In this document: piece by piece, positions 1 to 64,000 of the stretch
How the letters are laid out: each line of letters starts with the position of its first letter
Numbering within the stretch: position 1 is the stretch's first letter
IMG/VR virus record: IMGVR_UViG_3300033121_000983
Location: 42,167-106,166 of that record
DNA length: 64,000 nt
DNA from: a virus
Lineage: Duplodnaviria; Caudoviricetes
Reading direction: 5' to 3' (one strand)
Position numbers and translations under genes: made by a program
The notes under the pieces: model-generated
What the model saw: the letters and a program-made list of their open reading frames with translations, nothing else
The model's database searches: none
What the model was told of the DNA's origin: nothing

Positions 1-1
1 T

Positions 2-1024
2 GCTCACACGCGATCCTTCGCTGTACACACTAAGGCGGCGTGCTGGTTAGCCGCTGTGGACTTCGAAGAGCAGCGTGCACGGTTCTCTGCGAAGTACGCG
101 GCCCGGGTGGAAGCGGCAATCACGAAAGCCGCATCCGCATGGGGTATTCTGCCAGACGTTGAGCGCGTCCGCAACGCGGCTACGGCGATGCGGCAAACTT
201 CACTGGAAAAACTGGCCGATTCCGAGTTCGCGCTGGTGCGTCAGCTTGGCAACCAGGTTGAGCGTCAGTACCCGCTGCGCAACGCCGCTGAAGTGGCCGC
301 GGCTGCTGCGTGGCTGCACAAGTACGCAGCTGAGTTTCCTCGACGCGATCGCCAGAAAATCGCGCAGCGCATCGTGGATCGTTGCGACGACACCGGAGCG
401 GCAATTGATAGCGCTACCCGGGAATTCCTCGACAAGGTCGCCGGTTACGGCGTCCCGGATTGCCGACAGTTTGGCGCTGCCATTGTGCAGCGCAGCAACA
501 TGATCGGTAACCCTACGCTGGCGCGCGAGTTGCTGAAAGTCGCGGGACTGCTGCACTCCGCTGTCGACGGTCAACCGCTGTCGCCGGACGTGTTGGACGG
601 CATGCTCGACAACCTCGACGTGCTTGATCGCAACTACAAGTTCACCGCACGTTACGGACGAGATCTGACGCTGCCGGAAGAAGCGTGTTACGCCGTCGGG
701 CTGCACAAAGCGGCAGAGACGCTGCGCGACGTCGTGCAGCTTACGTCAGGGCATGTCTACACGAAGGACGCGCTGGCAGAACTGCCGTTGTCGAGCGTGA
801 CGGATGTGTTCGGAGAGGACATCGCCGCGCAGTGCTCCAGCGATGGGCTGTTCGTTGACCGCGAAAAACTCGCAGAAGTTGCCGCTGTCTTGCCTCGCCC
901 AGATGCGATGACACTGCACTCGTTGCTGCAGCGGCACGGCGTGCAGGAACTCGTCGACAAGACTGCGGCAACGGCGGCTCCGCGGCTGACACACGACGAC
1001 TGGATCGCGCTTGTCCCGGCGTAG
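2..1024 (+). CDS. Putative head-associated protein rich in K-x-A motifs (5' truncated)
   Basis: Frame 2 is open from the window edge (AHTRSFAVHTKAACWLAAVDF...). 11 of 12 Lys in the 322-aa ORF-track translation are K-x-A. It is the only convincing plus-strand gene and converges with 1037..1753. Confidence 0.7.
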   Translation, partial: AHTRSFAVHTKAACWLAAVDFEEQRARFSAKYAARVEAAITKAASAWGILPDVERVRNAATAMRQTSLEKLADSEFALVRQLGNQVERQYPLRNAAEVAAAAAWLHKYAAEFPRRDRQKIAQRIVDRCDDTGAAIDSATREFLDKVAGYGVPDCRQFGAAIVQRSNMIGNPTLARELLKVAGLLHSAVDGQPLSPDVLDGMLDNLDVLDRNYKFTARYGRDLTLPEEACYAVGLHKAAETLRDVVQLTSGHVYTKDALAELPLSSVTDVFGEDIAAQCSSDGLFVDREKLAEVAAVLPRPDAMTLHSLLQRHGVQELVDKTAATAAPRLTHDDWIALVPA

Positions 1025-1029
1025 TTTCC

Positions 1030-1041
1030 TTTGACGTTAAA
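1030..1041. promoter_or_regulatory. Palindromic site TTTGACGTTAAA (copy at the convergent gene junction)
   Basis: Exact match to the recurrent TTTGACGTWAAA motif; lies between two convergent stop codons. Confidence 0.6.
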
Positions 1042-1753
1042 TCAAAGTCATCGCGTCGCCGTTCTCGAGCGGCAGCTGCTGTAGCTGTGCCATAAGCTGC
1101 CGCAGCAGGAGCTGCGTGTCGTCGGCCATGTCATCGGCGTCATCTTGTTTGGCGCCGAGAACGCCTGTGGCTTCGGTCGGATTACCCAGCGCTAGCGAAT
1201 CGTAGTCTGGCTGGAAATAGCTGCCAGCGGCCACGCGTAGCACGTTAGGCGGGCTGTAAAGACCTTCCTCGCGCAACAGCTTGCCAATGAAAGCGGAGAT
1301 CTCAGGCACGAACAGTTGTTCCGTGCCGTACTCCTCATCCGGCAGCAGCAGCATCGCTTCCGTAATCGCCCAGGCGCATTCTCGCGTGTCCGGCAGTGCT
1401 ACGATATCGAACCGTAGACCGTTGCCGCAGAGCGCCTCAGTAAGCGTGCAGAACATCGGCTGCCGCTGAAAGAAGTCGTCAGTCTGCACGATGCTCATCG
1501 CAGCCATGAGCTTGCCGAAGTTGAACTTGTCCAGACGGATTCGGTAATCTTCGGCAAGCTCATGCTGCAAGGTAGACGGGGTCCAGTCCAGGCATTCGAG
1601 CCCGAACCGATCAACACAGAACGTCAACAGCGTTGTGCCAAATACGTCGTCGCCGTGAAACAGCCGTAACAACTCCGGCTCTGTCAGCTTGCGGCGGACA
1701 TTAACCGGCGTGTCGTTGTCCGACAACAGTACAGAGTTGGCAGCTGCCGACAT
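1037..1753 (-). CDS. Hypothetical phage protein (238 aa)
   Basis: Long ORF with globular composition; last gene of the minus-strand run. Confidence 0.75.
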   Translation of the reverse strand: MSAAANSVLLSDNDTPVNVRRKLTEPELLRLFHGDDVFGTTLLTFCVDRFGLECLDWTPSTLQHELAEDYRIRLDKFNFGKLMAAMSIVQTDDFFQRQPMFCTLTEALCGNGLRFDIVALPDTRECAWAITEAMLLLPDEEYGTEQLFVPEISAFIGKLLREEGLYSPPNVLRVAAGSYFQPDYDSLALGNPTEATGVLGAKQDDADDMADDTQLLLRQLMAQLQQLPLENGDAMTLI

Positions 1754-1781
1754 CGTAGCGCATCCGTAACGAGTTGGCGGC

Positions 1782-2159
1782 CTAGAAGCGCAGGCCGGTC
1801 GCGTTCAGACGAATTTCCACGCGATAGGCGTGGATACGCCCGGCGCCGACCAGCACGTTACCTTCACTATCGACGGCGTACGGCGCGTCGTTCAGCGCAG
1901 GCTGCGGATTGGCCAGGCCCATTTTCTGGGCGACTTGCCGTGCAAAGTCGGTCGCTGCCTGGCTGCCAAGTTTTTCGATCGCGAATTGCATTCCGCGACG
2001 CATCAGAGCGGGAGACGCTTCAAGCGTCACCACTCCTTCCTGATCTCCGACGTATGTGGCGGCGCGCGTGCCGCCTTCTTTTGTGCGCTCCTGCTGCACG
2101 ACGTTGAAATCAACGGCGGCGGCAGACGGTTGTGCGGTGTATGCGTCCGCTGCGAACAT
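1782..2159 (-). CDS. Hypothetical phage protein (125 aa)
   Basis: ATG preceded by AGGAG (complement of ctcct at 2168-2172). Confidence 0.75.
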   Translation of the reverse strand: MFAADAYTAQPSAAAVDFNVVQQERTKEGGTRAATYVGDQEGVVTLEASPALMRRGMQFAIEKLGSQAATDFARQVAQKMGLANPQPALNDAPYAVDSEGNVLVGAGRIHAYRVEIRLNATGLRF

Positions 2160-2275
2160 CTTTCAGACTCCTAATAGACTTGCGCAAATTGCGCTTAACC
2201 ACAGTGTAGCTGCCCGTACGAACAGCCGCAACGGCCGATAGCTAAAGCGAAGGCCCCTGGTAAGAGAAAGCCGAC

Positions 2276-2512
2276 GGCTAACCGTCCTGCTGAACGAAGC
2301 TGTAACGCGCTCATGCTTGAAGAATTAGCGCCGCGGTTAAGCGGAACTATTTCAACAAACATGAGCCACGTCAACAGCTTCGTCCAACAGGACGATAGCC
2401 AGAAACACGACGCAAGCCGGCACTTAGAAACACCTTCGCCGTATTCGGTGTATTCGGCGAAGCCCGCCCGCGAGCGGAGCCTTAGACACTGCCCCTAGGT
2501 GCCGGCGTTGCG
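2276..2512 (-). ncRNA. Candidate structured non-coding RNA (long rod hairpin plus branched domain)
   Basis: 2276-2400 is an interrupted inverted repeat (GGCTA/TAGCC, CGTCCTG/CAGGACG, ACGAAGCTGT/ACAGCTTCGT, GCTCATG/CATGAGC, TTGAA/TTCAA, CCGC/GCGG). 2411-2512 is closed by GCCGGCACTTAG/CTAGGTGCCGGC and contains an internal CTTCGCCG/CGGCGAAG hairpin. Confidence 0.4.
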
Positions 2513-2974
2513 CTACTTGCCTGCGGCGTACTCAGCTTGCGCCTCCGCGGTGAGGCAAGCCGGGCATGCGTCGCATGTACACGCGGCGCCGACGCTATCG
2601 CTGTCATCGACAGCATCAGCGCCGCTCTGAAGCGAACTGTACAGTTCCTTCAGGAACGGGTTTGTGATTGGCGGGCTGGTGATCAGCTCGTCGCCGATCT
2701 CTTCCGCCAGCAGACGCTCCGGGTCGAACTCGTTGAGCAACTCTTCGAGTTCGAGCTCGTCGATTGCCACGCCCGCGAGGCCATCATCGAGCATGTCGTG
2801 CTGCGCGTCCAGCGCAGCTTGTCGGCGGTAGAGCTTGGCCAGCTCTCGGTCTTGCCGACGGTCGTCATCATCGCAGACTCGATCTTCGTCGTCGACGAGT
2901 GCCAGGTCGGCACGCCCCGAGAGGCGGCTGAACTGACGCAAGAGCATGGGTTCTACGGCAGATGCGATAAACAT
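2513..2974 (-). CDS. Highly acidic protein with C-terminal CxCxxCxxC
   Basis: Start re-called at ATG 2974 (AAAGG upstream); D/E-rich; ends ...CTCDACPACLT... Confidence 0.65.
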   Translation of the reverse strand: MFIASAVEPMLLRQFSRLSGRADLALVDDEDRVCDDDDRRQDRELAKLYRRQAALDAQHDMLDDGLAGVAIDELELEELLNEFDPERLLAEEIGDELITSPPITNPFLKELYSSLQSGADAVDDSDSVGAACTCDACPACLTAEAQAEYAAGK

Positions 2975-3067
2975 TGTGAAGCCTTTCACAAGTGTGAGCT
3001 GCTGTCGTTTGACAGTTACGACAGCGGTACACATGTTATGCCCGTGAACCCGCGCGAATTTAGCTGC

Positions 3068-3406
3068 CTAGAACTTCATCGTGATCCGCTTACCGTTTTG
3101 CAGGTAATTCGGGATACGGACCTCGCGCGTCTGCAGCAGCGTCTTCAGGCGCAACTTACGCTCGGTCGGCAGCGCCATAATTTTGCGATGCAGCTCGTCG
3201 TAGTCGTACGACTTACGCGCCATGGCTTCGCGCAGCAACCGCTTACGCTGACACTCGCTGCAGTTCGCAGGGATCGCCTTCTGCGCTGAGGTTGTCGCGG
3301 CGCTGTAGACGTCAGCGAAAAACGGAAACTCACCGGTGAAGATGGAAGAGCGCATCATCGACAGCAACCGCGTCTGGCTGAGTTCTACCGATGCCTTGAG
3401 AGCCAT
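3068..3406 (-). CDS. Small basic protein with CxxC
   Basis: AAGGAG upstream; CSEC motif; follows directly on the upstream gene. Confidence 0.7.
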   Translation of the reverse strand: MALKASVELSQTRLLSMMRSSIFTGEFPFFADVYSAATTSAQKAIPANCSECQRKRLLREAMARKSYDYDELHRKIMALPTERKLRLKTLLQTREVRIPNYLQNGKRITMKF

Positions 3407-3416
3407 GACCTACTCC

Positions 3417-3845
3417 TTACACAGACTCGCTGTCAGCCAGGTCAGCGCCGATGCGCACGCTGTCGGTCACCGCGATACTGTCGAGTCGGTTTAGCTGCGT
3501 CACCAACCGACCGACACTGGCTTTGATGATTGTCCACATTTGATCGGCCGCGTCGAGGGACGGCACAAGCACGTCGATCTGCGACAGGCGAAAGAACGGC
3601 GGATCCTGACCAGTCGCCGGATCATCCGTGGGGTACTCAACGATATCGACTGCCTGGACCACCGTGATCAGTTCGTCGCGCGTTGCTGTGTGTGCCGAAT
3701 CCGTGTAGACGCGCTGAAACAGGAAGATTTCCGACGGCATCAACACCGGATCTTCGGCGACAATCACCACGCGCCAGGTCGGGGCGTTCTCGCCTTCGAT
3801 CCGCGTCGGCTCGCTGCGCGTCAGAGTCACTCCGCGATCACTCAT
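3417..3845 (-). CDS. Hypothetical protein (142 aa), possibly tail-associated
   Basis: ATG 3845 overlaps the TGA of the glycosyltransferase gene (ATGA coupling). Confidence 0.7.
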   Translation of the reverse strand: MSDRGVTLTRSEPTRIEGENAPTWRVVIVAEDPVLMPSEIFLFQRVYTDSAHTATRDELITVVQAVDIVEYPTDDPATGQDPPFFRLSQIDVLVPSLDAADQMWTIIKASVGRLVTQLNRLDSIAVTDSVRIGADLADSESV

Positions 3846-5680
3846 TGCCCTGGCTCCGGTAACAGCCACGGCGGAGATTCAACGTATCCGCGGCGGCTTT
3901 TTGGCGGCGTAAAAATGTGGCACTTACCGACGTTGAACGCAACGGTGCGATACCCGCCCTGGTGGAGCTGTTCGCCGATCGTCACGTCGCCGCCGTTATG
4001 GTTCAGGCGTTTGCACGGGATGTCGCAGGCCAGCAAGGCCGACGTGCGTGCACACCAGAACCAACCTACCGGAAAGTGTACACAGTTTCCGTTGGGCGCG
4101 CAGCTGCCGTGCGCTGTGCGGAACTGCCGTTGCCGGTACCACGGGGCGTCACGAAACCACTGCAGCTGATATGAACGCTGAATGCGGCTGAATAAGGGAA
4201 TGCCGAAACAGCCCACGTCATCTGCGCAGTCGCGCTGTAACTGGCGTAAGCGCTGATACCAGCTCGTATCGATCACGTAGGTATCGTCGTCGAACCACAG
4301 CACCCAGGGCGTGGTGATCGGCGCACTTGGGTCGTGAAACATCTCGCGCATCGCCGGATACTTACGCCGGCTGTGCTCATCGACGTAAAGCCGCGTCGAC
4401 GGCAGCGCCTCGCAGAGTTCCTGCAAGTACCCCAGCGTGTCAGCGCCGACCTGGTTGCATCCGATGCGGAATTCCAGCGCCCCTACTGGCGTGCTGGCGC
4501 GAATAGAGTCGAGACACCGCCTATGCATCTCAAACTCGTGACGCTGTCGCCCGTGCATCAGAATGCAGCAGGTCATCTCGGCGACAGGAGCTACTTCAGG
4601 TCCAACGGCTTCTGTTCGTTTCTGCTGCACAGCTTGTGGTGTCTCCTTACCAACGGCGATCTGCGCGGGCATACGCACAACACTAGGCGGCGTCCATACG
4701 CTAGGCAGCGCATAGGTCGCCAACGCGTCCACGACCATCTGCGGTTTAAGCATTTTCATGCAGCGCGCTACCGGCTGCGCGCCGACACTTTCCGGGTAGT
4801 CGCACAGTGATTTCTCATTCTTCTCCACGCCGTCATACAGTTTCACGATGCGCTGCCGCCAGCAACCGCTGCGCTCGCAGCAACTGAGCTGGCCCATCGT
4901 ATTGAGGTACGTGTGTGGAACACGCACGGGCTCACAGGCGCCGCCAAATTGCTCAGGAAACAGGTTGGCGTACTGCTCCCAGTGCGGATCCTCGCGTCCA
5001 CCAGCTAGCACCACGCAGGGCTTGTGTAGCGCGCCTGCGATGTGCATCGGCAGCGAGATTCCGCAGACCACGCCGTGCGAGTGGTAAATGTTGACGAATA
5101 GGTCGCGGATGTTCGTTTTGCCGACCATCGAAAGCGCGTCGGCGAGCGGCGGATGCACGTGACGCGGTTTAGCCGCGCCCTCCTGCACGAACTGCCAGCC
5201 GCGCTCCATGCCGAGCCGCACAACTTCCTGGTAGTACTCAGTCGGCCAGAACTTGACGGTGATGTCGAGTTTGCCGCCAGGCACGATCACCAGGTAGTCG
5301 CCGGCGATGATCGGGCGCGTGCGCTCTTGCTCGGTCAGGTGGATGTCGCCATGCGGTTTAGTCAACGTCACCGGCAGGCCCGTCTTCGCCGTAAAGTCGC
5401 GAAAATACGCCGTGAGGTAGTGCTGGCGCACTCCATTGCGAGACTGTGTGATATAGGCCCGCTCTGATAACTGCACTTTTTGTGCGTCGCGGTCGCTATC
5501 AGCCAGCGACGTGAGATAAGGATTGTGCAGCCAGATCGAGTCGGTGAAGTAAGAACGCACGTCAACAAGCACGTCGTCGCCATAACGCAGTTTAATGTCC
5601 CGCACGAGCGCGGTCAGCACGAGAGTGTCGCCAGGTGCACCCTGGTACTGCAGGATGAATTTTTTAGGTGTGCGCGCCAT
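3842..5680 (-). CDS. Two-domain glycosyltransferase: GT9 (heptosyltransferase-like, GT-B) fused to a GT2-like GT-A domain
   Basis: N-half: GAPGDTLVLTALVRDIK, IVPGGK..VKFWP.EYY, ISLPMHIAGALHKPCVVLAGG, CMKMLKPQMV (GT9 signatures). C-half: RCLDSIRAST and WVLWFDDD (DxD), GGDVTIG. Confidence 0.8.
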   Translation of the reverse strand: MARTPKKFILQYQGAPGDTLVLTALVRDIKLRYGDDVLVDVRSYFTDSIWLHNPYLTSLADSDRDAQKVQLSERAYITQSRNGVRQHYLTAYFRDFTAKTGLPVTLTKPHGDIHLTEQERTRPIIAGDYLVIVPGGKLDITVKFWPTEYYQEVVRLGMERGWQFVQEGAAKPRHVHPPLADALSMVGKTNIRDLFVNIYHSHGVVCGISLPMHIAGALHKPCVVLAGGREDPHWEQYANLFPEQFGGACEPVRVPHTYLNTMGQLSCCERSGCWRQRIVKLYDGVEKNEKSLCDYPESVGAQPVARCMKMLKPQMVVDALATYALPSVWTPPSVVRMPAQIAVGKETPQAVQQKRTEAVGPEVAPVAEMTCCILMHGRQRHEFEMHRRCLDSIRASTPVGALEFRIGCNQVGADTLGYLQELCEALPSTRLYVDEHSRRKYPAMREMFHDPSAPITTPWVLWFDDDTYVIDTSWYQRLRQLQRDCADDVGCFGIPLFSRIQRSYQLQWFRDAPWYRQRQFRTAHGSCAPNGNCVHFPVGWFWCARTSALLACDIPCKRLNHNGGDVTIGEQLHQGGYRTVAFNVGKCHIFTPPKSRRGYVESPPWLLPEPGQ

Positions 5681-6879
5681 TAGTCACAGTCTGCCGCGTG
5701 GCAGGCCCCTTCTGGAAATTCTTCAGATCCGCAGATCACGCCGAACGCCGCCGGGTTAATCGGGCGCTGGCCTTCAACACAGTTGCTGCCCAGGAAAACC
5801 CATCGACCCTGCTGGCAGTACCAGGCTCCGACGTTGCCAGGAATTAACAAATTCGATACAGCGCAGGCTTCTTCAATGGCCGCCGCTTCCGCGCACGCAA
5901 TGCTGTCGGCAACTTCATCGTCGCTGATAACGTGGCAACCTGCCGATGATGAGACACCGACAGTAATGACCAATTTGTGCTCGTCGGGGCGCGCGTCGAC
6001 GCGCACGCCGTCGCCGGCCTGAATCACGACGGAACGCCCGGGTAACCCGTTAAAGCTACGCAGCACTTCGTTACAGCGCAGCCCGCCGTCCAGTGTATCG
6101 CGCTCAGCCGGCGGGATATCGCCGTCGTAGCGCGCAATCTCTTCGCAAGCTTCACCCGCGCCAGCGCCAACGCGCGCATTCAGCGTAATGCTGTTAGACG
6201 TTGCGTTAATGTCGACAGCCGCGTTATGTCCGTCTACAAACCGAATTGCCCCGTCCAGGCAATCAGCGGCTGTGTAGTAGGGTTGTTCCGGTACGAGCCA
6301 CGTCAGGTCGTCACCGTTGTCAGCTGTCGCGCGTGTGCGTCCGGCGTTTGACAACGCCACCGCGCGTGAATAGTGCGCATAGAGACTCTGGATACATCCA
6401 GGTTCAATCGCTAGCTCATCCGGGTCGCTAATGATGGTTTCGTCGGGCTCGATCCAGCTGTTGAGGCTTTCAGGCGTCATCGGGCCGAAGATCAGCTGCA
6501 TTTCCCACGTTGTCGTTGTACCGCACGGCGATTCGTCCGTGATGGGGTTGATATCAGAACGGCTCTCCTGGATCGTGCCGTCAACCGTGATTGTGTTTAC
6601 GACTTCGTACGCGTAGCCGCCCAGAATGTCCTCTGCCGGGGCGGTCACGCGCCACGTGAATGTCAGTTCGTCAGCGCCAACGCGTTCAACGCTGTAGAGC
6701 CACACTGTGTAAGTCGCGGCATCGTAGGCAAAATCGACGCCAAAAATTACCTGTGCATCCAGCACGGTATCCAGCGGCATACGCGCGGCAAGGCTATGCA
6801 CTGCCGGCGCGTCTAGCGCTGAACTCAAGAACGGATACGCTCGCGCACCGTTGTCAACAAACCAATCGGTTGTAGCCAT
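5680..6879 (-). CDS. Tail fibre/baseplate-associated protein, WxxxNxxRxYP paralog family
   Basis: Start re-called at ATG 6879 (MATTDWFVDNGARAYPF); contains LRSFNGLPG; Cys-rich C-terminus. Confidence 0.65.
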   Translation of the reverse strand: MATTDWFVDNGARAYPFLSSALDAPAVHSLAARMPLDTVLDAQVIFGVDFAYDAATYTVWLYSVERVGADELTFTWRVTAPAEDILGGYAYEVVNTITVDGTIQESRSDINPITDESPCGTTTTWEMQLIFGPMTPESLNSWIEPDETIISDPDELAIEPGCIQSLYAHYSRAVALSNAGRTRATADNGDDLTWLVPEQPYYTAADCLDGAIRFVDGHNAAVDINATSNSITLNARVGAGAGEACEEIARYDGDIPPAERDTLDGGLRCNEVLRSFNGLPGRSVVIQAGDGVRVDARPDEHKLVITVGVSSSAGCHVISDDEVADSIACAEAAAIEEACAVSNLLIPGNVGAWYCQQGRWVFLGSNCVEGQRPINPAAFGVICGSEEFPEGACHAADCD

Positions 6880-6880
6880 G

Positions 6881-7066
6881 TTACGGTGACGTACCTCGTA
6901 AGAACTGCGGAACCGGCGCCGGGAACGGCACCTCCGGGCAGTCGTGAATGGGATCCGGCGCGGCAGCGACAATACAGTCGTCGAGCTCGTCGAGGTACGG
7001 CCACTCGATCGCCTCGATCTCCGGCATGTCGCAGTCGTTAGGCGGGAACGCAGGTGTCGTCGCCAT
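6881..7066 (-). CDS. Small acidic Pro/Cys-containing protein (61 aa)
   Basis: Fills the gap between two paralogs with 1-2 nt spacing on each side. Confidence 0.6.
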   Translation of the reverse strand: MATTPAFPPNDCDMPEIEAIEWPYLDELDDCIVAAAPDPIHDCPEVPFPAPVPQFLRGTSP

Positions 7067-7068
7067 AA

Positions 7069-7914
7069 TCAACCCTCGCAGCCGCTAGCTGTTGTCAGCG
7101 CTAGCGTAACGGTACCGTCGGCACGCTCGAGTCGCAGAGAAGGGTCGTCGCTGAACTGCCGCGAGGCGGCGATGCGGATGTCGCCGCGGGCGTCCGGTGT
7201 TGCCAGGATCTCACGGCAACCTTGCTTGAACAGGATTTGACGCACGAACTTAGGCGTTGTGAATTCGTCGCCCGCGCACGCAGCACGGCGGAAGAGCGCA
7301 TCGCCGACGACGTTGACGGTGATTGTCGCGCAGGCCTTCGCAACCACCGCGCCCGTCACTTCGTCAACCGCCGGATAGGTCGATTCGCCGCCCGTCAGTA
7401 CAATGCCGCGCTCGCCGACCATTAGAATCCGCCCGGTGAACACGCTGCCGTCATCAAGTACGAAGCCGCGAAACCCGACATCCGGCACGGTCACGCAGCA
7501 GGTCACGCAGAACTCCGTCGCGGCCGGCGAGAAGCTGCGCGTACCGTCCGACCATGTGCGCAGAAACGACAACCGCTCGCTCTCTGTGACCAGCGTTCCG
7601 GCGGCACGGCCGTAGTCGTCGTAGAACATCAACACGTCTGGCAGGTCTGCCAAGTCAACAGTACAGCTTGCGCGCCGAACCACAGCCGCGTCGCCGATGA
7701 CCAGCTCAGCCGTGTCGACACTCCGTGTGATCGACGTTAGGCGCAACCGATCTGCCGCGCCAATGACGTGCAACGACGCGTCCAGGAACGCAGTCTCGGG
7801 GATAAAGTCACCGGTGTCGGCAGTCAGCGTCGCGTTGTCGACGAACGGATAGCGTGACAACGCGTGCTCGTCGCGCCACTCTGGTCGTCGTACGTCTGTA
7901 ACGCTGGTGCCCAT
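7069..7914 (-). CDS. Tail-associated protein, WxxxNxxRxYP paralog family
   Basis: EWRDEHALSRYPF N-terminal motif; TPDARGDIRI C-terminal motif. Confidence 0.65.
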   Translation of the reverse strand: MGTSVTDVRRPEWRDEHALSRYPFVDNATLTADTGDFIPETAFLDASLHVIGAADRLRLTSITRSVDTAELVIGDAAVVRRASCTVDLADLPDVLMFYDDYGRAAGTLVTESERLSFLRTWSDGTRSFSPAATEFCVTCCVTVPDVGFRGFVLDDGSVFTGRILMVGERGIVLTGGESTYPAVDEVTGAVVAKACATITVNVVGDALFRRAACAGDEFTTPKFVRQILFKQGCREILATPDARGDIRIAASRQFSDDPSLRLERADGTVTLALTTASGCEG

Positions 7915-7916
7915 GC

Positions 7917-8474
7917 TTATCCTCGGCGCATCTTACGAAAGCGCTCACTGCGTGCAGCCGCGGCAGGCGCGGCATCGCGTAACGGATGGCCGAACTGCAC
8001 GAAAGCATCCTCAATGAACAGTAGCTCGTTAGCAGCGAACTGCTGCCGCAGCTCACGTTTCGGCACCGCCAGCATTGCTGACAAGCACGTGTAGCGGCTG
8101 CCGTAGATCTTGTCACGCACCTGGCGCGGCAACCACTCCATGAAGTCGTCCCACTGCTTATCCAGCTCGGGCAGTTCGACTGCGCGCAGCACGGGGCGCG
8201 GCGGCTTCGGGCGCAGCGGTCGGTTGATGATCTCTTCGTCCGACAGTGCGGGCGGCGGGACAGGCATCGCGTCGAACGCTGAATGCGCTTCCGTCGGCGT
8301 AAAAGACAACGTATCGACCGGGATCGGCGCGTTAATGTCGACGATCTCTGTGGTCGGTTTTTGCGCCGCTTTCTGCAAGAAAGCTTCATCCACGACACGG
8401 ACGCCGGCAGCGGGCGGTAAGTCTCCGGTCAACGTGGATAACGCAACGGCGCGGGAGCTGAGTTTTCGCGGCAC
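7917..8474 (-). CDS. Protein with a C-terminal domain resembling the RNA polymerase alpha-CTD (HhH fold)
   Basis: Pro-rich N-half, then WLPRQVRDKIYGSRYTCLSAMLAVPKRELRQQFAANELLFIEDAFVQFGHPL, matching the alpha-CTD hydrophobic pattern by eye. AGAAGGA upstream of the GTG start. Confidence 0.4.
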   Translation of the reverse strand: MPRKLSSRAVALSTLTGDLPPAAGVRVVDEAFLQKAAQKPTTEIVDINAPIPVDTLSFTPTEAHSAFDAMPVPPPALSDEEIINRPLRPKPPRPVLRAVELPELDKQWDDFMEWLPRQVRDKIYGSRYTCLSAMLAVPKRELRQQFAANELLFIEDAFVQFGHPLRDAAPAAAARSERFRKMRRG

Positions 8475-8485
8475 ATTGATTCCTT

Positions 8486-10267
8486 CTAAACACCAGGATA
8501 TTCGATGGCGTCGATAGCGAACTCATAAAATACGGTATTGGGATACGCCGTGGCAACTCCGGCCGCGAGGCTCTCCGGCGATAGGCAGCGCGTCTCCCCG
8601 CCTTTACCGACGATCAGACCTGCCTGGCCCACGGCGCGCTGCTCCAGCACGGTCGTTGGGTCTTTTAACAGCTCTACGGTCGTGAAACAGAAGAAGCGGC
8701 GCTGTGAATCGTCGTCGACATCGGGATCAGGCCAAATTGACGCCGTCAGCCGCACCAGCGAGCCCGATACAAACGGAGCTTCCGTGAGCGGCGTGTGGCG
8801 TAGCACGTGATCGATGCCGTCTGTATCGCGGTAGCCGTACACGCAACCCGGCACATAGCCATCGGGCAGGCCTTGGTGCGACGGACCGCCGTCGAAGTAC
8901 AGCTCGCAGTAATGGTAGTCGCCAGCGTCACCGATGCCGAACATCAGACGCGCGTTACCGACGACGTAGCACACCGTGCTGAACTTGCGATAGTGTGGAA
9001 TGGTCGGCACCGCATACACTGCGGTGACCTCGTCATAATCAGTCGATTCAAGTGTGCTGGCGTTAATAGCCGGCTCACGTGCAAACGGATTAAACGTGCC
9101 GTCATCCCACGCGTTGACCGCCCATGTGCCCGCTAGTGTCCAGTCGTACGGGGTCGCGCTGCCCTCGAAGTATGAACGCGACGGCGTCAATGCACTGCGG
9201 TAAGTCGTGAACTCTGTGACGTCGAAGCGCGGCGCAATCCGCAATCGCGGCGGATCGCAGTCACCCGGGATAGACTCTTCGGGCAGCACGATCGAGCTGA
9301 CTACGCACAGCTCTTCGAGTTCTGACGGCAACCGGCCATCACGACTCGGTAGAGCAGCCGCAGTGCCGCAGGTTTCCGTAAGCGCCAGTGGGCTGTCGAC
9401 CAGCACGCCGACCGCCTCTGCGGAGCTCACAACCTCGCCAGTGTCGTCGAGCACGACTTCTTCCACAATTTCGGCCAACGCGGCAGCACCACGAAACTCA
9501 ATCGTGACAATACCGTCGGCATCTGGGCCAACGCCGGAAATTGTTTCCACCGGTTGCGGATCCGCACAAGTGCCTGACTCCGGCCGCCGCCCGCATGGAC
9601 CTACGTATTTCGCCAGTAAGTTTCGCGATTCCCGTGGGTCGCTTTTCAGTCGCACTACGACGCAGCGCACGGCTCCGGCATCGTCGCAGCGCGTCGTATC
9701 CGAACTCGATGAGAAACCGGTGATTTCGCGGCATGCGCCGACAACCTCGATGTCTGCGCCGCCGCGTAATCGCACCAACCCAGTCAACGAGGCGTTATTG
9801 CCCAGTTTACCGACAGACGGGATGGGCATGTCGCGATAGTCGCGACACACGCGCCGCAACAAGCGCGACTGCGCTGGCGACGTAAACCGTCCGCGATAGT
9901 TCAGTGCATCGCGCAAGGCCGGCCCAAACACCACCCACCCCGCCACGCCTGCTGCCATAGGCGTAACGGCGTACATGCGGCCCGCGGCAGCCGTGCGCGG
10001 CAACGTCAGCGCTGCCAGCGGCACGTAAGTGCTGGCGCTGTCAGGCGCGTCTGCGGCCAGGATCACGATCGATACCAGCTTGTCGGTTAGCGTCAGCCCG
10101 CCGAGAAATGCGTACTCGCCAAGGCTGCGCGGAAAATGCAAACGCGCGTCGATCAGCAGATGCGTTGGGACTGTTGTACCCTCATCGTCGCGACAAGACG
10201 CGAGCTCATCCAGCGGATAATGCCGGCCTGCGTTTTTGTCGTACCAGCCTTGGTTCGTGACTGACAT
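8486..10267 (-). CDS. Tail fibre-like protein, WxxxNxxRxYP paralog family
   Basis: GWYDKNAGRHYPL; VETISGVGPDADGIVTI motif; beta-rich C-terminal region. Confidence 0.65.
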   Translation of the reverse strand: MSVTNQGWYDKNAGRHYPLDELASCRDDEGTTVPTHLLIDARLHFPRSLGEYAFLGGLTLTDKLVSIVILAADAPDSASTYVPLAALTLPRTAAAGRMYAVTPMAAGVAGWVVFGPALRDALNYRGRFTSPAQSRLLRRVCRDYRDMPIPSVGKLGNNASLTGLVRLRGGADIEVVGACREITGFSSSSDTTRCDDAGAVRCVVVRLKSDPRESRNLLAKYVGPCGRRPESGTCADPQPVETISGVGPDADGIVTIEFRGAAALAEIVEEVVLDDTGEVVSSAEAVGVLVDSPLALTETCGTAAALPSRDGRLPSELEELCVVSSIVLPEESIPGDCDPPRLRIAPRFDVTEFTTYRSALTPSRSYFEGSATPYDWTLAGTWAVNAWDDGTFNPFAREPAINASTLESTDYDEVTAVYAVPTIPHYRKFSTVCYVVGNARLMFGIGDAGDYHYCELYFDGGPSHQGLPDGYVPGCVYGYRDTDGIDHVLRHTPLTEAPFVSGSLVRLTASIWPDPDVDDDSQRRFFCFTTVELLKDPTTVLEQRAVGQAGLIVGKGGETRCLSPESLAAGVATAYPNTVFYEFAIDAIEYPGV

Positions 10268-10284
10268 GAGTAGAGTACCATTGG

Positions 10285-11460
10285 TTAAGTGCCAGCGTGC
10301 CGTGCGCGCTCAATGGCTGTGCGCACCGTAGCTGGCTCGACCTGCAGCCAGCTCACCAGTGTATCAAAATTTGCGTCACAGCGCTGAGAGCCCCACAGGT
10401 TCATCAGGCGCAGGTATTTGCGCACCGTGGGAGTAACGCCGCCAGCCGTTTGCATTAACAGCCGTTCCAGTTCCACCCCCGGTCCCGGTTGATTTAGCGG
10501 ATCAATAAGCGAAGCAGGCTCTGTCACCGCCGGCGTAGAGATAAGTAGATCACGAGCCGCCAGCCCGGCGTCTGTGCAGCCGACACGCCCAAGTAACAGA
10601 TCCCACGTAGTCGCAGAGATACGTCCAGGTTGCACGTGCGCGGCTTTGACTCCTGCATATGTCATGTAGGGGTTCGGCTGCAGATCGCGCACGTAGCGCA
10701 AGTAGTTCAAGCCTCGCGAGGTCCAGCGTGCGTCGTACGGCGTACGTACGCCGCGCGCAGTGTCGCCGTGCGGGCGAAAACAGTGATTCCAGCGCCACCA
10801 GGGGATAACCATCACCTTGCGCCGCATTTCTAGGTAACGCAGTGTCAACCAACCCTCGGCCCCGAAGCCCGCTTGTTCTGGATGAAAGCCGAGAAACGTT
10901 GATGTACGTGCTGCGAACAACCCGGCCCCGCTGTGTTGAATCTGCACCGGGCGAGGGCTGTTCATGATGTCTTGCGACACCTGCGATCGGCCAAACAGCC
11001 CGTCACGGCCGAACTCAGGTTTCCAGTGTGTCCAGACCGGCTTGATCTTTCCGTGTTTGTCGACAATCGAGTCGCTCAAACAGACGCCGAAGAACAGCTC
11101 ATCGCCAGCGTTATCGAGCAGGTAATTCACCACACGCGGCAGTTGGTCGTAGTCGTACTGCGTGACGTGCGAATCCATGACGATAGTGATCTCGCCCAGC
11201 GCCTCTTTCATAATCAGATTGCGCGGGGCGCCCGTGCTTGTCGGTTCTTTAAGCGGTAGGTAGCGTCCGAAGTAGTTACTACGCACGCGTTGTTCGATCC
11301 AACCGCCCGCGTAATCGGGCTGATTATCGCAGACCACAAGTTCGACAAGCTCGTTGAGGTTGTTACGGACAATCGCCTTACGCAGGTCGACGAGCGTAGC
11401 CCACAGACCCGTGTAATCTTCGTACGTCGGGATGCCGATAGTTACGCGTGGTTTCGTCAC
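10285..11460 (-). CDS. GT2-family glycosyltransferase with C-terminal helical extension
   Basis: VTIGIPTYED, ELVVCDN, GAPRNLIMKEALGEITIVMDSH, GFHP...GFGAEG. Confidence 0.8.
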   Translation of the reverse strand: MTKPRVTIGIPTYEDYTGLWATLVDLRKAIVRNNLNELVELVVCDNQPDYAGGWIEQRVRSNYFGRYLPLKEPTSTGAPRNLIMKEALGEITIVMDSHVTQYDYDQLPRVVNYLLDNAGDELFFGVCLSDSIVDKHGKIKPVWTHWKPEFGRDGLFGRSQVSQDIMNSPRPVQIQHSGAGLFAARTSTFLGFHPEQAGFGAEGWLTLRYLEMRRKVMVIPWWRWNHCFRPHGDTARGVRTPYDARWTSRGLNYLRYVRDLQPNPYMTYAGVKAAHVQPGRISATTWDLLLGRVGCTDAGLAARDLLISTPAVTEPASLIDPLNQPGPGVELERLLMQTAGGVTPTVRKYLRLMNLWGSQRCDANFDTLVSWLQVEPATVRTAIERARHAGT

Positions 11461-11469
11461 CGTCGTGGC

Positions 11470-12633
11470 CTAGAGCGGGGCGTCGTAAATGCAGATCCCG
11501 CCGCCGTCGCACGAGTTCATGCTGGGAATGATCGTGACGGGCAGCGCATCCCAGTAGACTAAAAATGAGCTACCATCGCAAACCACCACCGCGGCGTGGC
11601 CTGATCCGGCACCGGTCCACTGCACGCCGTCCCAAGTCGCTGCGACAACATCGGCGCCGTTATAGACGTAAATTACCGACCCCGCGTAGCAGCCATGGTC
11701 ACCCGTAGAGCCGCCACCGCCGGTCGAGCCACCGCCACCGCCCGTGGTAGGCGGCATAGTAGAACCGCCGCCACCGGTCGTGGGTGGCATGGTCGTAGGC
11801 GCGATCGTGGTCGAACCGCCGCCCGTAGTGGGCGGCATAGTTGTCGGCGCAATCGTGGTAGAGCCGCCGCCGGTAGTACCAGCACTGGTCGTAGGCGCAG
11901 CTGTCGTCGTAGAACCACCGCCCGTCGTACCTGCGCTGGTGGTCGGCGCGGCTGTTGTAGTAGAACCAGGCCCAGTAGTTCCTGCGCTGGTGGTCGGCGC
12001 GGCTGTTGTCGTGGAGCCTGGGCCAGTCGTGCCCGCGCTTGTCGTAGGTGCGGCGGTTGTACCCATGCTGGTCGGTGGGCATACGCCAGGCCCGCACGCT
12101 GAGCTGACCAACTGCCAGACTTTAGTCATACCAGAGAGTACGACCTTGTAAGTGCAAGTGCCGCAGCAATCGGACGTCGGCGCGGACGTAGTCGTTGGCG
12201 CCGCTGTTGTCGAACCGCCCGTTCCGCCTGTCGGAGGGGACGACGAGCAGTCCTCTGCAGTGGATACCAGCTCAACCGTCGCAGGGATCGTGAGGTCTGG
12301 ATCCGGCGGACTGGTTAGCGCGAACGTGACCGAGTCGCCGTACGTCGATGGCAGCGCACCAGTGTAGCCGTAGGTTGTACTTTTTGAGCAGCCGTCAACG
12401 TCGTTACGCACGGTAAACAGTAGCGTCCACGACCCCATAGATGACGTCAGCGTCATCGTAAGGTACGTGTTGTCGGCATCGAGCTCGGACGTACCGCCGC
12501 AGATGCTGCCGGAATCCGCTAGGTACACCCAGCGACCAGGAATCGGATCACCTGAGCAAAACCCCGGCGTGGCGTTAGCGATGTCGGAAACGTAAACAGC
12601 GTAGCAGCTGCCGAAAATGCACGGTGATGGCAT
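11470..12633 (-). CDS. Cys-rich protein with a mucin-like Thr/Gly/Pro stalk (putative tail fibre/appendage)
   Basis: Cys-rich terminal domains flanking TTAAPTTSAGTTG(P/G)GS and TTIAPTTMPPTTGGGS repeats; no signal peptide. Confidence 0.7.
   Translation of the reverse strand: MPSPCIFGSCYAVYVSDIANATPGFCSGDPIPGRWVYLADSGSICGGTSELDADNTYLTMTLTSSMGSWTLLFTVRNDVDGCSKSTTYGYTGALPSTYGDSVTFALTSPPDPDLTIPATVELVSTAEDCSSSPPTGGTGGSTTAAPTTTSAPTSDCCGTCTYKVVLSGMTKVWQLVSSACGPGVCPPTSMGTTAAPTTSAGTTGPGSTTTAAPTTSAGTTGPGSTTTAAPTTSAGTTGGGSTTTAAPTTSAGTTGGGSTTIAPTTMPPTTGGGSTTIAPTTMPPTTGGGGSTMPPTTGGGGGSTGGGGSTGDHGCYAGSVIYVYNGADVVAATWDGVQWTGAGSGHAAVVVCDGSSFLVYWDALPVTIIPSMNSCDGGGICIYDAPL
11702..12062 (-). repeat. Coding tandem repeat (about 4 x 17 aa plus 2 x 16 aa, Thr-rich)
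   Basis: Protein repeats are near-identical while the DNA copies differ at synonymous sites. Confidence 0.85.
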
Positions 12634-12650
12634 CGCAACCCCCCTCTACG

Positions 12651-15395
12651 CTACGGCGCCACGCAAGTTACCGAGATAGTAGCGGCCGTCGGGCCTGTGT
12701 AGGGGTCGCTGACACCGCCAGCTGGGCCGGCCACGGCGCTGTCAAACGTGTAGGTCCCGACGCAGCTGTTACCGCCCGACTTAACGTACGTGGCGTAGAT
12801 GTAGTAGTACAGCCAACCGGCGCCCTCGGTAAATTGCGCCATGCCGATGGTAACAACAGCTTCCCATGTGCCTGGCGTCGCGCAAGACAATGTACCAGCC
12901 AGCCCGGCCACGGCTCCGCTGTAGTACAGCCTGTCGTCCGGTGCGTCGTACAGTGTGTATAGCCCGGTGCCGACGCCAGCGTAAGCTGCGTAACCGGTTT
13001 CTTCGTCGTCAAACTCGTCTGGTACAGTCACATAAGCCGGACCGTCGCAACACAAACAGCTCTCAGCAGAGGCCCCTGTCGTGGAACCATTCGCGTCTGA
13101 TGTCGTGCTGCCGCCGGTCGTGCCGCCGCCGGTCGTACCGCTACCGGTCGTACTACCGCCGCCAGCCACACATGGGATTTCGATCGTGTCGTCGACCGCA
13201 TACCCCGACGGATCTGGCAGCGCGGTTTCATCGCACGCACATAGCGGCTCGTCGCAGCTCACCTCACTGGCGGCGATATTCGACGGCCAGTCTTCGAGCG
13301 CAATACCGGTGCCGGTGACAGATTCCGCAATCAGCGTATACGAGCCCGCGCATGTTGCCGACGAGTAGATGGCCGTAGACGGACAAAGGTTGAGATCCGT
13401 ATCGGTAATTACGATGCTGAACCGCCACGTACCATCCAGCTCGTGCGAAAGCGTCATCGTCATGTGCGGATCAGCGGCCGCAATTCCTGCGGAACTGCCG
13501 CAGTCGATCGCTAGTTCTTCCGCAGTTAGACGCCCGATGAACGGTCCGCGTGTTTGCGGCAATGCACCGCAGCCTGGGCCGCCGCCGAAGCTCACTTCCG
13601 GGAATAAGAATTCCAAGCAATTAACGACGGTACAAGCTTCGCAAGCAAGCGTACCGGTGGTGCCGGTGGTCCCTGTAGTCCCTGTCGTGCCAGTAGTGCC
13701 GGTAGTGGTGGGTACGATGCCGTCAACGCAGCCGCTCTTGAGTACGACGATCTTCTTTACCGGGCAGTCAATCAGACGATACTGCAGCGACTCTTCTGAC
13801 GGTCCGCTGCCCGGCACGTAGCCCGGCACGGGCGAACCGTCGCCCGCGTCTTCGACAACCGGCAGTTCATAAGCGTCGGCAACCAGGCGCATTTTAGCGC
13901 CGGCTTCGCATTCTGCGTCGTCGATGTCCAGCGAGAATGAAATGTAACCCTGTCCGCGCGCGGGGATGTATGGCAGCATCCCCCAGTAGTGCGGGTAGGT
14001 ACCGTGCATCTTGTAAACTTCGCGCGAAATCGGACGGCGAATCGCGGGGTTGATGTACCCACCGCGGAACACGGAGTTACAGTTAACTGAAACTACGTCT
14101 GCGGTAGACGGGTGCGATGTCGCTGTGATGTTTCCGCAACCACCCTCCTCTACGCTGCCCGCATCTGCACTGGCGGAGTCGTCGTACTCGAAGCTGACGT
14201 GTACAACGACGTTATGCACACAGTCGTCGGACTGGTTACAGTACGCAACGGTCACACCAACTTGGCAAGGACTGTAAGAGGCCGTCGTTACCTGCAGCCG
14301 CGGCGCGTCTTCGCGGCACTGCTTTTGTTCGATAAATCGCTGGCGATTTTCGACGTACAATTCGCGCGTAGCAGTCAACTGCTGCCAAGCGGTGTTCGCG
14401 CGCTCGACCAGGCGTCGCAGCGCTTCATACACCGCTGCGTAGTCTTCGCAGCGACAGTTAGGCCCGCAGTTACCGAACAGGCGCAGCCCCTGCTGTACGC
14501 GAACCTTGCGCGCTTGAGTAACGCTTTCCTCGGCCATTACGCTAACCGTGTCGCGTTCCGCGGTGTAGCAACCGGTCGCGGTGATGCGCAGATCGCGCCG
14601 GGCGTCCGGCGCTACACCGGCGATGCGCCGAATCGCAGGTGCGACATCCGTACAATCTGCTGGCACGCGGCCTTCGCCTTTGCCCGGCGTGAAATCAAGT
14701 TTCAGCGACGTCTGTCGGCGTCGACGCGTCGTTTTGGTTGTTGATGTAATAGAGGTGTTGTAGCCGCTGATCAGTACGACTTGACCAGTCAGCGCGGGCT
14801 GTCCCTGCACGCGAATGCTGCGCATGCGCGGCGGCGTACGACAGTACGAACGAGGATCCAGGTAGGCGTCGACGGGCTCCAGGTAGTTCGGCTGCACGAT
14901 CGGCGTGATGCTGTCCGCCCATGCCGTTGCATGTACGACCTGCAGCGCCCAATCGGGCCCGATCCACTCGCAGATCAGCTGATGCTCAGTCCAAGCACGT
15001 TCGCGGTAGGTGACTGACTCGCCGCCGGTAGAGATAACGACGTTATCGTCGGCGTCGACAATGCAGAGATCCCGATCGTGCGACACTTCCGAATCGTCCG
15101 GCACATCGACGTCGTAACAACCAAACCCATACAGCCACGCCAACCGTAACGGTTCCACGTAAGCTCGCCCATCATCCGCGTAAGTTAGCGCGAGATCGGC
15201 GATCATCGAGTGGACACTGTCCCCAGCGTCCGCAATAAACGGATAAAGCGAACCACCCAGCGGCTGATTCACGCCGATTGGAATGTGACCGTACGGATGC
15301 GACTCGTGCTCGCACGTTACCGGCCCGGTGGCAGCCGCGCTGGCGAAGTATTTCGCCGCAAAGTACTGCCCAGCGTAATAGGGTGGCGTAAACAT
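12651..15395 (-). CDS. Large Cys-rich tail fibre-like protein (914 aa)
   Basis: GGSLYPF and IRRIAGVAPDARRDLRI family motifs, CGPNCRCED followed by a coiled coil, (TTG)n and GGGSTT linkers. Confidence 0.65.
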   Translation of the reverse strand: MFTPPYYAGQYFAAKYFASAAATGPVTCEHESHPYGHIPIGVNQPLGGSLYPFIADAGDSVHSMIADLALTYADDGRAYVEPLRLAWLYGFGCYDVDVPDDSEVSHDRDLCIVDADDNVVISTGGESVTYRERAWTEHQLICEWIGPDWALQVVHATAWADSITPIVQPNYLEPVDAYLDPRSYCRTPPRMRSIRVQGQPALTGQVVLISGYNTSITSTTKTTRRRRQTSLKLDFTPGKGEGRVPADCTDVAPAIRRIAGVAPDARRDLRITATGCYTAERDTVSVMAEESVTQARKVRVQQGLRLFGNCGPNCRCEDYAAVYEALRRLVERANTAWQQLTATRELYVENRQRFIEQKQCREDAPRLQVTTASYSPCQVGVTVAYCNQSDDCVHNVVVHVSFEYDDSASADAGSVEEGGCGNITATSHPSTADVVSVNCNSVFRGGYINPAIRRPISREVYKMHGTYPHYWGMLPYIPARGQGYISFSLDIDDAECEAGAKMRLVADAYELPVVEDAGDGSPVPGYVPGSGPSEESLQYRLIDCPVKKIVVLKSGCVDGIVPTTTGTTGTTGTTGTTGTTGTLACEACTVVNCLEFLFPEVSFGGGPGCGALPQTRGPFIGRLTAEELAIDCGSSAGIAAADPHMTMTLSHELDGTWRFSIVITDTDLNLCPSTAIYSSATCAGSYTLIAESVTGTGIALEDWPSNIAASEVSCDEPLCACDETALPDPSGYAVDDTIEIPCVAGGGSTTGSGTTGGGTTGGSTTSDANGSTTGASAESCLCCDGPAYVTVPDEFDDEETGYAAYAGVGTGLYTLYDAPDDRLYYSGAVAGLAGTLSCATPGTWEAVVTIGMAQFTEGAGWLYYYIYATYVKSGGNSCVGTYTFDSAVAGPAGGVSDPYTGPTAATISVTCVAP

Positions 15396-15398
15396 GGG

Positions 15399-16700
15399 TT
15401 ATCCGCAGACCGTAATCGTAACGGAACCCGGCCAGCTGCGCGTACCAGTGCTGGCGCTTAACAGCAGCGACGTCGGCAAAGCGCTACCTGGCGTAGTCGC
15501 GTACGTCGCGGTATCGCCGTTCGCCGCCAGCACCTGAAGTGTGCCTAACTCGACGTCGTAGATCGCACTCGCATAGCTGGCGCCAGTACCGACAAAGTCG
15601 GCGCCGTCGCCGTACATGTCGATGGTTTCGGCTGCGTAGATAGAATCGTCGGTGTCGGACATCTCCGGCAACACCAGTCGGCCGCACATCGGTGCCATCA
15701 TCGGCAGCGGCCCGCCTGACTCAGCCGTCGTTGCGGCTACTGTCGTACCCGTTAGTTCGGTTCCGCAATCGAAACATGGCCGATCACCGAGGCGACTGGC
15801 CAACACGCTCTGACCCATCTGTTCGGTGCGTTGAGATAGCTGCTGACTCAGCTGTTCGAGCGCCGCGACTTGTACGCGATAACGTTCAAGCTCGCGCGTA
15901 ATTACCGCGAGTTCACTGCAGCCGCAGCACGGTTTTGAGCACTTATCGACTAGCTGTAACCCGCCGGCAACCGGTACCAGCTCCAGGCACTCACTACCGA
16001 TCAGCGGGAAGTTGCCCGAAGTGTCCGGCCCGAGACCGTTGACAGTGAGGATAGAGGGTCCCAGGGTTGCGTCATCGTCACAGTCACAGGGTTCGTTCAA
16101 GTTCTCGCCGGCCACGGCAGAGACTGTAATCTGATTGCCCGACTGCGTTAGCCGAACGTTAGGCCCTTCCACGAGTACGATGTCACCGTAAATCGGTGCG
16201 CTGATGTCAGAACCTGACTGCAGTCGCAGCCCGCCGACGCCGCGCAGCACGGGACGGATGCAGTCGGGTTCGAGCCGTCCGCCTTCGACGTCGAATGTGA
16301 ACCGACCGACTGGCTGCGCATCGAGTCCCGACAGCGAGCCGATCACTAGGTGCCCGGCTAGATCGTAGAACTGCCCGATACCGTTAATGCCGTAGACTTG
16401 GTTACGCGTGAAACTCGCACGCGCGATAGCCGTACCCGCGGCGTCAAGCACGCCGTCGTCTGGGTCGTCGTAACCAACGATCAAGCTGATACCGACGCCA
16501 GAGATATCGATCGTACGCAAAAAGAACCGACTAGGTTCAATGTCGGCTGCCAGCGGCACGGCTAAGTAAAGCGAGACGAGAAAATCCGGCGGCAACTCAA
16601 ATTCATCGGTCGTGTCGCGTGCGCTGGCGTCGCGCGTCAGCGGATAAGACCGCGACGCGTTGTGATCGAGCCACTCGAGGTTTTGGTAGAGGTTCGACAC
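15399..16700 (-). CDS. Tail fibre-like protein, WxxxNxxRxYP paralog family
   Basis: LEWLDHNASRSYPL; ILTVNGLGPDTSGNFPL; CSKPCCGCSEL followed by a coiled coil. Confidence 0.65.
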   Translation of the reverse strand: MSNLYQNLEWLDHNASRSYPLTRDASARDTTDEFELPPDFLVSLYLAVPLAADIEPSRFFLRTIDISGVGISLIVGYDDPDDGVLDAAGTAIARASFTRNQVYGINGIGQFYDLAGHLVIGSLSGLDAQPVGRFTFDVEGGRLEPDCIRPVLRGVGGLRLQSGSDISAPIYGDIVLVEGPNVRLTQSGNQITVSAVAGENLNEPCDCDDDATLGPSILTVNGLGPDTSGNFPLIGSECLELVPVAGGLQLVDKCSKPCCGCSELAVITRELERYRVQVAALEQLSQQLSQRTEQMGQSVLASRLGDRPCFDCGTELTGTTVAATTAESGGPLPMMAPMCGRLVLPEMSDTDDSIYAAETIDMYGDGADFVGTGASYASAIYDVELGTLQVLAANGDTATYATTPGSALPTSLLLSASTGTRSWPGSVTITVCG

Positions 16701-16703
16701 GAA

Positions 16704-18521
16704 TTACTCCAGGCTGATCACGCCTGTGCGGCGAATTAACAGCACGTCGCCGCTGTAACCATCGCTACCCACGCGCGTAAGCGTGAACAGCACGACATCG
16801 CCTGCCGCCACTTCAATAGGATCGGAGGTGACTTCGTAGTACGAATTAGCGCTTACCAGTGTTGCGCTCACGTCGAGCGGCAGCTCAGTGTCGTCTGTTG
16901 GTAGTGCTGTCGGCGTTTCCGGCCGCGCAAGCACGCGGTATGTAGCGGTTAGCAGGTCGTCAGGCACGGTGCCGGCAGCGCGTCCCAACAGCCACAGGCG
17001 CAGCCGCAACATCGCACCATCAGACAGCGCGGCCTTCGTGGGTACACGAATCATGCCGCGGATACTGGCGTTGGCCCGCACAGTTGAGAAGTTTAACCCA
17101 AGCACGTTCTGATAAGGCTCGTCTGTCACGCCAACAAGCCGCACGATTTCGACAGACAGTTCGGTGTCGTCGAGATCCGTCTCCACCGAGATCGTCAGCG
17201 GACCGACAGCGTAACTGTTACCGCTGATTGTGACCGACTCGGCACCGGCGACAGTGACGTTGGATGTACCTGCGCGCACGCCCGACACAACCGGCCCGCG
17301 CTGCAGGGTGTTGTTCTCAGCCGTCTTGACGACCTGGTAACCGGCGGCATCGGTATCTTCAACCGTCGACGCTTGATCGAAGCCGATTTCCAGGTGCCCG
17401 GTGGTTGCGTCGTCAATCGAATCCGCGCAGCGTACTGTCAACCCGCTGTCAGCTGCAGCGCGCAGACTCAGCACTGCCGTGCTGCCGCCGATAAACGACT
17501 GGCGGACAAAGTACAGTTTCATGCTCATCGGCACGTCGCGGGCGCACTCGCCGACCGGAGCGGATGACGAATCCACGACGCTGGTATCGAGATCGGTAGG
17601 CCACGGCACATCGCCGTAGCAATCGCTCATCCACCAGATGCCGTTCTTATCAACCACGCAAAGCTGATCGATACCGAGCGGTACCGTCACGCCCAGGCCA
17701 GCTGCGACGCTGTCTGACTTGACCATCTCGATGCAGACAGAAGTCAGCGGCACCGGAGGCCACAAGTGACGCAGTGACGACTGCGCCAGGTTGTAACCGA
17801 ACTTGGCGCCTACCGGCGCAAGATCGTTAAAGCTGGCATCATCGGCCGGCAGCCAGCCTTCGACGTCAGCGTCGGCGGCGGTAATCGTGTGTGCTTCGTC
17901 CACAGCCGGCGGTGACGTATCACCGGCGGGGCTGCAGGTCAGCCCGTAACTGTAGTGCCGGTGCTGCGCCAGATAGTCGGCAAACTGCGGGTTTACGAAC
18001 ACGCGGTAAACGCCCGACTCAGTCTCCTCGCACACCTGCAGCACGGGGACACCGACCGGCGGACGTTGTTCAACCAGCCGACCGGCCGTGCCGTTGGACA
18101 GATAGTACACCGCGCCGACCGTCGGGGTGCCAGAGATGACGTTCGACAGATCCAATTCGGCCGTGCCGCTCAGCAACAGATCGACGGTTCCAGCGGCGGA
18201 GCGCGCCGTCACAATGCCGCGCACATGCGATGTGTTCTTGGTCAGCAACTCACCCGTCGTGCTGTCGACAGTTGCGTCGCCGAGAGCCTGCTCGAACTGC
18301 AGCGTAGTCGCATTGAAGTACGCTGGTTGCCCAACCAGCAACGTCGACGCAGCGCGAACTTCACGGGCGTAGACACCGTTGCCCGACGACAGCGCATCGA
18401 TCTGCGCCTGCATCAGCGACAAGTTCGCGACGATAGCGGCGATCGGCGGATTCGTGTAGCTGGCGTTAACCGGCACACCGTCAACGATGCGCGGAACTGG
18501 TCGCCACAGTGGATTTGACAT
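16704..18521 (-). CDS. Putative tail fibre / baseplate-anchored protein (605 aa)
   Basis: IVDGVPVNASYTNPPI N-terminus and GAVYYLS..TAGRL motif; follows the wedge genes. Confidence 0.6.
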   Translation of the reverse strand: MSNPLWRPVPRIVDGVPVNASYTNPPIAAIVANLSLMQAQIDALSSGNGVYAREVRAASTLLVGQPAYFNATTLQFEQALGDATVDSTTGELLTKNTSHVRGIVTARSAAGTVDLLLSGTAELDLSNVISGTPTVGAVYYLSNGTAGRLVEQRPPVGVPVLQVCEETESGVYRVFVNPQFADYLAQHRHYSYGLTCSPAGDTSPPAVDEAHTITAADADVEGWLPADDASFNDLAPVGAKFGYNLAQSSLRHLWPPVPLTSVCIEMVKSDSVAAGLGVTVPLGIDQLCVVDKNGIWWMSDCYGDVPWPTDLDTSVVDSSSAPVGECARDVPMSMKLYFVRQSFIGGSTAVLSLRAAADSGLTVRCADSIDDATTGHLEIGFDQASTVEDTDAAGYQVVKTAENNTLQRGPVVSGVRAGTSNVTVAGAESVTISGNSYAVGPLTISVETDLDDTELSVEIVRLVGVTDEPYQNVLGLNFSTVRANASIRGMIRVPTKAALSDGAMLRLRLWLLGRAAGTVPDDLLTATYRVLARPETPTALPTDDTELPLDVSATLVSANSYYEVTSDPIEVAAGDVVLFTLTRVGSDGYSGDVLLIRRTGVISLE

Positions 18522-18535
18522 GTAACACTCCGCGG

Positions 18536-19126
18536 CTAGCTAGCGGTAAGCTGCCAGTCGTAACCGATTTCACTGCCGACCAGTTTAACAAGCTGGGAGT
18601 CCGCCGATGACCAATAGAAGCGCGCGAAGATGCGATCAAGCGTCGCGTCGCTTTCATCCGGCATAGCAATCAGCGCGCCGCCATACACGCGGGACTGCGC
18701 AGCGGCGGTAAAAGGGAGCCCATTCTGTCCGGCGACGCCCGACGTGCGCGCCGTCAGCAACAGCACATTGTCGTACGGCAACGTCTCGTCGCTGCGACTG
18801 TAGGCTTTCGCCAGAATCGGGACACGCAGGTAATCGCGCGTCGACGACAGCGCCAGATCTTCGTAGTACGCCGCGGCGTCGTCGTCGCGCGCGAATGTGG
18901 GCGGCGTTACTGCGCCGCCGCCGTCGTTTTCATATTCGATGTACATGCCCGCCAGTCGATACTTCGACTGTTCGTCGCCGGCAAGCAACGGCAGCAGTGC
19001 GCCGGCCCAGCTAACGAGGACATTGTTGGGCGTCCACATGGTGTCGCTGAGGCGTGTGCCGTCGGCACGGCAGTGAAAACCGCGCACATTGCCGCGCAAA
19101 TTCAGCGCGGATAGCTGACTGTGCAT
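18536..19126 (-). CDS. Putative baseplate wedge / tail-collar-like protein
   Basis: Position after the large wedge subunit; pNnv...G N-terminal and IFARF...KL...IGYDW C-terminal pattern typical of collar/wedge proteins. Confidence 0.5.
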   Translation of the reverse strand: MHSQLSALNLRGNVRGFHCRADGTRLSDTMWTPNNVLVSWAGALLPLLAGDEQSKYRLAGMYIEYENDGGGAVTPPTFARDDDAAAYYEDLALSSTRDYLRVPILAKAYSRSDETLPYDNVLLLTARTSGVAGQNGLPFTAAAQSRVYGGALIAMPDESDATLDRIFARFYWSSADSQLVKLVGSEIGYDWQLTAS

Positions 19127-19135
19127 GCTTTTGTC

Positions 19136-20638
19136 CTATAAACAGATGCCGTCAATGTACCGCGCGGTCAGTACATCCGGCAGCAACGTGACTGGGTCCA
19201 GCTCATCTTCTTGTGTATCGCCGTAGGAAATCGGCGTAATTGTATCAGTAATCGCGCTGGCGTCTAAGGTCGACGTCAGCGCAGTTGCCGTAAGTTCAAT
19301 CAGAACCGTTGCGTGCGGCGGCAGCAGTCGGCGCAACAGGCGCAGTTTTGACAGCGAAAGCGCTGCCGGGCCCAGGCGATCAACAGCGATCCGCACCAGT
19401 ACAGCGTTGTTGCGCAGCACATTCTCGGCGACAAACTGCGCCGGATTGATTGTCGCAGGCAGGTTTGAAGCCACTGGCTGGCCGGTTTGGTTAGTGCGCC
19501 GATCCAAAAGCATCGCCAACGTCTGCCCGGCATCCCGACCCCGCTGCTGCATGGTATCGAAGAGCCAATCCACGTCAGCAGGCCAGCCGCCGACCTCGAA
19601 GCGCAAGTCGGTGTAACCTGCGTCGTCAGTCGTCACGGTGACGGGCCGGTTGTCGTTGACGAAAAACAGACCGCCGAATGTGTCGTGGCTCAGCAGCGAG
19701 AGGTCGAGCGATAACCCCGTCAGATCGTAAGGCAGTTGTCCGTTGCCGAAAGAATCGATCTGCAGGGCGTCGGTCATCGTCTGGCCGGGTGTCAGCGTAT
19801 CATCGACCAGTACGGTCGCAACCGCGTCGCTACTGTGATGATAGACGTGCTGGTCGGTCGCAATCCACTGATACCCGTCGCTCGTGAACAGGCTTTCGAC
19901 GGTCTCCGCACTGAGCGCAATCGGCACGTCGCACAGGGCACTCAGGAACTGGCGCAATCGCAGTTCGGACGCCCCTTCAACTGCGCTATCGAAGATCGCG
20001 TTAACGGCATCGCGGTAGTTACTGCCGTTGGTGTCGCGAAATTGCGCCGCGTAGCCCCACTGCTTATACACGTTGTCTTCGTCGAACCGCGGCTGGTGCA
20101 ACCACAGCTCGATTTCGTAATCTGTTGCGGACTCGTTATCCGACGCGTACAACCCACGCAGCGGAATGGCCGCGACGTCGAACGGGTTTTGCGCGAATTC
20201 GATGTAGTTCTCGTCGAGGTTGAGGGTGTAGTCGATGCCCTCTGTCCAGATCAGACTCGGATTGGCCGGCGCCGTCGCGATAAACGGCACGCTCACCAGC
20301 CCTGTTGGTAGCGAAAAACGGAAACCGTTAACCGCTCGGGTAGCTCCGTAGGAGATTCCGCTACCGTACGTGATGTCAGCGTCACCGAAGCGGTAGGCAA
20401 CCAGCGAACCGTCGTTGAGTTTGGTTTGACGTAAAACCAAACTCTGCCAACGCGACGTACGGTAAATCGGCGTCGTGCGTCGATTGACGGCGGCAATTGC
20501 GTCCGTGAGCGCTGTGTCGACTTCGGCTTCGACCGCTGACAACCCGGCCAGGTAGGCTGCGAGTTGGCCTTCGTCCGAAAACACCGTGCGCCACACACTC
20601 CCCAGAAGCGGCAGAAGTGTTTGCGGAGTGACAGCCAT
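19136..20638 (-). CDS. Putative baseplate wedge subunit
   Basis: Ends with LRRLLPPHA, similar to the xxPAH motif of P2 gpI/gp7-type wedge proteins; downstream of baseplate J. Confidence 0.55.
   Translation of the reverse strand: MAVTPQTLLPLLGSVWRTVFSDEGQLAAYLAGLSAVEAEVDTALTDAIAAVNRRTTPIYRTSRWQSLVLRQTKLNDGSLVAYRFGDADITYGSGISYGATRAVNGFRFSLPTGLVSVPFIATAPANPSLIWTEGIDYTLNLDENYIEFAQNPFDVAAIPLRGLYASDNESATDYEIELWLHQPRFDEDNVYKQWGYAAQFRDTNGSNYRDAVNAIFDSAVEGASELRLRQFLSALCDVPIALSAETVESLFTSDGYQWIATDQHVYHHSSDAVATVLVDDTLTPGQTMTDALQIDSFGNGQLPYDLTGLSLDLSLLSHDTFGGLFFVNDNRPVTVTTDDAGYTDLRFEVGGWPADVDWLFDTMQQRGRDAGQTLAMLLDRRTNQTGQPVASNLPATINPAQFVAENVLRNNAVLVRIAVDRLGPAALSLSKLRLLRRLLPPHATVLIELTATALTSTLDASAITDTITPISYGDTQEDELDPVTLLPDVLTARYIDGICL
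20417..20444. promoter_or_regulatory. 28-bp near-perfect palindrome GAGTTTGGTTTGAC|GTAAAACCAAACTC inside a CDS
   Basis: One mismatch between arms; core TTTGACGTAAAA at 20425-20436. Confidence 0.6.
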
Positions 20639-20641
20639 GCT

Positions 20642-21628
20642 CTACTCAGTTGTGTGGGTGTGTAGCCAACCGTGGATGTTGTTGAGCAGCTCCGGTCGCG
20701 CCGCGTAGGGCTTTAGTGCCGCGGGATCAACGCCGTGATCACGAATCAGGTGCTCGAGTGACGTATTGCGCAGCTGCCCACGTCCGTCTGACTCATACCA
20801 CGCTGTCGTAAACTGCGCGGCACGGTGCAAATCGACGCCGCCAGTACTGGCGCGGCGTTCGTCGGTACCAGCGCTTTTCTGCCACTTAGCCAGAAACGTC
20901 GCGAGATTAGCCCAGCCAACTTCGACATGCGTCGCACCTGTCGAAGTTTTCCAAGAGAAACACGGGAATTGTGTGGTTGGCGCGGGCTTATCCTTCGGAT
21001 CCCAGATCACATCAAACGGCAGGTTAGCCGCCGCTTTAAGCGCAGCTTTAGCCGCTGCGCACGGACCGCAGTTGGCGGTCGACCAGGCGTACACAACGGG
21101 CCGCGCCGGCAGCTCGGCAATCACGGCAGGGGGATCTGTGCCTGCCGCCGGCGCAGCCCACGCGAGCGTAAACTCGCGCGTCTGGCGTACGGGGCCGAGG
21201 GCCGCGGTCGCAGTGCCACGATTGTCTGCGTTCAATTCCAGCCGCTCCAGTTTGGGAGAGACGCTGAAACCAAATACACGCGCACTGATCGTAGGCCGAG
21301 GCTCGGCAAAGGTAAATACGCCGTGATCTGGCGTTAACGTGTAATTTACGCTGGCGCCAGCCGGTACGACGATTGTCAGACCGGACTGGGCGACCTTCAG
21401 CGGTTTAGCGAGCGTTACAGTGTTGGTGTCACCAAGCCACTGATGAAGCGCCGCCACTGCTGATCCTGGGGCCTCGACACGGAGCGTTTGCAGCTCTGTG
21501 CCCTTTGCGCCTGACGGCGTGGAGAAATACGACGAGCGCTCGGGTGTCATCGGTGCAGCTGCGCCGGTTTGACAACCAAGCGTAGACACCGAAGATAACG
21601 CCGCCAGAATCAGCAGTGACGTACGCAT
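20642..21628 (-). CDS. Predicted lipoprotein with a thioredoxin/glutaredoxin-like CGPC domain
   Basis: MRTSLLILAALSSVSTLG-C lipobox-like signal; VYAWSTANCGPC ... QFPCF (cis-Pro loop); His-rich C-terminus. Confidence 0.65.
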   Translation of the reverse strand: MRTSLLILAALSSVSTLGCQTGAAAPMTPERSSYFSTPSGAKGTELQTLRVEAPGSAVAALHQWLGDTNTVTLAKPLKVAQSGLTIVVPAGASVNYTLTPDHGVFTFAEPRPTISARVFGFSVSPKLERLELNADNRGTATAALGPVRQTREFTLAWAAPAAGTDPPAVIAELPARPVVYAWSTANCGPCAAAKAALKAAANLPFDVIWDPKDKPAPTTQFPCFSWKTSTGATHVEVGWANLATFLAKWQKSAGTDERRASTGGVDLHRAAQFTTAWYESDGRGQLRNTSLEHLIRDHGVDPAALKPYAARPELLNNIHGWLHTHTTE

Positions 21629-21636
21629 GGGAATAC

Positions 21637-22512
21637 CTACAGTTTGAACACAGGCGGGATGAAGTTGGCGGAGTCGATCCAGTCCCAGCCTCGCGGCTTG
21701 ACCGGTTCCGCCAAGTTCATGTCACTAGCTAGAAGTAACCCGTAGCGCGTGGTACGGCAGATCTTGTCGATAACTGCCGGCGCCACAAAAATGCGCGTGT
21801 CCGCACCCCAGCCAGGATGGCTGTTGTACATCGCGTAGTGGCGTTCGCCACCGCGCGTGCGCCAGCCGAAGAAGCCGAGCGCGTGTCCGCCTAGAAAATT
21901 GCCTCCAGGCATATAAGTCAGATATTCAACGCCGCGCAGACCAGACCAACCAGTCGTCCAGTCGATGCCGAATCCGCACGTGACGTTGCCGGTCACCATG
22001 GCGCGATCGAAATCTTCGAACGAACGGATACCCGGTACCAGCGTGCGGATATGCGTTTTCGCCGCACGTGTCAGCAGCTCAGCCGGGATCACGTTGCTGT
22101 AATTCTCGCCCTGCACGTAGTAGGGGAAGTCCGTTTCGAGGCACTCCCCGTAGTTCAACGCGGCCCGCATAGAACCACCGATACTCGCGCCAGCCGGACG
22201 ACGGTCATTACCGTCCTGACGCATATCGGTGATCGCTGCGAACTTGCGCGAGTAATGCCGTAGCTCGCCCTTTGTGGCCATCCACGTCAGGATTTCGCTG
22301 CACATTGTGCGCATATGCGCGTGGCAGAACGGCCACGCACCTTGCATATCCTGCCGGTACCCGGGGATCTCCAAGGTGTCGGGGATACTGGCAGGCGCTT
22401 CGCACACCAGCGCTGGTACCGAGAACTCGGCCAGCGCGGCTGTGTGCAGGTCTTCTTTATCCGGGTCCCATCCAAGTGGGTTACCGAACTGATCGAGGAT
22501 GATGTCACTCAC
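21637..22512 (-). CDS. Papain-like (C1 family) cysteine peptidase
   Basis: QGAWPFC (oxyanion Gln, catalytic Cys), GGHAL (His), YNSHPGWG (Asn). Confidence 0.75.
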   Translation of the reverse strand: MSDIILDQFGNPLGWDPDKEDLHTAALAEFSVPALVCEAPASIPDTLEIPGYRQDMQGAWPFCHAHMRTMCSEILTWMATKGELRHYSRKFAAITDMRQDGNDRRPAGASIGGSMRAALNYGECLETDFPYYVQGENYSNVIPAELLTRAAKTHIRTLVPGIRSFEDFDRAMVTGNVTCGFGIDWTTGWSGLRGVEYLTYMPGGNFLGGHALGFFGWRTRGGERHYAMYNSHPGWGADTRIFVAPAVIDKICRTTRYGLLLASDMNLAEPVKPRGWDWIDSANFIPPVFKL

Positions 22513-22883
22513 GGGCGGAATCCCTTAGCGATCTCGTCCCACACATCCGCTTGCGCGGACGCGGTTGTAGCAGCGGATAGTGCAGCTTTAACGCTTTTAC
22601 CGACGGTCTCGTTCATATCGCCGGTAATCGCCGCGCTGCCTTTGTTCCAGGCCTCACCCTGCTGTTCGGCAGTCAGGTTGTTCGTACGAATCTCGGCGGC
22701 AATTGTTGCTGCCAATTTCGACAACTCGACCTGAGCGTTCGTATTGGTTTCCGTAATCGTACGCGACAGCGTTGCCGGCGCGGGTGTTGGCGCGGGGTTC
22801 GGTGTCGGCCTGTTGTCACCTGGTACCAGGCAACCCGGCAGCAACAAGCATAGCGTCAGTGAGACAATGTAGCGGCGCATCAT
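22509..22883 (-). CDS. Predicted lipoprotein with Pro-rich linker and helical domain
   Basis: MRRYIVSLTLCLLLPG-C; PTPNPAPTPAP linker; stop/start overlaps with both neighbours. Confidence 0.65.
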   Translation of the reverse strand: MMRRYIVSLTLCLLLPGCLVPGDNRPTPNPAPTPAPATLSRTITETNTNAQVELSKLAATIAAEIRTNNLTAEQQGEAWNKGSAAITGDMNETVGKSVKAALSAATTASAQADVWDEIAKGFRP

Positions 22884-23479
22884 CGTGGCTTAACTCCGTC
22901 GTACACACTGGGCATGACCGTTGCTGCCATGTCCTGGCGCAGTCGTGCTTCCAGCTCGCGCATAATATCCGACACAGGGCGCGGATCTGCAGGGCTCGCA
23001 GACTTAAGAGAGTTGCCGTCTGTCAGCTGTGACGACAGGCGCTGCACCAGCGACATCGCCACTGGGTCACTCAAGCTGTGAGAGGCCAGCGTGGTCAGCG
23101 CGGCGCGCTGTTGTTCGCCGCTATCCTTACTGCCCTGCATAGCGCTACGCGCAGCAAGACCCAGGAACGTAGCTGCCGCGCCGGCTAACACCAGTTGGTT
23201 GCTGGTGTTGTTGGGCGCGGCGATGCCGTAATACATCAGCGTGGCCACGTAGGTGGTCACAGCGGCGGCGACGTTGCCGCTAAGGCGCCAGGCAATGTCT
23301 GGCACCGCGGCGAGATTGAGCCGCAGCGTAGCTGGCGGCGTAAACGGATTGAGCGGGTTGCCAGGCACAGTCGGATCCTTGTGTTGGACAGCGCATACCG
23401 GCGGAGTCTGGTACGCAGTCGATGGTTTCTTTGCCCGTCGGCGACGACGTCGCCTCTTGGGCGCACCTGTTGCGGTCAT
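22880..23479 (-). CDS. Holin-like membrane protein (2 hydrophobic segments)
   Basis: VAAAVTTYVATLMYYGIAA and LVLAGAAATFLGLAA; KRRRRRRRAKK N-terminus; next to the endolysin candidate. Confidence 0.45.
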   Translation of the reverse strand: MTATGAPKRRRRRRRAKKPSTAYQTPPVCAVQHKDPTVPGNPLNPFTPPATLRLNLAAVPDIAWRLSGNVAAAVTTYVATLMYYGIAAPNNTSNQLVLAGAAATFLGLAARSAMQGSKDSGEQQRAALTTLASHSLSDPVAMSLVQRLSSQLTDGNSLKSASPADPRPVSDIMRELEARLRQDMAATVMPSVYDGVKPR

Positions 23480-23832
23480 TACTTGGCGATTTGGTCCAAC
23501 ACAAAGTCCGCCAAGTAGCGCAGCAGGAAGCCGAGCAACTCACGGCTCACGCCGATCGCCAGACCTTGCGGCTGCGTCTCGTCGGCAGCTGCAGTGGCTG
23601 ACAGCCGCTCCAGTCGCTCGATCGCATCTTCCTTGCTGAGTGTGACGGGTTCCATCTCGGCGGCTCGCATGGCCAGCGGTGCACCTGGCTCACCGATGGT
23701 GCAGTTGAGGCCGTAGCCAGTGATCTCCCACAAGGCCTTAGCGACCTGCGGGGTGCTGACCGTCTGGCCGCGCAGCGCTGAAAGCACGAGCGGCACGTGT
23801 TCGAGAGGCAACGAGGCGGGATACGGAACCAT
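23479..23832 (-). CDS. Hypothetical protein with amphipathic C-terminal helix
   Basis: Translationally coupled within the cassette. Confidence 0.7.
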   Translation of the reverse strand: MVPYPASLPLEHVPLVLSALRGQTVSTPQVAKALWEITGYGLNCTIGEPGAPLAMRAAEMEPVTLSKEDAIERLERLSATAAADETQPQGLAIGVSRELLGFLLRYLADFVLDQIAK

Positions 23833-23835
23833 CGG

Positions 23836-24636
23836 CTAGTCCTTTGCGAATGTCAGCGTGGTGACGAGCTTGTCGTCCTCGTCACGAATCTCCAAGACAG
23901 CCGGCCGTGCCACGCGCACGACCTGTGTAGCCGCCTGGGTCATCGCCGCTTTTGGCGCGCCGTAGCGCTTGACCGCCTCTAGCGTATCGCCTTTTTGCGG
24001 CATAGTCACGTCTGCGTTGTAGTACGGAGCCATCAATTGCCCAGGTTTTCCGTGCGGCAGCCCGATGGCGTGGCCGATCTCGTGGCACATCACCGCCAGC
24101 GCCATGTGCTGCGACCATCGCTCAGCCTGATCGTACATCTGGGCAAGTTGCACGGTCGGGGTAGCGTTGCAGGGCATGTAGGACCACGCCAGCGTACCAC
24201 CCGCCCCGTCGAGGAACAGCTTACGCCCTGCCCCGGACTTGGCAGCGATGTTTGCACCACGGCTCGTCGCCAGTTTGCGGAACCGGATTCCGCAGACAGC
24301 TTCCCACTGGCGGCACGCCTGATCGAACGTCGCCGCGGCGACCGCGGGTGTAATGCCGGGTAACTGCAGCCGCACGTGGTAGGAGACCGCAGTCATCTTT
24401 TCCAACGGCCAGCGACAGCCGGTATCGTCGGTGACGAAATCCGGCAGACTGCAGCGCAGCGGTGCGACCAACAGCCGCTCTGTTGCGGTATCGAGCTTGC
24501 CGGTGGGTTCGAGTCCATTAAAGCGCTGGAAACGCTTCAGACTCGTCGCAACTGTCTTGGCGGTGCCCTTAAGCATTGCCGCCTCAGTGAGATAGCCCAG
24601 GGCATGCAGCCGCTGCTTCAGTTCGTCGATCGACAT
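23836..24636 (-). CDS. Peptidoglycan-binding domain + M10/matrixin zinc metallopeptidase (endolysin candidate)
   Basis: LKQRLHALGYL...LKRFQRFNGLEPTGKLDTAT (PG_binding_1), LRCSLPD (cysteine-switch-like), HEIGHAIGLPH and LMAPYY (metzincin motif and Met-turn). Confidence 0.8.
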   Translation of the reverse strand: MSIDELKQRLHALGYLTEAAMLKGTAKTVATSLKRFQRFNGLEPTGKLDTATERLLVAPLRCSLPDFVTDDTGCRWPLEKMTAVSYHVRLQLPGITPAVAAATFDQACRQWEAVCGIRFRKLATSRGANIAAKSGAGRKLFLDGAGGTLAWSYMPCNATPTVQLAQMYDQAERWSQHMALAVMCHEIGHAIGLPHGKPGQLMAPYYNADVTMPQKGDTLEAVKRYGAPKAAMTQAATQVVRVARPAVLEIRDEDDKLVTTLTFAKD

Positions 24637-24653
24637 CGGTGGTTCCTGATTGC

Positions 24654-24677
24654 TTTAACGTCAATTGAAACGTCAAA
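24654..24677. promoter_or_regulatory. Tandem degenerate copies of the palindromic site (TTTAACGTCAAT and TGAAACGTCAAA)
   Basis: Intergenic AT-rich island upstream of the endolysin candidate. Confidence 0.5.
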
Positions 24678-24697
24678 CACCAGTGTACCGCCGTGCT

Positions 24698-26362
24698 TTA
24701 TGTTTCTGGAACCTCAACAGTCGCGACAGTGATACTGACGTCCCGCGAGTCCAGGAAAAAGGCTACCGTCTTGCCGGTTGTCATACTGCCGGGGTCGTTA
24801 GGCACCACCAGCATGTCGCGCGATGACGAAGTCACCACCGTACCGTCCGGCTGCCGCAGCGTACCCACCAACAGCATTGCTGCGATCGCGGAATTGCGCG
24901 GCAGGTACGACTGTACAAGCTCTGCAAGGATAGACGCGGGCAGTCGACCTGTGAAACTGAATTGTCCATTTACCAGATCCGCCAGCGCTGTCGCCACGGT
25001 CTCGGTGTCGACCTCGGCTTCGGCGTTTTCCGGCAACTCCAGGCTGATACCGAGCTGCACGAAACACGGCACGGGTGCGCGCACCAGCACGTCAGCGGCC
25101 GCGTGCACGCGGCTGAGTTGCGTTACGTAGTCACTGATGTCCGCGATCAGTGGCATCGACCGCAACACGCAGTCGTAGTCGCGCGTTGTACCGATGTCGT
25201 CGGCGGTCACAGGTGTGTCAACATCGGCAAACTGCAGCACGATAGTCTGGAACCGACTATACGCAGCCTCAGCAGCGTCTGTGATATCTGGCAACCGAGC
25301 CCCGTCAATTGCCGACAGATCAATGCCGCGCGTGTCGCTGACGACAGCGTAAGTGCCTTCGGTTGTGGCCTCGGTGCCTTCCTGCACGATGCGCGGCACG
25401 TCGTACACACCTGCGGCTTCGTCGCGCGTAAACGTTAGCTGCCAAATCCCGTTGCCGGCAGAGTTACGGCTCACCAGTGTCGCCGTTTTGGTGCTGGACG
25501 TCAGACGCGCGTTGCTCTGTGTGCGAATGTACCAATCTACGCGACCGCCGGTTGCGCCAGGCCAAAGGGCATGCCGGTCGCGCAGCATCTCAGCGTCACC
25601 GAACCCGATGATGGATGACGCTACACACCCCGCGAAATCGGGCTGCGCCAGCAACAGCGCACGCATGGACGGGCGATCGGACAGTGTCTGCGAGGCGACG
25701 CCGGTGAGCAGGCGCTCGATTAACGATGCATTCGACTCGCCGTCCGTTCCGCCTGTAAAGTCGGCAGACGCGAATGACTTCACATAATTCAACGGCGGTG
25801 ACGCCAGCGTCAACAGCGTGTCTTTAGCCAGCAACCCCGCGGCTCCGGGCTCTTCATCGGTCACGTCGATCGTGAACGCGTAGTTGCCGTCTGGCAGCGG
25901 CGTCAGCACTTTATCAGAGTCGGATTGCCGTAATGACGACGCTGTGCGCGCGACAAATGCGCGAGTAGGCACGAATGTTCGGCCGTTTGCCGAAAACACC
26001 GCGCCTGCGGGAATCACAACTGTCTGCAGCGCAGACACAACGATCGTCAGCGGACCACTGGCGTTTGCACCGGCGCGCCGCGTTAGGCGGAAATTTGCCG
26101 CAACGTTATCGACGATGTCATCGTCAGCCAGCGTAGGATCTGCTGCGATGTAGGCGAGTGATTGCGACCGCTGGAGTCGCGTAAATTCCTCGGCGCGTTT
26201 CGCCGCCAGCACGCCCGCCAGGCGCGTCAGTACGCTGCCCAACGCGCCGCGGCGTGCATCGACTTCCGGCGCGTACGCCTCCAGCGTGGCACCGAGCTGC
26301 GCGGATAGGCTCTGCACAGTCGCCAGGTCCAGCGACAGCAGGTCATCGATCTGAATGGGCAT
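24698..26362 (-). CDS. Baseplate J-like (gp6-type) wedge protein
   Basis: LTRRAGANASG, VIPAGAVF, FTGGTDGESNASLIER, GGRVDWYI; follows a gp25-like gene. Confidence 0.8.
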   Translation of the reverse strand: MPIQIDDLLSLDLATVQSLSAQLGATLEAYAPEVDARRGALGSVLTRLAGVLAAKRAEEFTRLQRSQSLAYIAADPTLADDDIVDNVAANFRLTRRAGANASGPLTIVVSALQTVVIPAGAVFSANGRTFVPTRAFVARTASSLRQSDSDKVLTPLPDGNYAFTIDVTDEEPGAAGLLAKDTLLTLASPPLNYVKSFASADFTGGTDGESNASLIERLLTGVASQTLSDRPSMRALLLAQPDFAGCVASSIIGFGDAEMLRDRHALWPGATGGRVDWYIRTQSNARLTSSTKTATLVSRNSAGNGIWQLTFTRDEAAGVYDVPRIVQEGTEATTEGTYAVVSDTRGIDLSAIDGARLPDITDAAEAAYSRFQTIVLQFADVDTPVTADDIGTTRDYDCVLRSMPLIADISDYVTQLSRVHAAADVLVRAPVPCFVQLGISLELPENAEAEVDTETVATALADLVNGQFSFTGRLPASILAELVQSYLPRNSAIAAMLLVGTLRQPDGTVVTSSSRDMLVVPNDPGSMTTGKTVAFFLDSRDVSITVATVEVPET

Positions 26363-26370
26363 GGAACATC

Positions 26371-26859
26371 TCACACCGTGCCAAGGGAGAAATTAGCAGG
26401 CAGCAAGTATACCGCAGATGCCCCGGCCTGTGATGTGACTGTGAACGTCACGCCGGCGTAATCGCCGGAAAACAGCACGTTCTGCGACTGAATCTGCGCC
26501 AAACGCTCATCGGCGGGATCCGTTTCCAGCTCTTCGTTGACCAGATTACGCGCTGCTCGCTGCGCTGCTCGGGTGAATGCCGACAACAGCCCGGCAGGCG
26601 TGCGCACCGCACCGCTGCGTAATTCGGTCAAATAGCCGGTACCGCGCTCGGGAAAGTAAGGCTCCGACCCGGCATCCTGCAGAAGCTCCAGGAACACGCG
26701 CTGCGCCAGCTTTTGCAGACCGGCTGTGATAGTCCCACCGGTCGCCGGGAGCGCCAACGCCAGCGCGACTTCCTGCGGCATATCGGTGACGTTGATATCC
26801 CGCGGGTGCAGCACAAGCAGATCGACCTGGCGACCGATGTAGTCGTTTGCTGAAACCAT
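26371..26859 (-). CDS. gp25/GPW-like baseplate sheath-initiator protein
   Basis: AGLQKLAQRVFLELL...GSEPYFPERGT motif; directly upstream of baseplate J. Confidence 0.75.
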   Translation of the reverse strand: MVSANDYIGRQVDLLVLHPRDINVTDMPQEVALALALPATGGTITAGLQKLAQRVFLELLQDAGSEPYFPERGTGYLTELRSGAVRTPAGLLSAFTRAAQRAARNLVNEELETDPADERLAQIQSQNVLFSGDYAGVTFTVTSQAGASAVYLLPANFSLGTV

Positions 26860-27368
26860 TAGTTACCGCCGGCGGCAGATGCCGCGAGTTTGAGGTTAGC
26901 GACGTAATCGGCAATGCCGCGATCAAGCACACCGCCACTCACGGCATGCGCTTCCTGGCGTGCTGCGGCGTGAGCGGCGGCACGGCAATAGGGCAGCGTT
27001 GCACTGAAGTAACTACGTTCCACGGCCTGAAGAAACTCCAGCTGACTCTGTAACACCGCCAGATCGGCAACCGTCCCGCGCGGTTTCGACGGCTGTACGT
27101 TCGCTGGCTCCAGTGCGGACACCGGTCCGTCCCCGGTTTCCAGCTGTCCGACAATCGCCAGCATTTGATCGTGCAGGGTTTGCCGGTTGAAAGCTGCTGC
27201 AATCGACGCGGGATCGCGCAAGTCGAGCGCATCACCGGCCTCACCTGTTGGCTGAAACCATTGCGGGCGCGCGTTGCCTTCAACTCCGTTGTAGGCGGCC
27301 TGTGCGTACGCCCGCAGTGCGTCAACTAGCGCGGTAAACTCATCAGTGACTGTAGCGACTGAACTCAT
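26859..27368 (-). CDS. Hypothetical protein (169 aa)
   Basis: Coupled to the sigma gene and the gp25-like gene. Confidence 0.7.
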   Translation of the reverse strand: MSSVATVTDEFTALVDALRAYAQAAYNGVEGNARPQWFQPTGEAGDALDLRDPASIAAAFNRQTLHDQMLAIVGQLETGDGPVSALEPANVQPSKPRGTVADLAVLQSQLEFLQAVERSYFSATLPYCRAAAHAAARQEAHAVSGGVLDRGIADYVANLKLAASAAGGN

Positions 27369-28132
27369 GAAAACGCCTGAAGTTGTGCAGCTTCGGTCAA
27401 TAGTTCCTGGATCTTGGCTTTACGTTGCGAAATCGCGCCAGGCGACAGATTCAGACGACGCGCGATCTCGCGGTTCTCAAGTCGCGGCTGTCCGTTCCAG
27501 CCGAGTGTCCATTCGAAGATTTTCTGATTGATCGGGTTGAGATCAGCGTAGACGACCTGGTGCATGGCGTGCTGCATCCGCCGGCCGCTCGCGCCTGGTT
27601 GATACGTCGCCGGATCGTATGACGATGATTCGTCGTCGCCGCTGTTGTCGGCAAACATCCCTTCACTGGCCGGCAACACCGCGGCGCGGATTTTCTGCAG
27701 ACGCCGCGGGGCGATGCCGGTGTAATCGCTCAGTTCTTCGTCCGTCGGCTCCCGCCCGTATGTATCTTCCAGGTCGGCAGACGCACGCATCAGATGCTGA
27801 CGCGACAGGGAGACCTGCTCGGGGACGCGCAACACCTGCTGCCGTTGTCGTTCATAGCGCCGCATGCTCTGCAGATTGCTGATTACGTGCGTAGACAGTT
27901 TCGCGCGTGATGGATCGTATGACGACAATGCGCCGAGGGCGATGCGTCGCGCGTGGCCGACCGCTGTAGGACTACGGTCGTTACCAGCGTGCATCGCCAG
28001 TCCGGTGTCGATCGTCGGCCGTAGCGCGCGCAGTAACGCGCCGGTCGACGCCGGTGACGGCGTCTGTTTCCAGGCGTTAAAGAGCGACTCGTATTCGGGC
28101 TCGAGCATCGATTTTGGCGGCGACGTAGGCAT
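27365..28132 (-). CDS. Sigma-70 family RNA polymerase sigma factor (FliA/SigB-like architecture)
   Basis: Region 2 ALSSYDPSRAKLSTHV; region 3 LRVPE...GREPTDEELSDYTGI; region 4 HTH LENREIARRLNLSPGAISQ. Confidence 0.85.
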   Translation of the reverse strand: MPTSPPKSMLEPEYESLFNAWKQTPSPASTGALLRALRPTIDTGLAMHAGNDRSPTAVGHARRIALGALSSYDPSRAKLSTHVISNLQSMRRYERQRQQVLRVPEQVSLSRQHLMRASADLEDTYGREPTDEELSDYTGIAPRRLQKIRAAVLPASEGMFADNSGDDESSSYDPATYQPGASGRRMQHAMHQVVYADLNPINQKIFEWTLGWNGQPRLENREIARRLNLSPGAISQRKAKIQELLTEAAQLQAFS

Positions 28133-28135
28133 GAT

Positions 28136-29767
28136 TTACTCGAAATTGAGTGCTTCGATCAGCGGCGCACCTGTAAATAGTTTATCGTAAATAGCGTGCG
28201 TGTCGCTCGAAAATCGCGCATCTTCGTTTTCAGCAACTGTGCGCAGGTGCGAAAGTTCGTACGTCGTCTCGGCGGTCTTCGTTTCGACGTTGATACTGAT
28301 CGTCAGGCCCACAACGTAGGCGACGTAGCTTTCCAGCACATCGTCAGGTGCTGCTGGTTTTTCACGCGGGATCAGCTCCACCGTCGAGCCTGGGCAGATA
28401 TCGAACCGCAACGGCCCGCTGATACGGCAGTGAGCGCTGCGCAACGCTTCGGTGTAATACACCCACTCCGCGTAGCGCCGGTAGTAGTCACTCTCTGTAG
28501 CGCTTGCCGCACGTCGTCGTTCCGCTGCGCCGGAGTCTGGAGTACGCGGCAGCGACGTCGCGCTGCCGCGCCCGTTAACCGACATGCTCGTGTCTGTCGG
28601 CCGCGCCAACGACAATGCCAGCCCGGACATCCACTGCGGAGCCACTGTGTGCATCAGCAACCCAGCGCTGGCTTTTTCTGGTAAGAAGCACGCACCCGGT
28701 ACTGCGACGTCTCCGGACGTCAGACCGCTGCGGTCGCTACCTTGTGCAAACGCCAGCACGCCGCGTAGCGGGCGGCGAGAGCCGCGGAACGTCTGCAGCG
28801 ACTGCATGTCGTCGTAGTACATCGACTTCCACGTCGAGCGACACGCCAACTGCTGCGGAACGATGAGCGTGTCTTCAACACGAGGGATGACGCTGAACAT
28901 CAGCCCGGGCGCCAGTTCACCGACCAGCTTCTCCCACAGCGAACTGGTAACGATCGTTTCGTTGATACGGCCCTGCAACCAGGCCATCAGTTTGCCTGCC
29001 AATGCACCAGCGCTATCGACTACGCCCAAGGCTAGCGGTACCGCACGCTCGCTACTCGCCATGCGTTTCAACGCTTCAGCGGCCGCAGCGTTGCCAGTAG
29101 TGATCTGCTCGCCGCAGACCGAATTGACCTCTGATAGCCAGACGGAATTCTCGGCAGTCATCTGCAGAAACAACGGCTGGATTGCCTTCGCCCACACATC
29201 GCTGCCGACGTTGAGCGGATCTAGCAACATGGCTTCTGCGTAGTTATCGGCAATGAATGCCGACTGAGTCAAACCGCTGGAGTTACCGAAGACGGCCCGG
29301 AACGTCGCCTCAGTTGCGCCGCCAGGGTGAGTGGCGCCGCTAAGCGCAGACGCGCTGTCGACCTGATGTAGCCAGTGAATCAGCTGCAATGAGACGCTGA
29401 GCTGCTTATTCGTGCGTGTGTGACCGCGTCCGATGATGGCACCTTCGAATAGCACAATGTCGGTGTCCGGCCATGTGCCAGACGGCACCGCATCACCCGT
29501 CAGACGCATCAGCACCTTAGCGGACTGGAGCATCGTCGACACTTCGCCGACACCAGCGACGTTGCTACGCGGAGAAGGCAGCTCCAGGCGTTTACCTGTC
29601 TCCGCGTTAACACCAACGGGAATTGCAACTGTGCACGCGGGGATCGTGTTCTGCACGAACGATGTCGTCACGCTGCTGATCGGGTAGTCGGTATCGTCGA
29701 TACGCAACCACAGCCTGGGCATTGTGTGGTAGTAGCGCGTACCGCCGGTGTTTGGTAGCAACTGCAT
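28136..29767 (-). CDS. Baseplate hub (gp27/gp44-like) protein
   Basis: IVLFEGAIIG near the N-terminus and GPLRFDICPGSTVEL...YVVGLTISI at the C-terminus; downstream of the tape measure; start re-called at ATG 29767. Confidence 0.6.
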   Translation of the reverse strand: MQLLPNTGGTRYYHTMPRLWLRIDDTDYPISSVTTSFVQNTIPACTVAIPVGVNAETGKRLELPSPRSNVAGVGEVSTMLQSAKVLMRLTGDAVPSGTWPDTDIVLFEGAIIGRGHTRTNKQLSVSLQLIHWLHQVDSASALSGATHPGGATEATFRAVFGNSSGLTQSAFIADNYAEAMLLDPLNVGSDVWAKAIQPLFLQMTAENSVWLSEVNSVCGEQITTGNAAAAEALKRMASSERAVPLALGVVDSAGALAGKLMAWLQGRINETIVTSSLWEKLVGELAPGLMFSVIPRVEDTLIVPQQLACRSTWKSMYYDDMQSLQTFRGSRRPLRGVLAFAQGSDRSGLTSGDVAVPGACFLPEKASAGLLMHTVAPQWMSGLALSLARPTDTSMSVNGRGSATSLPRTPDSGAAERRRAASATESDYYRRYAEWVYYTEALRSAHCRISGPLRFDICPGSTVELIPREKPAAPDDVLESYVAYVVGLTISINVETKTAETTYELSHLRTVAENEDARFSSDTHAIYDKLFTGAPLIEALNFE

Positions 29768-29771
29768 CGAG

Positions 29772-30545
29772 TTAGCTTTCGTAGGTACGTAGCGCCAACG
29801 CAATAGTGGCTGCAGCTACTCGATCAAAGGGAGTTTCAGGCGCTGACCAAGCCGTGAATAGCGTATCGTACGGTGCCAACGGTGTCACCCGCGGGCTTGC
29901 ACCGCGAATCAGCTCGGTGACCGCCAAGCCGGCATCGTCTAGTGCGGTTGCAAGATCGGTAATCGTTGCGGTTGGACGATAGGTGAGATCAAAGATCCAT
30001 GACGTACCCTCTTCGTCCGGCACGAGCATCGCGTAGGCACCCGGCGGCGCAGATACGCTGATGGTCCCGCCAGACGCAGCAGGCTTAGGCAACGTAATAT
30101 CTGAGCGTGAAGCCGACAGCCAGCGCCAGGTCACAGTAGATGCGCCGATAGTCAGGCGCAGTTTGTGTCGTGTCACACCGCTGGCATCTACGTCGTACGC
30201 AGGCGTCTCCGAGTTGACGATTGTCACACGGTCGTCGACTGTCACGAGTGCTGCGCCGAAGACATCCGGAAACGCGCGCGCCAGTAACGCGTCGTATGTA
30301 ATTCGCGAGTCGTCGCGAGTTTCAAACGCAGCCAGCGTTGAGACGCGCACAACCTTCAGCAACTGGTACAGACGAAAATTCATCAGCAGCCGGTCCGGTG
30401 CGCTGCCGAAAAGCGCATTACGCACGGTCACTGCGTGCCCGTTAACGCTTTTCACCGTGTATGCAGGCGGCACGTAAGCGTCGCCGGCGTCGGTCAATTC
30501 CGTTGCGGCGCGGTTCAGCAGCAGTGTGCGGATGTGGTTAATCAC
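29772..30545 (-). CDS. Hypothetical baseplate-region protein
   Basis: MINHIRTLLLN start; coupled ORF in the tail operon. Confidence 0.65.
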   Translation of the reverse strand: MINHIRTLLLNRAATELTDAGDAYVPPAYTVKSVNGHAVTVRNALFGSAPDRLLMNFRLYQLLKVVRVSTLAAFETRDDSRITYDALLARAFPDVFGAALVTVDDRVTIVNSETPAYDVDASGVTRHKLRLTIGASTVTWRWLSASRSDITLPKPAASGGTISVSAPPGAYAMLVPDEEGTSWIFDLTYRPTATITDLATALDDAGLAVTELIRGASPRVTPLAPYDTLFTAWSAPETPFDRVAAATIALALRTYES

Positions 30546-31066
30546 GGCAGCAGCATCCAGCTAAGCGAAAACTCGATCAGACGCATACCAGCGTTTGAAT
30601 AGTTCCAGCGCAACTCGATCAGGAATGCGTCCTTGACCAACGTGGGCTGAAGTGTGACCTGCACGGGTTTGTCGTAAACCCCTTGGTTGTACTTGTTGAA
30701 GAACTCTACTAGCGTTCGCAGACCGGCAGAGTTCGTAGTAACTGGCGACAGCGCACTCGCTGGTGTTTCTGCCTGCTCCTGGCACAACTCGGAGAACGCG
30801 ACACCGGAAAAGGACAGCGCTCCAGGCTGCCGTCCGAAGCCGTACGAAAACAGCGAATTACCGAGGGAACCGTTGGTTTGCGCAGAAGCCTGTAGGGCGC
30901 CGTTGCCTCCCGTGATAATGATGCCTGTGCGTTCCGGCGGGTGATCAGCATCAGCCAGGTTGGTGATTTCCACGTAGCGTGGCAGTACCTCGCCATTGCC
31001 GAGGTCCAGCAGCGCGACCTTACCGGCAGTGATGTCTCCATTGGCATCTCCGAAGATGTATGACAT
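30542..31066 (-). CDS. Tube-initiator-like baseplate protein
   Basis: First gene after the tape measure; FSYGFGRQPGALSFSG echoes the tube's FYVTGRPTGQAS. Confidence 0.5.
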   Translation of the reverse strand: MSYIFGDANGDITAGKVALLDLGNGEVLPRYVEITNLADADHPPERTGIIITGGNGALQASAQTNGSLGNSLFSYGFGRQPGALSFSGVAFSELCQEQAETPASALSPVTTNSAGLRTLVEFFNKYNQGVYDKPVQVTLQPTLVKDAFLIELRWNYSNAGMRLIEFSLSWMLLP

Positions 31067-34000
31067 TACGCTGTTCCCCGCGCCATGCTGGCTGTCGACT
31101 TTCCGCTCATCTCCAGCGTCGATGTGCCGTCGCGTTTGATGTGCAGGTTGGCTACTTCGACTTTCATGTTCATTTCACTGGATGCAGCCGCGTCGGCGGT
31201 GCTGGCTACCGTATCGTCCAGCAACTTCTGCAGGTTGCGACGGCGCGGGTCTTCGACGCCCAGCTTGTCCGCAGAGTCGCGCAGGTTGAAGAACTCGGCG
31301 TCGATATCCTTGTGCTTCTCGCGGTGTGTTTCCGCGTTATCGCCCCACACCCCCCAAGTCCGTTTCTCGCGTAGTTTGTAATTTTCGTCAACCACCTTGG
31401 AGATATGCTCCAGCCGTCGCGCCGCCCCGTCAGTTCCGCGCAGGCGTGCGTATGCGGCATCGCCGCCTACTTGGTCGACGATTTCAGCATGCGTCATGCC
31501 GCTGCGTCCGTACAACGTGCGGATCGCGTTATCCAGCGTCTCGCCGGCGCGCCCATTCAATTTGTCGCGAGCTTCTTTAGCCGCGTCGAGCTCCGTATCG
31601 TTTACGGTCCCGCCGCGTTCGGTGTTAGAGTGTGCCCACTCAGCAGCTGCTCGGCGCTCCTGGCGTAGCGTACGAAGCTCGGCCATCACAGCACGTTTAT
31701 CGGCGTCACTACCCGACTTAAAGTCGCCGCTCATCAACTTACCGAGATCCCCGCCCGCGTGTTGTCGCGCTAGTGCGGCAATCCTGTCGGTTGTCGTTTG
31801 CAGCGTGTCGGCGTGTGTGACCGCCTGTGTTCCCAGTCGTTTCAGTGTATCGTCACTCAGCAGCCCGGAAACCAGCGCATGCGCAGATGCCTGCTCGGCG
31901 GCGATACCAGCGGCAATACCTTCTGTGTCTTTCCCTTTCAGTGCGCTGTCCAGGTAATTGCTTTCACGCAGCATACGGCCGATTTCGACCTGCGTGACCG
32001 GCGCAGAGCGCGTTAGCCCGGCTTCTTCGCCCAGCTCGCCCAGCGTACGAATCGACGTCTCGAGCGCAGTCGCTGATGCCTGGTACTGGGCCTGCAGTTC
32101 GGCGCGACGCTTCGGGTCTTTCTCGTTCATGAACGCTGCTTGTGCGGCGTCGAACTTCTCGCGCAGTTCGCGCAGCTTGCTCGCCTCTCCGCCCAGCTTT
32201 TTCTGCATTTCTGCCGTCGGCGTGAAGCCAAGCGTCTTCGCCAGCAGCCGCTCGACAGGTCGATCGTCCGCATCATCGACGTCCATCAGTCCCTGCGCGA
32301 ATCGCTGCAACGCGGTACCGCGCCCCAGCCCGGCGAGCTGCTGTTGAATCCGACCCTCGATCGCTGCCGACTGCTCTTCCTGCGCTGCACGTGCGGCTAG
32401 GCGTGGGTCGTTAATCGACAATGCCGTCAGCAGACCCATGCCAATGCGCTGCCGAGCTTGCACGTCAGCAGCACCGAAGCTCTGCATGGCTACGCCGGTC
32501 AGAAACTCTTGCGCACCAGGCGCAGCCAGCATCTGACGGCCTTCAGGCGTGGCGGCTAGCGCTGCTTGCACGGCGTTACGCATGATCGCGTTGCGATCGT
32601 CGGCGTTCTTTCGCTCGGCGTCCGACATACCAAACAAGCTATCGGCTGCGGCGTCTCGTGTTTGTTCGATCAGCCGCTGCCGGGTAGCGTCATCGACTGT
32701 TACACCCGCCCGCCGTAACTGCGCTTCGACCGATCCGCCCAGCGGCACTTCCATCGCACGTTCAGAAATCTTGCGCAGTTGTTGCGGCTGCAGCACGCGT
32801 TGCGTGTAACCGGCAGCACCTACGCGCTCCCCGTACTCGCGATTGATCGCACGCTGCTCCAGCATCGCTCCAAGCTGCCCGGCCGTTAGCGCACCACCGC
32901 TGCTATCTAGCAGCATTTTGATAAATTGGTCTTCGGTCAGATTAGTCGAGACCGTGGCGCCGTTCCGTTGGAACGAGCCGACACCGCTGCTAACCGCCTT
33001 GAGATAGTTCTCGGCGTCGCTGTTTGGCTGAAACACTCCAGTCATTTCTGCACGCAGGCGCTCGGCTAGCCCGATCATGTTTGCAGCGGGACTACGCGTC
33101 GCTTCTAGCGTTAGGCGTGCGACTTGCTCCTGCTGGAACTGCAAATCTGCGACGTCCCAGCCGCGGTTCGCGCCGTAGCCCAGGCCTTGGTATGCGTTAC
33201 GAAACGCGAGTGCGTTCCGCACGGCTTCTGGCGCTGCGGTCGCACCGAGACCCAGCGCAGCCGCTGTCTGCTGCGCTGAGTTCGACATACCGGCTAGTTC
33301 TGGTAGCGCAATTCCCGACTGCCGCGCCAGGTTGGCCGTGGTGCGTAACTGGTTTGCCAGCCGCGATGGATCAGCGACTTGATTGGACAACCCACCTGTT
33401 AGCGACGTCAGCGCGCCCAATAGCTCCGGGATCGGCGCATTGGGGTTGCCGTTGTCACCGAAGAGATCGCGGATCGCACTTAGCGTCTCGACATGCTGAC
33501 GAAGTGTACGCTCGACGCGTGCAGTATCGCCTGCGCGCAACGCCCCGCTGACACGTGAATCACTGGTCAGCTTCTCCAAGTCGCGTTGCGACATCGAATC
33601 GATACCGTCACGCGGGATTTCTACGCCTAATCGGCGTGCAGCGTCATTCAGAATCTCGTTCGGCAGATCACGGGCGGTGAAGCTGCCTGCCATCTGTCCG
33701 CGCAACTGTAGCTCTGCGAACAGCCGCCCAGCCTGTCCGGCGGTCATTCCGGACATGTTCTGGTAGTTCGAGCCTGCGAACATGTTCGCGTACAGCGTAT
33801 CGTTAAGCTGCTCCAGCGACCCTTGCTGCATGCCGCGACCACCCGTCACCGGGTCAGTGCGCATCATGCCGCCGCGAAACAGATACTCCGCCATGACGGT
33901 TGGGCTGCCGCGCAGGCCGGAGATTTGATCCAGCACGTTTGGAGCCATCTGCGCAAACATCGGCTCCATCGACTGCAGCGTACCCGACAGCTGACGGCTG

Positions 34001-34323
34001 GCAGCAATCTGATCTGGCCCCCATGGAAGCCCGATTGTCGACGCCAACCCGCGCAGCTGCTGTTCGTAGTTCGCCTGACTGTTGCGCGCCGCTTGCGCCA
34101 CGAAGCGATCGTGCATTTGCGTCAAGCGCATGCGGTTTAGCGCGTCGTATGGATTCTGCTGGTCCATGCCGAGCGGCGTCATGCCGAGATTCTGCGCGAG
34201 CACAGGCCCGTAACTTTGGGCAGCCATTTGCATGAGCTGCCCCAGGATGCCGTCCGTACCGGGCATACCCTCGTAGCCGTACCGCGGGCGGTACATGTCG
34301 CCAGGCTGCCCGATTTCGCCCAT
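31066..34323 (-). CDS. Tape measure protein (1085 aa)
   Basis: Long Ala/Gly/Gln-rich helical protein immediately after the frameshifted chaperone pair. Confidence 0.75.
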   Translation of the reverse strand: MGEIGQPGDMYRPRYGYEGMPGTDGILGQLMQMAAQSYGPVLAQNLGMTPLGMDQQNPYDALNRMRLTQMHDRFVAQAARNSQANYEQQLRGLASTIGLPWGPDQIAASRQLSGTLQSMEPMFAQMAPNVLDQISGLRGSPTVMAEYLFRGGMMRTDPVTGGRGMQQGSLEQLNDTLYANMFAGSNYQNMSGMTAGQAGRLFAELQLRGQMAGSFTARDLPNEILNDAARRLGVEIPRDGIDSMSQRDLEKLTSDSRVSGALRAGDTARVERTLRQHVETLSAIRDLFGDNGNPNAPIPELLGALTSLTGGLSNQVADPSRLANQLRTTANLARQSGIALPELAGMSNSAQQTAAALGLGATAAPEAVRNALAFRNAYQGLGYGANRGWDVADLQFQQEQVARLTLEATRSPAANMIGLAERLRAEMTGVFQPNSDAENYLKAVSSGVGSFQRNGATVSTNLTEDQFIKMLLDSSGGALTAGQLGAMLEQRAINREYGERVGAAGYTQRVLQPQQLRKISERAMEVPLGGSVEAQLRRAGVTVDDATRQRLIEQTRDAAADSLFGMSDAERKNADDRNAIMRNAVQAALAATPEGRQMLAAPGAQEFLTGVAMQSFGAADVQARQRIGMGLLTALSINDPRLAARAAQEEQSAAIEGRIQQQLAGLGRGTALQRFAQGLMDVDDADDRPVERLLAKTLGFTPTAEMQKKLGGEASKLRELREKFDAAQAAFMNEKDPKRRAELQAQYQASATALETSIRTLGELGEEAGLTRSAPVTQVEIGRMLRESNYLDSALKGKDTEGIAAGIAAEQASAHALVSGLLSDDTLKRLGTQAVTHADTLQTTTDRIAALARQHAGGDLGKLMSGDFKSGSDADKRAVMAELRTLRQERRAAAEWAHSNTERGGTVNDTELDAAKEARDKLNGRAGETLDNAIRTLYGRSGMTHAEIVDQVGGDAAYARLRGTDGAARRLEHISKVVDENYKLREKRTWGVWGDNAETHREKHKDIDAEFFNLRDSADKLGVEDPRRRNLQKLLDDTVASTADAAASSEMNMKVEVANLHIKRDGTSTLEMSGKSTASMARGTA

Positions 34324-34712
34324 TACCGCCCCCTACGCTGCAGAAACTCGACTGTCCGCGCAATGCGTTCCTGTGTTTCCGGCGAATCAGGATCGCCGAA
34401 CACAGCGGCCCACGCAGCTTCAGCCTGCGACAACTCGTTCCGTACGTTCTTCACAGGCTTTGCGTGCCACGGCGTGACCAATCCGATGAACTCATCGTAA
34501 CATTCCAGCGCGTTTTTGGTTAGCTGAGGACGGCTGGCGATCGTTAGCGTCAGTAGTTCCAGCTTACGCTGTTCGAGCTGACGCTCTACTAGCCGTGTCA
34601 TCAGCCACGCATGCTGTCGCCAGCGCGGATCTGATGGATTAGCGGAGCGTGCGTCAATTACTTTCTCGGCGACCGCCAGGGCATACAGATAGCGGCGGCG
34701 ATCGCCTGTTAA
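34323..34712 (-). CDS. Tail assembly chaperone T segment, reached by -1 frameshift
   Basis: The -1 frame is open from TTA (34712) through LTGDRRRYLYALAVAEKVID...HAWL into the 92-aa ORF starting at 34601. Confidence 0.75.
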   Translation of the reverse strand, partial: LTGDRRRYLYALAVAEKVIDARSANPSDPRWRQHAWLMTRLVERQLEQRKLELLTLTIASRPQLTKNALECYDEFIGLVTPWHAKPVKNVRNELSQAEAAWAAVFGDPDSPETQERIARTVEFLQRRGR

Positions 34713-34718
34713 AAATCC
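34668..34718 (-). other. Programmed -1 ribosomal frameshift signal G GAT TTT plus downstream stem-loop
   Basis: Heptamer 34718-34712 immediately precedes the TAA stop; after a 5-nt spacer GGCGATCGCC pairs with GGCGGTCGCC. Confidence 0.75.
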
Positions 34719-35857
34719 GGATCGTACGCGGCCGCCTCCAGCTTATGCGTCAAGGACACCATGTCGCGCAGCGCCTGGTTCACCAATCGAGCCGTCGCGA
34801 GCACCTGCAGTGGTCCAGTGATATACAGAGCTTCGTACACGCGGCGCACCAGGTCAGTTTTATCCCCATCCGGACTGTAGGCAAGCAGTGTCTTAGGAAA
34901 CACTGTCGGCTCGTTATCACCGATCTGCAGCTGACGCAGCATCAACGAACACAGGTAACGCTCGTGGTAGTTCAGCCGATCTGCTGGCATGTAGCGCTGT
35001 TCGACAACGTCGCGATGCACCTGAGCGACGATCGCGTCGTGTTCGTCGGGGCTCAGCGTGCGCAGCGTCACGCGCACGCCGCGGTTGCCGTAATACGTGA
35101 ACTCGCGGAAAAACTGCTCATCACTGCCCAGCGTCTGCAGCCACTGCAGTTTATCCGATTCCGTCAGCTTGACGACATCTTCCTGCCCTGCTGGAAACCC
35201 ACAGCGCGCACACTTCACATGTTTCGGTTCCAGCCCGGTGGCGGCGGGAGCGTCGGGCGGCGCAGCCTCTGCTTGCGCGGGCCCCGGTGTAGCTGCCGGC
35301 ACATCATTAACGACATCCACACGCTGCGTGTTACGTAGCGTTTTAGCCAGCGCCGGGTTGAGCTGGCCTAAGTCTGGCGCTGCTTTCGCTTCTTCGTGCA
35401 TGCGCTGGGCAGCCGCGAACGCTGCAGCCACGCGAGATGGTTGCACCGCGGACTGCTGTACCGCTGCGGGCTGTTGCGCCTGCGGCTGCTGCCATGCGGT
35501 TAGTGCGGACGCAACGGCTTTGTCGATTTCAGCTTGGCGCGCTGGCGGCAGCGTTGCGATAGGGACTGGCGTGAAATCAATTGGAACAGCGGGGGCCGGT
35601 GGTACCGGGTCTTGAGCATTGTACGCATCCTGCAACTGTGTGACCGCGGGCGGAAGCTCTTCAGCCAGTAGTTGAGGGAGGTTCGTAGGGATAGCGTTTC
35701 CAGGCTTCCAGCCCATCGCCATCAGACGTGCGCGATCTTCGGGCGGCATGTGTCGCGGATCCGGCACATAGACGCCTTCAACCATTGGCATCCGAAAGCC
35801 CGCCGGTGTGGCGACCTGCGGCTGCGGTGCTACTTGTGGTAGCTTGAACTCGGCCAT
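34709..35857 (-). CDS. Tail assembly chaperone G (Pro/Gln-rich N-terminus, CxxC)
   Basis: Position before the tape measure; CARCG; VRVTLRTLSPDE; ends at the slippery site. Confidence 0.7.
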   Translation of the reverse strand: MAEFKLPQVAPQPQVATPAGFRMPMVEGVYVPDPRHMPPEDRARLMAMGWKPGNAIPTNLPQLLAEELPPAVTQLQDAYNAQDPVPPAPAVPIDFTPVPIATLPPARQAEIDKAVASALTAWQQPQAQQPAAVQQSAVQPSRVAAAFAAAQRMHEEAKAAPDLGQLNPALAKTLRNTQRVDVVNDVPAATPGPAQAEAAPPDAPAATGLEPKHVKCARCGFPAGQEDVVKLTESDKLQWLQTLGSDEQFFREFTYYGNRGVRVTLRTLSPDEHDAIVAQVHRDVVEQRYMPADRLNYHERYLCSLMLRQLQIGDNEPTVFPKTLLAYSPDGDKTDLVRRVYEALYITGPLQVLATARLVNQALRDMVSLTHKLEAAAYDPDF

Positions 35858-35866
35858 TACTGTTTC

Positions 35867-38578
35867 CTAGTCGAAGGGGATGATCGGGTAGTTGTCTTGC
35901 GGCGCGCGACGTTCCGTCGTCGGCGGGTCGCGCGTCTCATAAAGCTCCTCCGCGCGGTCGACATCGCGACCAGTCTGCGGATCATGCAGTTGTAAATCTG
36001 TCGTACGATAACGTCCAGTCTCCGAGCCCGTCCAGGCTGTATAGCCCGGCCACGGCATCAGCGGCTGTGACTTGTATTCCACGGCTGTCTCTGACCAACC
36101 TTCGAGCGTATTACCGGCAGTGCGTGCGAGCTGCTGCCAGTGTGTTTCGTCGAGAATTAGATTCTGCGTGCCGTACTGGGCCTCGTCGCGGTAACTGAAT
36201 GCCATGCCGGCGATAAGATCTGCGGCACCAATTGCTGTTTTCTCGCCTTCGGCATAGAGATCAGCCAGCGTATCCTCGTAGTACTGCTGGTTATCTTCGT
36301 TGGCAGTCGCGAATGCGTCGTTTGTTTCCTGCAGTGCAGCCTCGAGCGCGGTCAGCGCCGACGGGTCGTCGAAGGCGTTTACGCGGCCATCGTAGTTACC
36401 TGCGAACTCCGTCGTAATGTGTCCGCCTTTGATACGCACATCGCCGTTGGCGGAGATGCCGCCGTCCAGCACGCTGAGGGCACCACCTGCGGTTAGCGTG
36501 CCGGCAAAAGCGGCGTCAGTTTCGGTCAGCGTGTGCGATGCGCGAGGATCCCCATTGGCCGGGAACACGAACGAGCTGCTGCTTTCCAAGCGGGAGTACA
36601 TGTCACGCGCGATAATCACCACGTCGTCTGTACCAATTCCGGCATCCAGCACGATGTTACCTGGGTCAATGCCGCTGTCGCGGCCGCCGGTGCGCATGTA
36701 GACACCAGCGCTGTAGGTCTGCAGGCGCGCGTTGCTGGCCCTCAATACAATTCCGCTGCCCAGCAGGTCCTCGCCGACGGCATTTTCAGGGTAATCGTGG
36801 TCGAGCGTCGTTGCTTTATTCTCCAGCAGCAGTCGCCCGACGCCGCTGCAGCCCGACACGGCTTCCAGGTTGTTCTCGGCTTTCAAGCGCAGATCGCCGG
36901 TCGTGCTGGTTACATCGACGCTACGGTTAGCGCGAAGTACGACGTCGTCGCCAGCTAACACAACCGCCTGCCGTCCAACGCTGATGTGCATGTCGGCGGG
37001 AGCGCTTAGACGAATCGAGCCGTCAGTGCCCATCACGATCGACTGCCCGGCCGGTCCGATGATCGATACGGAGCCATCAGCGTTGATGAGCCAGCCGGAT
37101 GTTGTTTCGTAATAATTTTCTGACGGCTGGCGGTGGTCAACGCGCACCGGAACGGCAGTCGGTGCGGGCAATGCCTGTTCGCTGCTCAATTGTGTGAAGT
37201 CTGGTGCGGTCGTTGCAGCCTGCGGCAGTGCGGACGGTTCAGCCAGTGTGTAATCCGCTACGTGTTGCACAAAAGGTGCGACGCTTTTCCAGTTAACCGC
37301 GTGGGCGATCGTGTCAAGCGGCGCAGCTGGCGGTGTACCGAGCGTATATGCAGCCTCGCCCTCAGTGGTAAGTCCGGCCGTCGCATAGTTGTCTGCGGTA
37401 TCGCCCTGCGGATCTTCCGGCATGCGCGCAAGGCGAATACTCGGCAGCGACGAACGCTTGAGCACTGCCAGCGATTTCGCGCTGATCAGTGAGTAGCTGC
37501 CGTCGAGACCGACACTCTCACGGAAAACAACCAGTTCAGGTCGTGTACTATCAGCGGCGTTACGCTCGTCAGACTCCGGCGGGACGACGACTTCCCGCAT
37601 GCCGCCTTGCCCGAGATACCCGGCATATTCCCGCACGCGCCAGAACGGCGCCAATGTGGTGGTCAGCGGTTCGCGGTCAGCATCAGCGCCGCTTGTCTGC
37701 ACAGTCGCGGCGTCGTTACGCTGGCTGAACCCGGTGACGGCGTGCTTGAGCCTCCCTAGCGCTTCCCAGGCGTACGGTGCGATCCCGCGCATGCTGGCGA
37801 TTTCGTTACCGTCATTCCGCCAGAACTCCTGAGACCCTGCCGTCCAGATGTCGAGGTTGTCGCCGGCCAGGCGCGCGAGTCGATGCAGGTAATGAAACCA
37901 GACACCGCAGCGTTCATCCGCGCGCAGTCCGCACATCAGTAGATCGACGATCAACCCGCCACCCAGCGGCGATAGCAGCGCACGAACAGCGGCGGTCTGG
38001 TCGAGCGGTCGATTTGCGGCGTAATCGCGGGCACCGGCGTCGCGCAAGCAGTTTTCTACGACAGCGCGGTAGGTCTGTTCTTTCGACGCTCCGATGCTGG
38101 TGCCCTGCGTGATGTAATCGCCGATTAGGGCAGCGGCGTCTGTGGTTTGCGGTGGCAATACGCCCAGGATGTAGCCGACAGGGTTTTCACCAGTAATTGC
38201 CAGAATCACCTGACTGTTGGCTGCTGGCAGTGCAACGTCAATCGTCGACAACGCTGATGACGCAGTCGTCATCGCTGGCACACACCAGCGCTCTGATTGT
38301 CCGCCGCCGATAAGCACCCGACAGACGTTGAGCGTCGGGTACGAGAACATCACCGTGCCGAGCTGTAGCTGCGTCGCGCTGGCAACACCGCCGACAGCGT
38401 AACGATGCAGGCGTTCGGCAGCCTGCGGATCGTTCGTACCGTCGAATAACGTGCGTAGTTCGTTAGGCAGCGAGTTAAACGCACGTTCCAGCTGTTTGAC
38501 GTAAAACAGCATATCGTTGATCGGCGCCGGCGCTGCCTTGATATCCGCGTCGAGATATTCCTCGCCGTACACAGCCAT
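35867..38578 (-). CDS. VgrG/gp5-like central spike protein
   Basis: OB-fold-like N-region (LPAANSQVILA...GYILGVLP) and beta-helix repeats (ADGSVSIIGPAGQSIVMGTDGSIRLSAPADMHISVGR...DLRLKAENNL). Confidence 0.7.
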   Translation of the reverse strand: MAVYGEEYLDADIKAAPAPINDMLFYVKQLERAFNSLPNELRTLFDGTNDPQAAERLHRYAVGGVASATQLQLGTVMFSYPTLNVCRVLIGGGQSERWCVPAMTTASSALSTIDVALPAANSQVILAITGENPVGYILGVLPPQTTDAAALIGDYITQGTSIGASKEQTYRAVVENCLRDAGARDYAANRPLDQTAAVRALLSPLGGGLIVDLLMCGLRADERCGVWFHYLHRLARLAGDNLDIWTAGSQEFWRNDGNEIASMRGIAPYAWEALGRLKHAVTGFSQRNDAATVQTSGADADREPLTTTLAPFWRVREYAGYLGQGGMREVVVPPESDERNAADSTRPELVVFRESVGLDGSYSLISAKSLAVLKRSSLPSIRLARMPEDPQGDTADNYATAGLTTEGEAAYTLGTPPAAPLDTIAHAVNWKSVAPFVQHVADYTLAEPSALPQAATTAPDFTQLSSEQALPAPTAVPVRVDHRQPSENYYETTSGWLINADGSVSIIGPAGQSIVMGTDGSIRLSAPADMHISVGRQAVVLAGDDVVLRANRSVDVTSTTGDLRLKAENNLEAVSGCSGVGRLLLENKATTLDHDYPENAVGEDLLGSGIVLRASNARLQTYSAGVYMRTGGRDSGIDPGNIVLDAGIGTDDVVIIARDMYSRLESSSSFVFPANGDPRASHTLTETDAAFAGTLTAGGALSVLDGGISANGDVRIKGGHITTEFAGNYDGRVNAFDDPSALTALEAALQETNDAFATANEDNQQYYEDTLADLYAEGEKTAIGAADLIAGMAFSYRDEAQYGTQNLILDETHWQQLARTAGNTLEGWSETAVEYKSQPLMPWPGYTAWTGSETGRYRTTDLQLHDPQTGRDVDRAEELYETRDPPTTERRAPQDNYPIIPFD
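38491..38510. promoter_or_regulatory. 20-bp palindrome GCTGTTTGAC|GTAAAACAGC inside a CDS
   Basis: One mismatch between arms; core TTTGACGTAAAA at 38495-38506. Confidence 0.6.
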
Positions 38579-38590
38579 GGCGTGTTCCGC

Positions 38591-38628
38591 AAAAGCTAAC
38601 AGCGGCGAGGTCAGGTCCTCGCCGCTGT
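38591..38628 (-). terminator. Intrinsic terminator after the tail tube gene
   Basis: Perfect 12-bp stem ACAGCGGCGAGG/CCTCGCCGCTGT, 6-nt loop, then TAGCTTTT on the minus strand. Confidence 0.65.
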
Positions 38629-38659
38629 CACTATACCAACTGTACTGCGCGAATCACAC

Positions 38660-39172
38660 CTACGGCGTTGTGAAGTTCATTGAGCCGAATGCCAGCGTGA
38701 GCTGTTCGCCGACAAGCATCCGTTGCGATTCAACGGAGACTTGCAGCGCGGTAATGACGTTAAACTTCGTGGTGTAAGCCAACGCCGCTGACGCTCGGTT
38801 GACTTCTGTCGCCGCACTATCGCCGCCGCGGTCGCAGAACTCAGTCCCGCTCGCGCTGAACTGTAGCGTGTTGTTGCGCGCCTTACAGACGTCTCCGTAT
38901 TGAACGTAGAACTGATTCTGAATAGCCCGCACGCCAACGATACGGTTAGCGCTGGCCTGACCAGTCGGACGCCCCGTGACGTAGAACACCTTCGAGCTGT
39001 TGAGCTCGAAAATCATGCTGAATTGCTGCGAGTAGCCCAGCGTCAGCGATTGCATCAGCATACCGGCCTCAGCCAGGTTCTGGTTGCCGGCCGCGCCGAA
39101 CGTAACTGACACCTGGTCGGCGGTCATCACGCCGCCCAGGTTGTCGTCCGCGCGCCCAAAAATGTCAGCCAT
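38660..39172 (-). CDS. Tail tube protein
   Basis: 170 aa directly after the sheath; QSLTLGYSQQFSMIFELNS pattern; GGAG upstream. Confidence 0.8.
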   Translation of the reverse strand: MADIFGRADDNLGGVMTADQVSVTFGAAGNQNLAEAGMLMQSLTLGYSQQFSMIFELNSSKVFYVTGRPTGQASANRIVGVRAIQNQFYVQYGDVCKARNNTLQFSASGTEFCDRGGDSAATEVNRASAALAYTTKFNVITALQVSVESQRMLVGEQLTLAFGSMNFTTP

Positions 39173-39190
39173 GTTGGACTCCGTATGTTG

Positions 39191-39218
39191 CGCTTTGGTT
39201 TGACGTTAAATCAAAGCG
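39191..39218. promoter_or_regulatory. 28-bp imperfect palindrome CGCTTTGGTTTGAC|GTTAAATCAAAGCG
   Basis: Between sheath and tube genes; core TTTGACGTTAAA at 39199-39210. Confidence 0.6.
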
Positions 39219-39225
39219 GTTGGGT

Positions 39226-42030
39226 TTAGCCGATTACCAGGTACAGTTCTGGGTTGTTCAGCGGGATCGGGTAAGTCGGCACCAGCACGATCACCAGGTG
39301 ATCGAGCAGCACCGTGGATTGCGCGATCGACTCGACCGTGCAGTCTGTAACCTGGCCGCCGAGCGTCGCGACGAAGTTTCGCGTGCGCAGCACCGCGATT
39401 CCGCTTTCCAGCTGCACGCGCAGTGAGTTGATGGCTTGCGGCGTGATGTTGGTCTTACCGACGAGTGGCCGTAACAGATCGAGGAAGTAGTACGACGTAT
39501 CGTCCGGATTGCGGACAAGCACTTCTTCTCGGCTGTAGAGCTGGTCGTACGGAGCAGTGGTGATGGCGTGGCGACTGAAGATCGCGCCAGTCTGGCGATC
39601 CTGCGTCACCACGTTGATCCCTGACGCTGCCAGGATATCCAGCTGCGTCGAGCGGAAGTGGCGCGTGGAGCGTGTCACGGATGAGAATCCGTTGATTGCG
39701 ACGTTCGTCAGACCTTGCTGCGGTACGACGCCGGATTGCAGGCCTGCGAACGCGCAGCACACGAAGTACCCCGGCAGCACGTAGTCGCCGTCTTCGATCG
39801 TATCCGGCCAGAACAGGCTGACGCGCAGGTTGGAGAACCCGTGCGTAGCCAGTTCCGTCGCTTCCGCGGTCGGTGTCAGATTGCGCCACACCTCGATTTT
39901 GGCCGCGACGTTAACCGCCGCATCCAGCCCGCTGCGTAGGCGCAATGTGTCTTCGTTGATCACGGCGTCGACCACACGCTCGGTATACGATTCGTTACCG
40001 AATCCATCCGTCGTGTAGAGGAGCCGCACGATGTCGCCAGCCTGCACGCCGTTGGTGACGAAATCGGCATTCGCAGCCGGAACGCGCACCAACGTGTACT
40101 GAGTCCCTGACGTATCCGGATCGTCCAGCACCGTCGCCAGCACAACCTCGCTGTCTTCGGACGTTGCGGCGGTCACCAACGCTTTTTCCGGCATCCCTTC
40201 GAGCGCGAAGAGCGCTTGGCGCCAGCGTCCGTTCGTTGCGGAGCTCTGCGCAACTACGTGCGCTTCATAGAGGTTCCAGATCGCGCGATCGCGAGTCAGC
40301 GGCACGAGCCCGTAGACATCGTCGCGGCCGTCAAGCAGTGAGAGCACTTCTTCCCAGCTTTCGCTGTCGGACGGATCGCACACGGCGCTCCAGCGTACAG
40401 GCAGGCCGTTGGAGTTGGCACGGGCTTTCAGCACGCCGTACTTGAGCGGATTGTCGGGATGTGACGGCCCGGGGATATCGGCGTAGTCGTCATCCGTAGC
40501 GCACGTGTAGACGTCGCCGCAGTAATCCGAGCGCCAGGCGCGGTATTCGACGTAGACGCCGCCGTAGCTCTTCGACGATTCGCTGATCACCGACAACGCA
40601 ACCGGCGTACCGCCGTCGGTCCACGACTCGTGGAACGCGGTGATGCCGCTGTTCAGCGTAATCTCGGTTGCCGACTGATCCCAGTTGGTCAGCGGGGCCG
40701 AGCCGATGCGGTTAGCGGTCACCTGCAGTTCCGGCACCTTAATGTACAGCGAGAGCGACACTTCCGTCGCGCCGTTGTCGATGACTTCTTGCGGCAGGCT
40801 GTGACCAAGCTTCAGCGTGCTGATGCGACCTTCTGTCGCGGCGGTCACTGCGACCAGGAAGCGATCACCCTTACGCAGCCGCGTACCGCTCAGCGCAATT
40901 TGCGCGCCGTACGTACCAATGGCAACCGCGCTGGTTGACGTGACGTTCGTGGGACCACTCAGATCGATACCGGTCGTGGTTGACACGGTGATTTGCGGCG
41001 GTGCGTCCGTGTCGGCGTACAAGCCGCCGCGGGTCACTTCCACGATGTAAGTGGTGTCGGCGGTGCCGGTATAGGTCCCGGATGACGTTGGCGTGGTGGC
41101 GGTGAAGGCCTGGCCGCACTCAACGACGAACTGCTGACCGGCGATGAAGTCGATCGGCGACACGCCTTCGGCGATTGCCGCGTCGCTACACTCGGACCCG
41201 CTGGTGTTGTCCCAGGTGACCGTCAACCCGCGCGTACCGATTTCAGTCGGATCGCCGAACGCAGCCGGCGTGACGTCTTCCACGTCGTCGTTACCGCTGG
41301 CGCTCTGCACGCGCAGCACGGCGGTCGTGGCGTCGCCGTCAACGGAGCTTTCGACAACCGTGATGGTGTACGTTTCGTTGATATCGCCGTCCACCAGCCC
41401 GTCGTAACTGGTTTGATCAACATCAGTGATCACCACGCAGTTTTCGGCACCGGCGGACTGTGTGTCGGTTGGCGAGGGCGCACTTTGCGTCGCAGCGTTG
41501 TCGCCGTCAGCTGCGGCTGCCGCGGTCACGGCTGCGACGACTTCTGCCATGAAGCCCGCCACGTACGTCCACAGTTCGTAGGCGTCGGAACCAACAACTG
41601 CGCGCACTTTGGCGATATCGCCGACCGCAACGTCACGATCGAGGAATTCGTCCGAGCGCGGGTACGCGGCGCCGTTGGCGCGGAACGCCAGTGTGTCGGC
41701 GACCAGCCGGTTGGCGTAGTCTTCGACGGTGGAGATTGTGTCGCCGCTCGACAGATCGTCGTCGAAGTAACTCAGCAGCGCGTCCTTGATGAAGACCTTG
41801 GTGTAGTCTTCGTCGATCAGACCGCCAGCCACACGACTCGGCCAGTCGAAGCTGGCGTCAACCAGCGGGTCGTAATAATCCAGAAAGCCGTCGGCCCGCT
41901 CGTCGTCTTCGGCGAACCGAACGAGTTGCGCCAGGCCCCCGGAAATGTGGGCTGCCAGCACGCGCTGCGTTGGCGCGGCTACCGTATTGCGCTGCTGAAA
42001 AACCAACGCTTGCGGGACTTGGTATGCCAT
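39226..42030 (-). CDS. Contractile tail sheath protein (934 aa, with large inserted domains)
   Basis: MAYQVPQALVFQ start; C-terminal sheath domain (PGYFVCCAFAG...QQGLTN...LDILAASGINVV...RHAITT...REEVLVRN...YPIPLN). Confidence 0.85.
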   Translation of the reverse strand: MAYQVPQALVFQQRNTVAAPTQRVLAAHISGGLAQLVRFAEDDERADGFLDYYDPLVDASFDWPSRVAGGLIDEDYTKVFIKDALLSYFDDDLSSGDTISTVEDYANRLVADTLAFRANGAAYPRSDEFLDRDVAVGDIAKVRAVVGSDAYELWTYVAGFMAEVVAAVTAAAAADGDNAATQSAPSPTDTQSAGAENCVVITDVDQTSYDGLVDGDINETYTITVVESSVDGDATTAVLRVQSASGNDDVEDVTPAAFGDPTEIGTRGLTVTWDNTSGSECSDAAIAEGVSPIDFIAGQQFVVECGQAFTATTPTSSGTYTGTADTTYIVEVTRGGLYADTDAPPQITVSTTTGIDLSGPTNVTSTSAVAIGTYGAQIALSGTRLRKGDRFLVAVTAATEGRISTLKLGHSLPQEVIDNGATEVSLSLYIKVPELQVTANRIGSAPLTNWDQSATEITLNSGITAFHESWTDGGTPVALSVISESSKSYGGVYVEYRAWRSDYCGDVYTCATDDDYADIPGPSHPDNPLKYGVLKARANSNGLPVRWSAVCDPSDSESWEEVLSLLDGRDDVYGLVPLTRDRAIWNLYEAHVVAQSSATNGRWRQALFALEGMPEKALVTAATSEDSEVVLATVLDDPDTSGTQYTLVRVPAANADFVTNGVQAGDIVRLLYTTDGFGNESYTERVVDAVINEDTLRLRSGLDAAVNVAAKIEVWRNLTPTAEATELATHGFSNLRVSLFWPDTIEDGDYVLPGYFVCCAFAGLQSGVVPQQGLTNVAINGFSSVTRSTRHFRSTQLDILAASGINVVTQDRQTGAIFSRHAITTAPYDQLYSREEVLVRNPDDTSYYFLDLLRPLVGKTNITPQAINSLRVQLESGIAVLRTRNFVATLGGQVTDCTVESIAQSTVLLDHLVIVLVPTYPIPLNNPELYLVIG

Positions 42031-42042
42031 CGTGCATTCTTC

Positions 42043-42702
42043 CTATTGCGACTGCTGCAGCAGACTTGAAAGTAGTACCGCGCGCAGCGGTGGTGCCTGT
42101 TGTTCGACAACCCAGTGTTCGGTAAACGCGACCAGCATGTTAATCGGCACAACGAATGTTTGTCGCGCTTCCTCGACGACTCCCAGCGTGGCAACGTCCG
42201 TCAACATCAGTCGGCTAAGTTTTAGGTTCTCACGGATTACGGCCTGAAAACGCATCAGATGTCGCGAGGCTTCGTGGGCGAGTGTCTCGGCCATCAAGGA
42301 ATTTGTACTGAGTGCGAAAATAGTGTGGGACCCCACCCACATCACGGCGTAGCGCTGGTTACCTTCCGGCGTAAGTCCGGTCGACTGCAGCGCGTCGCCA
42401 ATTGTAATCCGTTCGGTTTTGTAATCGCCGCGCTTAACAAGCAACGCCGGACGTTGTCCACCGGAAGTTGGTTGCCAGTTCGCAGCTGCGTCAATCAATA
42501 TACCGCTGCCGTCACCACCGGACCAGACGAGCTTCTGAAGTTCAGTCTGCTGTTTCAGCACGTCAGCGGCAAATAACTGCCGCAGAATGTCGATAAAGAA
42601 CCCCGTCAGTACGTTGGCGCGCCCAATGCCGTCACACACCGCATCCAGTGTAAACGGGGTCATCGAAAGCATCGGCAGTTGCAGCACACCGTCGTCGGTC
42701 AT
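42043..42702 (-). CDS. Tail terminator / tail completion protein
   Basis: Just upstream of the sheath; RPALLVKRG motif; start re-called at ATG 42702 (ATGA coupling). Confidence 0.6.
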   Translation of the reverse strand: MTDDGVLQLPMLSMTPFTLDAVCDGIGRANVLTGFFIDILRQLFAADVLKQQTELQKLVWSGGDGSGILIDAAANWQPTSGGQRPALLVKRGDYKTERITIGDALQSTGLTPEGNQRYAVMWVGSHTIFALSTNSLMAETLAHEASRHLMRFQAVIRENLKLSRLMLTDVATLGVVEEARQTFVVPINMLVAFTEHWVVEQQAPPLRAVLLSSLLQQSQ

Positions 42703-42854
42703 TGCGTCAGCTTTTTGTGTTGCGGAACTTCGCGAAGTTCGCGGCACAGCTGCTCGCGCCGCTCGCGTAGATCAGCGGATTCGTACGTCATCAGGTTGTA
42801 CCGCGGTAACAGCGGATTGGTCGGCGGTTTTGGCGGCGGTTTTGGTGTCGTCAC
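42699..42854 (-). CDS. Small 51-aa protein missed by the ORF track
   Basis: MTTPKPPPKPPTNPLLPRYNLMTYESADLRERREQLCRELREVPQHKKLTQ; GTGA overlap upstream and ATGA overlap downstream. Confidence 0.6.
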   Translation of the reverse strand: MTTPKPPPKPPTNPLLPRYNLMTYESADLRERREQLCRELREVPQHKKLTQ

Positions 42855-43714
42855 GCGATCTGCTCCTCGATCGCCACACTGTAGATAATGTCTGAATATG
42901 GCGCCAGTCGTAGCTCGACATCGCAGAAAATCGGCACGCCGGCAATCAGCGCTTTATCGGTCACGCTGTGCACGATGTAGCGGTCGTCGGTGTTCGCCAT
43001 GACGATCACATCATTCTGCTGCACGTAGGGATCTGCCAGCAGCATCCCCTGCGTGACCTGATCATCAACCGTACCGCGTGTGAGCTGTTCGTCGACCTTC
43101 AGTCGACGATTGCTGGGCTGTGGTACGAAATACTGACAGGAATCAGGCGCGAAATAGCCACCCACGAATCCTGTGCCGTAGCACGTCGTGCAGTGACTAT
43201 CGTTCGACAGTTGCTGCTGGTAGTCCAGGCATTCGGTGCACGGCGTGCCATACAGGCGCCGCTTCAGCACGTAGATCGGCACGGCGACCACGTTAACGCG
43301 TGAGCGCACACGCTGCAGCCACTGCTGAATCGTCGTGCGGGCGTTCTGGTAGGCGTTGTAGCTGAGGAAGCCGGCGGCGTTCACCGGCGCGCTGTAGTAA
43401 ACCGTGTCGTTGGCGTCAGTGAGCTTTACGCGGTAATGCGTCCACTGGGACTTGCCAAACACGCGTTTCTCGTCATCGAGCGCGTAGTAGGTGTCGACAA
43501 CCGGCTCACCTACGTCAGCCCAGTCGTCAGCTGCGCTCACACCGGTGCGACCAGTCTGCAGCTGGAAACTGTACGGACCAGGGGCGGTAAACTGCGGCCG
43601 GAGCTCCCAGCTCACGCGGGTGCCAAATTCGATAGTCGGAAACGGCACAACACGCTGAAAGGGCGTGGCGCAGTTCGACGTTTCACAGGCGTTACCGCAG
43701 GTGCTGCCGGTCAT
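42851..43714 (-). CDS. Head-closure/neck protein with a Zn-ribbon
   Basis: GTPCTEC...CTTCYGTGFVGGY; PYVQQNDVIV...DRYIV stopper-like beta motif. Confidence 0.65.
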   Translation of the reverse strand: MTGSTCGNACETSNCATPFQRVVPFPTIEFGTRVSWELRPQFTAPGPYSFQLQTGRTGVSAADDWADVGEPVVDTYYALDDEKRVFGKSQWTHYRVKLTDANDTVYYSAPVNAAGFLSYNAYQNARTTIQQWLQRVRSRVNVVAVPIYVLKRRLYGTPCTECLDYQQQLSNDSHCTTCYGTGFVGGYFAPDSCQYFVPQPSNRRLKVDEQLTRGTVDDQVTQGMLLADPYVQQNDVIVMANTDDRYIVHSVTDKALIAGVPIFCDVELRLAPYSDIIYSVAIEEQIA

Positions 43715-43718
43715 CGTG

Positions 43719-44651
43719 TTACCAAGTCATATGCGAAACGCGGCCGGAATAGGCCGATGGCACCGTTCCGTAGGCGTTAGCGATGTTGATTTCAACTTTC
43801 TTGGCCTCGACGAACTGCAGCCATTCCGTGCGGTAGAGCTCTGCCAGCTGCATGTACTCGCGATCGCGGTTCAGGTCGTCGAACGACATCCCGCCGCCAG
43901 TTTGCTGCAGCTTATTACGCAGGTAGTGCTGGGCCGCGATGCGCATCAGTTCGCCAACCGTCGCGCGTAACCAGTGATACTTGAACGGGAACGTGCGGCA
44001 CGTGTAGCGCGCCACGTTAGGCGGCACCTCGTTCCACTGCCGCACGGGGTAAATCAGGGCGTGGATGATTTCGTCAGCGGAGTACTCAACTGCGCCGGTG
44101 CGGAGATTCTCCACGACGTTGTCGCGTAGCGCGATACGCACTTCGCCGATAGTCGGTGGACCTGCATCAGGATTCGTTCCCGATACCGACCAGGCAGAAC
44201 GCTCGACCGACAGCAGCCCTTTGTCGACAAACAACGGGCGCGTCGCCTCAGAGTCGCTGAACACGCCGATGTGCATTTGATAGATGCCGGCGTACAGCGC
44301 GACACAATCGGGCAACGTGAACTGAATCTGCCCACAAGTCGCGTCGATAATATCGGCTGTCGCCTGGGGAACACTGCCGCAGCCGCCACAACCGTTGTCG
44401 CAATCCAGAATGCGCGCACGCACCTCGATCGTCGATGCGTCGGCGGATTCGCTGACGGAGTCGGTCGATGCAAGCGCAACTGGTCGACCAGTGCGCGGAT
44501 CGCGCAACTGCCAGTTAATGACACCGACGGCACCCTGTGCAACTTCGGCATACCGTAACTTGTCCAGGATATCGCAGCCCTGGAACGTTGGCGTCGTTGG
44601 AGTCGTTACGCCCAGGTCGTCGATGCTGATTGTGTCATCGCATTCGGCCAT
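43719..44651 (-). CDS. Head-tail adaptor/neck protein with N-terminal Ig-like domain
   Basis: GQIQFTL...AGIYQMHI beta domain followed by helical adaptor pattern (EVRIALRD...YSADEIIHAL...WNEVPP). Confidence 0.6.
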   Translation of the reverse strand: MAECDDTISIDDLGVTTPTTPTFQGCDILDKLRYAEVAQGAVGVINWQLRDPRTGRPVALASTDSVSESADASTIEVRARILDCDNGCGGCGSVPQATADIIDATCGQIQFTLPDCVALYAGIYQMHIGVFSDSEATRPLFVDKGLLSVERSAWSVSGTNPDAGPPTIGEVRIALRDNVVENLRTGAVEYSADEIIHALIYPVRQWNEVPPNVARYTCRTFPFKYHWLRATVGELMRIAAQHYLRNKLQQTGGGMSFDDLNRDREYMQLAELYRTEWLQFVEAKKVEINIANAYGTVPSAYSGRVSHMTW

Positions 44652-44659
44652 GGGAGATC

Positions 44660-45889
44660 CTAGGTGGCGTCGAGTGTCAGGGCGGTTCGGTTGCCGTGCA
44701 CGTCGCAGGTTGCGGTGATGCGCGTCTTGCTGTCGTCGGCAGCGCGTAGGGTCAGCGTTTCCGAAGTCTCGGAACCTGTAGCACCTGCCAGTTTACCAGC
44801 TAGTGCGGCCAGCAGCAGCCGCAAAGTCTGCTCGACCGTGTAGCCGTCGACATCGCCGGCTGCCAGCAGCGCATCGGGAATTGCGGCGACGTTGGCCGAC
44901 GTAGCGACGCCGGCGGACAAGTTATCGAGGTAACCCGCGCGCAGCGCGGTCAGCCGGCTAAGCAGAGCCGTTGTATCGGCCAGGATCTGTGCGACTTCCG
45001 TGTCGACGTAGTTGCCGATGGCCGCGAGCGTAGACTGCGTGGCCAGCCCGAGCTGGATCTCCGCCACCGCGTCAGTCGCAAGCGCTGCGGCCGTTAGCGT
45101 ATTGCTCGCCATGGCGCCGACGCTCGCGTCCATTCGCCCGCTGACCAACGCGGCAGGGATGCGCGCTTGTATGTCCTGAGTGTCCGTTTCAACCGCCGCC
45201 ACGTTACCGACCGAGGCAACGTTACCGGTGATGTTGAGTTTATCGAGATAGCCAGTACGCGTTGTTGTGACCCCCGCGTCCACCAGCGCCGCGTCGACTT
45301 CTGCGTTAACCGCAGCGGCGCTTAGGTCGTTAAGCGCGCCAATCGCCGCTAATGTTGCGTCGTCGGCGCTAGCAAGCGCAGTCGCCAGCTCCGAATTAGT
45401 CGGGAGATCGTCCACGCTGGTTTGCGAGGCGCGCGCGTCGAGAATCAGATCAAGGCGGCCGCCGTTGGCCCAGTCGGTCTGCAGTTCGTTAGTATCGCTC
45501 TCGATTGCTGTGGCCTGCGCGACCGTTGCCGGCGCGTAGTCAGGCTGGGACGCTACGAGCCTAGCGGGCACTGCCGCCACAGTGAACGAACCCAGGCATT
45601 TGGTCGGCGTGATGGTACCGTCGACAGTGACGGTCGCGAAAACGAGGTAAGTTGCATCGGCGGCGAATGTCGGCGACGTCACCTGAAAATAGACTTCGTA
45701 GCACCCACTGACGTAGCCAGAATCCGACAGCCGCGTAGCTGAACCGCTCAGCACCGGAGCCGCGCTACTGACAGCCCCACATAGGCGCACGTCGTACATG
45801 GCGCCTGTGCCATCATCGGCCGACCCGTCTGAGGCGTTGACGCCAAAGCCGAATGCAACGTAATCGTCGATTTCAACGTTTTTGTGCAT
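44660..45889 (-). CDS. Ala-rich fibrous virion accessory protein (409 aa)
   Basis: Repetitive helical segments (LDLILDARASQTSVDDLPT, YLDKL, YLDNL); ends RITATCDVHGNRTALTLD. Confidence 0.55.
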   Translation of the reverse strand: MHKNVEIDDYVAFGFGVNASDGSADDGTGAMYDVRLCGAVSSAAPVLSGSATRLSDSGYVSGCYEVYFQVTSPTFAADATYLVFATVTVDGTITPTKCLGSFTVAAVPARLVASQPDYAPATVAQATAIESDTNELQTDWANGGRLDLILDARASQTSVDDLPTNSELATALASADDATLAAIGALNDLSAAAVNAEVDAALVDAGVTTTRTGYLDKLNITGNVASVGNVAAVETDTQDIQARIPAALVSGRMDASVGAMASNTLTAAALATDAVAEIQLGLATQSTLAAIGNYVDTEVAQILADTTALLSRLTALRAGYLDNLSAGVATSANVAAIPDALLAAGDVDGYTVEQTLRLLLAALAGKLAGATGSETSETLTLRAADDSKTRITATCDVHGNRTALTLDAT

Positions 45890-46678
45890 TTAGCAAATCA
45901 GACTTGTGAGAGGGTTGAGTGACACGTCAGGGCCGACGAATTGACCGCCGGAAAGGACGTGCGCATCGGGCAACCGGTTGAGCAAGCCAGTATAGCGTGT
46001 GCGGGAATCCGCAAACAGCATCGCTACTTCTGCCGCGTTCATACCGTAGTCGCGGATTTGAATATCGTCGATTTGACCCTGCATGAATAGCGAAGGACTT
46101 TGCGTGGCGCCGATGGTCAGCTTTGGTGCGACAGTGATCGCGCCTCCGGCCGTGCCTGTTGCGCGCGACGTACCGTTGACGTACATCGTCAGCGCACCGG
46201 CGATGTTCGCGCAGCAGATGTGCGCCCACGTGTTAAGTGCCAACACGTCGTTCGCCTGTACTGACGGACTACCGGACATCCAGTAGAGCCAGATGCTGAA
46301 CGCAAACTGATTAAAAAGCAGACCATCTCCGGCGGCTGATGCGTACAGCGACATAGGCACATGTGAAGCACTCGCGCCGTCCGTAGGTCGGATCCACATC
46401 GAGAGCGTGCCGTTATTCCCGAGAATCAGTTTGGATGAGGCGTTCGACGCGACACCGTAACTGGTTGTGCCGGGAGTATCCACGGACCCGAAGAGGCCGT
46501 GATTGGCGTTGTTACCAAACACAGCCCCGCCTGTCATGGCGACGTGGTGGAAATTGGCCAGGTCGTACCACGTCTTGCCTGCGTCAAGCGGCGGTAGCGT
46601 GAGCCACCAGCCCAGTAATCCACGCGAGAGCGGGGACATCGGGTTTACCGCGTTTGTCACGTCGACTAAAACTGGCAT
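45890..46678 (-). CDS. LamG / concanavalin-A-like lectin domain protein
   Basis: GLLGWW, TLSMWIRP, LNTWAHIC...TMYVNG, LTIGA...FMQGQIDDIQIRDYGMNAAEV. Confidence 0.8.
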   Translation of the reverse strand: MPVLVDVTNAVNPMSPLSRGLLGWWLTLPPLDAGKTWYDLANFHHVAMTGGAVFGNNANHGLFGSVDTPGTTSYGVASNASSKLILGNNGTLSMWIRPTDGASASHVPMSLYASAAGDGLLFNQFAFSIWLYWMSGSPSVQANDVLALNTWAHICCANIAGALTMYVNGTSRATGTAGGAITVAPKLTIGATQSPSLFMQGQIDDIQIRDYGMNAAEVAMLFADSRTRYTGLLNRLPDAHVLSGGQFVGPDVSLNPLTSLIC

Positions 46679-46684
46679 CGCGCA

Positions 46685-47128
46685 CTAACCATTCTGATAA
46701 GTGTAGGGGCGAATCTTCAGCGTGTTGGCGCTGGCTGCGAGTGATTGGCCTGTGCCGTCGTTCTTGGCCAGGACCTTCAGTTTCCCCGGCGGGAGATTCG
46801 CACGGCGAATAATCCGCTGCACCGTTGTCACTGCACGCACGGGAATGACGAGGTCTGGGCGTCGCGCCGGCGTAGTTGAGGCGTCGCCGTCTTCGTAGTT
46901 CGTACCATCCTGCGACTGCAGGAACCAGATCGCGATGCCCGTACCGGCAGTGGGGTTGGTGCCGAACTGAACGACAAGCTCCACGTCAGCAAGTACGTAC
47001 CCGTTCCCGGCAGCGCCGTAGGTGTTATCAAACCCGGCCGAAATGTTCAGAGCGTTGTTCGCGAGTGAGTTGAGTTCCGTGGTAAGGACCGAGGTCTGGG
47101 AACCTAGAACAAACGATGTTGTTCGCAT
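46685..47128 (-). CDS. Beta-sandwich virion accessory protein (147 aa)
   Basis: LNSLANNA, DGTNYED, LPPGKLKVLAKNDGTGQSLAAS; upstream of the LamG gene. Confidence 0.65.
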   Translation of the reverse strand: MRTTSFVLGSQTSVLTTELNSLANNALNISAGFDNTYGAAGNGYVLADVELVVQFGTNPTAGTGIAIWFLQSQDGTNYEDGDASTTPARRPDLVIPVRAVTTVQRIIRRANLPPGKLKVLAKNDGTGQSLAASANTLKIRPYTYQNG

Positions 47129-47164
47129 TATCTCTCAACTTTCCAAGAGTGTCGTTAGTACCGG

Positions 47165-47290
47165 CTATAGACCCATGCGTTTCGCGTCGTCCCGCACGTT
47201 GGGGTTTGAGCACTCCCCAGCTGTGATGCCCGGCGCTACACCGAGGAAGGTGAGTACCGCGAGCAGCGCAGTTTGGCGAGTTGCTCGCAT
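47165..47290 (-). CDS. Possible 41-aa peptide or gene remnant
   Basis: MRATRQTALLAVLTFLGVAPGITAGECSNPNVRDDAKRMGL fills the gap; weak RBS. Confidence 0.3.
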   Translation of the reverse strand: MRATRQTALLAVLTFLGVAPGITAGECSNPNVRDDAKRMGL

Positions 47291-47313
47291 AATCTGAATT
47301 CCGCTAGTCAGAA

Positions 47314-47358
47314 CACAACAGGCGGTCGACCTCGTGTGCGAGATCGCCGCCCGTCGTG
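47314..47358 (-). terminator. Stem-loop after the head operon
   Basis: CACAACAGGCGGTCGACCTCG / CGAGATCGCCGCCCGTCGTG imperfect inverted repeat; A-C mismatches become G-U pairs on the minus strand. Confidence 0.45.
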
Positions 47359-47378
47359 CCCCTGGGAAGAGTTCCGAA

Positions 47379-47741
47379 CTACGCGACCTCGCTGGTCCAG
47401 CAAGGATCGATCGTACTCAGCGTATCGTTGTCGAGCACCAGCTGCTTCGTCGCAGCGAGTGTGGCGTCATACAGAGCGACTGCCGGAGTGCTGACGATTT
47501 CCAGCGCGGCATCGCCGTCTGTGTTATCGCCCATCGCCGACAGCAGCCCATCGGTCCAGTGTGCGCCGCCGCGATCGCCGTACGACCCACGCGCAACGCT
47601 GTCAGGCAGGCTGCCGAGCACGGCGAACTCTTCGTCGTCGTCGAGCTCGACACCTCGCGGCCCGAGGAAGCCGAAGTAGCGGCTTGCGCCGCTGATGTTA
47701 CGCACGACCGTGAACAAGCACGACGTGTCCATAGCTGCCAT
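47379..47741 (-). CDS. Putative virion protein (120 aa, acidic)
   Basis: Strong GAGGAG upstream. Confidence 0.75.
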   Translation of the reverse strand: MAAMDTSCLFTVVRNISGASRYFGFLGPRGVELDDDEEFAVLGSLPDSVARGSYGDRGGAHWTDGLLSAMGDNTDGDAALEIVSTPAVALYDATLAATKQLVLDNDTLSTIDPCWTSEVA

Positions 47742-47763
47742 GTTCTATCTCCTCTTACCGCAA

Positions 47764-47805
47764 CGCGCGGCAGTTTGCTTTAACGTTTAACCGAACTACC
47801 GCGCG
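47764..47805. promoter_or_regulatory. 42-bp imperfect palindrome centred on TTTAAC|GTTTAA
   Basis: CGCGCGGCAGTTTG...CGAACTACCGCGCG arms around a degenerate copy of the recurrent motif. Confidence 0.5.
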
Positions 47806-47813
47806 TCGGCGAC

Positions 47814-48242
47814 CTACGCAGCCGCTTGCTGCGCGTCGAGAACGTGCAGCAGGACAGCGGCCTGCGCGATATTCGGGTTGGCTTGCACGAGTTCCGCGGC
47901 TTTCTGGTAGGCCAGCCGCTGATTTTGTTGCTGCTGCATGCCGGTCACGCCGTACAGCTGATCGACAGCAGTCTTGAATCGATTCGGGGCTGCAGCGGCC
48001 TGCTTCGTGGCCTGCGTGCCGTAAAGTTCTTCGTCGGGCACCTGGCTGATCATTTCGGCAGCCTGCAGCAGCGAGGCAGCTTCAGCTTCACTGTTGGCGG
48101 CGAAACCGAGCGAGGCCATCTTCTGCAGGAACGCCGGGACGAAAACCTCGCGCATCACCAGATCATTCGCCTCGGCGGCGTGTTTCTGCAGATCCGCAGG
48201 GTTCGGAGCAGCCGGCTGTGCTGTCTTCGAGGCTTGGGTCAT
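47814..48242 (-). CDS. Head-module protein, K-x-A rich (142 aa)
   Basis: All 6 Lys are K-x-A (KTA, KHA, KMA, KQA, KTA, KAA); AAGGA upstream. Confidence 0.75.
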   Translation of the reverse strand: MTQASKTAQPAAPNPADLQKHAAEANDLVMREVFVPAFLQKMASLGFAANSEAEAASLLQAAEMISQVPDEELYGTQATKQAAAAPNRFKTAVDQLYGVTGMQQQQNQRLAYQKAAELVQANPNIAQAAVLLHVLDAQQAAA

Positions 48243-48373
48243 GTCAGTTCCTTGAGTGTCAGCCGCCGGCCGGCGGCATCAGTTGTGTCGTGTGCTCTGC
48301 GCTGTCGCAGAGACCGCGGGAGATCACACGGGGCGCACAGTAACACACTGTACGCCCCGCGTAGACCCGACGA

Positions 48374-49315
48374 CTAGACGAAATCCACCGCCGCAACGGC
48401 GTTGGTGTTGGCGATCGTTCCGCCGCCTTCCCAGTACGCGAAGAATTCAAGCATGAATGCCTCACGATGGATGTGCATCGTTGTATCCTCGAGGACCAGG
48501 CTGCGGCCAAGTCCCTTGGGATCTGCGAACATGTAGCACCGGTTGGTCGGAACCAGCGAGCGCTTGATGGTGATGATCCACCGACGTCCCATGAACATCT
48601 GCATGGACCAGCCATCTTTCATGATGTCCTGGGCCATGTCGCCACCGAATTCGTTTCGGCCGAAGGCACAGATGCGCTTGATCGTGATGTTATTCACGAG
48701 GCAGGTCTGCACTTCGAAGTTCGACGAAGTCGAGGGCATGATTTCCAGCATGCGCCAGAGGCCGTTGCGGGTGATCCCGCCGCTGAGCGTCTGGTGCTGC
48801 GCGATACCGCTGAGCGGCACGACGGTGTCGGGCGCCACCATGATGGTGTCGACCGCCGAAATGAACTTGCTATCACGCTCGGCCATCATGTCTTTGATGG
48901 CATTGTCGCTGATCACCTGGCGGATATCCATGATCCAGGTGCGCAGCTCGCTGACGTCTTTCGTGAACCGACGCGTCAGGATGCGGTTGAAGGACACCAT
49001 GAAACGCGGGCCGCGGATGTAGTAGTTCATCGGCAGCATCGCGTACGGCACGGTCACCGCCGCTGGCGAGTTGGGTTCGCGGTCGATCACGACCATGGGC
49101 TTGTCGGTCCAGACGACTCGCGTGAGCTCGTCGTTGGCGATCGGAATCGACGGCAGAATCTGCTCCGCGAACGAATCTTCGCGGACAGTCTGGCGGACGA
49201 ATTCCTGCACGGCCGAGGCGGCTTCTTTGTACCGCATCGGGTCGCCTGAATTCAGGCATTCGTACACCGCGCTGTTGATCAACGCGGTGTCTTGGTCTTG
49301 TAACGTCGCGGACAC
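48374..49315 (-). CDS. Major capsid protein, HK97 fold (encapsulin/linocin-like size, 313 aa)
   Basis: REDSFAEQILP, IRQVISDNAIKDMMAERDSKFISAV (spine helix), FMGRRWIITIKRSLVPTNRCYMF, YWEGGGTIANTNAVAAVDF; GAGGAG RBS; follows scaffold and decoration genes. Confidence 0.8.
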   Translation of the reverse strand: MSATLQDQDTALINSAVYECLNSGDPMRYKEAASAVQEFVRQTVREDSFAEQILPSIPIANDELTRVVWTDKPMVVIDREPNSPAAVTVPYAMLPMNYYIRGPRFMVSFNRILTRRFTKDVSELRTWIMDIRQVISDNAIKDMMAERDSKFISAVDTIMVAPDTVVPLSGIAQHQTLSGGITRNGLWRMLEIMPSTSSNFEVQTCLVNNITIKRICAFGRNEFGGDMAQDIMKDGWSMQMFMGRRWIITIKRSLVPTNRCYMFADPKGLGRSLVLEDTTMHIHREAFMLEFFAYWEGGGTIANTNAVAAVDFV

Positions 49316-49389
49316 TGTTTATCTCCTCTGACCTGCCGCGGGGCAGGTGCTGATGGTTGTGTGAACGGCTAGCAGTTCGCGTTAGCGGA

Positions 49390-49980
49390 CTACGAAGCCA
49401 GCTTGGGGAAGAACATCGTCCACAGCGACAGGATGCTGCGTCCGGCTGCGTTGTTGGTCACCGGATGCGAGACGATCCCGATCACCGGCTCCGCACCTGC
49501 GATCCCGCCGGTGCAGCGCGTAATGCGTCCACCGGTGGTTTGATTGGTGTCGGCGGCGGTGGCGGTGAGCGCATCGCCCGGGTCGTAGGTGTCACCCAGC
49601 GAAGCTTCCGACTGAAACTCAGTCGTTTCGACTTCGAACGTCTGCAACCCGACGAGGCAGTTCAGGCCAATGCCGGCCGTGCCGCGCGGGGCGTTGATCG
49701 AGCTGTAGATACCCGTTTCGGTTGCCGGATCGCCACCGTCGAGGGTGATATCCGGATCGTCCGAATTCGAGAAGTTCCACATCGGCGGCCGCATCAGGTA
49801 CTGCGTGCCCACCACACCGGTCTTGAGCGTTCCGTCGCTGTGCAAGTGCAAGCAGCGGCCCGCATAGACCGTAATCGTCACATCGGCGCTCAGTCGCGCC
49901 TGGTGCATCACAGCGTGCGGAGCCGGCCATGCCGACTTGGGGTTCAAGCTGTGAGCTTCCATCTGTCGTTCAGCAACCAC
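49390..49980 (-). CDS. Putative capsid decoration/cement protein
   Basis: Directly upstream of the MCP; EVETTEF...TYDPGDALTA...VIGIVS pattern; AGGAGAG upstream. Confidence 0.6.
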   Translation of the reverse strand: MVAERQMEAHSLNPKSAWPAPHAVMHQARLSADVTITVYAGRCLHLHSDGTLKTGVVGTQYLMRPPMWNFSNSDDPDITLDGGDPATETGIYSSINAPRGTAGIGLNCLVGLQTFEVETTEFQSEASLGDTYDPGDALTATAADTNQTTGGRITRCTGGIAGAEPVIGIVSHPVTNNAAGRSILSLWTMFFPKLAS

Positions 49981-49998
49981 GTTTCTCTCCTATCGATG

Positions 49999-50019
49999 TT
50001 GTTGACGTGTCGTCAACAA
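49999..50019. other. Perfect 9-bp hairpin TTGTTGACG-TGT-CGTCAACAA
   Basis: Intergenic inverted repeat just upstream of the decoration gene RBS. Confidence 0.5.
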
Positions 50020-50039
50020 GGCTGTTGTTGTAAATCGCG

Positions 50040-50486
50040 TTACCGCACGCCGGCCAGCTTCAAGAGTGCCTCAGACCGCCGGGCGACCACCGGGTCGCTC
50101 ATGTTGCGCGGAGCCCCGCAGACGAACAGACCGTCGGCCGAGCCTTCAGCCTGGGTCGAGGCCTGCTTGTCGTAAGTTCCGCTCGTCGGAACGCCGGCGC
50201 CAAGCGACGCGGGTTGAGCCGCCGCTTGTTTCTGCTGGTGAGCCACCACGTTCGCCAGGATCTGCTGCAACGACGCGGGGTCAGACAGCTGGGTCACCGC
50301 GGCGGCTTTCTGCGTCGGCGCAATCAAACCCGCTTGCACGAGTTGATCGGCCAACGCCGGCGCCTGCGCGGCCAGCTTCTGCTGCTGCTGCGCAGCCTGG
50401 CGGATGTGTTGCTGCGCTTCTGCGAGCGCTTTCCCGGTCGTCGCCACGTAATTGGCGAGCTTCTCGGGGTCGTGAACCGATGCCAT
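50040..50486 (-). CDS. Small scaffold-like protein, K-x-A rich
   Basis: Gln/Ala-rich helical; 6 of 7 Lys are K-x-A; GAGGAG upstream. Confidence 0.7.
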   Translation of the reverse strand: MASVHDPEKLANYVATTGKALAEAQQHIRQAAQQQQKLAAQAPALADQLVQAGLIAPTQKAAAVTQLSDPASLQQILANVVAHQQKQAAAQPASLGAGVPTSGTYDKQASTQAEGSADGLFVCGAPRNMSDPVVARRSEALLKLAGVR

Positions 50487-50532
50487 GTCTATTCTCCTCG
50501 TCCGCGTGGACGCTGTTTGTGTGGAAGTACGG

Positions 50533-51852
50533 TTAACCGCGGCTCAGTTCACGCACGTACGCATTGAGCGCAGCACGCTTCGCCTGGGCCCGCTTACTTG
50601 CGGACGCCGCGCCGTACGCAGCGGCCTTGAACTGATCGGGAGTGGCCTGCTGTTCCTGCAGCGCCTGCAGCAACATCTGCAGCACTTCAGGCGGCAGGTT
50701 CGCCAGCGGGTCTTCTCCGCCAGGTGCCCCGCCGAGTGCGGCTTCCATTCCCGGAGCGCCGCCCATACCGGGATCACCACCCATGCCGGGATCGCCGCCC
50801 ATCATGGGGTCAGCGCCCATCTCGGGAGGAGGTGCGGGCATGCCTGCGCCTGGGTCCATACCCATGCCAGGATCACCGCCCATAGCGGGGTCAGCACCGC
50901 CGAGCATTTCTGCCAGCGGATCACCGCCACCGCCGCCGCCGTCGACCGGAGGAGGCGCGGAAGGTCCTGCAGCCGGAGGTGCGCTACCGCCACCACCGCC
51001 GCCGCTTTCTTCCTTCTCTTCCTTCTCCTCGCCGGACTCTTCCTTCTTCTCGTCGTCCTTCGGCGGCTCATCGCTGGCCAGTTTCCGCGTCCGCCCCGCC
51101 GCTTTCGCAGCCGCCGCGGGCTGCGCGTTAGCCCCGGCGTTCAGGTGCTGAAAAAAATCTTGCAGGTAGTACGCGGTCTTCTCCGCGCACTGCTCGGCGT
51201 AGAGGATGGTCTGGTGCAGCACATCAGCGGCAACTGCTTCTGCCTGCTTCTGCAGATCAGTAGGGGACAGCGCGGCTTCGGCCGCGGCTGCACCTGCGGC
51301 AGCTGCCTTGGCGAGCGGAGCCTGCGCGGGCTGCGTACCAGCGGAGACGATCGATTCCGCCAGCAATTCGCGGCCGAGCGATTCCGCCTGCGCGAGATTC
51401 GCGAAGAAACCGGCGTACTTGCCGCCGTTCAGCGAATCGTTGTCCGTCCGCGCGGGGTGGGAGCTGGGTCCGTTGAAGCCACCGTCTTCCTTGGTGTCTT
51501 TCGTCGAAGACGTTTCGATTGAGGCGTCTTCACCGGTCAGCGACTGATGCGTGCCGATGTTCGGCTGCACCGAATCGAGGCTCGGAGCCGCGCTGGCACT
51601 TTCGACGCCGGCCGTTCCCTGCTCTTCCTTCACCTGCGCCGAGTTTTCCGCGTCGCGGAAACCGGTCGTCGCCGGCTGCGTACCGTCGTCGACATTCTTC
51701 GACGGATGTGTGGTGGTCTTGTTGTCGGCGTTCTCGTCGACGCCGGCATCACTGGCGAGCTTGTTACGACCAAGCGATGCCAGCATTTTCTCGACGGTGT
51801 TTCGCATCTGCGCGAGCTTCACCTGCTGCGGAGGTTGCAGAGTTGGACTCAT
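50533..51852 (-). CDS. Prohead scaffold/core-like protein
   Basis: Between protease and capsid genes; low-complexity acidic and GGDPGM segments; many KLAS/KQA/KAA motifs. Confidence 0.65.
   Translation of the reverse strand: MSPTLQPPQQVKLAQMRNTVEKMLASLGRNKLASDAGVDENADNKTTTHPSKNVDDGTQPATTGFRDAENSAQVKEEQGTAGVESASAAPSLDSVQPNIGTHQSLTGEDASIETSSTKDTKEDGGFNGPSSHPARTDNDSLNGGKYAGFFANLAQAESLGRELLAESIVSAGTQPAQAPLAKAAAAGAAAAEAALSPTDLQKQAEAVAADVLHQTILYAEQCAEKTAYYLQDFFQHLNAGANAQPAAAAKAAGRTRKLASDEPPKDDEKKEESGEEKEEKEESGGGGGGSAPPAAGPSAPPPVDGGGGGGDPLAEMLGGADPAMGGDPGMGMDPGAGMPAPPPEMGADPMMGGDPGMGGDPGMGGAPGMEAALGGAPGGEDPLANLPPEVLQMLLQALQEQQATPDQFKAAAYGAASASKRAQAKRAALNAYVRELSRG
50710..50925 (-). repeat. GGDPGM/GADP Met-Gly-Pro coding repeats
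   Basis: GGDPLAEMLGGADPAMGGDPGMGMDP...GGDPGMGGDPGMGGAPGM. Confidence 0.75.
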
Positions 51853-52023
51853 GTAATTTGGATCCTCGTGTTGTTACTGCCCGCCCTGTCGTTGTTCGGG
51901 CGTGCGGAAAGTTCAATCTGCGCTCGTGTCCGTTTTGCCGCAACAACGCGCGACGCGTTGATTATTGTGCGACGTAAGTCGTCACAGGTCAATCTGGTTT
52001 GATCTGCGTCAAGTAGAAATTCG

Positions 52024-54624
52024 CTACGCCGCGAAGTTCTGGAGCACAGCTAACTGGCACAGCGTGGGGAAATCGGCATCAGCAACGCACGCTGCCAGCG
52101 TCGCCACTTTGTAAAGCGCGTACTGTCGCGCCAGCCCCTCTGCGGCTGGCGAAACATCACGCACACCTGGGTTAAATCGCGTAGGCGTGTGGAGCACCGA
52201 CATCTGTGCGGCGCGCTTCACGTTCTCGATTGTCAGCGGCGCTTGTGGCAGCTGCGCAAGCTTCAGTGACGCGCGTTTCACGACGTACGGGTTACGCGCG
52301 AGCAGCTCATCCATATCGGCAGCGAACAACAACGAGCTGAAAGCGTGCGGCACCGCGGCGAGCGCATTGCGGATACCGGCCGTCTTCTCAGCATCCTCGC
52401 CTGCTGCCCAGGTGAAAAAGTCTCGCGCAGACAGCAACGTGCGGGATTGCTGCAGCACTGCCAGCGCGGGTTCGAACTGCAATCCCGCGAATTGCACCGC
52501 ACTGGCGAGCTTCGTCACTCGTAACTGTCCGACACCCTGCAGCAGCCCATTTTCCTGTGCGGTCAGTGGGCGACTACGCAGCGTCTGTTCGTATGCGGCC
52601 AATTTCGGCAGCACGTACAGCTGCTGCGACAGCGCATCTTGATCGGGCGGCAGATACTGTTCGGCCAGTTCGGCGCCGCCCATGACGTTTAGCAGTCCGG
52701 CTTCCTTGAAGTACGACGCCAATCCGCCGAACGCAATACGGTCGGCGTGCGTAGGAACTTCCGAGATGTCGAACCATTTCGGATTCGGATTGTCGACGTA
52801 CTGCTGAAAACCATCGCTGGCAGTTTTCGTCAACCCGCTACGACAACCGAACCCGCGATAACCGGTCTGCGGATTCACGCATTCCGACTCTTCACAGTAC
52901 TCCGCGCGGGAGCGTGCTTTCTTGCAGCAATTAGCACACTCGTCGTGGCTGATCGAGCAGTTGTGACTGGCCAGACCTGCGAGCGAGTATGAGTGATCGT
53001 CCGCAACTTCGAAATTGTAGGTCTGGATGTCCGTCACGTATCGCCGTTCCACAGCGCGCAGACGGTACGAAGCCTCACGGCCGGACCACGCAATTGTCCG
53101 GCTGCCGTAACGCACGCAGACACCACGACGGTTTCCCGTCAGCGAGTGTTGCCAGCGCTTCTCGCTGTTTCCGCATTTTTGCGAATACTTCACCAGCGCA
53201 CCGGCATCAGCCGGACAGATCGACAGCACGTACTCGACACCATCGGCGTAGCTGCCGTTATTCTTGGAATGCTTGATGCGCCCGATAACGCACGCAAGCC
53301 CAAGCGACAGCAGCAGGTCCCTGGCGCCGTACAGCGCCAGTAAGTTGCAGCTGCTGATGTGGGCGCCTCCGGCGTCCGTCCAACCATCGCCGTCGATCCA
53401 GCGCCCTAGAAACGCCAGTTTCACGGTATCCCGCGCGCCGTACAGGCCGAGTGGCACGCGTTTACTGTGACCTCCGGTGCCGATCAGCTTGGAACAGTAC
53501 GTCGCTAGCGCCGTGCTGCAGAACTGCATCGAGAACGCTACCGCAGAATTCAACTTCGGCTTGATTGTGACTGCCACGTCTGGCCAGTGGTGATTGATGA
53601 CCTCGGCGACGCAATGTGTCGCCCAGTCGTCGCCGTGTGTCGTAAACTCCAGTGTCGACGGCTTCTCTCCGTTGTAACGGATGCTACCTTCGGCCATGTA
53701 CGTTCCGAGAATCTCGGCCAACTCCTCGTTGTCCAGAACAGCTACGCCTGGTACCGCACGATCGGCAATGCACGCCCGCAGGCGATCGCTTGGATTGAAG
53801 TCGCCGGCCGATCCCCACTCGAATTGTGCGTCTAGCGGTTTTGCCTGCCACTCTTCGAAGGCACTACGCGACACCGCCGCCATCGCTTTGGTTGTCAGTT
53901 TGGCGCCTAGCATCGGATGGTCGGCTGTTAGCTCGATGCGCTCCGGCAGTCCTTGTACTTTCCACGACACGACGTCTCCGGTGTAGCGGCGTCGACGCAA
54001 CTCCGTGACAGTTCGCCAGCGTCCGAGGTGTGTCAGCACCTTGTCGCCGACTTTTACATCCGTGATGGGTAGGTAGCCGCGGGACGTTAGCACCGGCGTG
54101 GTCGGGTCGGTAATGCACGCCATGCTGTATTCGACGGGCTTTTCCGCCATCAAGGCGTCGATCGATTCCTGTGGCAGCGCGAGCCCGCCATTGCGTGCTG
54201 CAGCTTTTTCGCTGCCATTGGCGATTGCCAGCAGCTCCACGCGGCGCATCGCTTCGTTGTAGGCCGATTTGATAACCTGCCCATAGCGCTTGCTGGCGTC
54301 TTTGTTGCGGTGGTTGCGGTAGTATTTGGCGTGCTTGACGAAGCTACCGTGATGCTGACGGCACCACGCCTCTTTGAAGCCGTCACCGTTACGATTCGGC
54401 CCGTAGAATTCCGTCGCACCGAGCGCCACGATGTGCACCGGAATATCGCCAGGGCGCAGCTGATGTCGCGACAATTCTTCGGCGAACTCGCGCGCCATCG
54501 CGCGCTTCACCAGCAGCTGTTGACGGTCGTTCGGCCCTAGGCCGTTGTGTGCGACCTTAACGACCTGCACGGGCTGCATGTCCATCGCTGCCCAGCTGCC
54601 GACGCCGACGATTTTGCAAAACAC
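52024..54624 (-). CDS. Prohead (capsid maturation) protease-like protein with Cys cluster, intein-containing
   Basis: GPNRNGDGF, YRNHRN (candidate catalytic His); spliced junction EYSMA|CSISHDECANC gives an SMAC candidate catalytic-Ser motif; WFDISEVPTHADRIA; upstream of scaffold and MCP. Confidence 0.7.
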   Translation of the reverse strand: MFCKIVGVGSWAAMDMQPVQVVKVAHNGLGPNDRQQLLVKRAMAREFAEELSRHQLRPGDIPVHIVALGATEFYGPNRNGDGFKEAWCRQHHGSFVKHAKYYRNHRNKDASKRYGQVIKSAYNEAMRRVELLAIANGSEKAAARNGGLALPQESIDALMAEKPVEYSMACITDPTTPVLTSRGYLPITDVKVGDKVLTHLGRWRTVTELRRRRYTGDVVSWKVQGLPERIELTADHPMLGAKLTTKAMAAVSRSAFEEWQAKPLDAQFEWGSAGDFNPSDRLRACIADRAVPGVAVLDNEELAEILGTYMAEGSIRYNGEKPSTLEFTTHGDDWATHCVAEVINHHWPDVAVTIKPKLNSAVAFSMQFCSTALATYCSKLIGTGGHSKRVPLGLYGARDTVKLAFLGRWIDGDGWTDAGGAHISSCNLLALYGARDLLLSLGLACVIGRIKHSKNNGSYADGVEYVLSICPADAGALVKYSQKCGNSEKRWQHSLTGNRRGVCVRYGSRTIAWSGREASYRLRAVERRYVTDIQTYNFEVADDHSYSLAGLASHNCSISHDECANCCKKARSRAEYCEESECVNPQTGYRGFGCRSGLTKTASDGFQQYVDNPNPKWFDISEVPTHADRIAFGGLASYFKEAGLLNVMGGAELAEQYLPPDQDALSQQLYVLPKLAAYEQTLRSRPLTAQENGLLQGVGQLRVTKLASAVQFAGLQFEPALAVLQQSRTLLSARDFFTWAAGEDAEKTAGIRNALAAVPHAFSSLLFAADMDELLARNPYVVKRASLKLAQLPQAPLTIENVKRAAQMSVLHTPTRFNPGVRDVSPAAEGLARQYALYKVATLAACVADADFPTLCQLAVLQNFAA
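52960..54117 (-). mobile_element. Intein with LAGLIDADG homing endonuclease (386 aa)
   Basis: Starts CITDPTTPVLTSRG...; block B LTADHP; LAGLIDADG blocks ILGTYMAEGS and FLGRWIDGDG; ends YNFEVADDHSY...SHN followed by +1 Cys. Confidence 0.92.
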
Positions 54625-54625
54625 G

Positions 54626-55981
54626 TTACTGTCCTTGGCTTACGTGGTTCAGTCCGTACAGCGCTGCAAGTGCTAGCGGGCCGCGCAGACCGCCCATGCG
54701 CCGCGCGTTAATGAGCCTAGACGGGACGGCGCGGAAGGGTGTCAATTTTCCTACACCTGACGGGTGCATCGGCGCACGCAACTGGCCTCCGAGTACGCTC
54801 GGCTTCGTCGCTAACCAGTTAGCGATGTTTTCCGGTAAAATGCTACGCGCAGCCGTTGCGGCCTCGTAGCGAAGCGGCGTGTTAGCGCGGCCGGTGTAGC
54901 CGCGCGAATTGACCAGGTTCTGAATTACGCCGGGATCGATCTTTTGACCACCGACATAGCTCTTCCGGCCGGCAGCCGTGTTGTAAAGCATGCTGCGCAA
55001 CAACTGGTCGCTGCCACCACCTTCTGCGATGGCGCTCAGCGCTTTCAACGTATCGTCTCGGAGTGTCGGCGTAGCGCGCGAACCTGTCAGTACGCCTGAC
55101 AGCCGCTGGTACCACGGACGCACGGCAGCTGGCGTCTTGCCACCTTTTGTACCCGCAGCTGCTTCGATAGCAGCACGCAGCGTTTGCGGATCGTTGGTAA
55201 TCCCGGCCCTGTTGTGCAGATTGTATCGCGTGAGCAGCGCGTGTACTAAGTCAGAACCATACATGGAACCAGCTACCACGCTGCCGACCCCAGCCGCTGC
55301 GTTAGTCAAGTTGGGCTTTGCAGCAGCGTTAGTAAGAGTCTCCCACCCCGTAGTTAGCGGATCGGCAACACCGCGCTGAAAAGTGCCAAGCGCCGTGTTT
55401 TTCGCGCCCTCGGCAGCCGCATCAACGGCTAACGGCGTCAGGTACGGCGCGTTAGCCTGCTCGTTGATCTGCTGATTCAGCTGTTCCGTTTTTGCTGGCG
55501 TGCTCAGGCCGGACAGCATCCCGGGTACATGCTTGGCCAGTGCCATCCCACCGAGACCGAGCCCAGCGCCCATCATCGCGCCGGTACCGAGACTGCCGGC
55601 GAGGTCGCGCTCGTCTTCATCGGGATTGAAGCGGTTAAGCGCTGCCATCCCGAGACCGCCGATACCCGCACCACCGATACCTGCGGCCAGCCAGGGGTAT
55701 TTAGCTGCCCAGCCGCTAACCGCATTGCCGGCGTCAGTGAGATGTCCCGGAATCGCGCCAGCAAATTCACGCACCGGTTCAGGTAGTTTGCCTGCCCAGT
55801 CTTTAACGGTGTTGGTCGCGTTACCCGCCCAGTCCTTGACCGCACCGGTAGCGTTGCCGAGCATTTCTTGCACGTCGGCTTGCTTTTCGACGCCGCTCAT
55901 AGCGCGCAGACGTGCGTTGATATCCGCCAGGTGGAGGATTTCATCGAGGTTCTGCTCTGCGGATTTGTTCAACCAGTCCAT
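54626..55981 (-). CDS. Glycine-zipper protein, putative internal head/ejection protein
   Basis: KSAE and EKQAD in the N-terminal 36 aa; AAGIGGAGIGGLGMAAL and GSLGTGAMMGAGLGLGGMAL hydrophobic zippers. Confidence 0.55.
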   Translation of the reverse strand: MDWLNKSAEQNLDEILHLADINARLRAMSGVEKQADVQEMLGNATGAVKDWAGNATNTVKDWAGKLPEPVREFAGAIPGHLTDAGNAVSGWAAKYPWLAAGIGGAGIGGLGMAALNRFNPDEDERDLAGSLGTGAMMGAGLGLGGMALAKHVPGMLSGLSTPAKTEQLNQQINEQANAPYLTPLAVDAAAEGAKNTALGTFQRGVADPLTTGWETLTNAAAKPNLTNAAAGVGSVVAGSMYGSDLVHALLTRYNLHNRAGITNDPQTLRAAIEAAAGTKGGKTPAAVRPWYQRLSGVLTGSRATPTLRDDTLKALSAIAEGGGSDQLLRSMLYNTAAGRKSYVGGQKIDPGVIQNLVNSRGYTGRANTPLRYEAATAARSILPENIANWLATKPSVLGGQLRAPMHPSGVGKLTPFRAVPSRLINARRMGGLRGPLALAALYGLNHVSQGQ

Positions 55982-56020
55982 GCTTATCTCGTTTCACGCG
56001 GTAGTTGGTCGACTAGGCGA

Positions 56021-57412
56021 CTAGGCGAGCACGGAATCTGGCGCGTGCCAGAGCGCCGCTTTCCCTGGGCTGGGAGGCACCTGCCGACCTGGCGGCAGCT
56101 CGCGACGGCCCAGCGAGTTATCGAGCCCGATAATCTGTTCGATGTCGTGCGGATCGAGCTGTCCCTGCTGCGCCAACATCTTCCGCACCAACGGGCGCAT
56201 GATCGCAGGCTGCCCTGACAACCGCGGCCCGAGTGTGGAGAGCTGATTGTAGGAGTCGATCACCTGCGAAGGCTGATAGGTCTGGAATGCGTCGTCGTTG
56301 TAGAGCATGTCGTGCAGCAGCGACTCGGCGTCGATTTTGCGCATATCCGCCATGTGTTCGCCAGATTCGAACTCACTGCGCGCAGCGTTGGCGAGACTGT
56401 CTGGGCTCTTACCGATACCCAGCCCTTCCAGCGCCTGGGTAGCGGCTGCACCGCCCAGCATGCCAGGCAGCAAGCTGGCGGATTTCGTACGCAGCGAATC
56501 ATGATCGACGAGAATGTTCGGTTCCGCGTGCAGCGCGTCGTCGTACGGCGCTAACAGCGTTGCCACCGTATCGGGTAACTGCTGCTGGGCCCGGGTGTAC
56601 TCCGCCTGCTTGTCGTACCAGCGCGACAAGGCACTGATCGCACCGCTCAGCAACTGGTACTGCGGCAACTCAGCGTTGGCGGTCACCAGGTGCGTAGGTG
56701 CATGAGCGTTGGCGCGCTTCAGTCGCTGCTGCGCGGCACCGTCGACTTGCGTGGCGACGTAATCCAGCACCGGCGCGGCCATCGAACCGCACACGTCACC
56801 GCCGTAGGTGTCCAGCTCAAGAAACGCGTCGACGAAATTCGGTTGCCGCCGCACCCAGCTCGCCAGTTTGCCGAAGGCCGTGAACGCAGCGTCGCGGGTG
56901 GCGTAGACCTCCGCCTGTAGCTGATCGACACGACGCATCGCTGCTTTGCACTGCCCCAGCGCTTTCTGCACGGGCGGCTTACTGGCCGTCACGCTAGGCG
57001 CTGCCGTGCGGGGTTTGAGCGGCGGAATACCAGCGAAGGCGCGCTTTTCCCGTGCGGGCTCCGCGATACGCGGCGGGCGGCTGTAATCGGCGCTTACAGC
57101 TGTCTTGTGGTGTTGCTGCGACGGCGTTTCTGGCGCAGTGCCGAACACCTCTGTAATTGCCGCCTGTGCGTCAGCGAGATCGTGCTCCTGCAAGCGATCG
57201 ACCAGCGTGCTAGCACTCTTATGCGACGCAATTTGCTCGCCGATGTTGTAGGCCTGCGCGGTCAGGCGCATCATTTCTGACGGGAGCTGCAGCTCTCGCG
57301 CAGTTTTAACGACGGCCGCTGTCGGTGCCAGTCCTTCGTTGACGTACTGCTCGACAAGCAGCGCCGCTTTGCTCAGCGTATCCGCGGCAGATTTTGTCAT
57401 GCGTTGCGCCAT
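56021..57412 (-). CDS. Head-module protein, K-x-A rich (463 aa)
   Basis: KSAA, KAAL, KTAR, KSAS, KTAV, KRAF, KAAM, KLAS, KRAN, KQAE, KSAS. Confidence 0.7.
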   Translation of the reverse strand: MAQRMTKSAADTLSKAALLVEQYVNEGLAPTAAVVKTARELQLPSEMMRLTAQAYNIGEQIASHKSASTLVDRLQEHDLADAQAAITEVFGTAPETPSQQHHKTAVSADYSRPPRIAEPAREKRAFAGIPPLKPRTAAPSVTASKPPVQKALGQCKAAMRRVDQLQAEVYATRDAAFTAFGKLASWVRRQPNFVDAFLELDTYGGDVCGSMAAPVLDYVATQVDGAAQQRLKRANAHAPTHLVTANAELPQYQLLSGAISALSRWYDKQAEYTRAQQQLPDTVATLLAPYDDALHAEPNILVDHDSLRTKSASLLPGMLGGAAATQALEGLGIGKSPDSLANAARSEFESGEHMADMRKIDAESLLHDMLYNDDAFQTYQPSQVIDSYNQLSTLGPRLSGQPAIMRPLVRKMLAQQGQLDPHDIEQIIGLDNSLGRRELPPGRQVPPSPGKAALWHAPDSVLA

Positions 57413-57413
57413 G

Positions 57414-58424
57414 TTACTCGTCTTTCTCTACAGCCGAGACGCGTTCTTTGCGTTGTGCGGCGGGTAGTTGGTGAGCCTTAGCCGCTGCGACCAATTCCGG
57501 GAGTTCTTCGCCCGCTGCCAGTCGATCGGCCTCGATTGCTGTGAGCCCGTAAGGTGATGACCGCAATTCTCGCTCGGATTGCGGCACGTTGTCGACGTCA
57601 CTTGGTCCGATTTTCCACTGAACGGCTTCCAGCAGCCGTCCGGCCATCTCGCACAGCTCACGCATCGGCCCTGCGGTGCCACCGCTCGCCAACCGTTCGG
57701 TCTGCTGCAGCTCGAGTGACTTCAGATTCAGTTCGATCATCCGCATGACGTTTGAGGGGCGTGGTTCCATGGCGTGCGACAACAGCGCGCTGGTGCGCCG
57801 TAGCAGCGAGCGGAACGCATTATCACACCATTCACGAAGCCGGTCAGGCGTTACCGTGTCGCGCCGTTCAAAACCCGACAGCGCGTACATGAGCGCCTGC
57901 TCGCCGCCGAAATAGGCGAACACGCGGTAGCAGGCCCAACGGCGCTCGTCCGTCAGTAGTGGCGAATCACGCAAGGTTGAGCCGCCGCGCGAGTCTCCCA
58001 GTGCGGTGCGCAGGATGTAGGACATGTTATTCAGCCGGTCGCGCACGTTGTAGAACAACGCCTCGTAGGCCTCAACAGCCGGCAGGTAGAGGTTCTCGCG
58101 TACGGCAATTTCGTCAAGCGGCAACTCTGTCAACAACAGCGACTGCAGCGTGACCGTGAAGTCGTCGGCGGCATCGGCCCAAGTCTTGGCGTAGTAGATG
58201 TCGGGGTAGTTGTCGAACAACCGCTGCCGCTCGGACTGCAGTCGGTGCTTTCGCCACTGCCGGTAAAAGGTCGCGTACCGCGCCATCCACGGGTCTGTAT
58301 CACGACGTGACGTGCGTTTTGCGGTCACGCGCTCTTCAATGATTTCCGCACGCCAGTTCAGCGCTCGATAGGGATCGAACTGCTGCCGCGCGATTTTAGG
58401 ATGATGTAGTCGTGGTGCGGTCAT
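57414..58424 (-). CDS. Basic hypothetical protein, possibly DNA-binding (terminase small subunit is one possibility)
   Basis: Arg-rich; HTH-like LPLDEIAVRENLYLPAVEAY; lacks K-x-A motifs unlike its neighbours. Confidence 0.55.
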   Translation of the reverse strand: MTAPRLHHPKIARQQFDPYRALNWRAEIIEERVTAKRTSRRDTDPWMARYATFYRQWRKHRLQSERQRLFDNYPDIYYAKTWADAADDFTVTLQSLLLTELPLDEIAVRENLYLPAVEAYEALFYNVRDRLNNMSYILRTALGDSRGGSTLRDSPLLTDERRWACYRVFAYFGGEQALMYALSGFERRDTVTPDRLREWCDNAFRSLLRRTSALLSHAMEPRPSNVMRMIELNLKSLELQQTERLASGGTAGPMRELCEMAGRLLEAVQWKIGPSDVDNVPQSERELRSSPYGLTAIEADRLAAGEELPELVAAAKAHQLPAAQRKERVSAVEKDE

Positions 58425-58433
58425 AGTTCGGTC

Positions 58434-58874
58434 TTAGTAAACCCCGACGACGGTCGCGGCGACGTCGTATTCTCCGTCGGCAGTCGCGGTCAGTTCCAGC
58501 CACAGCTGTGACTTTTCGAGACGCGCGTCGCCGTTGTAAGTCTCGTCCGCGTTGCGGAAATAGCCTTCAAGCCCGTACGCGGCAAGCACGCCGTTCGACC
58601 CCGACTGCGTCGCAACGATACGATGTGCTTCCGGAGACAGCAACACCAGCGGGTCCGATGTATCATCGTCGACGCTGTCAGCGTTGATGCCGGCAGCCTC
58701 CTCGCGATCGTACACGTTTGCCGTGATCGTCACACCAGAGCGCGTATCGACCTTCGCTACAACCAACGACACCAGGCGCCCGTGGTGCTGCGTACCAAGC
58801 GCGAACAGCTGCGCGACACCGGCGGCATCGACGGTCACGCGTTTGCGCGTGACGTGAACAAGTAACTGACCCAC
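58434..58874 (-). CDS. Hypothetical beta-rich protein (146 aa)
   Basis: GGAG upstream of the GTG start. Confidence 0.7.
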   Translation of the reverse strand: MGQLLVHVTRKRVTVDAAGVAQLFALGTQHHGRLVSLVVAKVDTRSGVTITANVYDREEAAGINADSVDDDTSDPLVLLSPEAHRIVATQSGSNGVLAAYGLEGYFRNADETYNGDARLEKSQLWLELTATADGEYDVAATVVGVY

Positions 58875-58885
58875 GGTGTACTCCG

Positions 58886-61393
58886 TTAGTTATTGGAGAT
58901 TGAGCTGTTTTCGCCCTGCTGCTCGGTCGACACCGGCGACAGGTCTTTTTCTTCCAGCATCAGCAGCAGTTCGTCAAGCGCTTCGAAGTTGTTCAGCAAC
59001 CCATCTTCGAGCGCCGGCAAGTCCGAACGGCCGACACGTGCCTCGAAATCGTCGTTGTGCCAGTAGAACTTGAAGATCAGGCTGCCGAGCGTATCGACAG
59101 CACCAGCCAGCGAGCTGACGTCGTCTTCGTCGATCACGCTACGCCGCATCGTGCCCAGCATCGACTGCAGCCCGGCGGCGTCGAAGAGCTCTTTCTGTCC
59201 AGTCTGCGCGGCTTGCTGTGCGTACTGCATCAGCATCGGGTCGGGCATCGCCATCGGATCCATGTTGTACGTGTTGGGATCCGTGGTCTCCTGCGCGCTC
59301 AGTCCCGGAATCGGCTCGGCGTACGTTTCCGACTCCACCACCTGGGGGCCGCTGGGGATGTTAAGCGCCGAGCGCGGTAGCTGTTCGGGGAACGTCGGCA
59401 GGTACATGTTGCTGCCCGACTGTCCCGGCATCAGCACCGACGGCTCGACCATTGCAACCTTCTCGGCCTGGCGCAGCGAGTAACCGAGCAGATCCTGCCG
59501 GGCGCTGGAACCGTAGATGACGCGGAACTCGGCTTTCTTCCCGCGCACGCTGTGATTCGTTACCGCGGTGGCGATCATCGCCCGAGCTTCTTTCTCCGGG
59601 AACCCGTATTCTTCCACAAGCGCAAACAGCGCATCCCGCTGCGAGCGCGGTGCATCTGCGTTAAGCCGGGTTTCGCTGCCGTCGGACCAGACCCGCAGGC
59701 CTGCCGTCTTCTGCGTCAGCGCCATCTGCAACGTGGCGAGATCACCAAGCTGCAGCACGCGCGACTTGGACCGCGTGTCGCTGCAGCAGTCATCTTCGGT
59801 GTCTTCAAGCGTCAGCACCTTGGCCTCGGCCGGACAAGTCAGCACGTTTCCTGTGCTGTAGAACTTGGTTTGCCGTCGATCGGTGAACTGCACGATTTCT
59901 GGCCCGGTGTAGTACCGGCGTTCCGTGCGATCGCGCGGAATACCGGGCAGATACTCTCGAACTGCAGACGATTCGCGCAACGGCTCGTCGTTCGAGTAGT
60001 CGTGGCAGTGCACGCGATATTGCCCGTTCGACAGCACTTCGCGCACGTGGAACGGCACCGTACCTTGACCATCTTCCGTGACGACGCAGTAGACACCGCC
60101 TTCGCGTAGCTCTTTCGTCGCCGGAAGGGCTTCGAAGAACTTACGGTAGTCGTCACGCAGCGGAGACTCATCCGTGCGCACGAACGCCGATGTGGGATAG
60201 CAGTTGATCCAGCTGCGTGGCGACGACAGTCGTACAAGCGTCATCCAGGGGTGACGATCGTAGGTGTCGTACGGGTTACGGATCACCAGCATCTTTTCCA
60301 GCTCACCTTCCGACGTCAGCACGTCGTAGATGCCGGTTTCGCCAGGATTGTGCAGCGCGACATCCTGCACCGTGTTGAACGCCACCGAGTGCTCTTCGCC
60401 GGTACGCCAATCGCGCAGAAGGTAGCCGTCGCGAATCAGCCGCGCGCGTTCGTCGTCGCTGAGCTCACTCATCGTGCGCTCGTTCTCGACTTCGCGGCTG
60501 TACATGATGCGCTGCGTGCGCGGACCTTCGGCTTTCTTGACCGGCCGTGCCAGCACGGATGTGGCTTCGGCAGCCTTGTTAGTGATTTTGTGCGCCCAGT
60601 CCGACGCCAACTTCTGCAGCGCTTCCTTGCCGTAGAAAGCTGTAAAGGCCTGCTTGAGTTGCGGGTAGTTGGCGACCATCTCGGTCAGCACCTGGAAGCC
60701 GTCGAAATGCTTCGCGGCCAGCTTGATCGGCGACGCGTCACAGGCCGGCAAATCGCCGTACGCCAGGTGCGCGACGGTCTGCGGTCCTTCGGCGTTAACG
60801 AACCACTGCGACATCGGTTGCCGTGTCAGCGCGGCTTGCTTGACCACGCGATCCAGCGCCTTATTAGCCGCGCCCAGTTTGCCGAAGTTTGACGGCGGTG
60901 CCGCCAGCGGACGCCAGTTCGGCCAGCGCACGCCTTCGTGCTGTCCGTTGCCGAGGATTCCGCCGCCAGTCGGTGCAGCCCGGAAACGCAGCAACGCGTT
61001 GACGCGCTTTTCCGACAAGGCGCAGAACCGGTTTTGGTTCTTCACGTACAGCAGGTTCTGGCCCTTGATGCGGTTGTTCATGAAGAACATCGGCGCATAC
61101 AGCCACAACGGCTTGTCGTTTCCGCCCAGGCGGAAACCGAAAATGCCCACCGCCTTGGTGTTGTCTTCGTTACGGTCGATCAGCTGGAAACCGACCATAT
61201 GCGGAACCAGCGCGGGTGCGCGATCACGCAAGTAGGTAAACGCCAGTTGCGAGAATGCCTCCTCGAACTGCGTTTCCTGATCCTGGCCGGGACCGGCACC
61301 GCCGTCGGCCTGCTTCAGGCGACTTGCAAGCAGTTGAGCCTGCTTGGCCAGGCGGCGATCGCTGAACCTAACGCCGCAAACTGTGTGCGTCAT
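58886..61393 (-). CDS. Large head-module protein (835 aa), K-x-A rich
   Basis: KQAQ, KQAD, KQAA, KLAA, KQAF, KLAS, KAAE, KTAG, KVAM; globular N-domain and acidic helical C-terminus. Confidence 0.7.
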   Translation of the reverse strand: MTHTVCGVRFSDRRLAKQAQLLASRLKQADGGAGPGQDQETQFEEAFSQLAFTYLRDRAPALVPHMVGFQLIDRNEDNTKAVGIFGFRLGGNDKPLWLYAPMFFMNNRIKGQNLLYVKNQNRFCALSEKRVNALLRFRAAPTGGGILGNGQHEGVRWPNWRPLAAPPSNFGKLGAANKALDRVVKQAALTRQPMSQWFVNAEGPQTVAHLAYGDLPACDASPIKLAAKHFDGFQVLTEMVANYPQLKQAFTAFYGKEALQKLASDWAHKITNKAAEATSVLARPVKKAEGPRTQRIMYSREVENERTMSELSDDERARLIRDGYLLRDWRTGEEHSVAFNTVQDVALHNPGETGIYDVLTSEGELEKMLVIRNPYDTYDRHPWMTLVRLSSPRSWINCYPTSAFVRTDESPLRDDYRKFFEALPATKELREGGVYCVVTEDGQGTVPFHVREVLSNGQYRVHCHDYSNDEPLRESSAVREYLPGIPRDRTERRYYTGPEIVQFTDRRQTKFYSTGNVLTCPAEAKVLTLEDTEDDCCSDTRSKSRVLQLGDLATLQMALTQKTAGLRVWSDGSETRLNADAPRSQRDALFALVEEYGFPEKEARAMIATAVTNHSVRGKKAEFRVIYGSSARQDLLGYSLRQAEKVAMVEPSVLMPGQSGSNMYLPTFPEQLPRSALNIPSGPQVVESETYAEPIPGLSAQETTDPNTYNMDPMAMPDPMLMQYAQQAAQTGQKELFDAAGLQSMLGTMRRSVIDEDDVSSLAGAVDTLGSLIFKFYWHNDDFEARVGRSDLPALEDGLLNNFEALDELLLMLEEKDLSPVSTEQQGENSSISNN

Positions 61394-61405
61394 GCTGGGA
61401 CCCTG

Positions 61406-62689
61406 TTACTTACCGGAGTTACTATAGTACCGTAGTGCTTCGAGTGCATCTGGAAGCAGTGATCGCGGTGCGGGCGTTGGCGGTGTGTACTGCGGCGCTG
61501 GCTGCGTGGACACAGGAACCGGACTGATAGGCGCTTGCGGCGGTGCAACCGGCTGCACAGCGGACTGTGCTTTCGGCTTGGGCGGCGTAACCAATTTTTC
61601 TGCGGCTGCAAGCGCCTTATAGCGATCTGCCAGCTGTTTCTGCTGAGCTTCGTACTGCAGTCGCGCAGTCTCTGCTAGTCGATCACGCGTTTCAACCTGC
61701 GACTGCCCGTAAGGCGTCAATTCAGTGCGGCTGCCGGTAATCGGGCGTGCCGTACCGAGATTCGTCCGGATTGGATCGCCGTAGTCGTTAGCGCCGCGTG
61801 TAAGCCGTCCGCCCTGCAGCCGCGCCATCATCTCCGTTACCGGGCTTGTGAGTGCACTGCCCCACGATTGGTTTGGATCCAGCGCGTTGTCATACGCCAG
61901 GTCGCGCTGTCCTGGCGACATAAACGCCAGTTGGGCTGCGTTAGCCCCGAGCCCAAGCGCAGCGAGCCGTCCCGCTCCTTGGCGTGCGTTCGTTACGCCG
62001 GCAAACGGAAGCGCGGCCACGTGGCCGAGGCCTGTAGCGAGGTCGCGACCACCGGCACCGAGATGATGCAGGAAACCAGAACCCCCTGCCGCTGCGGCGG
62101 GACCTGCCGGCGGTACCGGGCCTACCGGCGGAGGCGCGGTCGCAGGGCCTGCTGGCGCTGGTTTAGCTACAGGGCCTGGTGTCGCGACAGGGTCGTCAAA
62201 ACCCGGCTGGAGCGGGCGTCGTGCGCGTGTCGGAATCTCGCCTAATTGAATAGGCGCATCAGCCGCGGCCGGCGTCGGTCCTTTAACCGGCGCACCCATA
62301 ACCTGCGCTGGCGGAACAGGACCTGGTACCGGTCGCGCCGTGTTCCGCCGGGCGGCGTCTGCCGCCACTTCTTCCGGTGTTGGTACGTACGACCTAAACC
62401 CGCCGCCAAGTTCTGAGTACTGACGGGCAGGCGCGGGCTGTGCAGGCTGCGCTGGCGGAACAGGACCTGGTACCGGTCGCGCCGGCTTCGGCCTAGCTGC
62501 AGCTGCCCAGGCGTCGATATCCACGTCAGGTGAGCGCGGCGGCACGACAGGCGCTTTTGGTGCGCGCTTAAACGTGTTCAACAACCGTCGAAACGGACCT
62601 GGTGCCGCAGTCTTCGACAGCGCTTCATCCAGCTCGACAAGGTCTGTCAAGACCGGGCCCAAGGCTGCGCGTGTGCCGAGTGAGAGCAT
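61406..62689 (-). CDS. Pro/Ala-rich putative internal head protein
   Basis: LSKTAA near the N-terminus; duplicated ARPVPGPVPPAQ (DNA repeat at about 62305-62339 and 62446-62483); hydrophobic Gly-rich central segments. Confidence 0.6.
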   Translation of the reverse strand: MLSLGTRAALGPVLTDLVELDEALSKTAAPGPFRRLLNTFKRAPKAPVVPPRSPDVDIDAWAAAARPKPARPVPGPVPPAQPAQPAPARQYSELGGGFRSYVPTPEEVAADAARRNTARPVPGPVPPAQVMGAPVKGPTPAAADAPIQLGEIPTRARRPLQPGFDDPVATPGPVAKPAPAGPATAPPPVGPVPPAGPAAAAGGSGFLHHLGAGGRDLATGLGHVAALPFAGVTNARQGAGRLAALGLGANAAQLAFMSPGQRDLAYDNALDPNQSWGSALTSPVTEMMARLQGGRLTRGANDYGDPIRTNLGTARPITGSRTELTPYGQSQVETRDRLAETARLQYEAQQKQLADRYKALAAAEKLVTPPKPKAQSAVQPVAPPQAPISPVPVSTQPAPQYTPPTPAPRSLLPDALEALRYYSNSGK

Positions 62690-62769
62690 GAGAAATTTCC
62701 ATGATCGTTGTTTGGACGAACCGAGCCGATTGTAATGGACAATTGCCGACGCGGCCAGCCGAGCGTGCG

Positions 62770-62795
62770 AGTTTCATTTAACGTCAAACGAAACT
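62770..62795. promoter_or_regulatory. 26-bp imperfect palindrome AGTTTCATTTAAC|GTCAAACGAAACT
   Basis: Core TTTAACGTCAAA (62777-62788) is the exact reverse complement of TTTGACGTTAAA. Confidence 0.6.
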
Positions 62796-64000
62796 TAGAA
62801 GCCCGGCACACTGGCGCGCGCATGATCAACTAGCGACTGTCCGCTCGGCGGTTGTACTGGTTTAGGGCCCCCAGATGGCGACGATGGCGATGTATTGGGC
62901 AGCGGCATCGGGCGCACGGTCGGCGACGACAACGGCAGAATTTCGTTATTTCCCTGTGGTGCGTAGGCCTGCGTGTTCCGCGGCGTAACCAGCGCAGTAG
63001 CCGATCCCATCGTCCCCTGCATCGCCGCGACACCGAGTGACGGTTGCGTGTATTTTGCCGCGTCAACCGTCGCTTTCGCCGCGAGCGTACGGGTTGGTGA
63101 CGCGGGCGCGGCGCGTAACCCGCGCAGCCCGCGCAGCCCGCCGCGGAACAGCATGTTGTCGCCGATAAATGACGGCGTAATTTCGCGCACTGTACCTACG
63201 CCGTGGCCCAGATAGCGGGCGAACCCGCCTTGCTGTTCGCCCCAGTGCCGGTAATAGTCGCCAGCCTGCCGGTTGACTTCGGGACTAAACACCTGTGACA
63301 CCCCGGGTACCTGTCCCAGCAGGTCAGCTGACGGCGAGAAATTGTTGAGCACCGCGCCTGTCGGCGAAGTCATCATGTAGTTGTACGTCGAGCCTAGACC
63401 ACGCGACAGATAATTCGCCCACCCCGACACGCCTGGGCTGGCGAACGGCGACACTGCGCGACCGAACGCACCAGTTGCCGCGCCGATGCCCTGGCCGGCT
63501 CCGCTAAACAAAGCGGCATTCATCGCCGATTGCCCTGTGCCGTACGCAGCTTCTGTCAGTGCGGGAAGCGTCTTATCGAAAGTGCTGCCCGTCACGTCGC
63601 CGCGGTGACGCATGTCGGCAACTTGTGTCGCCACGTAGTCGTTAAGTGCCGTCGACGGCGCGTAGACCGGTTTACCTTTCGTGTCGACAACCGCGCGTCC
63701 CATATCGTCACGCATCTGCGTACCGGATAGACCGCGCGCCGCTTGTTCCCACGCCTTATTTGTGAAGTCAATCGCATTCTGATTAGCTCCGCGCACAGTG
63801 TCTGACCACGGTTGTAGCGCTGCACCGGCGCTACCGGGTGCGCGATATCCGCGCCCTAGCACCCAGTCGCCAGCGTCGACAGCGTTTTGCGCGACAGCCA
63901 TGCCCGTGGCAGACGGCAGTGTAAGTAGTGAACCTCCTACGCCTGCGACAGTCCCTGCTACACCGCTGGCGGTGTTGCCAACGCCGGTTAGTGTGTTCCA
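62795..64000 (-). CDS. Gly/Ala-rich putative internal head protein (5' truncated)
   Basis: Frame is open from 64000 (WNTLTGVGNTASGVAG...) into the listed 368-aa ORF. Confidence 0.65.
   Translation of the reverse strand, partial: WNTLTGVGNTASGVAGTVAGVGGSLLTLPSATGMAVAQNAVDAGDWVLGRGYRAPGSAGAALQPWSDTVRGANQNAIDFTNKAWEQAARGLSGTQMRDDMGRAVVDTKGKPVYAPSTALNDYVATQVADMRHRGDVTGSTFDKTLPALTEAAYGTGQSAMNAALFSGAGQGIGAATGAFGRAVSPFASPGVSGWANYLSRGLGSTYNYMMTSPTGAVLNNFSPSADLLGQVPGVSQVFSPEVNRQAGDYYRHWGEQQGGFARYLGHGVGTVREITPSFIGDNMLFRGGLRGLRGLRAAPASPTRTLAAKATVDAAKYTQPSLGVAAMQGTMGSATALVTPRNTQAYAPQGNNEILPLSSPTVRPMPLPNTSPSSPSGGPKPVQPPSGQSLVDHARASVPGF

Follow-up and report, generated by a model that had tools for sequence, protein, structure and literature searches.

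Candidate phage-encoded O-glycosylation of Thr-rich fibre proteins in an uncultured phage

We propose that an uncultured phage uses enzymes of its own to O-glycosylate its fibre proteins in the cytoplasm, a reading to which we assign a probability of roughly 60% and which we hold more firmly for a 391-aa glycosyltransferase (GT) than for a 612-aa two-domain fusion encoded nearby. The proposal draws on the predicted folds of the enzymes and on a directional association, recurrent across viral loci, between the family of the 391-aa enzyme and Ser/Thr-rich tracts. A published description of such a pairing of a GT27-like GT with a mucin-like protein was not found in the literature.

Organization of the fibre region

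The window, that is, the 64,000-nt stretch of DNA analysed here, covers positions 42,167 to 106,166 of IMG/VR record IMGVR_UViG_3300033121_000983, a metagenome contig with 60% GC that is the sole source of the phage. An identification with the Moraphages was dropped, since these are predicted to infect Bacteroidota (PMC12619734) and show no link to the 60%-GC contig. The region contains the following genes and domains:

3417..3869, minus strand: 150-aa protein, no function assigned; immediately follows the fusion gene in 43 of 80 related loci (tblastn synteny)
3842..5680, minus strand: 612-aa two-domain glycosyltransferase (Pfam GT9, AlphaFold model)
4700..5680, minus strand: GT9 (GT-B) domain of the fusion, residues 1-327 (VIA-align, profile search against the PDB)
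3851..4591, minus strand: GT-A domain of the fusion, residues 364-610, with a WFDDD motif (VIA-align)
5680..6972, minus strand: fibre-like protein, 430-aa ORF; N-terminal W-x-D-x-N-A-x-R-x-YP motif, 3.3% Cys
7069..7914, minus strand: 281-aa fibre-like paralogue; same N-terminal motif, blastp match to the 593-aa protein
7917..8474, minus strand: 185-aa proline-rich protein, no function assigned (ORF list)
8486..10267, minus strand: 593-aa fibre-like protein; tblastn matches to residues 1-~320 in 29 loci
10285..11460, minus strand: 391-aa soluble GT-A glycosyltransferase (PF00535 match, fold matches, invariant motif)
11470..12633, minus strand: 387-aa mucin-like fibre protein (translation; tandem repeats at 11768-12061)
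12651..15395, minus strand: 914-aa fibre protein; conserved N-terminal region, residues 27-518
15399..16700, minus strand: 433-aa fibre-like paralogue; shared N-terminal motif (blastp), synteny in 13 loci

The initial annotation had described three GT domains tightly spaced within a tail-fibre operon. Pfam and fold comparison confirmed all three domains at these positions, and the spacing on the shared strand is indeed tight, with intergenic gaps of -28 to +17 nt and a single exception of 96 nt. The designation as a tail-fibre operon is supported indirectly: a baseplate J gene (24698-26374) and a spike-like gene (35867-38578) are present in the window, relatives keep just the N-terminal parts of these fibre-like proteins, and collagen and tail-collar genes occupy the equivalent place in relatives. 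None of the 10 region proteins had a match in PHROGs, and Pfam searches likewise returned no family for the 150-aa and the 185-aa proteins. Among the fibre-like proteins, the ~320 N-terminal residues of the 593-aa protein are kept in relatives while its C terminus varies, the 281-aa paralogue was found in 32 related loci, and the 430-aa ORF probably starts at Met32 (position 6879), because its homologues in 30 loci align from residue 31/32. Scanned for hydropathy, neither the GTs nor the fibre-like proteins showed a signal-like stretch at the N terminus or a membrane segment, in line with the absence of signal peptides noted earlier. No nucleotide-sugar pathway genes were found in the half of the genome that was examined.

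Two of these proteins carry the presumed acceptor sequences. The 387-aa protein, whose position makes it a candidate virion component and whose gene ends 9 nt ahead of the start of the 391-aa GT gene, consists of an N-terminal domain, a Thr linker, a small Cys-rich module, a repeat tract and a C-terminal domain. The Thr/Ser/Pro/Gly stalk reported for it was recovered both in the translation and by Tandem Repeats Finder (51 nt x 3.8 and 48 nt x 2.8 copies) and spans ~130 aa (residues 181-312, nt 11698-12093), built from 17-aa units of the type TTAAPTTSAGTTGxGS and 16-aa units of the type TTIAPTTMPPTTGGGS. A search of 5.8 billion proteins returned a single homologue, of ~86-89% identity and with a shorter repeat tract; this natural variant lacks 72 tract residues as well as 6 residues of the first linker. 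The 914-aa protein contains the two linkers expected of it, both located between small Cys-rich modules: a (TTG)n linker (nt 13635-13724), in which (TTG)6 spans residues 563-582, and one of GGGSTT type (residues 745-770, nt 13062-13175). At the equivalent junction, the homologue in relative G001 carries an 85-aa poly-Thr tract.

Fold and family of the two glycosyltransferases

The GT2 call for the 391-aa enzyme was upheld by PF00535, which matches residues 7-117 above its cut-off (E 1.5e-6, 28.7 bits versus 23.3; 30.7 bits on a repeat search). Many GT-A enzymes match its fold at Z>15, and two independent aligners, Foldseek (E 6e-12) and VIA-align (Z 18.8/18.4 over ~255 residues), rank the polypeptide GalNAc-transferases (ppGalNAc-T) first, although K4CP, RmlT and TarS trail them by only 1.6-2.5 Z (RmlT 16.9 and TarS 16.3 versus 18.8). 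The metal motif reads D96-S-H98 rather than DxD; D96-x-H98 and H226 are invariant in alignments (A1, A5 and A6) whose members are ~25% identical, and the spacing between D-x-H and the distal His may be similar to that of the GalNAc-T Mn2+ triad. The enzyme would share with the GT27 ppGalNAc-T the D-x-H and downstream His pattern and, presumably, Thr/Ser/Pro-rich repeat acceptors. It differs from them in having a helical C terminus, no ricin-type lectin domain, no membrane anchor and an identity of only ~15%; lacking lectin domain and anchor, it was rejected as a member of GT27 and is at most GT27-like in its working. By sequence profile it falls within generic GT2, and the nearest relatives of solved structure are TarP and TarS, whose target is a cell-wall polymer, a point that counts against the fibre reading.

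The C-terminal part of the enzyme (~310-391, nt 10288-10533) forms a small helical domain, of which the copy in the window has lost its two cysteines. Four relatives encode this domain on its own, as an ORF immediately preceding the fusion gene, which ties the 391-aa enzyme and the fusion together. Scans of IMG/VR with either the 391-aa or the 612-aa protein as single query gave no matches, as did alignment A1, and a metagenome scan returned solely a fragment identical to the query (residues 1-227); the IMG/VR and contig results given here rest on the wider alignments A3, A5 and A6.

The 612-aa fusion was modelled by AlphaFold as two domains (pLDDT 91). PF01075 (GT9) matches residues 71-235 (E 2.8e-13, 50.2 bits versus a cut-off of 22), and the closest folds of this domain are 3tov (Z 22.2), WaaF (20.2), TibC (19.2) and WaaC (18.6); by sequence it is nearest to the LPS heptosyltransferases WaaF (8.9e-11 in the profile search against the PDB) and WaaC. 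G17-D18 aligns with the GD motif of WaaF and K143 with the K(R/H)W motif of WaaF/WaaC. Both D18 and K143, which fall in the catalytic Asp and Lys regions of these enzymes, are invariant or nearly so among 38 sequences (A3), and so is a Cys cluster (C273, C293 and C307 invariant, C267 nearly). A disordered linker (residues 341-363) precedes the GT-A domain, which matches WrtF, TarS, SpsA and TarP with Z 15.2 to ~17. Since its PF00535 match is weak (E 7.7e-4, below the cut-off), the GT9+GT2 description of the fusion stands for its GT9 half, and "GT2" for the C-terminal half is a fold-level call.

Judged by its homologues (593 cluster representatives at E<1e-30; 145 IMG/VR loci), the fusion is a conserved gene of a large-phage clade. 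In ~45 loci it remains the last gene of the fibre block, and often a hypervariable island precedes it that holds more GTs as well as methyltransferases; neighbours of the fusion in relatives include GT2, GT4, GT-D-like, Maf/MptE-like, GT2-TPR, methyltransferase, Capsule_synth, collagen and tail-collar genes. Most relatives keep the fusion without mucin-like tracts, which indicates that Thr repeats are not its obligatory substrate. No GmhA-type gene was found in five complete relatives, and an ADP-heptose donor would therefore have to be supplied by the host.

The main alternative is that the GTs modify glycans of the host envelope (LPS core/O-antigen or a wall polymer), whether to mask receptors, to block superinfection or to keep progeny phage free of debris. 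Receptor-modifying genes often travel with receptor-binding genes, which would account for their position near the fibre genes, and the sequence proximity of the GT9 domain to WaaF and WaaC, that of the GT2 profile to TarS and to the phage-encoded teichoic-acid GT TarP, and the resemblance of the island beside the fusion to polysaccharide loci (Capsule_synth, GT4, methyltransferases) all fit this scenario. We nevertheless regard it as unlikely: the genes lie within a late structural operon, the enzymes show no membrane segments or features of lipid-carrier-type GTs, the GT2-TPR, Maf-like and GT-D-like genes nearby belong to types usually associated with protein glycosylation, and the directional link to Ser/Thr tracts across non-homologous partners, described below, would be left unexplained.

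Association of the D-x-H family with Ser/Thr-rich tracts

The co-occurrence of GTs with Thr-rich proteins, on which the initial idea depended, was strongly positive for the 391-aa enzyme. The D-x-H GT2 family was located at 66 other viral loci, of which 52 were informative and fell into 19 sequence clusters at 60% identity; a partner was defined as an ORF with a Ser/Thr tract of at least 40 aa on the same strand within 2.5 kb. Such an ORF lies upstream in 43 of the 52 loci (17 of 19 clusters) and downstream in none (0/49 loci; 0/17 clusters), compared with 26 of 482 background windows (5%; Fisher p ~4e-18 for the 17 of 19 clusters against this background). The remaining nine informative loci have no upstream tract. 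After masking of the tracts the partners are mostly non-homologous, which shows that the link is to the tract and not to one fibre family. Wherever the context is readable, the partners (300-1400 aa in phages) are located in tail modules: on two siphovirus-like contigs they come after the tape measure and a ~305-aa gene, and on a third an ORF matching tail-fibre/decoration PHROGs lies upstream of the partner, at a distance of ~2.6 kb (three ORFs). Ten mucin-like partners had no match in PHROGs or Pfam.

Within the phage's own clade, the GT2 is confined to three lineages, those that carry long Thr tracts, although in G001 it does not adjoin the Thr-tract gene. It is missing from eight lineages, five of them tract-less and at least 90% complete, the other three 97%, 100% and 78% complete. 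This pattern of presence and absence, together with the upstream bias over the background, argues against the notion that the Thr/Gly/Pro tracts are plain, unmodified flexible linkers and the GT genes passengers with an unrelated role. Thr/Pro/Gly linkers are frequent in modular proteins, tract length varies from strain to strain as expected of neutral linkers, and the occurrence of the fusion in tract-less relatives points the same way, but on balance we find this explanation improbable.

An A6 profile search of genome contigs gave 252 bacterial matches, most of which carry a ~330-aa N-terminal extension with a GxxGxGK motif (a P-loop domain); a PDB sequence search with this extension (L206) had no match. 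At a Thermomicrobiales locus, a stand-alone enzyme is paired with a Cys-rich, poly-Thr protein bearing a Tat signal. Both observations would suit a D-x-H GT2 that modifies a small peptide or secreted product (RiPP-like) instead of a virion protein. Given that the phage enzymes lack the P-loop domain and that their partners are large proteins of tail modules, we think this very improbable; it would still imply glycosylation of Thr tracts and differ only in the fate of the product. Glycosylation of phage DNA bases hardly comes into consideration: glucosylation of hydroxymethyl-pyrimidines by phage GT-A/GT-B enzymes is well known (cited in PMC12619734), but the genes lie inside the fibre operon and not in a DNA-metabolism module, five fusion-carrying relatives that are at least 93% complete have no gene of the thymidylate-synthase/hydroxymethylase family, and DNA GTs are absent among the top fold matches.

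Comparison with known glycosylation systems

A precedent is the virion glycosylation of the mycobacteriophages Che8, Corndog and Myrna (Freeman et al. 2023, Cell Host Microbe, as summarized in PMC12619734 and PMC12582341), which infect Actinobacteria and in which glycans were measured; capsid and tail-tube subunits are modified there at their C-termini. In both systems the GT genes are embedded among those for virion structure, beside proteins rich in Ser/Thr, and the enzymes act, in our case presumably, in the cytoplasm on Ser/Thr-rich segments of the phage's own structural proteins. The presumed substrates here are internal repeat tracts of fibre-like proteins, and the system comprises a GT27-like GT-A enzyme with the D-x-H motif together with a GT9+GT-A fusion.

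The fusion invites comparison with two groups of GT9 enzymes, from both of which it differs in that its GT9 domain is joined to a GT-A domain. With WaaC/WaaF it shares the fold and the aligned Asp and Lys regions. TibC, one of the autotransporter protein heptosyltransferases and also of GT9 fold, acts in the cytoplasm, where it hyperglycosylates a repetitive adhesin on Ser (PMC4358343). The four conserved cysteines of the fusion may lie in a region comparable to the iron finger in the C-lobe of TibC, but their spacing differs (C-x5-C-x19-C-x13-C versus C-x2-C-x15-C-x11-C in TibC). Membership in TibC/AAH (BAHT) was rejected, as the fusion has no N-terminal beta-barrel (residues 1-97 in TibC; PMC4358343) and residue 1 of the model aligns to TibC residue 90.

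Stepwise cytoplasmic O-glycosylation of repeat-rich surface proteins by several soluble GTs, as proposed here, is found in the serine-rich repeat adhesin systems (GtfA/B with GT-A and GT-D extenders) and the Maf flagellin systems. The GtfA/GtfB pair is absent here; relatives have GT-D-like and MptE/Maf-like genes in the island that adjoins the fusion, whereas none of these families occurs in the window. Chloroviruses and Mimivirus decorate capsid or fibril surface proteins with their own GTs and without host pathways; these are viruses of eukaryotes, and their enzymes and substrates are unrelated to the phage ones.

A proposed model of fibre O-glycosylation

Of the glycosylation system for mucin-like fibres suggested initially, the part concerning the 391-aa enzyme gains support from the co-occurrence with tracts and the ppGalNAc-T fold, whereas Thr repeats are not obligatory for the fusion. 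In the reading that we favour, fibre and GT genes are co-expressed from one packed late operon, and, as soluble enzymes of a late structural operon whose products have no export signal or membrane segment, the GTs would meet the fibres in the cytoplasm. D96-x-H98 and H226 of the 391-aa enzyme probably serve to bind a divalent metal and the nucleotide sugar; the enzyme would put the first sugar on Thr/Ser hydroxyls of the 387-aa repeat tract, and probably also modifies the TTG/GGGSTT linkers of the 914-aa fibre; gene association and fold suggest a prokaryotic-virus counterpart of mucin-type initiation. More tentatively, the GT9+GT-A fusion may contribute two further sugars, its GT9 half probably taking a heptose-type donor, and may work on the same glycans or straight on conserved fibre proteins, while in relatives the variable GT/methyltransferase island would diversify the glycan. 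Glycosylation would take place before or during tail assembly and could leave the fibres with hinge or stalk segments that are extended and covered in glycans, for which stiffening, protease protection or host-glycan mimicry were initially suggested as possible roles.

It is tempting to speculate further that a GT27-like initiating transferase and a "mucin" module, Cys-rich and with poly-Thr, form a mobile two-gene cassette, a true mucin-type O-glycosylation pathway for viruses of prokaryotes that moves among unrelated phages and into bacteria. In this clade it would plug into a GT9+GT-A "core" and a hypervariable GT/methyltransferase island, all of them together serving as a kind of O-antigen locus of the virion surface and diversifying the fibre glycan coat under selection by hosts or grazers. 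We regard this extension as possible but doubtful.

Implications

To our knowledge, glycosylation of virions by phage enzymes has been proven experimentally for a few mycobacteriophages only. The proposal is directly testable with the 387-aa protein and its neighbouring 391-aa enzyme as a compact pair, and such small soluble enzymes might find use in glycosylating Thr-rich tags in bacteria. If the proposal is true, predictions of fibre mass and receptor binding made from sequence only would be misleading, and phages would be using enzymes like the animal initiators of mucin glycosylation. The GT9 gene hints at Gram-negative hosts for the large phages. Fibre glycosylation would then be a widespread trait of environmental phages, large phages included, and may affect fibre mechanics, protease resistance, adsorption and host range.

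Gene content of the glycosyltransferase and fibre block

The window spans bases 42167-106166 of a 106-kb IMG/VR virus record that CheckV estimates to be ~52% complete, so the phage genome should be roughly 200 kb. The GC content is ~60% throughout the window, and the minus strand carries nearly all genes. The genes of interest, together with Pfam-identified landmarks, are the following; Pfam also matched a matrixin-type peptidase.

3417-3869, minus strand: 150-aa protein
3842-5680, minus strand: 612-aa fusion of a GT9 and a GT-A glycosyltransferase domain
5680-6972, minus strand: 430-aa fibre-like protein, as listed
10285-11460, minus strand: 391-aa glycosyltransferase of the D-x-H GT2 family
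11470-12633, minus strand: 387-aa mucin-like protein
24698-26374: Baseplate J
27365-28132: sigma-70 region 3/HTH protein
35867-38578: DUF2345/spike-like protein
52024-54624: 866-aa head-region gene with an intein (Hint and LAGLIDADG domains)

The glycosyltransferase (GT) and fibre genes form the distal end of the structural operon, in which the intergenic spacing from 20642 to 3417 ranges between -28 and +17 nt, except for a single 96-nt gap. The sigma-70-like gene lies within the baseplate gene block, a place that is kept in two relatives (L012 and L025). The listed TTG start of the 430-aa gene adds an Arg-rich leader of 31 residues that is absent from all homologues, and translation probably begins at Met32 (ATG, 6879).

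Thr-rich sequence is found in two of the fibre-like products. The 387-aa protein contains a ~130-residue tract in which Thr/Ala/Pro/Ser/Gly units of 17 and 16 aa recur, with a repeat fragment written (TTAAPTTSAGTTGPGS)n, and these units are visible in the DNA as 51-nt and 48-nt tandem repeats, while the 914-aa protein carries (TTG)6 and GGGSTT linkers. Hydropathy analysis revealed no signal-like N-terminus or membrane segment in any protein of the GT/fibre region. Translation, tandem repeats and hydropathy, together with the Pfam and fold matches of the GT domains, thus agree with the initial annotation, which had described GT domains, Thr-rich repeats and linkers in proteins lacking signal peptides.

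The repeat tract (window 11698-12093) is 72 residues shorter in a natural 309-aa variant of the 387-aa protein (P0007), which also has six residues fewer in its first linker. Identity across the globular parts is ~90%, and therefore tract length differs between strains. The 430-, 281-, 593- and 433-aa proteins (N-termini at 6879, 7914, 10267 and 16700) share the N-terminal motif W-x-D-x-N-A-x-R-x-Y-P and look like paralogues built on a shared attachment domain; neither Pfam nor PHROGs returned a match for the family. Cysteine is unusually frequent (2.5-3.9%) in the fusion GT and in the fibre-like proteins encoded between 5680 and 16700 (minus strand); other structural proteins mostly stay below 1.2%, the exceptions being two at 2.1-2.3% in the neighbouring lysis-like cassette. 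Mucin-like partners of other phages reach 9-11% (e.g., L111:3763-5973 and L148:3863-5995). Such a Cys content is odd for particles put together in a reducing cytoplasm.

The D-x-H GT2 enzyme follows Ser/Thr-rich tracts

The 391-aa enzyme matches PF00535 above the cut-off and, in a search of 5.8 billion proteins, has just four close homologues, at 42-45% identity. Its predicted structure (pLDDT 78) finds ppGalNAc-transferases as the best fold match (Foldseek E 6e-12), and an aligner independent of Foldseek also ranks them at the top, with Z scores of 18.8 and 18.4 over ~255 residues. The margin is modest, since K4CP (17.2), RmlT (16.9), B4GALNT1 (16.7) and TarS (16.3) follow closely. The metal site of GT27 enzymes is a D-x-H plus distal His triad; in the 391-aa family, D96-x-H98 and H226 are invariant down to members at 25% identity.

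We found 66 viral loci with a D-x-H GT2 using a wider alignment, all but two of which have no other gene in common with the window. Tracts were scored as Ser/Thr-rich ORF stretches of at least 40 aa, with collagen-like ones excluded.

Ser/Thr-rich tracts near D-x-H GT2 genes (clusters at 60% GT2 identity)
Position; loci; clusters
Within 2.5 kb upstream of the GT2, same strand; 43/52 informative loci; 17/19
Within 2.5 kb downstream of the GT2; 0/49; 0/17
Background windows in fibre-rich loci of the other gene family; 26/482; not applicable

The upstream clusters differ strongly from the background (Fisher's exact test, p = 4e-18) and from the downstream clusters (p = 2e-8), so that the expected co-occurrence of the GT with Thr-rich fibres in other phages is indeed observed. 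These statistics contradict the view that the tracts are plain, unmodified linkers. With their tracts masked, 16 representative partner proteins show few pairwise similarities, which argues that the GT2 follows the tract itself rather than one protein family. Where the context could be read, the partners belong to the tail modules of unrelated phages: L111 and L148 both have a tape measure gene followed by a ~305-aa gene, the mucin-like gene and the GT2, and L092 has, three ORFs (~2.6 kb) upstream of its mucin-like gene, an ORF that matches tail-fibre and head-decoration PHROGs.

Within the phage's own clade, the D-x-H GT2 occurs in the window, in the phage represented by L009/L046, where it directly follows a 781-aa protein with ~200 aa of Ser/Thr tract, and in genome G001, whose 914-aa fibre homologue has an 85-aa poly-Thr tract and whose GT2 lies elsewhere. 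It was not found in eight other relatives, five of them tract-less and at least 90% complete, the other three 97%, 100% and 78% complete.

The GT9 fusion borders a hypervariable island

The 612-aa fusion matches Pfam GT9 (E 2.8e-13), and its model (38-sequence alignment, pLDDT 91) predicts two domains with a disordered linker between them. For residues 1-327 the matches are GT9 structures (3tov, Z 22.2; WaaF, 20.2; TibC, 19.2; WaaC, 18.6), and for residues 364-610 they are GT-A enzymes (Z ~15-17). The family profile likewise finds WaaF (8.9e-11) and WaaC (1.5e-5), and aligns G17-D18 (nearly invariant) and K143 (invariant) with heptosyltransferase catalytic regions. The family comprises 593 cluster representatives at E<1e-30. 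IMG/VR has 145 loci, and in many of them the contig measures 100-550 kb.

In ~45 of the 80 loci compared the gene order is 605-433-914-593-281-430, a variable stretch of 0-6 kb, the fusion, the 150-aa gene and, further on, a 238-aa gene. Conservation of the 914-, 593-, 433- and 430-aa proteins among relatives is confined to their N-terminal parts, as would be expected if the fibres had a constant anchor and a distal end that varies. The stretch directly upstream of the fusion mixes fibre genes and glycan enzymes.

Gene content of the variable stretch (132 ORFs)
Fibre genes: collagen repeats, 10; tail collar, 4
GT genes: GT2, 9, plus 4 with the GT2-like model PF13704; GT4, 3; one GT-D-like; GT2-TPR fusions
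Other glycan enzymes: MptE/Maf-like, 3; methyltransferases; Capsule_synth, 2

This island, bounded by the fusion and by the last of the conserved fibre genes, differs in content in nearly every relative (L004:4374-10047, L013:5858-9957, L020:5379-9989, L033:6213-10007, L082:3724-10077, and others); across relatives it includes GT2, GT4, GT-D-like and GT2-TPR genes, SAM methyltransferases, a sulfotransferase-like gene and collagen-like fibres. In the window it is empty, the fusion gene abutting the 430-aa gene; the GT2 and its mucin-like partner occupy another site, as an insertion between the 914- and 593-aa genes.

The last ~80 residues of the 391-aa enzyme (10288-10533) form a small helical domain (GxGxxL..LL..GI..CxC..M..G..WC..N..IV.WL); the window copy has lost both cysteines and 13 residues. 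The same domain has an ORF of its own, immediately ahead of the fusion gene, in four relatives (L008:9583-10044, L011:9448-9984, L026:9449-9982 and L050:9424-9984), which suggests from gene arrangement that the two enzymes may work jointly.

Potential substrates

A serious alternative is that the GTs modify the host envelope instead of the fibres. The WaaF/WaaC affinities of the fusion speak for it, as do those of the 391-aa enzyme, for which the sequence profile places two teichoic-acid GTs, TarP (3.6e-4) and TarS, nearest among solved proteins. However, envelope modification does not account for Ser/Thr tracts lying on one side of the GT2, for the location in a late operon, or for neighbouring genes that recall protein glycosylation. 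Glycosylation of DNA is unlikely, given that the GT genes are located among fibre genes and that five relatives at least 93% complete have no thymidylate-synthase-family gene.

Literature searches found a precedent for virion glycosylation in mycobacteriophages and no description of a GT27-like/mucin module. The proposal of fibre O-glycosylation has good support in the case of the 391-aa enzyme and the 387-aa protein, a putative virion glycosylation system on genomic and predicted-structure grounds. For the fusion, a candidate fibre-glycosylating enzyme, the proposal is plausible; many relatives have the fusion without mucin-like tracts, so Thr repeats cannot be its sole substrate.

Beyond viruses, the D-x-H GT2 has 252 bacterial matches, most with a ~330-aa N-terminal extension bearing a GxxGxGK P-loop motif (e.g., L192:1054-3339, L206:3969-5867 and L207:3402-5885), for which a PDB sequence search gave no match; L192 has an additional C-terminal GT25-like segment. 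In a Thermomicrobiales genome bin (L231:1469-5900), a stand-alone D-x-H GT2 is preceded, at a distance of ~180 nt, by a 1114-aa protein that has a twin-arginine (Tat) signal, several poly-Thr tracts and numerous Cys-rich modules. The bacterial homologues are consistent with a family whose members act on Thr-rich polypeptides while these are still in the cytoplasm.

Follow-up and report, generated by a model that had tools for sequence, protein, structure and literature searches.

A Lys-x-Ala motif in the head proteins of a tailed phage as a candidate cleavage code of a prohead protease with the T4 gp21 fold

The head-internal proteins and the protease encoded by this large uncultured phage are enriched in a two-position Lys-x-Ala motif (K-x-A), which, judging from residue statistics, a fold model and analogy with characterized enzymes, is probably recognized and cleaved by the prohead serine protease that the phage itself encodes. 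Short repeated cleavage motifs are already known for prohead proteases, and what these sequences most likely present is a candidate new substrate rule. To our knowledge, every studied phage prohead protease of this fold cuts after Glu, and a Lys-x-Ala rule, if true, would be a new specificity for the gp21-type fold. A literature search for a Lys-x-Ala prohead rule returned no paper describing one. Cleavage of the motif by a prohead protease had been proposed in the original prediction, and every computational test run agreed with that reading, which lends it indirect support.

The window referred to below is the whole stretch of DNA analyzed, 64,000 nucleotides of a 106-kb contig. Its relevant features are as follows.

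1..1024, plus strand: C-terminal 340 codons of the gene for a 392-aa K-x-A-rich protein, with the gene start at window coordinate -154
47814..48242, minus strand: 142-aa protein downstream of the capsid gene, 6/6 Lys in K-x-A, predicted fragments of 8 to 39 aa
48374..49315, minus strand: major capsid protein with the HK97 fold, 313 aa, a single K-x-A (K30-E-A32)
49390..49980, minus strand: 196-aa protein between the scaffold and capsid genes, 2/3 Lys in K-x-A (K15, K193)
50040..50486, minus strand: 148-aa protein, 6/7 Lys in K-x-A, weak PHROG match to the C-terminal part of a protease-scaffold family
50533..51852, minus strand: 439-aa scaffold-like protein with an acidic Glu/Lys-rich stretch, 11/22 Lys in K-x-A
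52024..54624, minus strand: protease gene, 866 aa with intein, predicted prohead protease with the T4 gp21 fold
54118..54624, minus strand: protease N-extein, residues 1-169, with Asp81, His105 and Ser167, 7/11 Lys in K-x-A
52960..54117, minus strand: Hint and LAGLIDADG intein, residues 170-555, from Cys170 to His-Asn555 and followed by Cys556, 1/17 Lys in K-x-A
52024..52959, minus strand: protease C-extein, residues 556-866, completing the catalytic domain and also holding a Cys cluster, a linker and a C-terminal domain of helices, 10/12 Lys in K-x-A
54626..55981, minus strand: 451-aa Gly/Ala-rich protein, K-x-A at K6 and K33 only
56021..57412, minus strand: 463-aa protein, 12/18 Lys in K-x-A, Protein Atlas model of low confidence (pLDDT 0.50)
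57414..58424, minus strand: 336-aa neighbour, 1/9 Lys in K-x-A (K10), negative comparison within the module
58886..61393, minus strand: 835-aa protein, 13/33 Lys in K-x-A, clustered at residues 17-27, 185-286 and 562-645
61406..62689, minus strand: 427-aa protein, K-x-A at K26, K41, K68 and K176 only

Enrichment was determined against composition-preserving shuffles (2000 per protein). With the intein removed, the seven enriched proteins pooled held 76 K-x-A against 18.0 expected (p = 4e-33), and K-x-A was the sole outlier among 1600 residue pairs at gaps of 0 to 3 residues. Each of the seven proteins individually reached p <= 0.0005, so that the enrichment persisted through the Ala-matched shuffle that the original prediction had called for. 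The pattern was specific for Lys and for Ala, in that K-x-S was found 0 times against 7.0 expected and K-x-G once against 8.8. Motifs of known prohead proteases occurred at or below expectation in the head proteins ([LI]-x-E, 22 vs 20.1; [SAG]-x-E, 40 vs 48; [VLI]-x-A, 61 vs 73), and the same scan applied to T4 gp67, gp68, gp21 and gp22 as a positive control put I-x-E and L-x-E above all other pairs. Enrichment of K-x-A was seen in the protease and in proteins of the head interior but not in those of the tail or of replication, and the remaining 83 open reading frames of the contig contained 87 K-x-A against 93.4 expected.

Recomputed counts reproduced the Lys fractions first reported for 47814..48242 and 50040..50486, as well as 11/12 for positions 56..1024 of the plus strand, and likewise the abundance of the motif in the 439-, 463- and 835-aa proteins and the N-terminal sites of the 451- and 427-aa proteins, the latter with K176 in addition. 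The description of the 336-aa neighbour as lacking the motif has to be amended, since one K-x-A is present at K10; its value as a comparison stands, as 1/9 Lys is the chance level.

The 866-aa gene product appears to be a genuine prohead protease with the T4 gp21 fold, on the evidence of a structure model and of invariant candidate catalytic residues, and the earlier description of the gene as protease-like can be sharpened to that extent. The fold was modelled on an intein-free homologue (L004:6097-7425, pLDDT 84.6), residues 1-212 of which matched T4 gp21 (5jbl_B) with Z 11.6 and rmsd 2.8 over 143/164 residues and a Foldseek probability of 1.00; the HCMV and EBV proteases gave Z 4.9-5.2 over about 117 residues. 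D69, H93 and S143 of the model (D81, H105 and S167 in the window protein) were invariant in 90 homologues; in a weak profile alignment the Ser coincided with T4 Ser140 and the His fell no more than one residue from His85. Nearly invariant acidic residues of the model, E60, E117, D153, D203 and D212, are candidates for a pocket that would receive the motif Lys. Sequence-level searches gave little: PF03420 (Peptidase_S77), run over the whole contig in six frames, and PF04586 (Peptidase_S78), run over the contig, had no match at E <= 10, hhalign of the protease family against T4 gp21 gave a probability of 1.2%, and a profile search of PDB sequences with the family returned no relevant match. Weak PHROG matches to 'head maturation protease' families were found (E = 8e-4). 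The gene order was protease, 439-aa scaffold-like protein, 148-aa protein, 196-aa protein and capsid, and the same order was found in relatives.

The intein is inserted two residues after Ser167. As first noted, its Lys residues are rarely in the motif (1/17) in comparison with those of the exteins in the same reading frame (17/23; Fisher p = 1.8e-5). The same division was found across 35 intein-bearing protease homologues, where 396 of 1253 extein Lys were in K-x-A (114 expected; 3.5 times expectation) vs 50 of 703 intein Lys (47 expected; extein vs intein p = 6e-40). Two sites of the protease are largely fixed: K30-x-A32 is retained in 82/90 homologues, and K220-x-A222, in 84/90, lies inside the only disordered linker of the model (residues 211-227, pLDDT below 50). 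Several other K-x-A sites fall within predicted helices or strands of the catalytic domain, from which it follows that not all would be cleavable in the folded state.

The capsid protein is 28% identical to the major capsid protein of Salmonella phage Arash (gp226), and matches to its structure model were confined to HK97-fold capsid proteins. The original prediction did not recognize this gene as the capsid gene, although its product holds the single site that is most informative. That K-x-A provides the conserved site near the capsid N-terminus that a short-motif prohead cleavage code should have. K30 was retained in 120/120 and A32 in 119/120 close homologues, and both were invariant in 5 distant homologues and 48/48 locus orthologues; the site predicts that about 30 to 32 residues are removed as a propeptide. 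In capsid homologues Ala32 is followed by Val, Ile or Glu, and not by the Ser or Ala preferred at other sites.

Among the remaining proteins, the 148-aa protein is probably a core or scaffold accessory protein, as suggested by its PHROG match. The 439-aa protein has zero K-x-A sites inside its Glu/Lys-rich stretch and has orthologues in 42 loci, and the K36 site of the 463-aa protein is retained in 43/43 orthologues. Because the 451-aa protein carries K-x-A only at K6 and K33, it is predicted to lose about 35 N-terminal residues, leaving a mature protein of 416 aa. The 196-aa protein is a weak case, with a shuffle p of 0.03 and K15 and K193 sites that are unconserved in orthologues. Scanned against Pfam and PHROG, the head proteins gave only intein domains and weak protease hints, and a Protein Atlas search with the 392- and 463-aa proteins returned only viral hypotheticals. 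The 835-aa protein was considered as a portal and ruled out, as the homologue of the Arash portal is at contig 611..2494, outside the window. A common N-terminal leader ahead of the fixed sites of the capsid, protease, 463- and 439-aa proteins was also considered and rejected, the resemblance being loose only.

Related loci (n = 60, G+C from 43 to 70%) were drawn from IMG/VR. Within 10 kb upstream of the capsid gene, K-x-A was the top of 1200 pairs in 57/60 loci; downstream of the capsid gene it was never the top pair, nor was it in any of the tail modules, in agreement with the initial remark that tail proteins are not enriched. Some sites are fixed across the loci and many turn over, with the density maintained, and replacement of Lys by Arg was found at 3% of motif Lys vs 9% of other Lys. 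In the genome of Salmonella phage Arash, the three most K-x-A-enriched of 253 open reading frames were gp220, gp225 and gp223, which adjoin the protease gp222 and the capsid gp226. Vibrio phage D69 also showed enrichment, and Bacillus phage G, which has a distant protease homologue (gp19), showed weak enrichment only, with none in the capsid protein. The published Arash virion proteome, given as coverage and spectrum counts, includes near-complete coverage of the K-x-A-rich proteins, which is compatible with cut or uncut forms.

From the enrichment, its restriction to the head, its conservation across the clade, and the fold and invariant residues of the enzyme, we infer cutting at the motif, the position of the cut and the fate of the fragments along the following lines. 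The protease would become active after its intein splices out and would act inside the assembled prohead, with Asp81, His105 and Ser167 as the catalytic residues of an enzyme of the T4 gp21 and herpesvirus assemblin fold. Short N-terminal propeptides would be trimmed from proteins that stay in the head, namely the capsid protein at K30-E-A32 and the 451- and 427-aa proteins, and the protease would free its own catalytic domain at its two fixed sites. Scaffold and core proteins, and finally the protease itself, would be shredded to pieces of about 10 to 50 residues, the shredded set being the 392-, 142-, 148-, 439- and 463-aa proteins and parts of the 835-aa protein. The high G+C genome has probably replaced most dispensable Lys by Arg, which would explain why nearly every remaining Lys in these proteins is within the motif.

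The full site spans about seven residues, [F/L/M]-[E/I/V]-K-[Q/T/V]-A-[S/A/E]-[D/A], and the information is confined to these positions, which extend two residues to either side of K-x-A. The hydrophobic first position suits a predicted cut after Lys equally well. Naturally truncated homologues and C-termini ending at the motif were checked in order to place the scissile bond and were uninformative. A cut after Ala (P3 = Lys, P1 = Ala, small P1') is favoured by analogy, because the T4, phiKZ and herpesvirus proteases follow two-position P3/P1 rules. The same protease and substrates could be retained with the bond placed after Lys instead, as [F/L/M]-x-K | x-A with a hydrophobic P3, Lys as P1 and Ala as a P2' determinant, and this we regard as rather unlikely. 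Such a cut would give the hydrophobic P3 found in T4 and herpesvirus sites, as F, L or M stands two residues before the motif Lys in 33% of 2645 sites vs 14% in the background and a hydrophobic residue is in that position at all four fixed N-terminal sites; L-x-K is moreover the second most enriched pair in several loci, and the Val or Ile after Ala in the capsid is atypical for P1'. It would leave unexplained, however, that Ala at +2 is near-obligatory, with neither Ser nor Gly as a substitute, which is unusual for P2', and that Lys without Ala at +2 are in background contexts with no hydrophobic preference. Pro is depleted over the whole footprint and most strongly directly after Ala (0.22 times background), and the footprint is weighted to the non-prime side only if Ala precedes the cut.

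That the motif is not cut at all, and is instead a binding or modification signal, is very improbable; it could in that case be a tag that recruits proteins into the prohead through the capsid interior or the C-terminal domain of the protease, or a Lys that is modified or cross-linked. Enrichment alone shows only selection on mature head proteins, and many sites are in predicted secondary structure, both of which fit such a signal. The only conserved enzyme of the module is the protease, however, with no conserved Lys-modifying enzyme, and the i, i+2 pattern with a free middle position, a Pro-depleted footprint of seven residues and a small residue after Ala is the protease-site pattern of this fold. 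The single invariant capsid site about 30 residues in and the site in the disordered linker of the protease suit processing better, and site positions turn over freely while density is maintained. A by-product of composition or structure, arising from Ala-rich helical proteins in a Lys-poor genome of high G+C, or a motif at the DNA level, has next to no credibility. The small enriched proteins are indeed 16-24% Ala and the genome is 60% G+C, but composition-preserving shuffles reject this explanation, other Ala-rich proteins are unenriched (44660..45889, 20% Ala, 1/5 Lys in K-x-A), R-x-A shows no excess in the pooled head proteins (17 vs 22 expected), Q-x-A and E-x-A are at expectation there, and the signal persists in relatives with 43-50% G+C. 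Codon use at the motif is mixed, with both Lys codons and all four Ala codons, and AAR-NNN-GCN matched 77 times in frame 0, 6 and 10 times in the other frames and 10 times antisense. The signal is at the protein level and specific to the coding frame, and a DNA-level motif was ruled out by this frame and strand test.

A wider role than trimming, in which K-x-A would be a general and transferable head-cargo code, seems doubtful. Proteins of the 392-aa type would then be polyprotein precursors from which the protease produces a defined set of about 13 internal peptides, each 10 to 60 residues long, that accompany the DNA into the head and on injection into the host, and the motif together with the N-terminal 30 or so residues might suffice to load and process any protein. 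The gene for this protein is cut by the window edge; the whole gene encodes 392 aa, with 13/14 Lys in K-x-A and sites about 10 to 60 aa apart. The polyprotein reading fits its six homologues, in that 12 to 14 sites each are kept at 26-33% local identity in P0219-P0223 (80% in P0218). No family assignment was found for the protein in Pfam, PHROG or Protein Atlas, and homology to the outlying K-x-A-rich proteins of D69 and Arash was undetectable.

The proposed cleavage code is closest to that of T4, in whose prohead core the gp21 protease (MEROPS S77) cuts gp22, gp67, gp68, gp23, gp24 and internal proteins after I/L-x-E. The two share the protease fold (Z 11.6), with Ser and His at equivalent positions, the protease-scaffold-capsid gene order, and a two-position motif with a free middle residue that is dense in core and scaffold proteins and in the protease; the shredding of scaffold and core proposed here would match the action of gp21 on gp22, gp67 and gp68. 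In contrast, the T4 motif is hydrophobic-x-Glu where it is Lys-x-Ala here, with [LI]-x-E at expectation in the enrichment test, and the enrichment is 4.2 times here vs about 2.4 times in T4. Unlike gp21, the protease here has no Peptidase_S77 HMM match; its catalytic Ser is followed by a Cys4 cluster, and its C-terminal domain, of about 230 aa, is helical. The portal gene is outside the module. T4 gp21 reportedly keeps itself in check by autoproteolysis (PMC12991175).

The large phages phiKZ and SPN3US (proteases gp175 and gp245) likewise use a short repeated motif. In phiKZ, as Thomas et al. reportedly found in 2012, many head and ejection proteins are processed at such a motif, mostly to remove N-terminal propeptides, and the protease cuts itself. 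The same has been described for SPN3US gp245 (PMC10052503). The cuts of these two proteases follow S/A/G-x-E or A-x-E, however, with Glu as P1, whereas [SAG]-x-E is unenriched here (40 vs 48) and a sequence relationship was undetected.

Herpesvirus assemblin (MEROPS S21) cuts at (V/L/I)-x-A|S. Its fold appears to be related (Z about 5), and P1 = Ala and P1' = Ser or Ala would be shared if the cut here follows Ala. Its P3 is hydrophobic rather than Lys, and [VLI]-x-A is unenriched here (61 vs 73); assemblin cleaves its own precursor and scaffold at two sites only, vs dozens of candidate sites here, and has a Ser-His-His triad vs the Asp-His-Ser candidates of this protease. Proteases of the HK97 gp4 type (MEROPS S78, Pfam PF04586) have the same general role, and their catalytic-Ser motif is of the S-I-G-F type, which S-M-G/A-F around the catalytic Ser here resembles. 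Differences from that type are that PF04586 gave no match here, that the capsid protein lacks a delta domain and that the scaffold has a gene of its own.

If the rule is true, head-internal and ejected proteins would be predictable from sequence in mostly uncultured phages of about 200 kb, and a concrete substrate rule would be at hand for a cultured member, Salmonella phage Arash, which infects S. Typhimurium ATCC 14028. Should the doubtful cargo-code reading also be true, the head contents of thousands of uncultured phages would be predictable and heads would be engineerable for chosen cargo. Host CBASS defences sense prohead-protease activity through decoy loops (PMC12991175); a protease with a different cleavage rule should be sensed by different host sensors. 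The clade is very large: metagenomes hold at least 5070 clusters, at 50% identity, of the protease family, which is without a Pfam model, and the capsid family had 982 matches.

The window makes up the right-hand 64 kb of a viral contig of 106 kb (about 52% complete according to CheckV), has a G+C content of 60%, and carries nearly all of its genes on the minus strand. The 57 curated window ORFs were translated, lysines with Ala two residues later (K-x-A) were counted, and each protein was compared with 2000 shuffles that preserved its composition. The abundance of K-x-A in head-module proteins that had been claimed from the sequence survives these shuffles, with seven proteins enriched at p ≤ 0.0005 each. 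The finding concerns the head module.

Window proteins enriched in K-x-A (coordinates, strand, product, Lys in K-x-A/all Lys)
56..1024, +, in-window part of a 392-aa protein, 11/12
47814..48242, -, 142-aa protein, 6/6
50040..50486, -, 148-aa protein, 6/7
50533..51852, -, 439-aa protein, 11/22
52024..54624, -, 866-aa protease ORF, 18/40 (intein included)
56021..57412, -, 463-aa protein, 12/18
58886..61393, -, 835-aa protein, 13/33

With the intein removed, the seven proteins together hold 76 K-x-A sites versus 18.0 expected (p = 4e-33). In a blind scan of 1600 residue pairs (gaps 0 to 3), no other pair approached K-x-A, and the second-ranked pair, K-x-x-S (2e-4), belongs to the same site. R-x-A was not enriched in the seven proteins (17 vs 22 expected), nor were K-x-S (0 vs 7.0) and K-x-G (1 vs 8.8) in head proteins, or K-x-A in the other 83 contig ORFs (87 vs 93.4). 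Of the matches to AAR-NNN-GCN, 77 are in the coding frame, versus 6 and 10 in the two alternative frames and 10 on the antisense strand; the two Lys codons and the four Ala codons all occur at motif sites in head genes. Because the DNA pattern is frame-specific with mixed codons, the signal is at the protein level. The intein control of the original prediction was reproduced without change, with K-x-A at 17/23 Lys in the exteins and 1/17 in the intein (Fisher p = 1.8e-5), and the 451- and 427-aa proteins (54626..55981 and 61406..62689) do carry K-x-A near their N-termini, and only there. The 336-aa neighbour (57414..58424), described as lacking the motif, has a single site at K10.

A Hint + LAGLIDADG intein, running from Cys170 to His-Asn555 and followed by Cys556, interrupts the 866-aa ORF, whose exteins align with intein-free proteins of relatives (440-490 aa). 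A first search gave 96 matches and a full profile search (E ≤ 1e-3) at least 5070 clusters, formed at 50% identity; no Pfam domain was found in the family, and neither the S77 nor the S78 Pfam model matched the protease. Asp69, His93, and Ser143 (numbering of the intein-free homologue L004:6097-7425) are invariant in a 90-sequence alignment, and their counterparts in the window protease are Asp81, His105, and Ser167. Since Ser143 corresponds to Ser167 and the intein starts at Cys170, the intein is inserted two residues past the Ser. The three best Foldseek matches of an AlphaFold model of the same homologue (pLDDT 84.6) were T4 gp21 (5jbl), with a VIA-align Z of 11.6 and rmsd of 2.8 over 143/164 residues; herpesvirus proteases came next (Z ~5). 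In a weak profile alignment, the invariant Ser aligns to Ser140 of T4 gp21 and the His is off by one residue from His85, the two being catalytic residues of gp21. Judged by the model, the protease is a relative of T4 gp21 by fold and not a member by sequence.

Cys residues spaced as C-x6-C-x2-C-x10-C and followed by His or Glu form a conserved cluster at protease residues 556-585 (window 52870-52959). The cluster begins at the intein +1 Cys, directly past the catalytic Ser, and looks like a zinc-binding insert; T4 gp21 is without it. Inteins occur in 35 of the 135 best protease representatives (about a quarter), at several different insertion points. In these 35 homologues, K-x-A takes up 396/1253 extein Lys (114 expected) versus 50/703 intein Lys (47 expected; p = 6e-40). 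One 1268-aa protein among the protease homologues (P0224-P0358) matches in three stretches.

Across 90 protease homologues, 975 K-x-A sites were counted versus 316 expected, with nearly fixed sites at residue 30 (82/90) and residue 220 (84/90). In the model, the residue-220 site is located within the sole disordered stretch (residues 211-227, pLDDT < 50), which joins the catalytic domain to a helical C-terminal domain; other sites are inside secondary structure, a placement that would fit late self-destruction. At 28% identity, the capsid gene product (48374..49315, -) resembles the protein annotated as major capsid protein in Arash, a cultured Salmonella phage, and HK97-fold capsid proteins were the sole matches to its model. 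The one K-x-A in this protein, K30-E-A32, lies at the position expected of an N-terminal propeptide site; it does not vary among five homologues with identity down to 26% and is conserved in closer homologues (Lys 120/120, Ala 119/120). Among orthologues of related loci, capsid K30-x-A32 (48/48), K36 of the 463-aa protein (43/43), and protease K40 (49/50) are fixed; many other positions turn over with density maintained, and Lys is replaced by Arg in 3% of motif Lys versus 9% of other Lys. A 118-aa ORF (48259-48615, -) that overlaps the capsid gene 3' end by 240 nt in a different frame is probably not a gene.

Over 2661 sites from 454 head-module proteins, information is limited to seven positions (F/L/M, E/I/V, Lys, Q/T/V, Ala, S/A/E, D/A). 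Pro is depleted over all seven, most strongly directly past Ala (0.22 times background). Because the residues around Lys that lack Ala at +2 match background, the flanks and K-x-A form one composite motif. K-x-A lies between residues 20 and 41 in nine proteins (capsid, protease, and the 392-, 142-, 148-, 439-, 451-, 463-, and 427-aa proteins), and a further site in this range is K27 of the 835-aa protein. This arrangement suggests leaders of ~30 N-terminal residues on head-module proteins; a leader sequence shared among their N-termini was looked for and could not be shown.

An alignment-based IMG/VR search found capsid relatives at 61 loci, the longest contig measuring 235 kb; 60 of the loci were usable. 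Among 1200 pairs, K-x-A ranked first in 57/60 loci (G+C 43 to 70%) when the 10 kb upstream of the capsid gene were scanned, and in 0/60 when the 10 kb downstream were. Two of the three exceptions had no upstream sequence, and the third was very G+C-rich with failed ORF calling; two of its head proteins nonetheless had 12/29 and 13/45 Lys in K-x-A. In the complete Arash genome, gp220, gp225, and gp223 rank highest in enrichment among 253 ORFs and all adjoin protease gp222 and capsid gp226, with no enrichment over the genome as a whole (260 vs 267.5 expected). Vibrio phage D69 has a similar pattern. The K-x-A-rich proteins are present at high coverage in the Arash virion proteome, a data set of coverage and spectrum counts.

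In the most likely mechanism, the protease would be built into the prohead following intein splicing, would trim short propeptides from retained proteins (capsid ~30-32 residues, 451-aa protein ~35, 427-aa protein up to 178), and would release its own catalytic domain; core/scaffold proteins and the protease itself would be degraded to pieces with a predicted size of ~10 to 50 residues. By analogy, a cut after Ala is favoured: the rules for T4, phiKZ/SPN3US, and herpesvirus sites all constrain P3 and P1, with P2 unconstrained. A strong competing possibility is a cut after Lys, in which the hydrophobic residue would occupy P3. The P3/P1 pattern has been described for the T4 and SPN3US sites (PMC10052503, PMC12991175). 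When the same blind scan was applied to T4 gp67/gp68/gp21/gp22, the top two pairs were I-x-E (15 vs 5.9) and L-x-E (16 vs 7.0), the gp21 rule known from experiment (PMC12991175). The best explanation for the near-total confinement of Lys to K-x-A in this genome is that G+C pressure has removed dispensable Lys; relatives of lower G+C keep many non-motif Lys with the same enrichment. The enrichment itself is confirmed, and the reading of K-x-A as a cleavage specificity new for a known kind of prohead protease system is supported indirectly, by enrichment, protease fold, fixed sites, and relatives. No description of a Lys-x-Ala prohead rule was found in the literature searched; the system is widespread and amenable to testing in cultured phage.

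A distant protease homologue, phage G (L070) gp19, has been independently annotated as a head maturation protease (PMC12484599). It is 28% identical to the protease catalytic domain (E = 5e-7) and has 8/32 Lys in K-x-A, and the phage G capsid protein has zero; this Bacillus phage may have a weaker code or a different one. A portal homologue at contig 611-2494, outside the window and ~90 kb from the protease-scaffold-capsid block (23% identity to Arash gp204 over 497 aa), is not enriched (1/24 Lys). Arash gp242 (L010:2889-3758; 8/23 Lys in K-x-A), detected in virions, and a protein of Vibrio phage D69 (L002:32496-33347; 10/20) are ~285-aa proteins with similar N-terminal sequences, both encoded outside the main head module.

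The plus-strand gene starts at window coordinate -154 and ends at 1024 (+), so the 11/12 originally reported holds for 56..1024 of a gene truncated at the window edge, and the full 392-aa product has 13/14 Lys in K-x-A. Its homologues (26-33% local identity) have 12 to 14 sites each with a Lys content that varies from 22 to 36. Because distant homologues retain 12 to 14 sites, the protein looks, from these comparisons, like a precursor that yields numerous small peptides.
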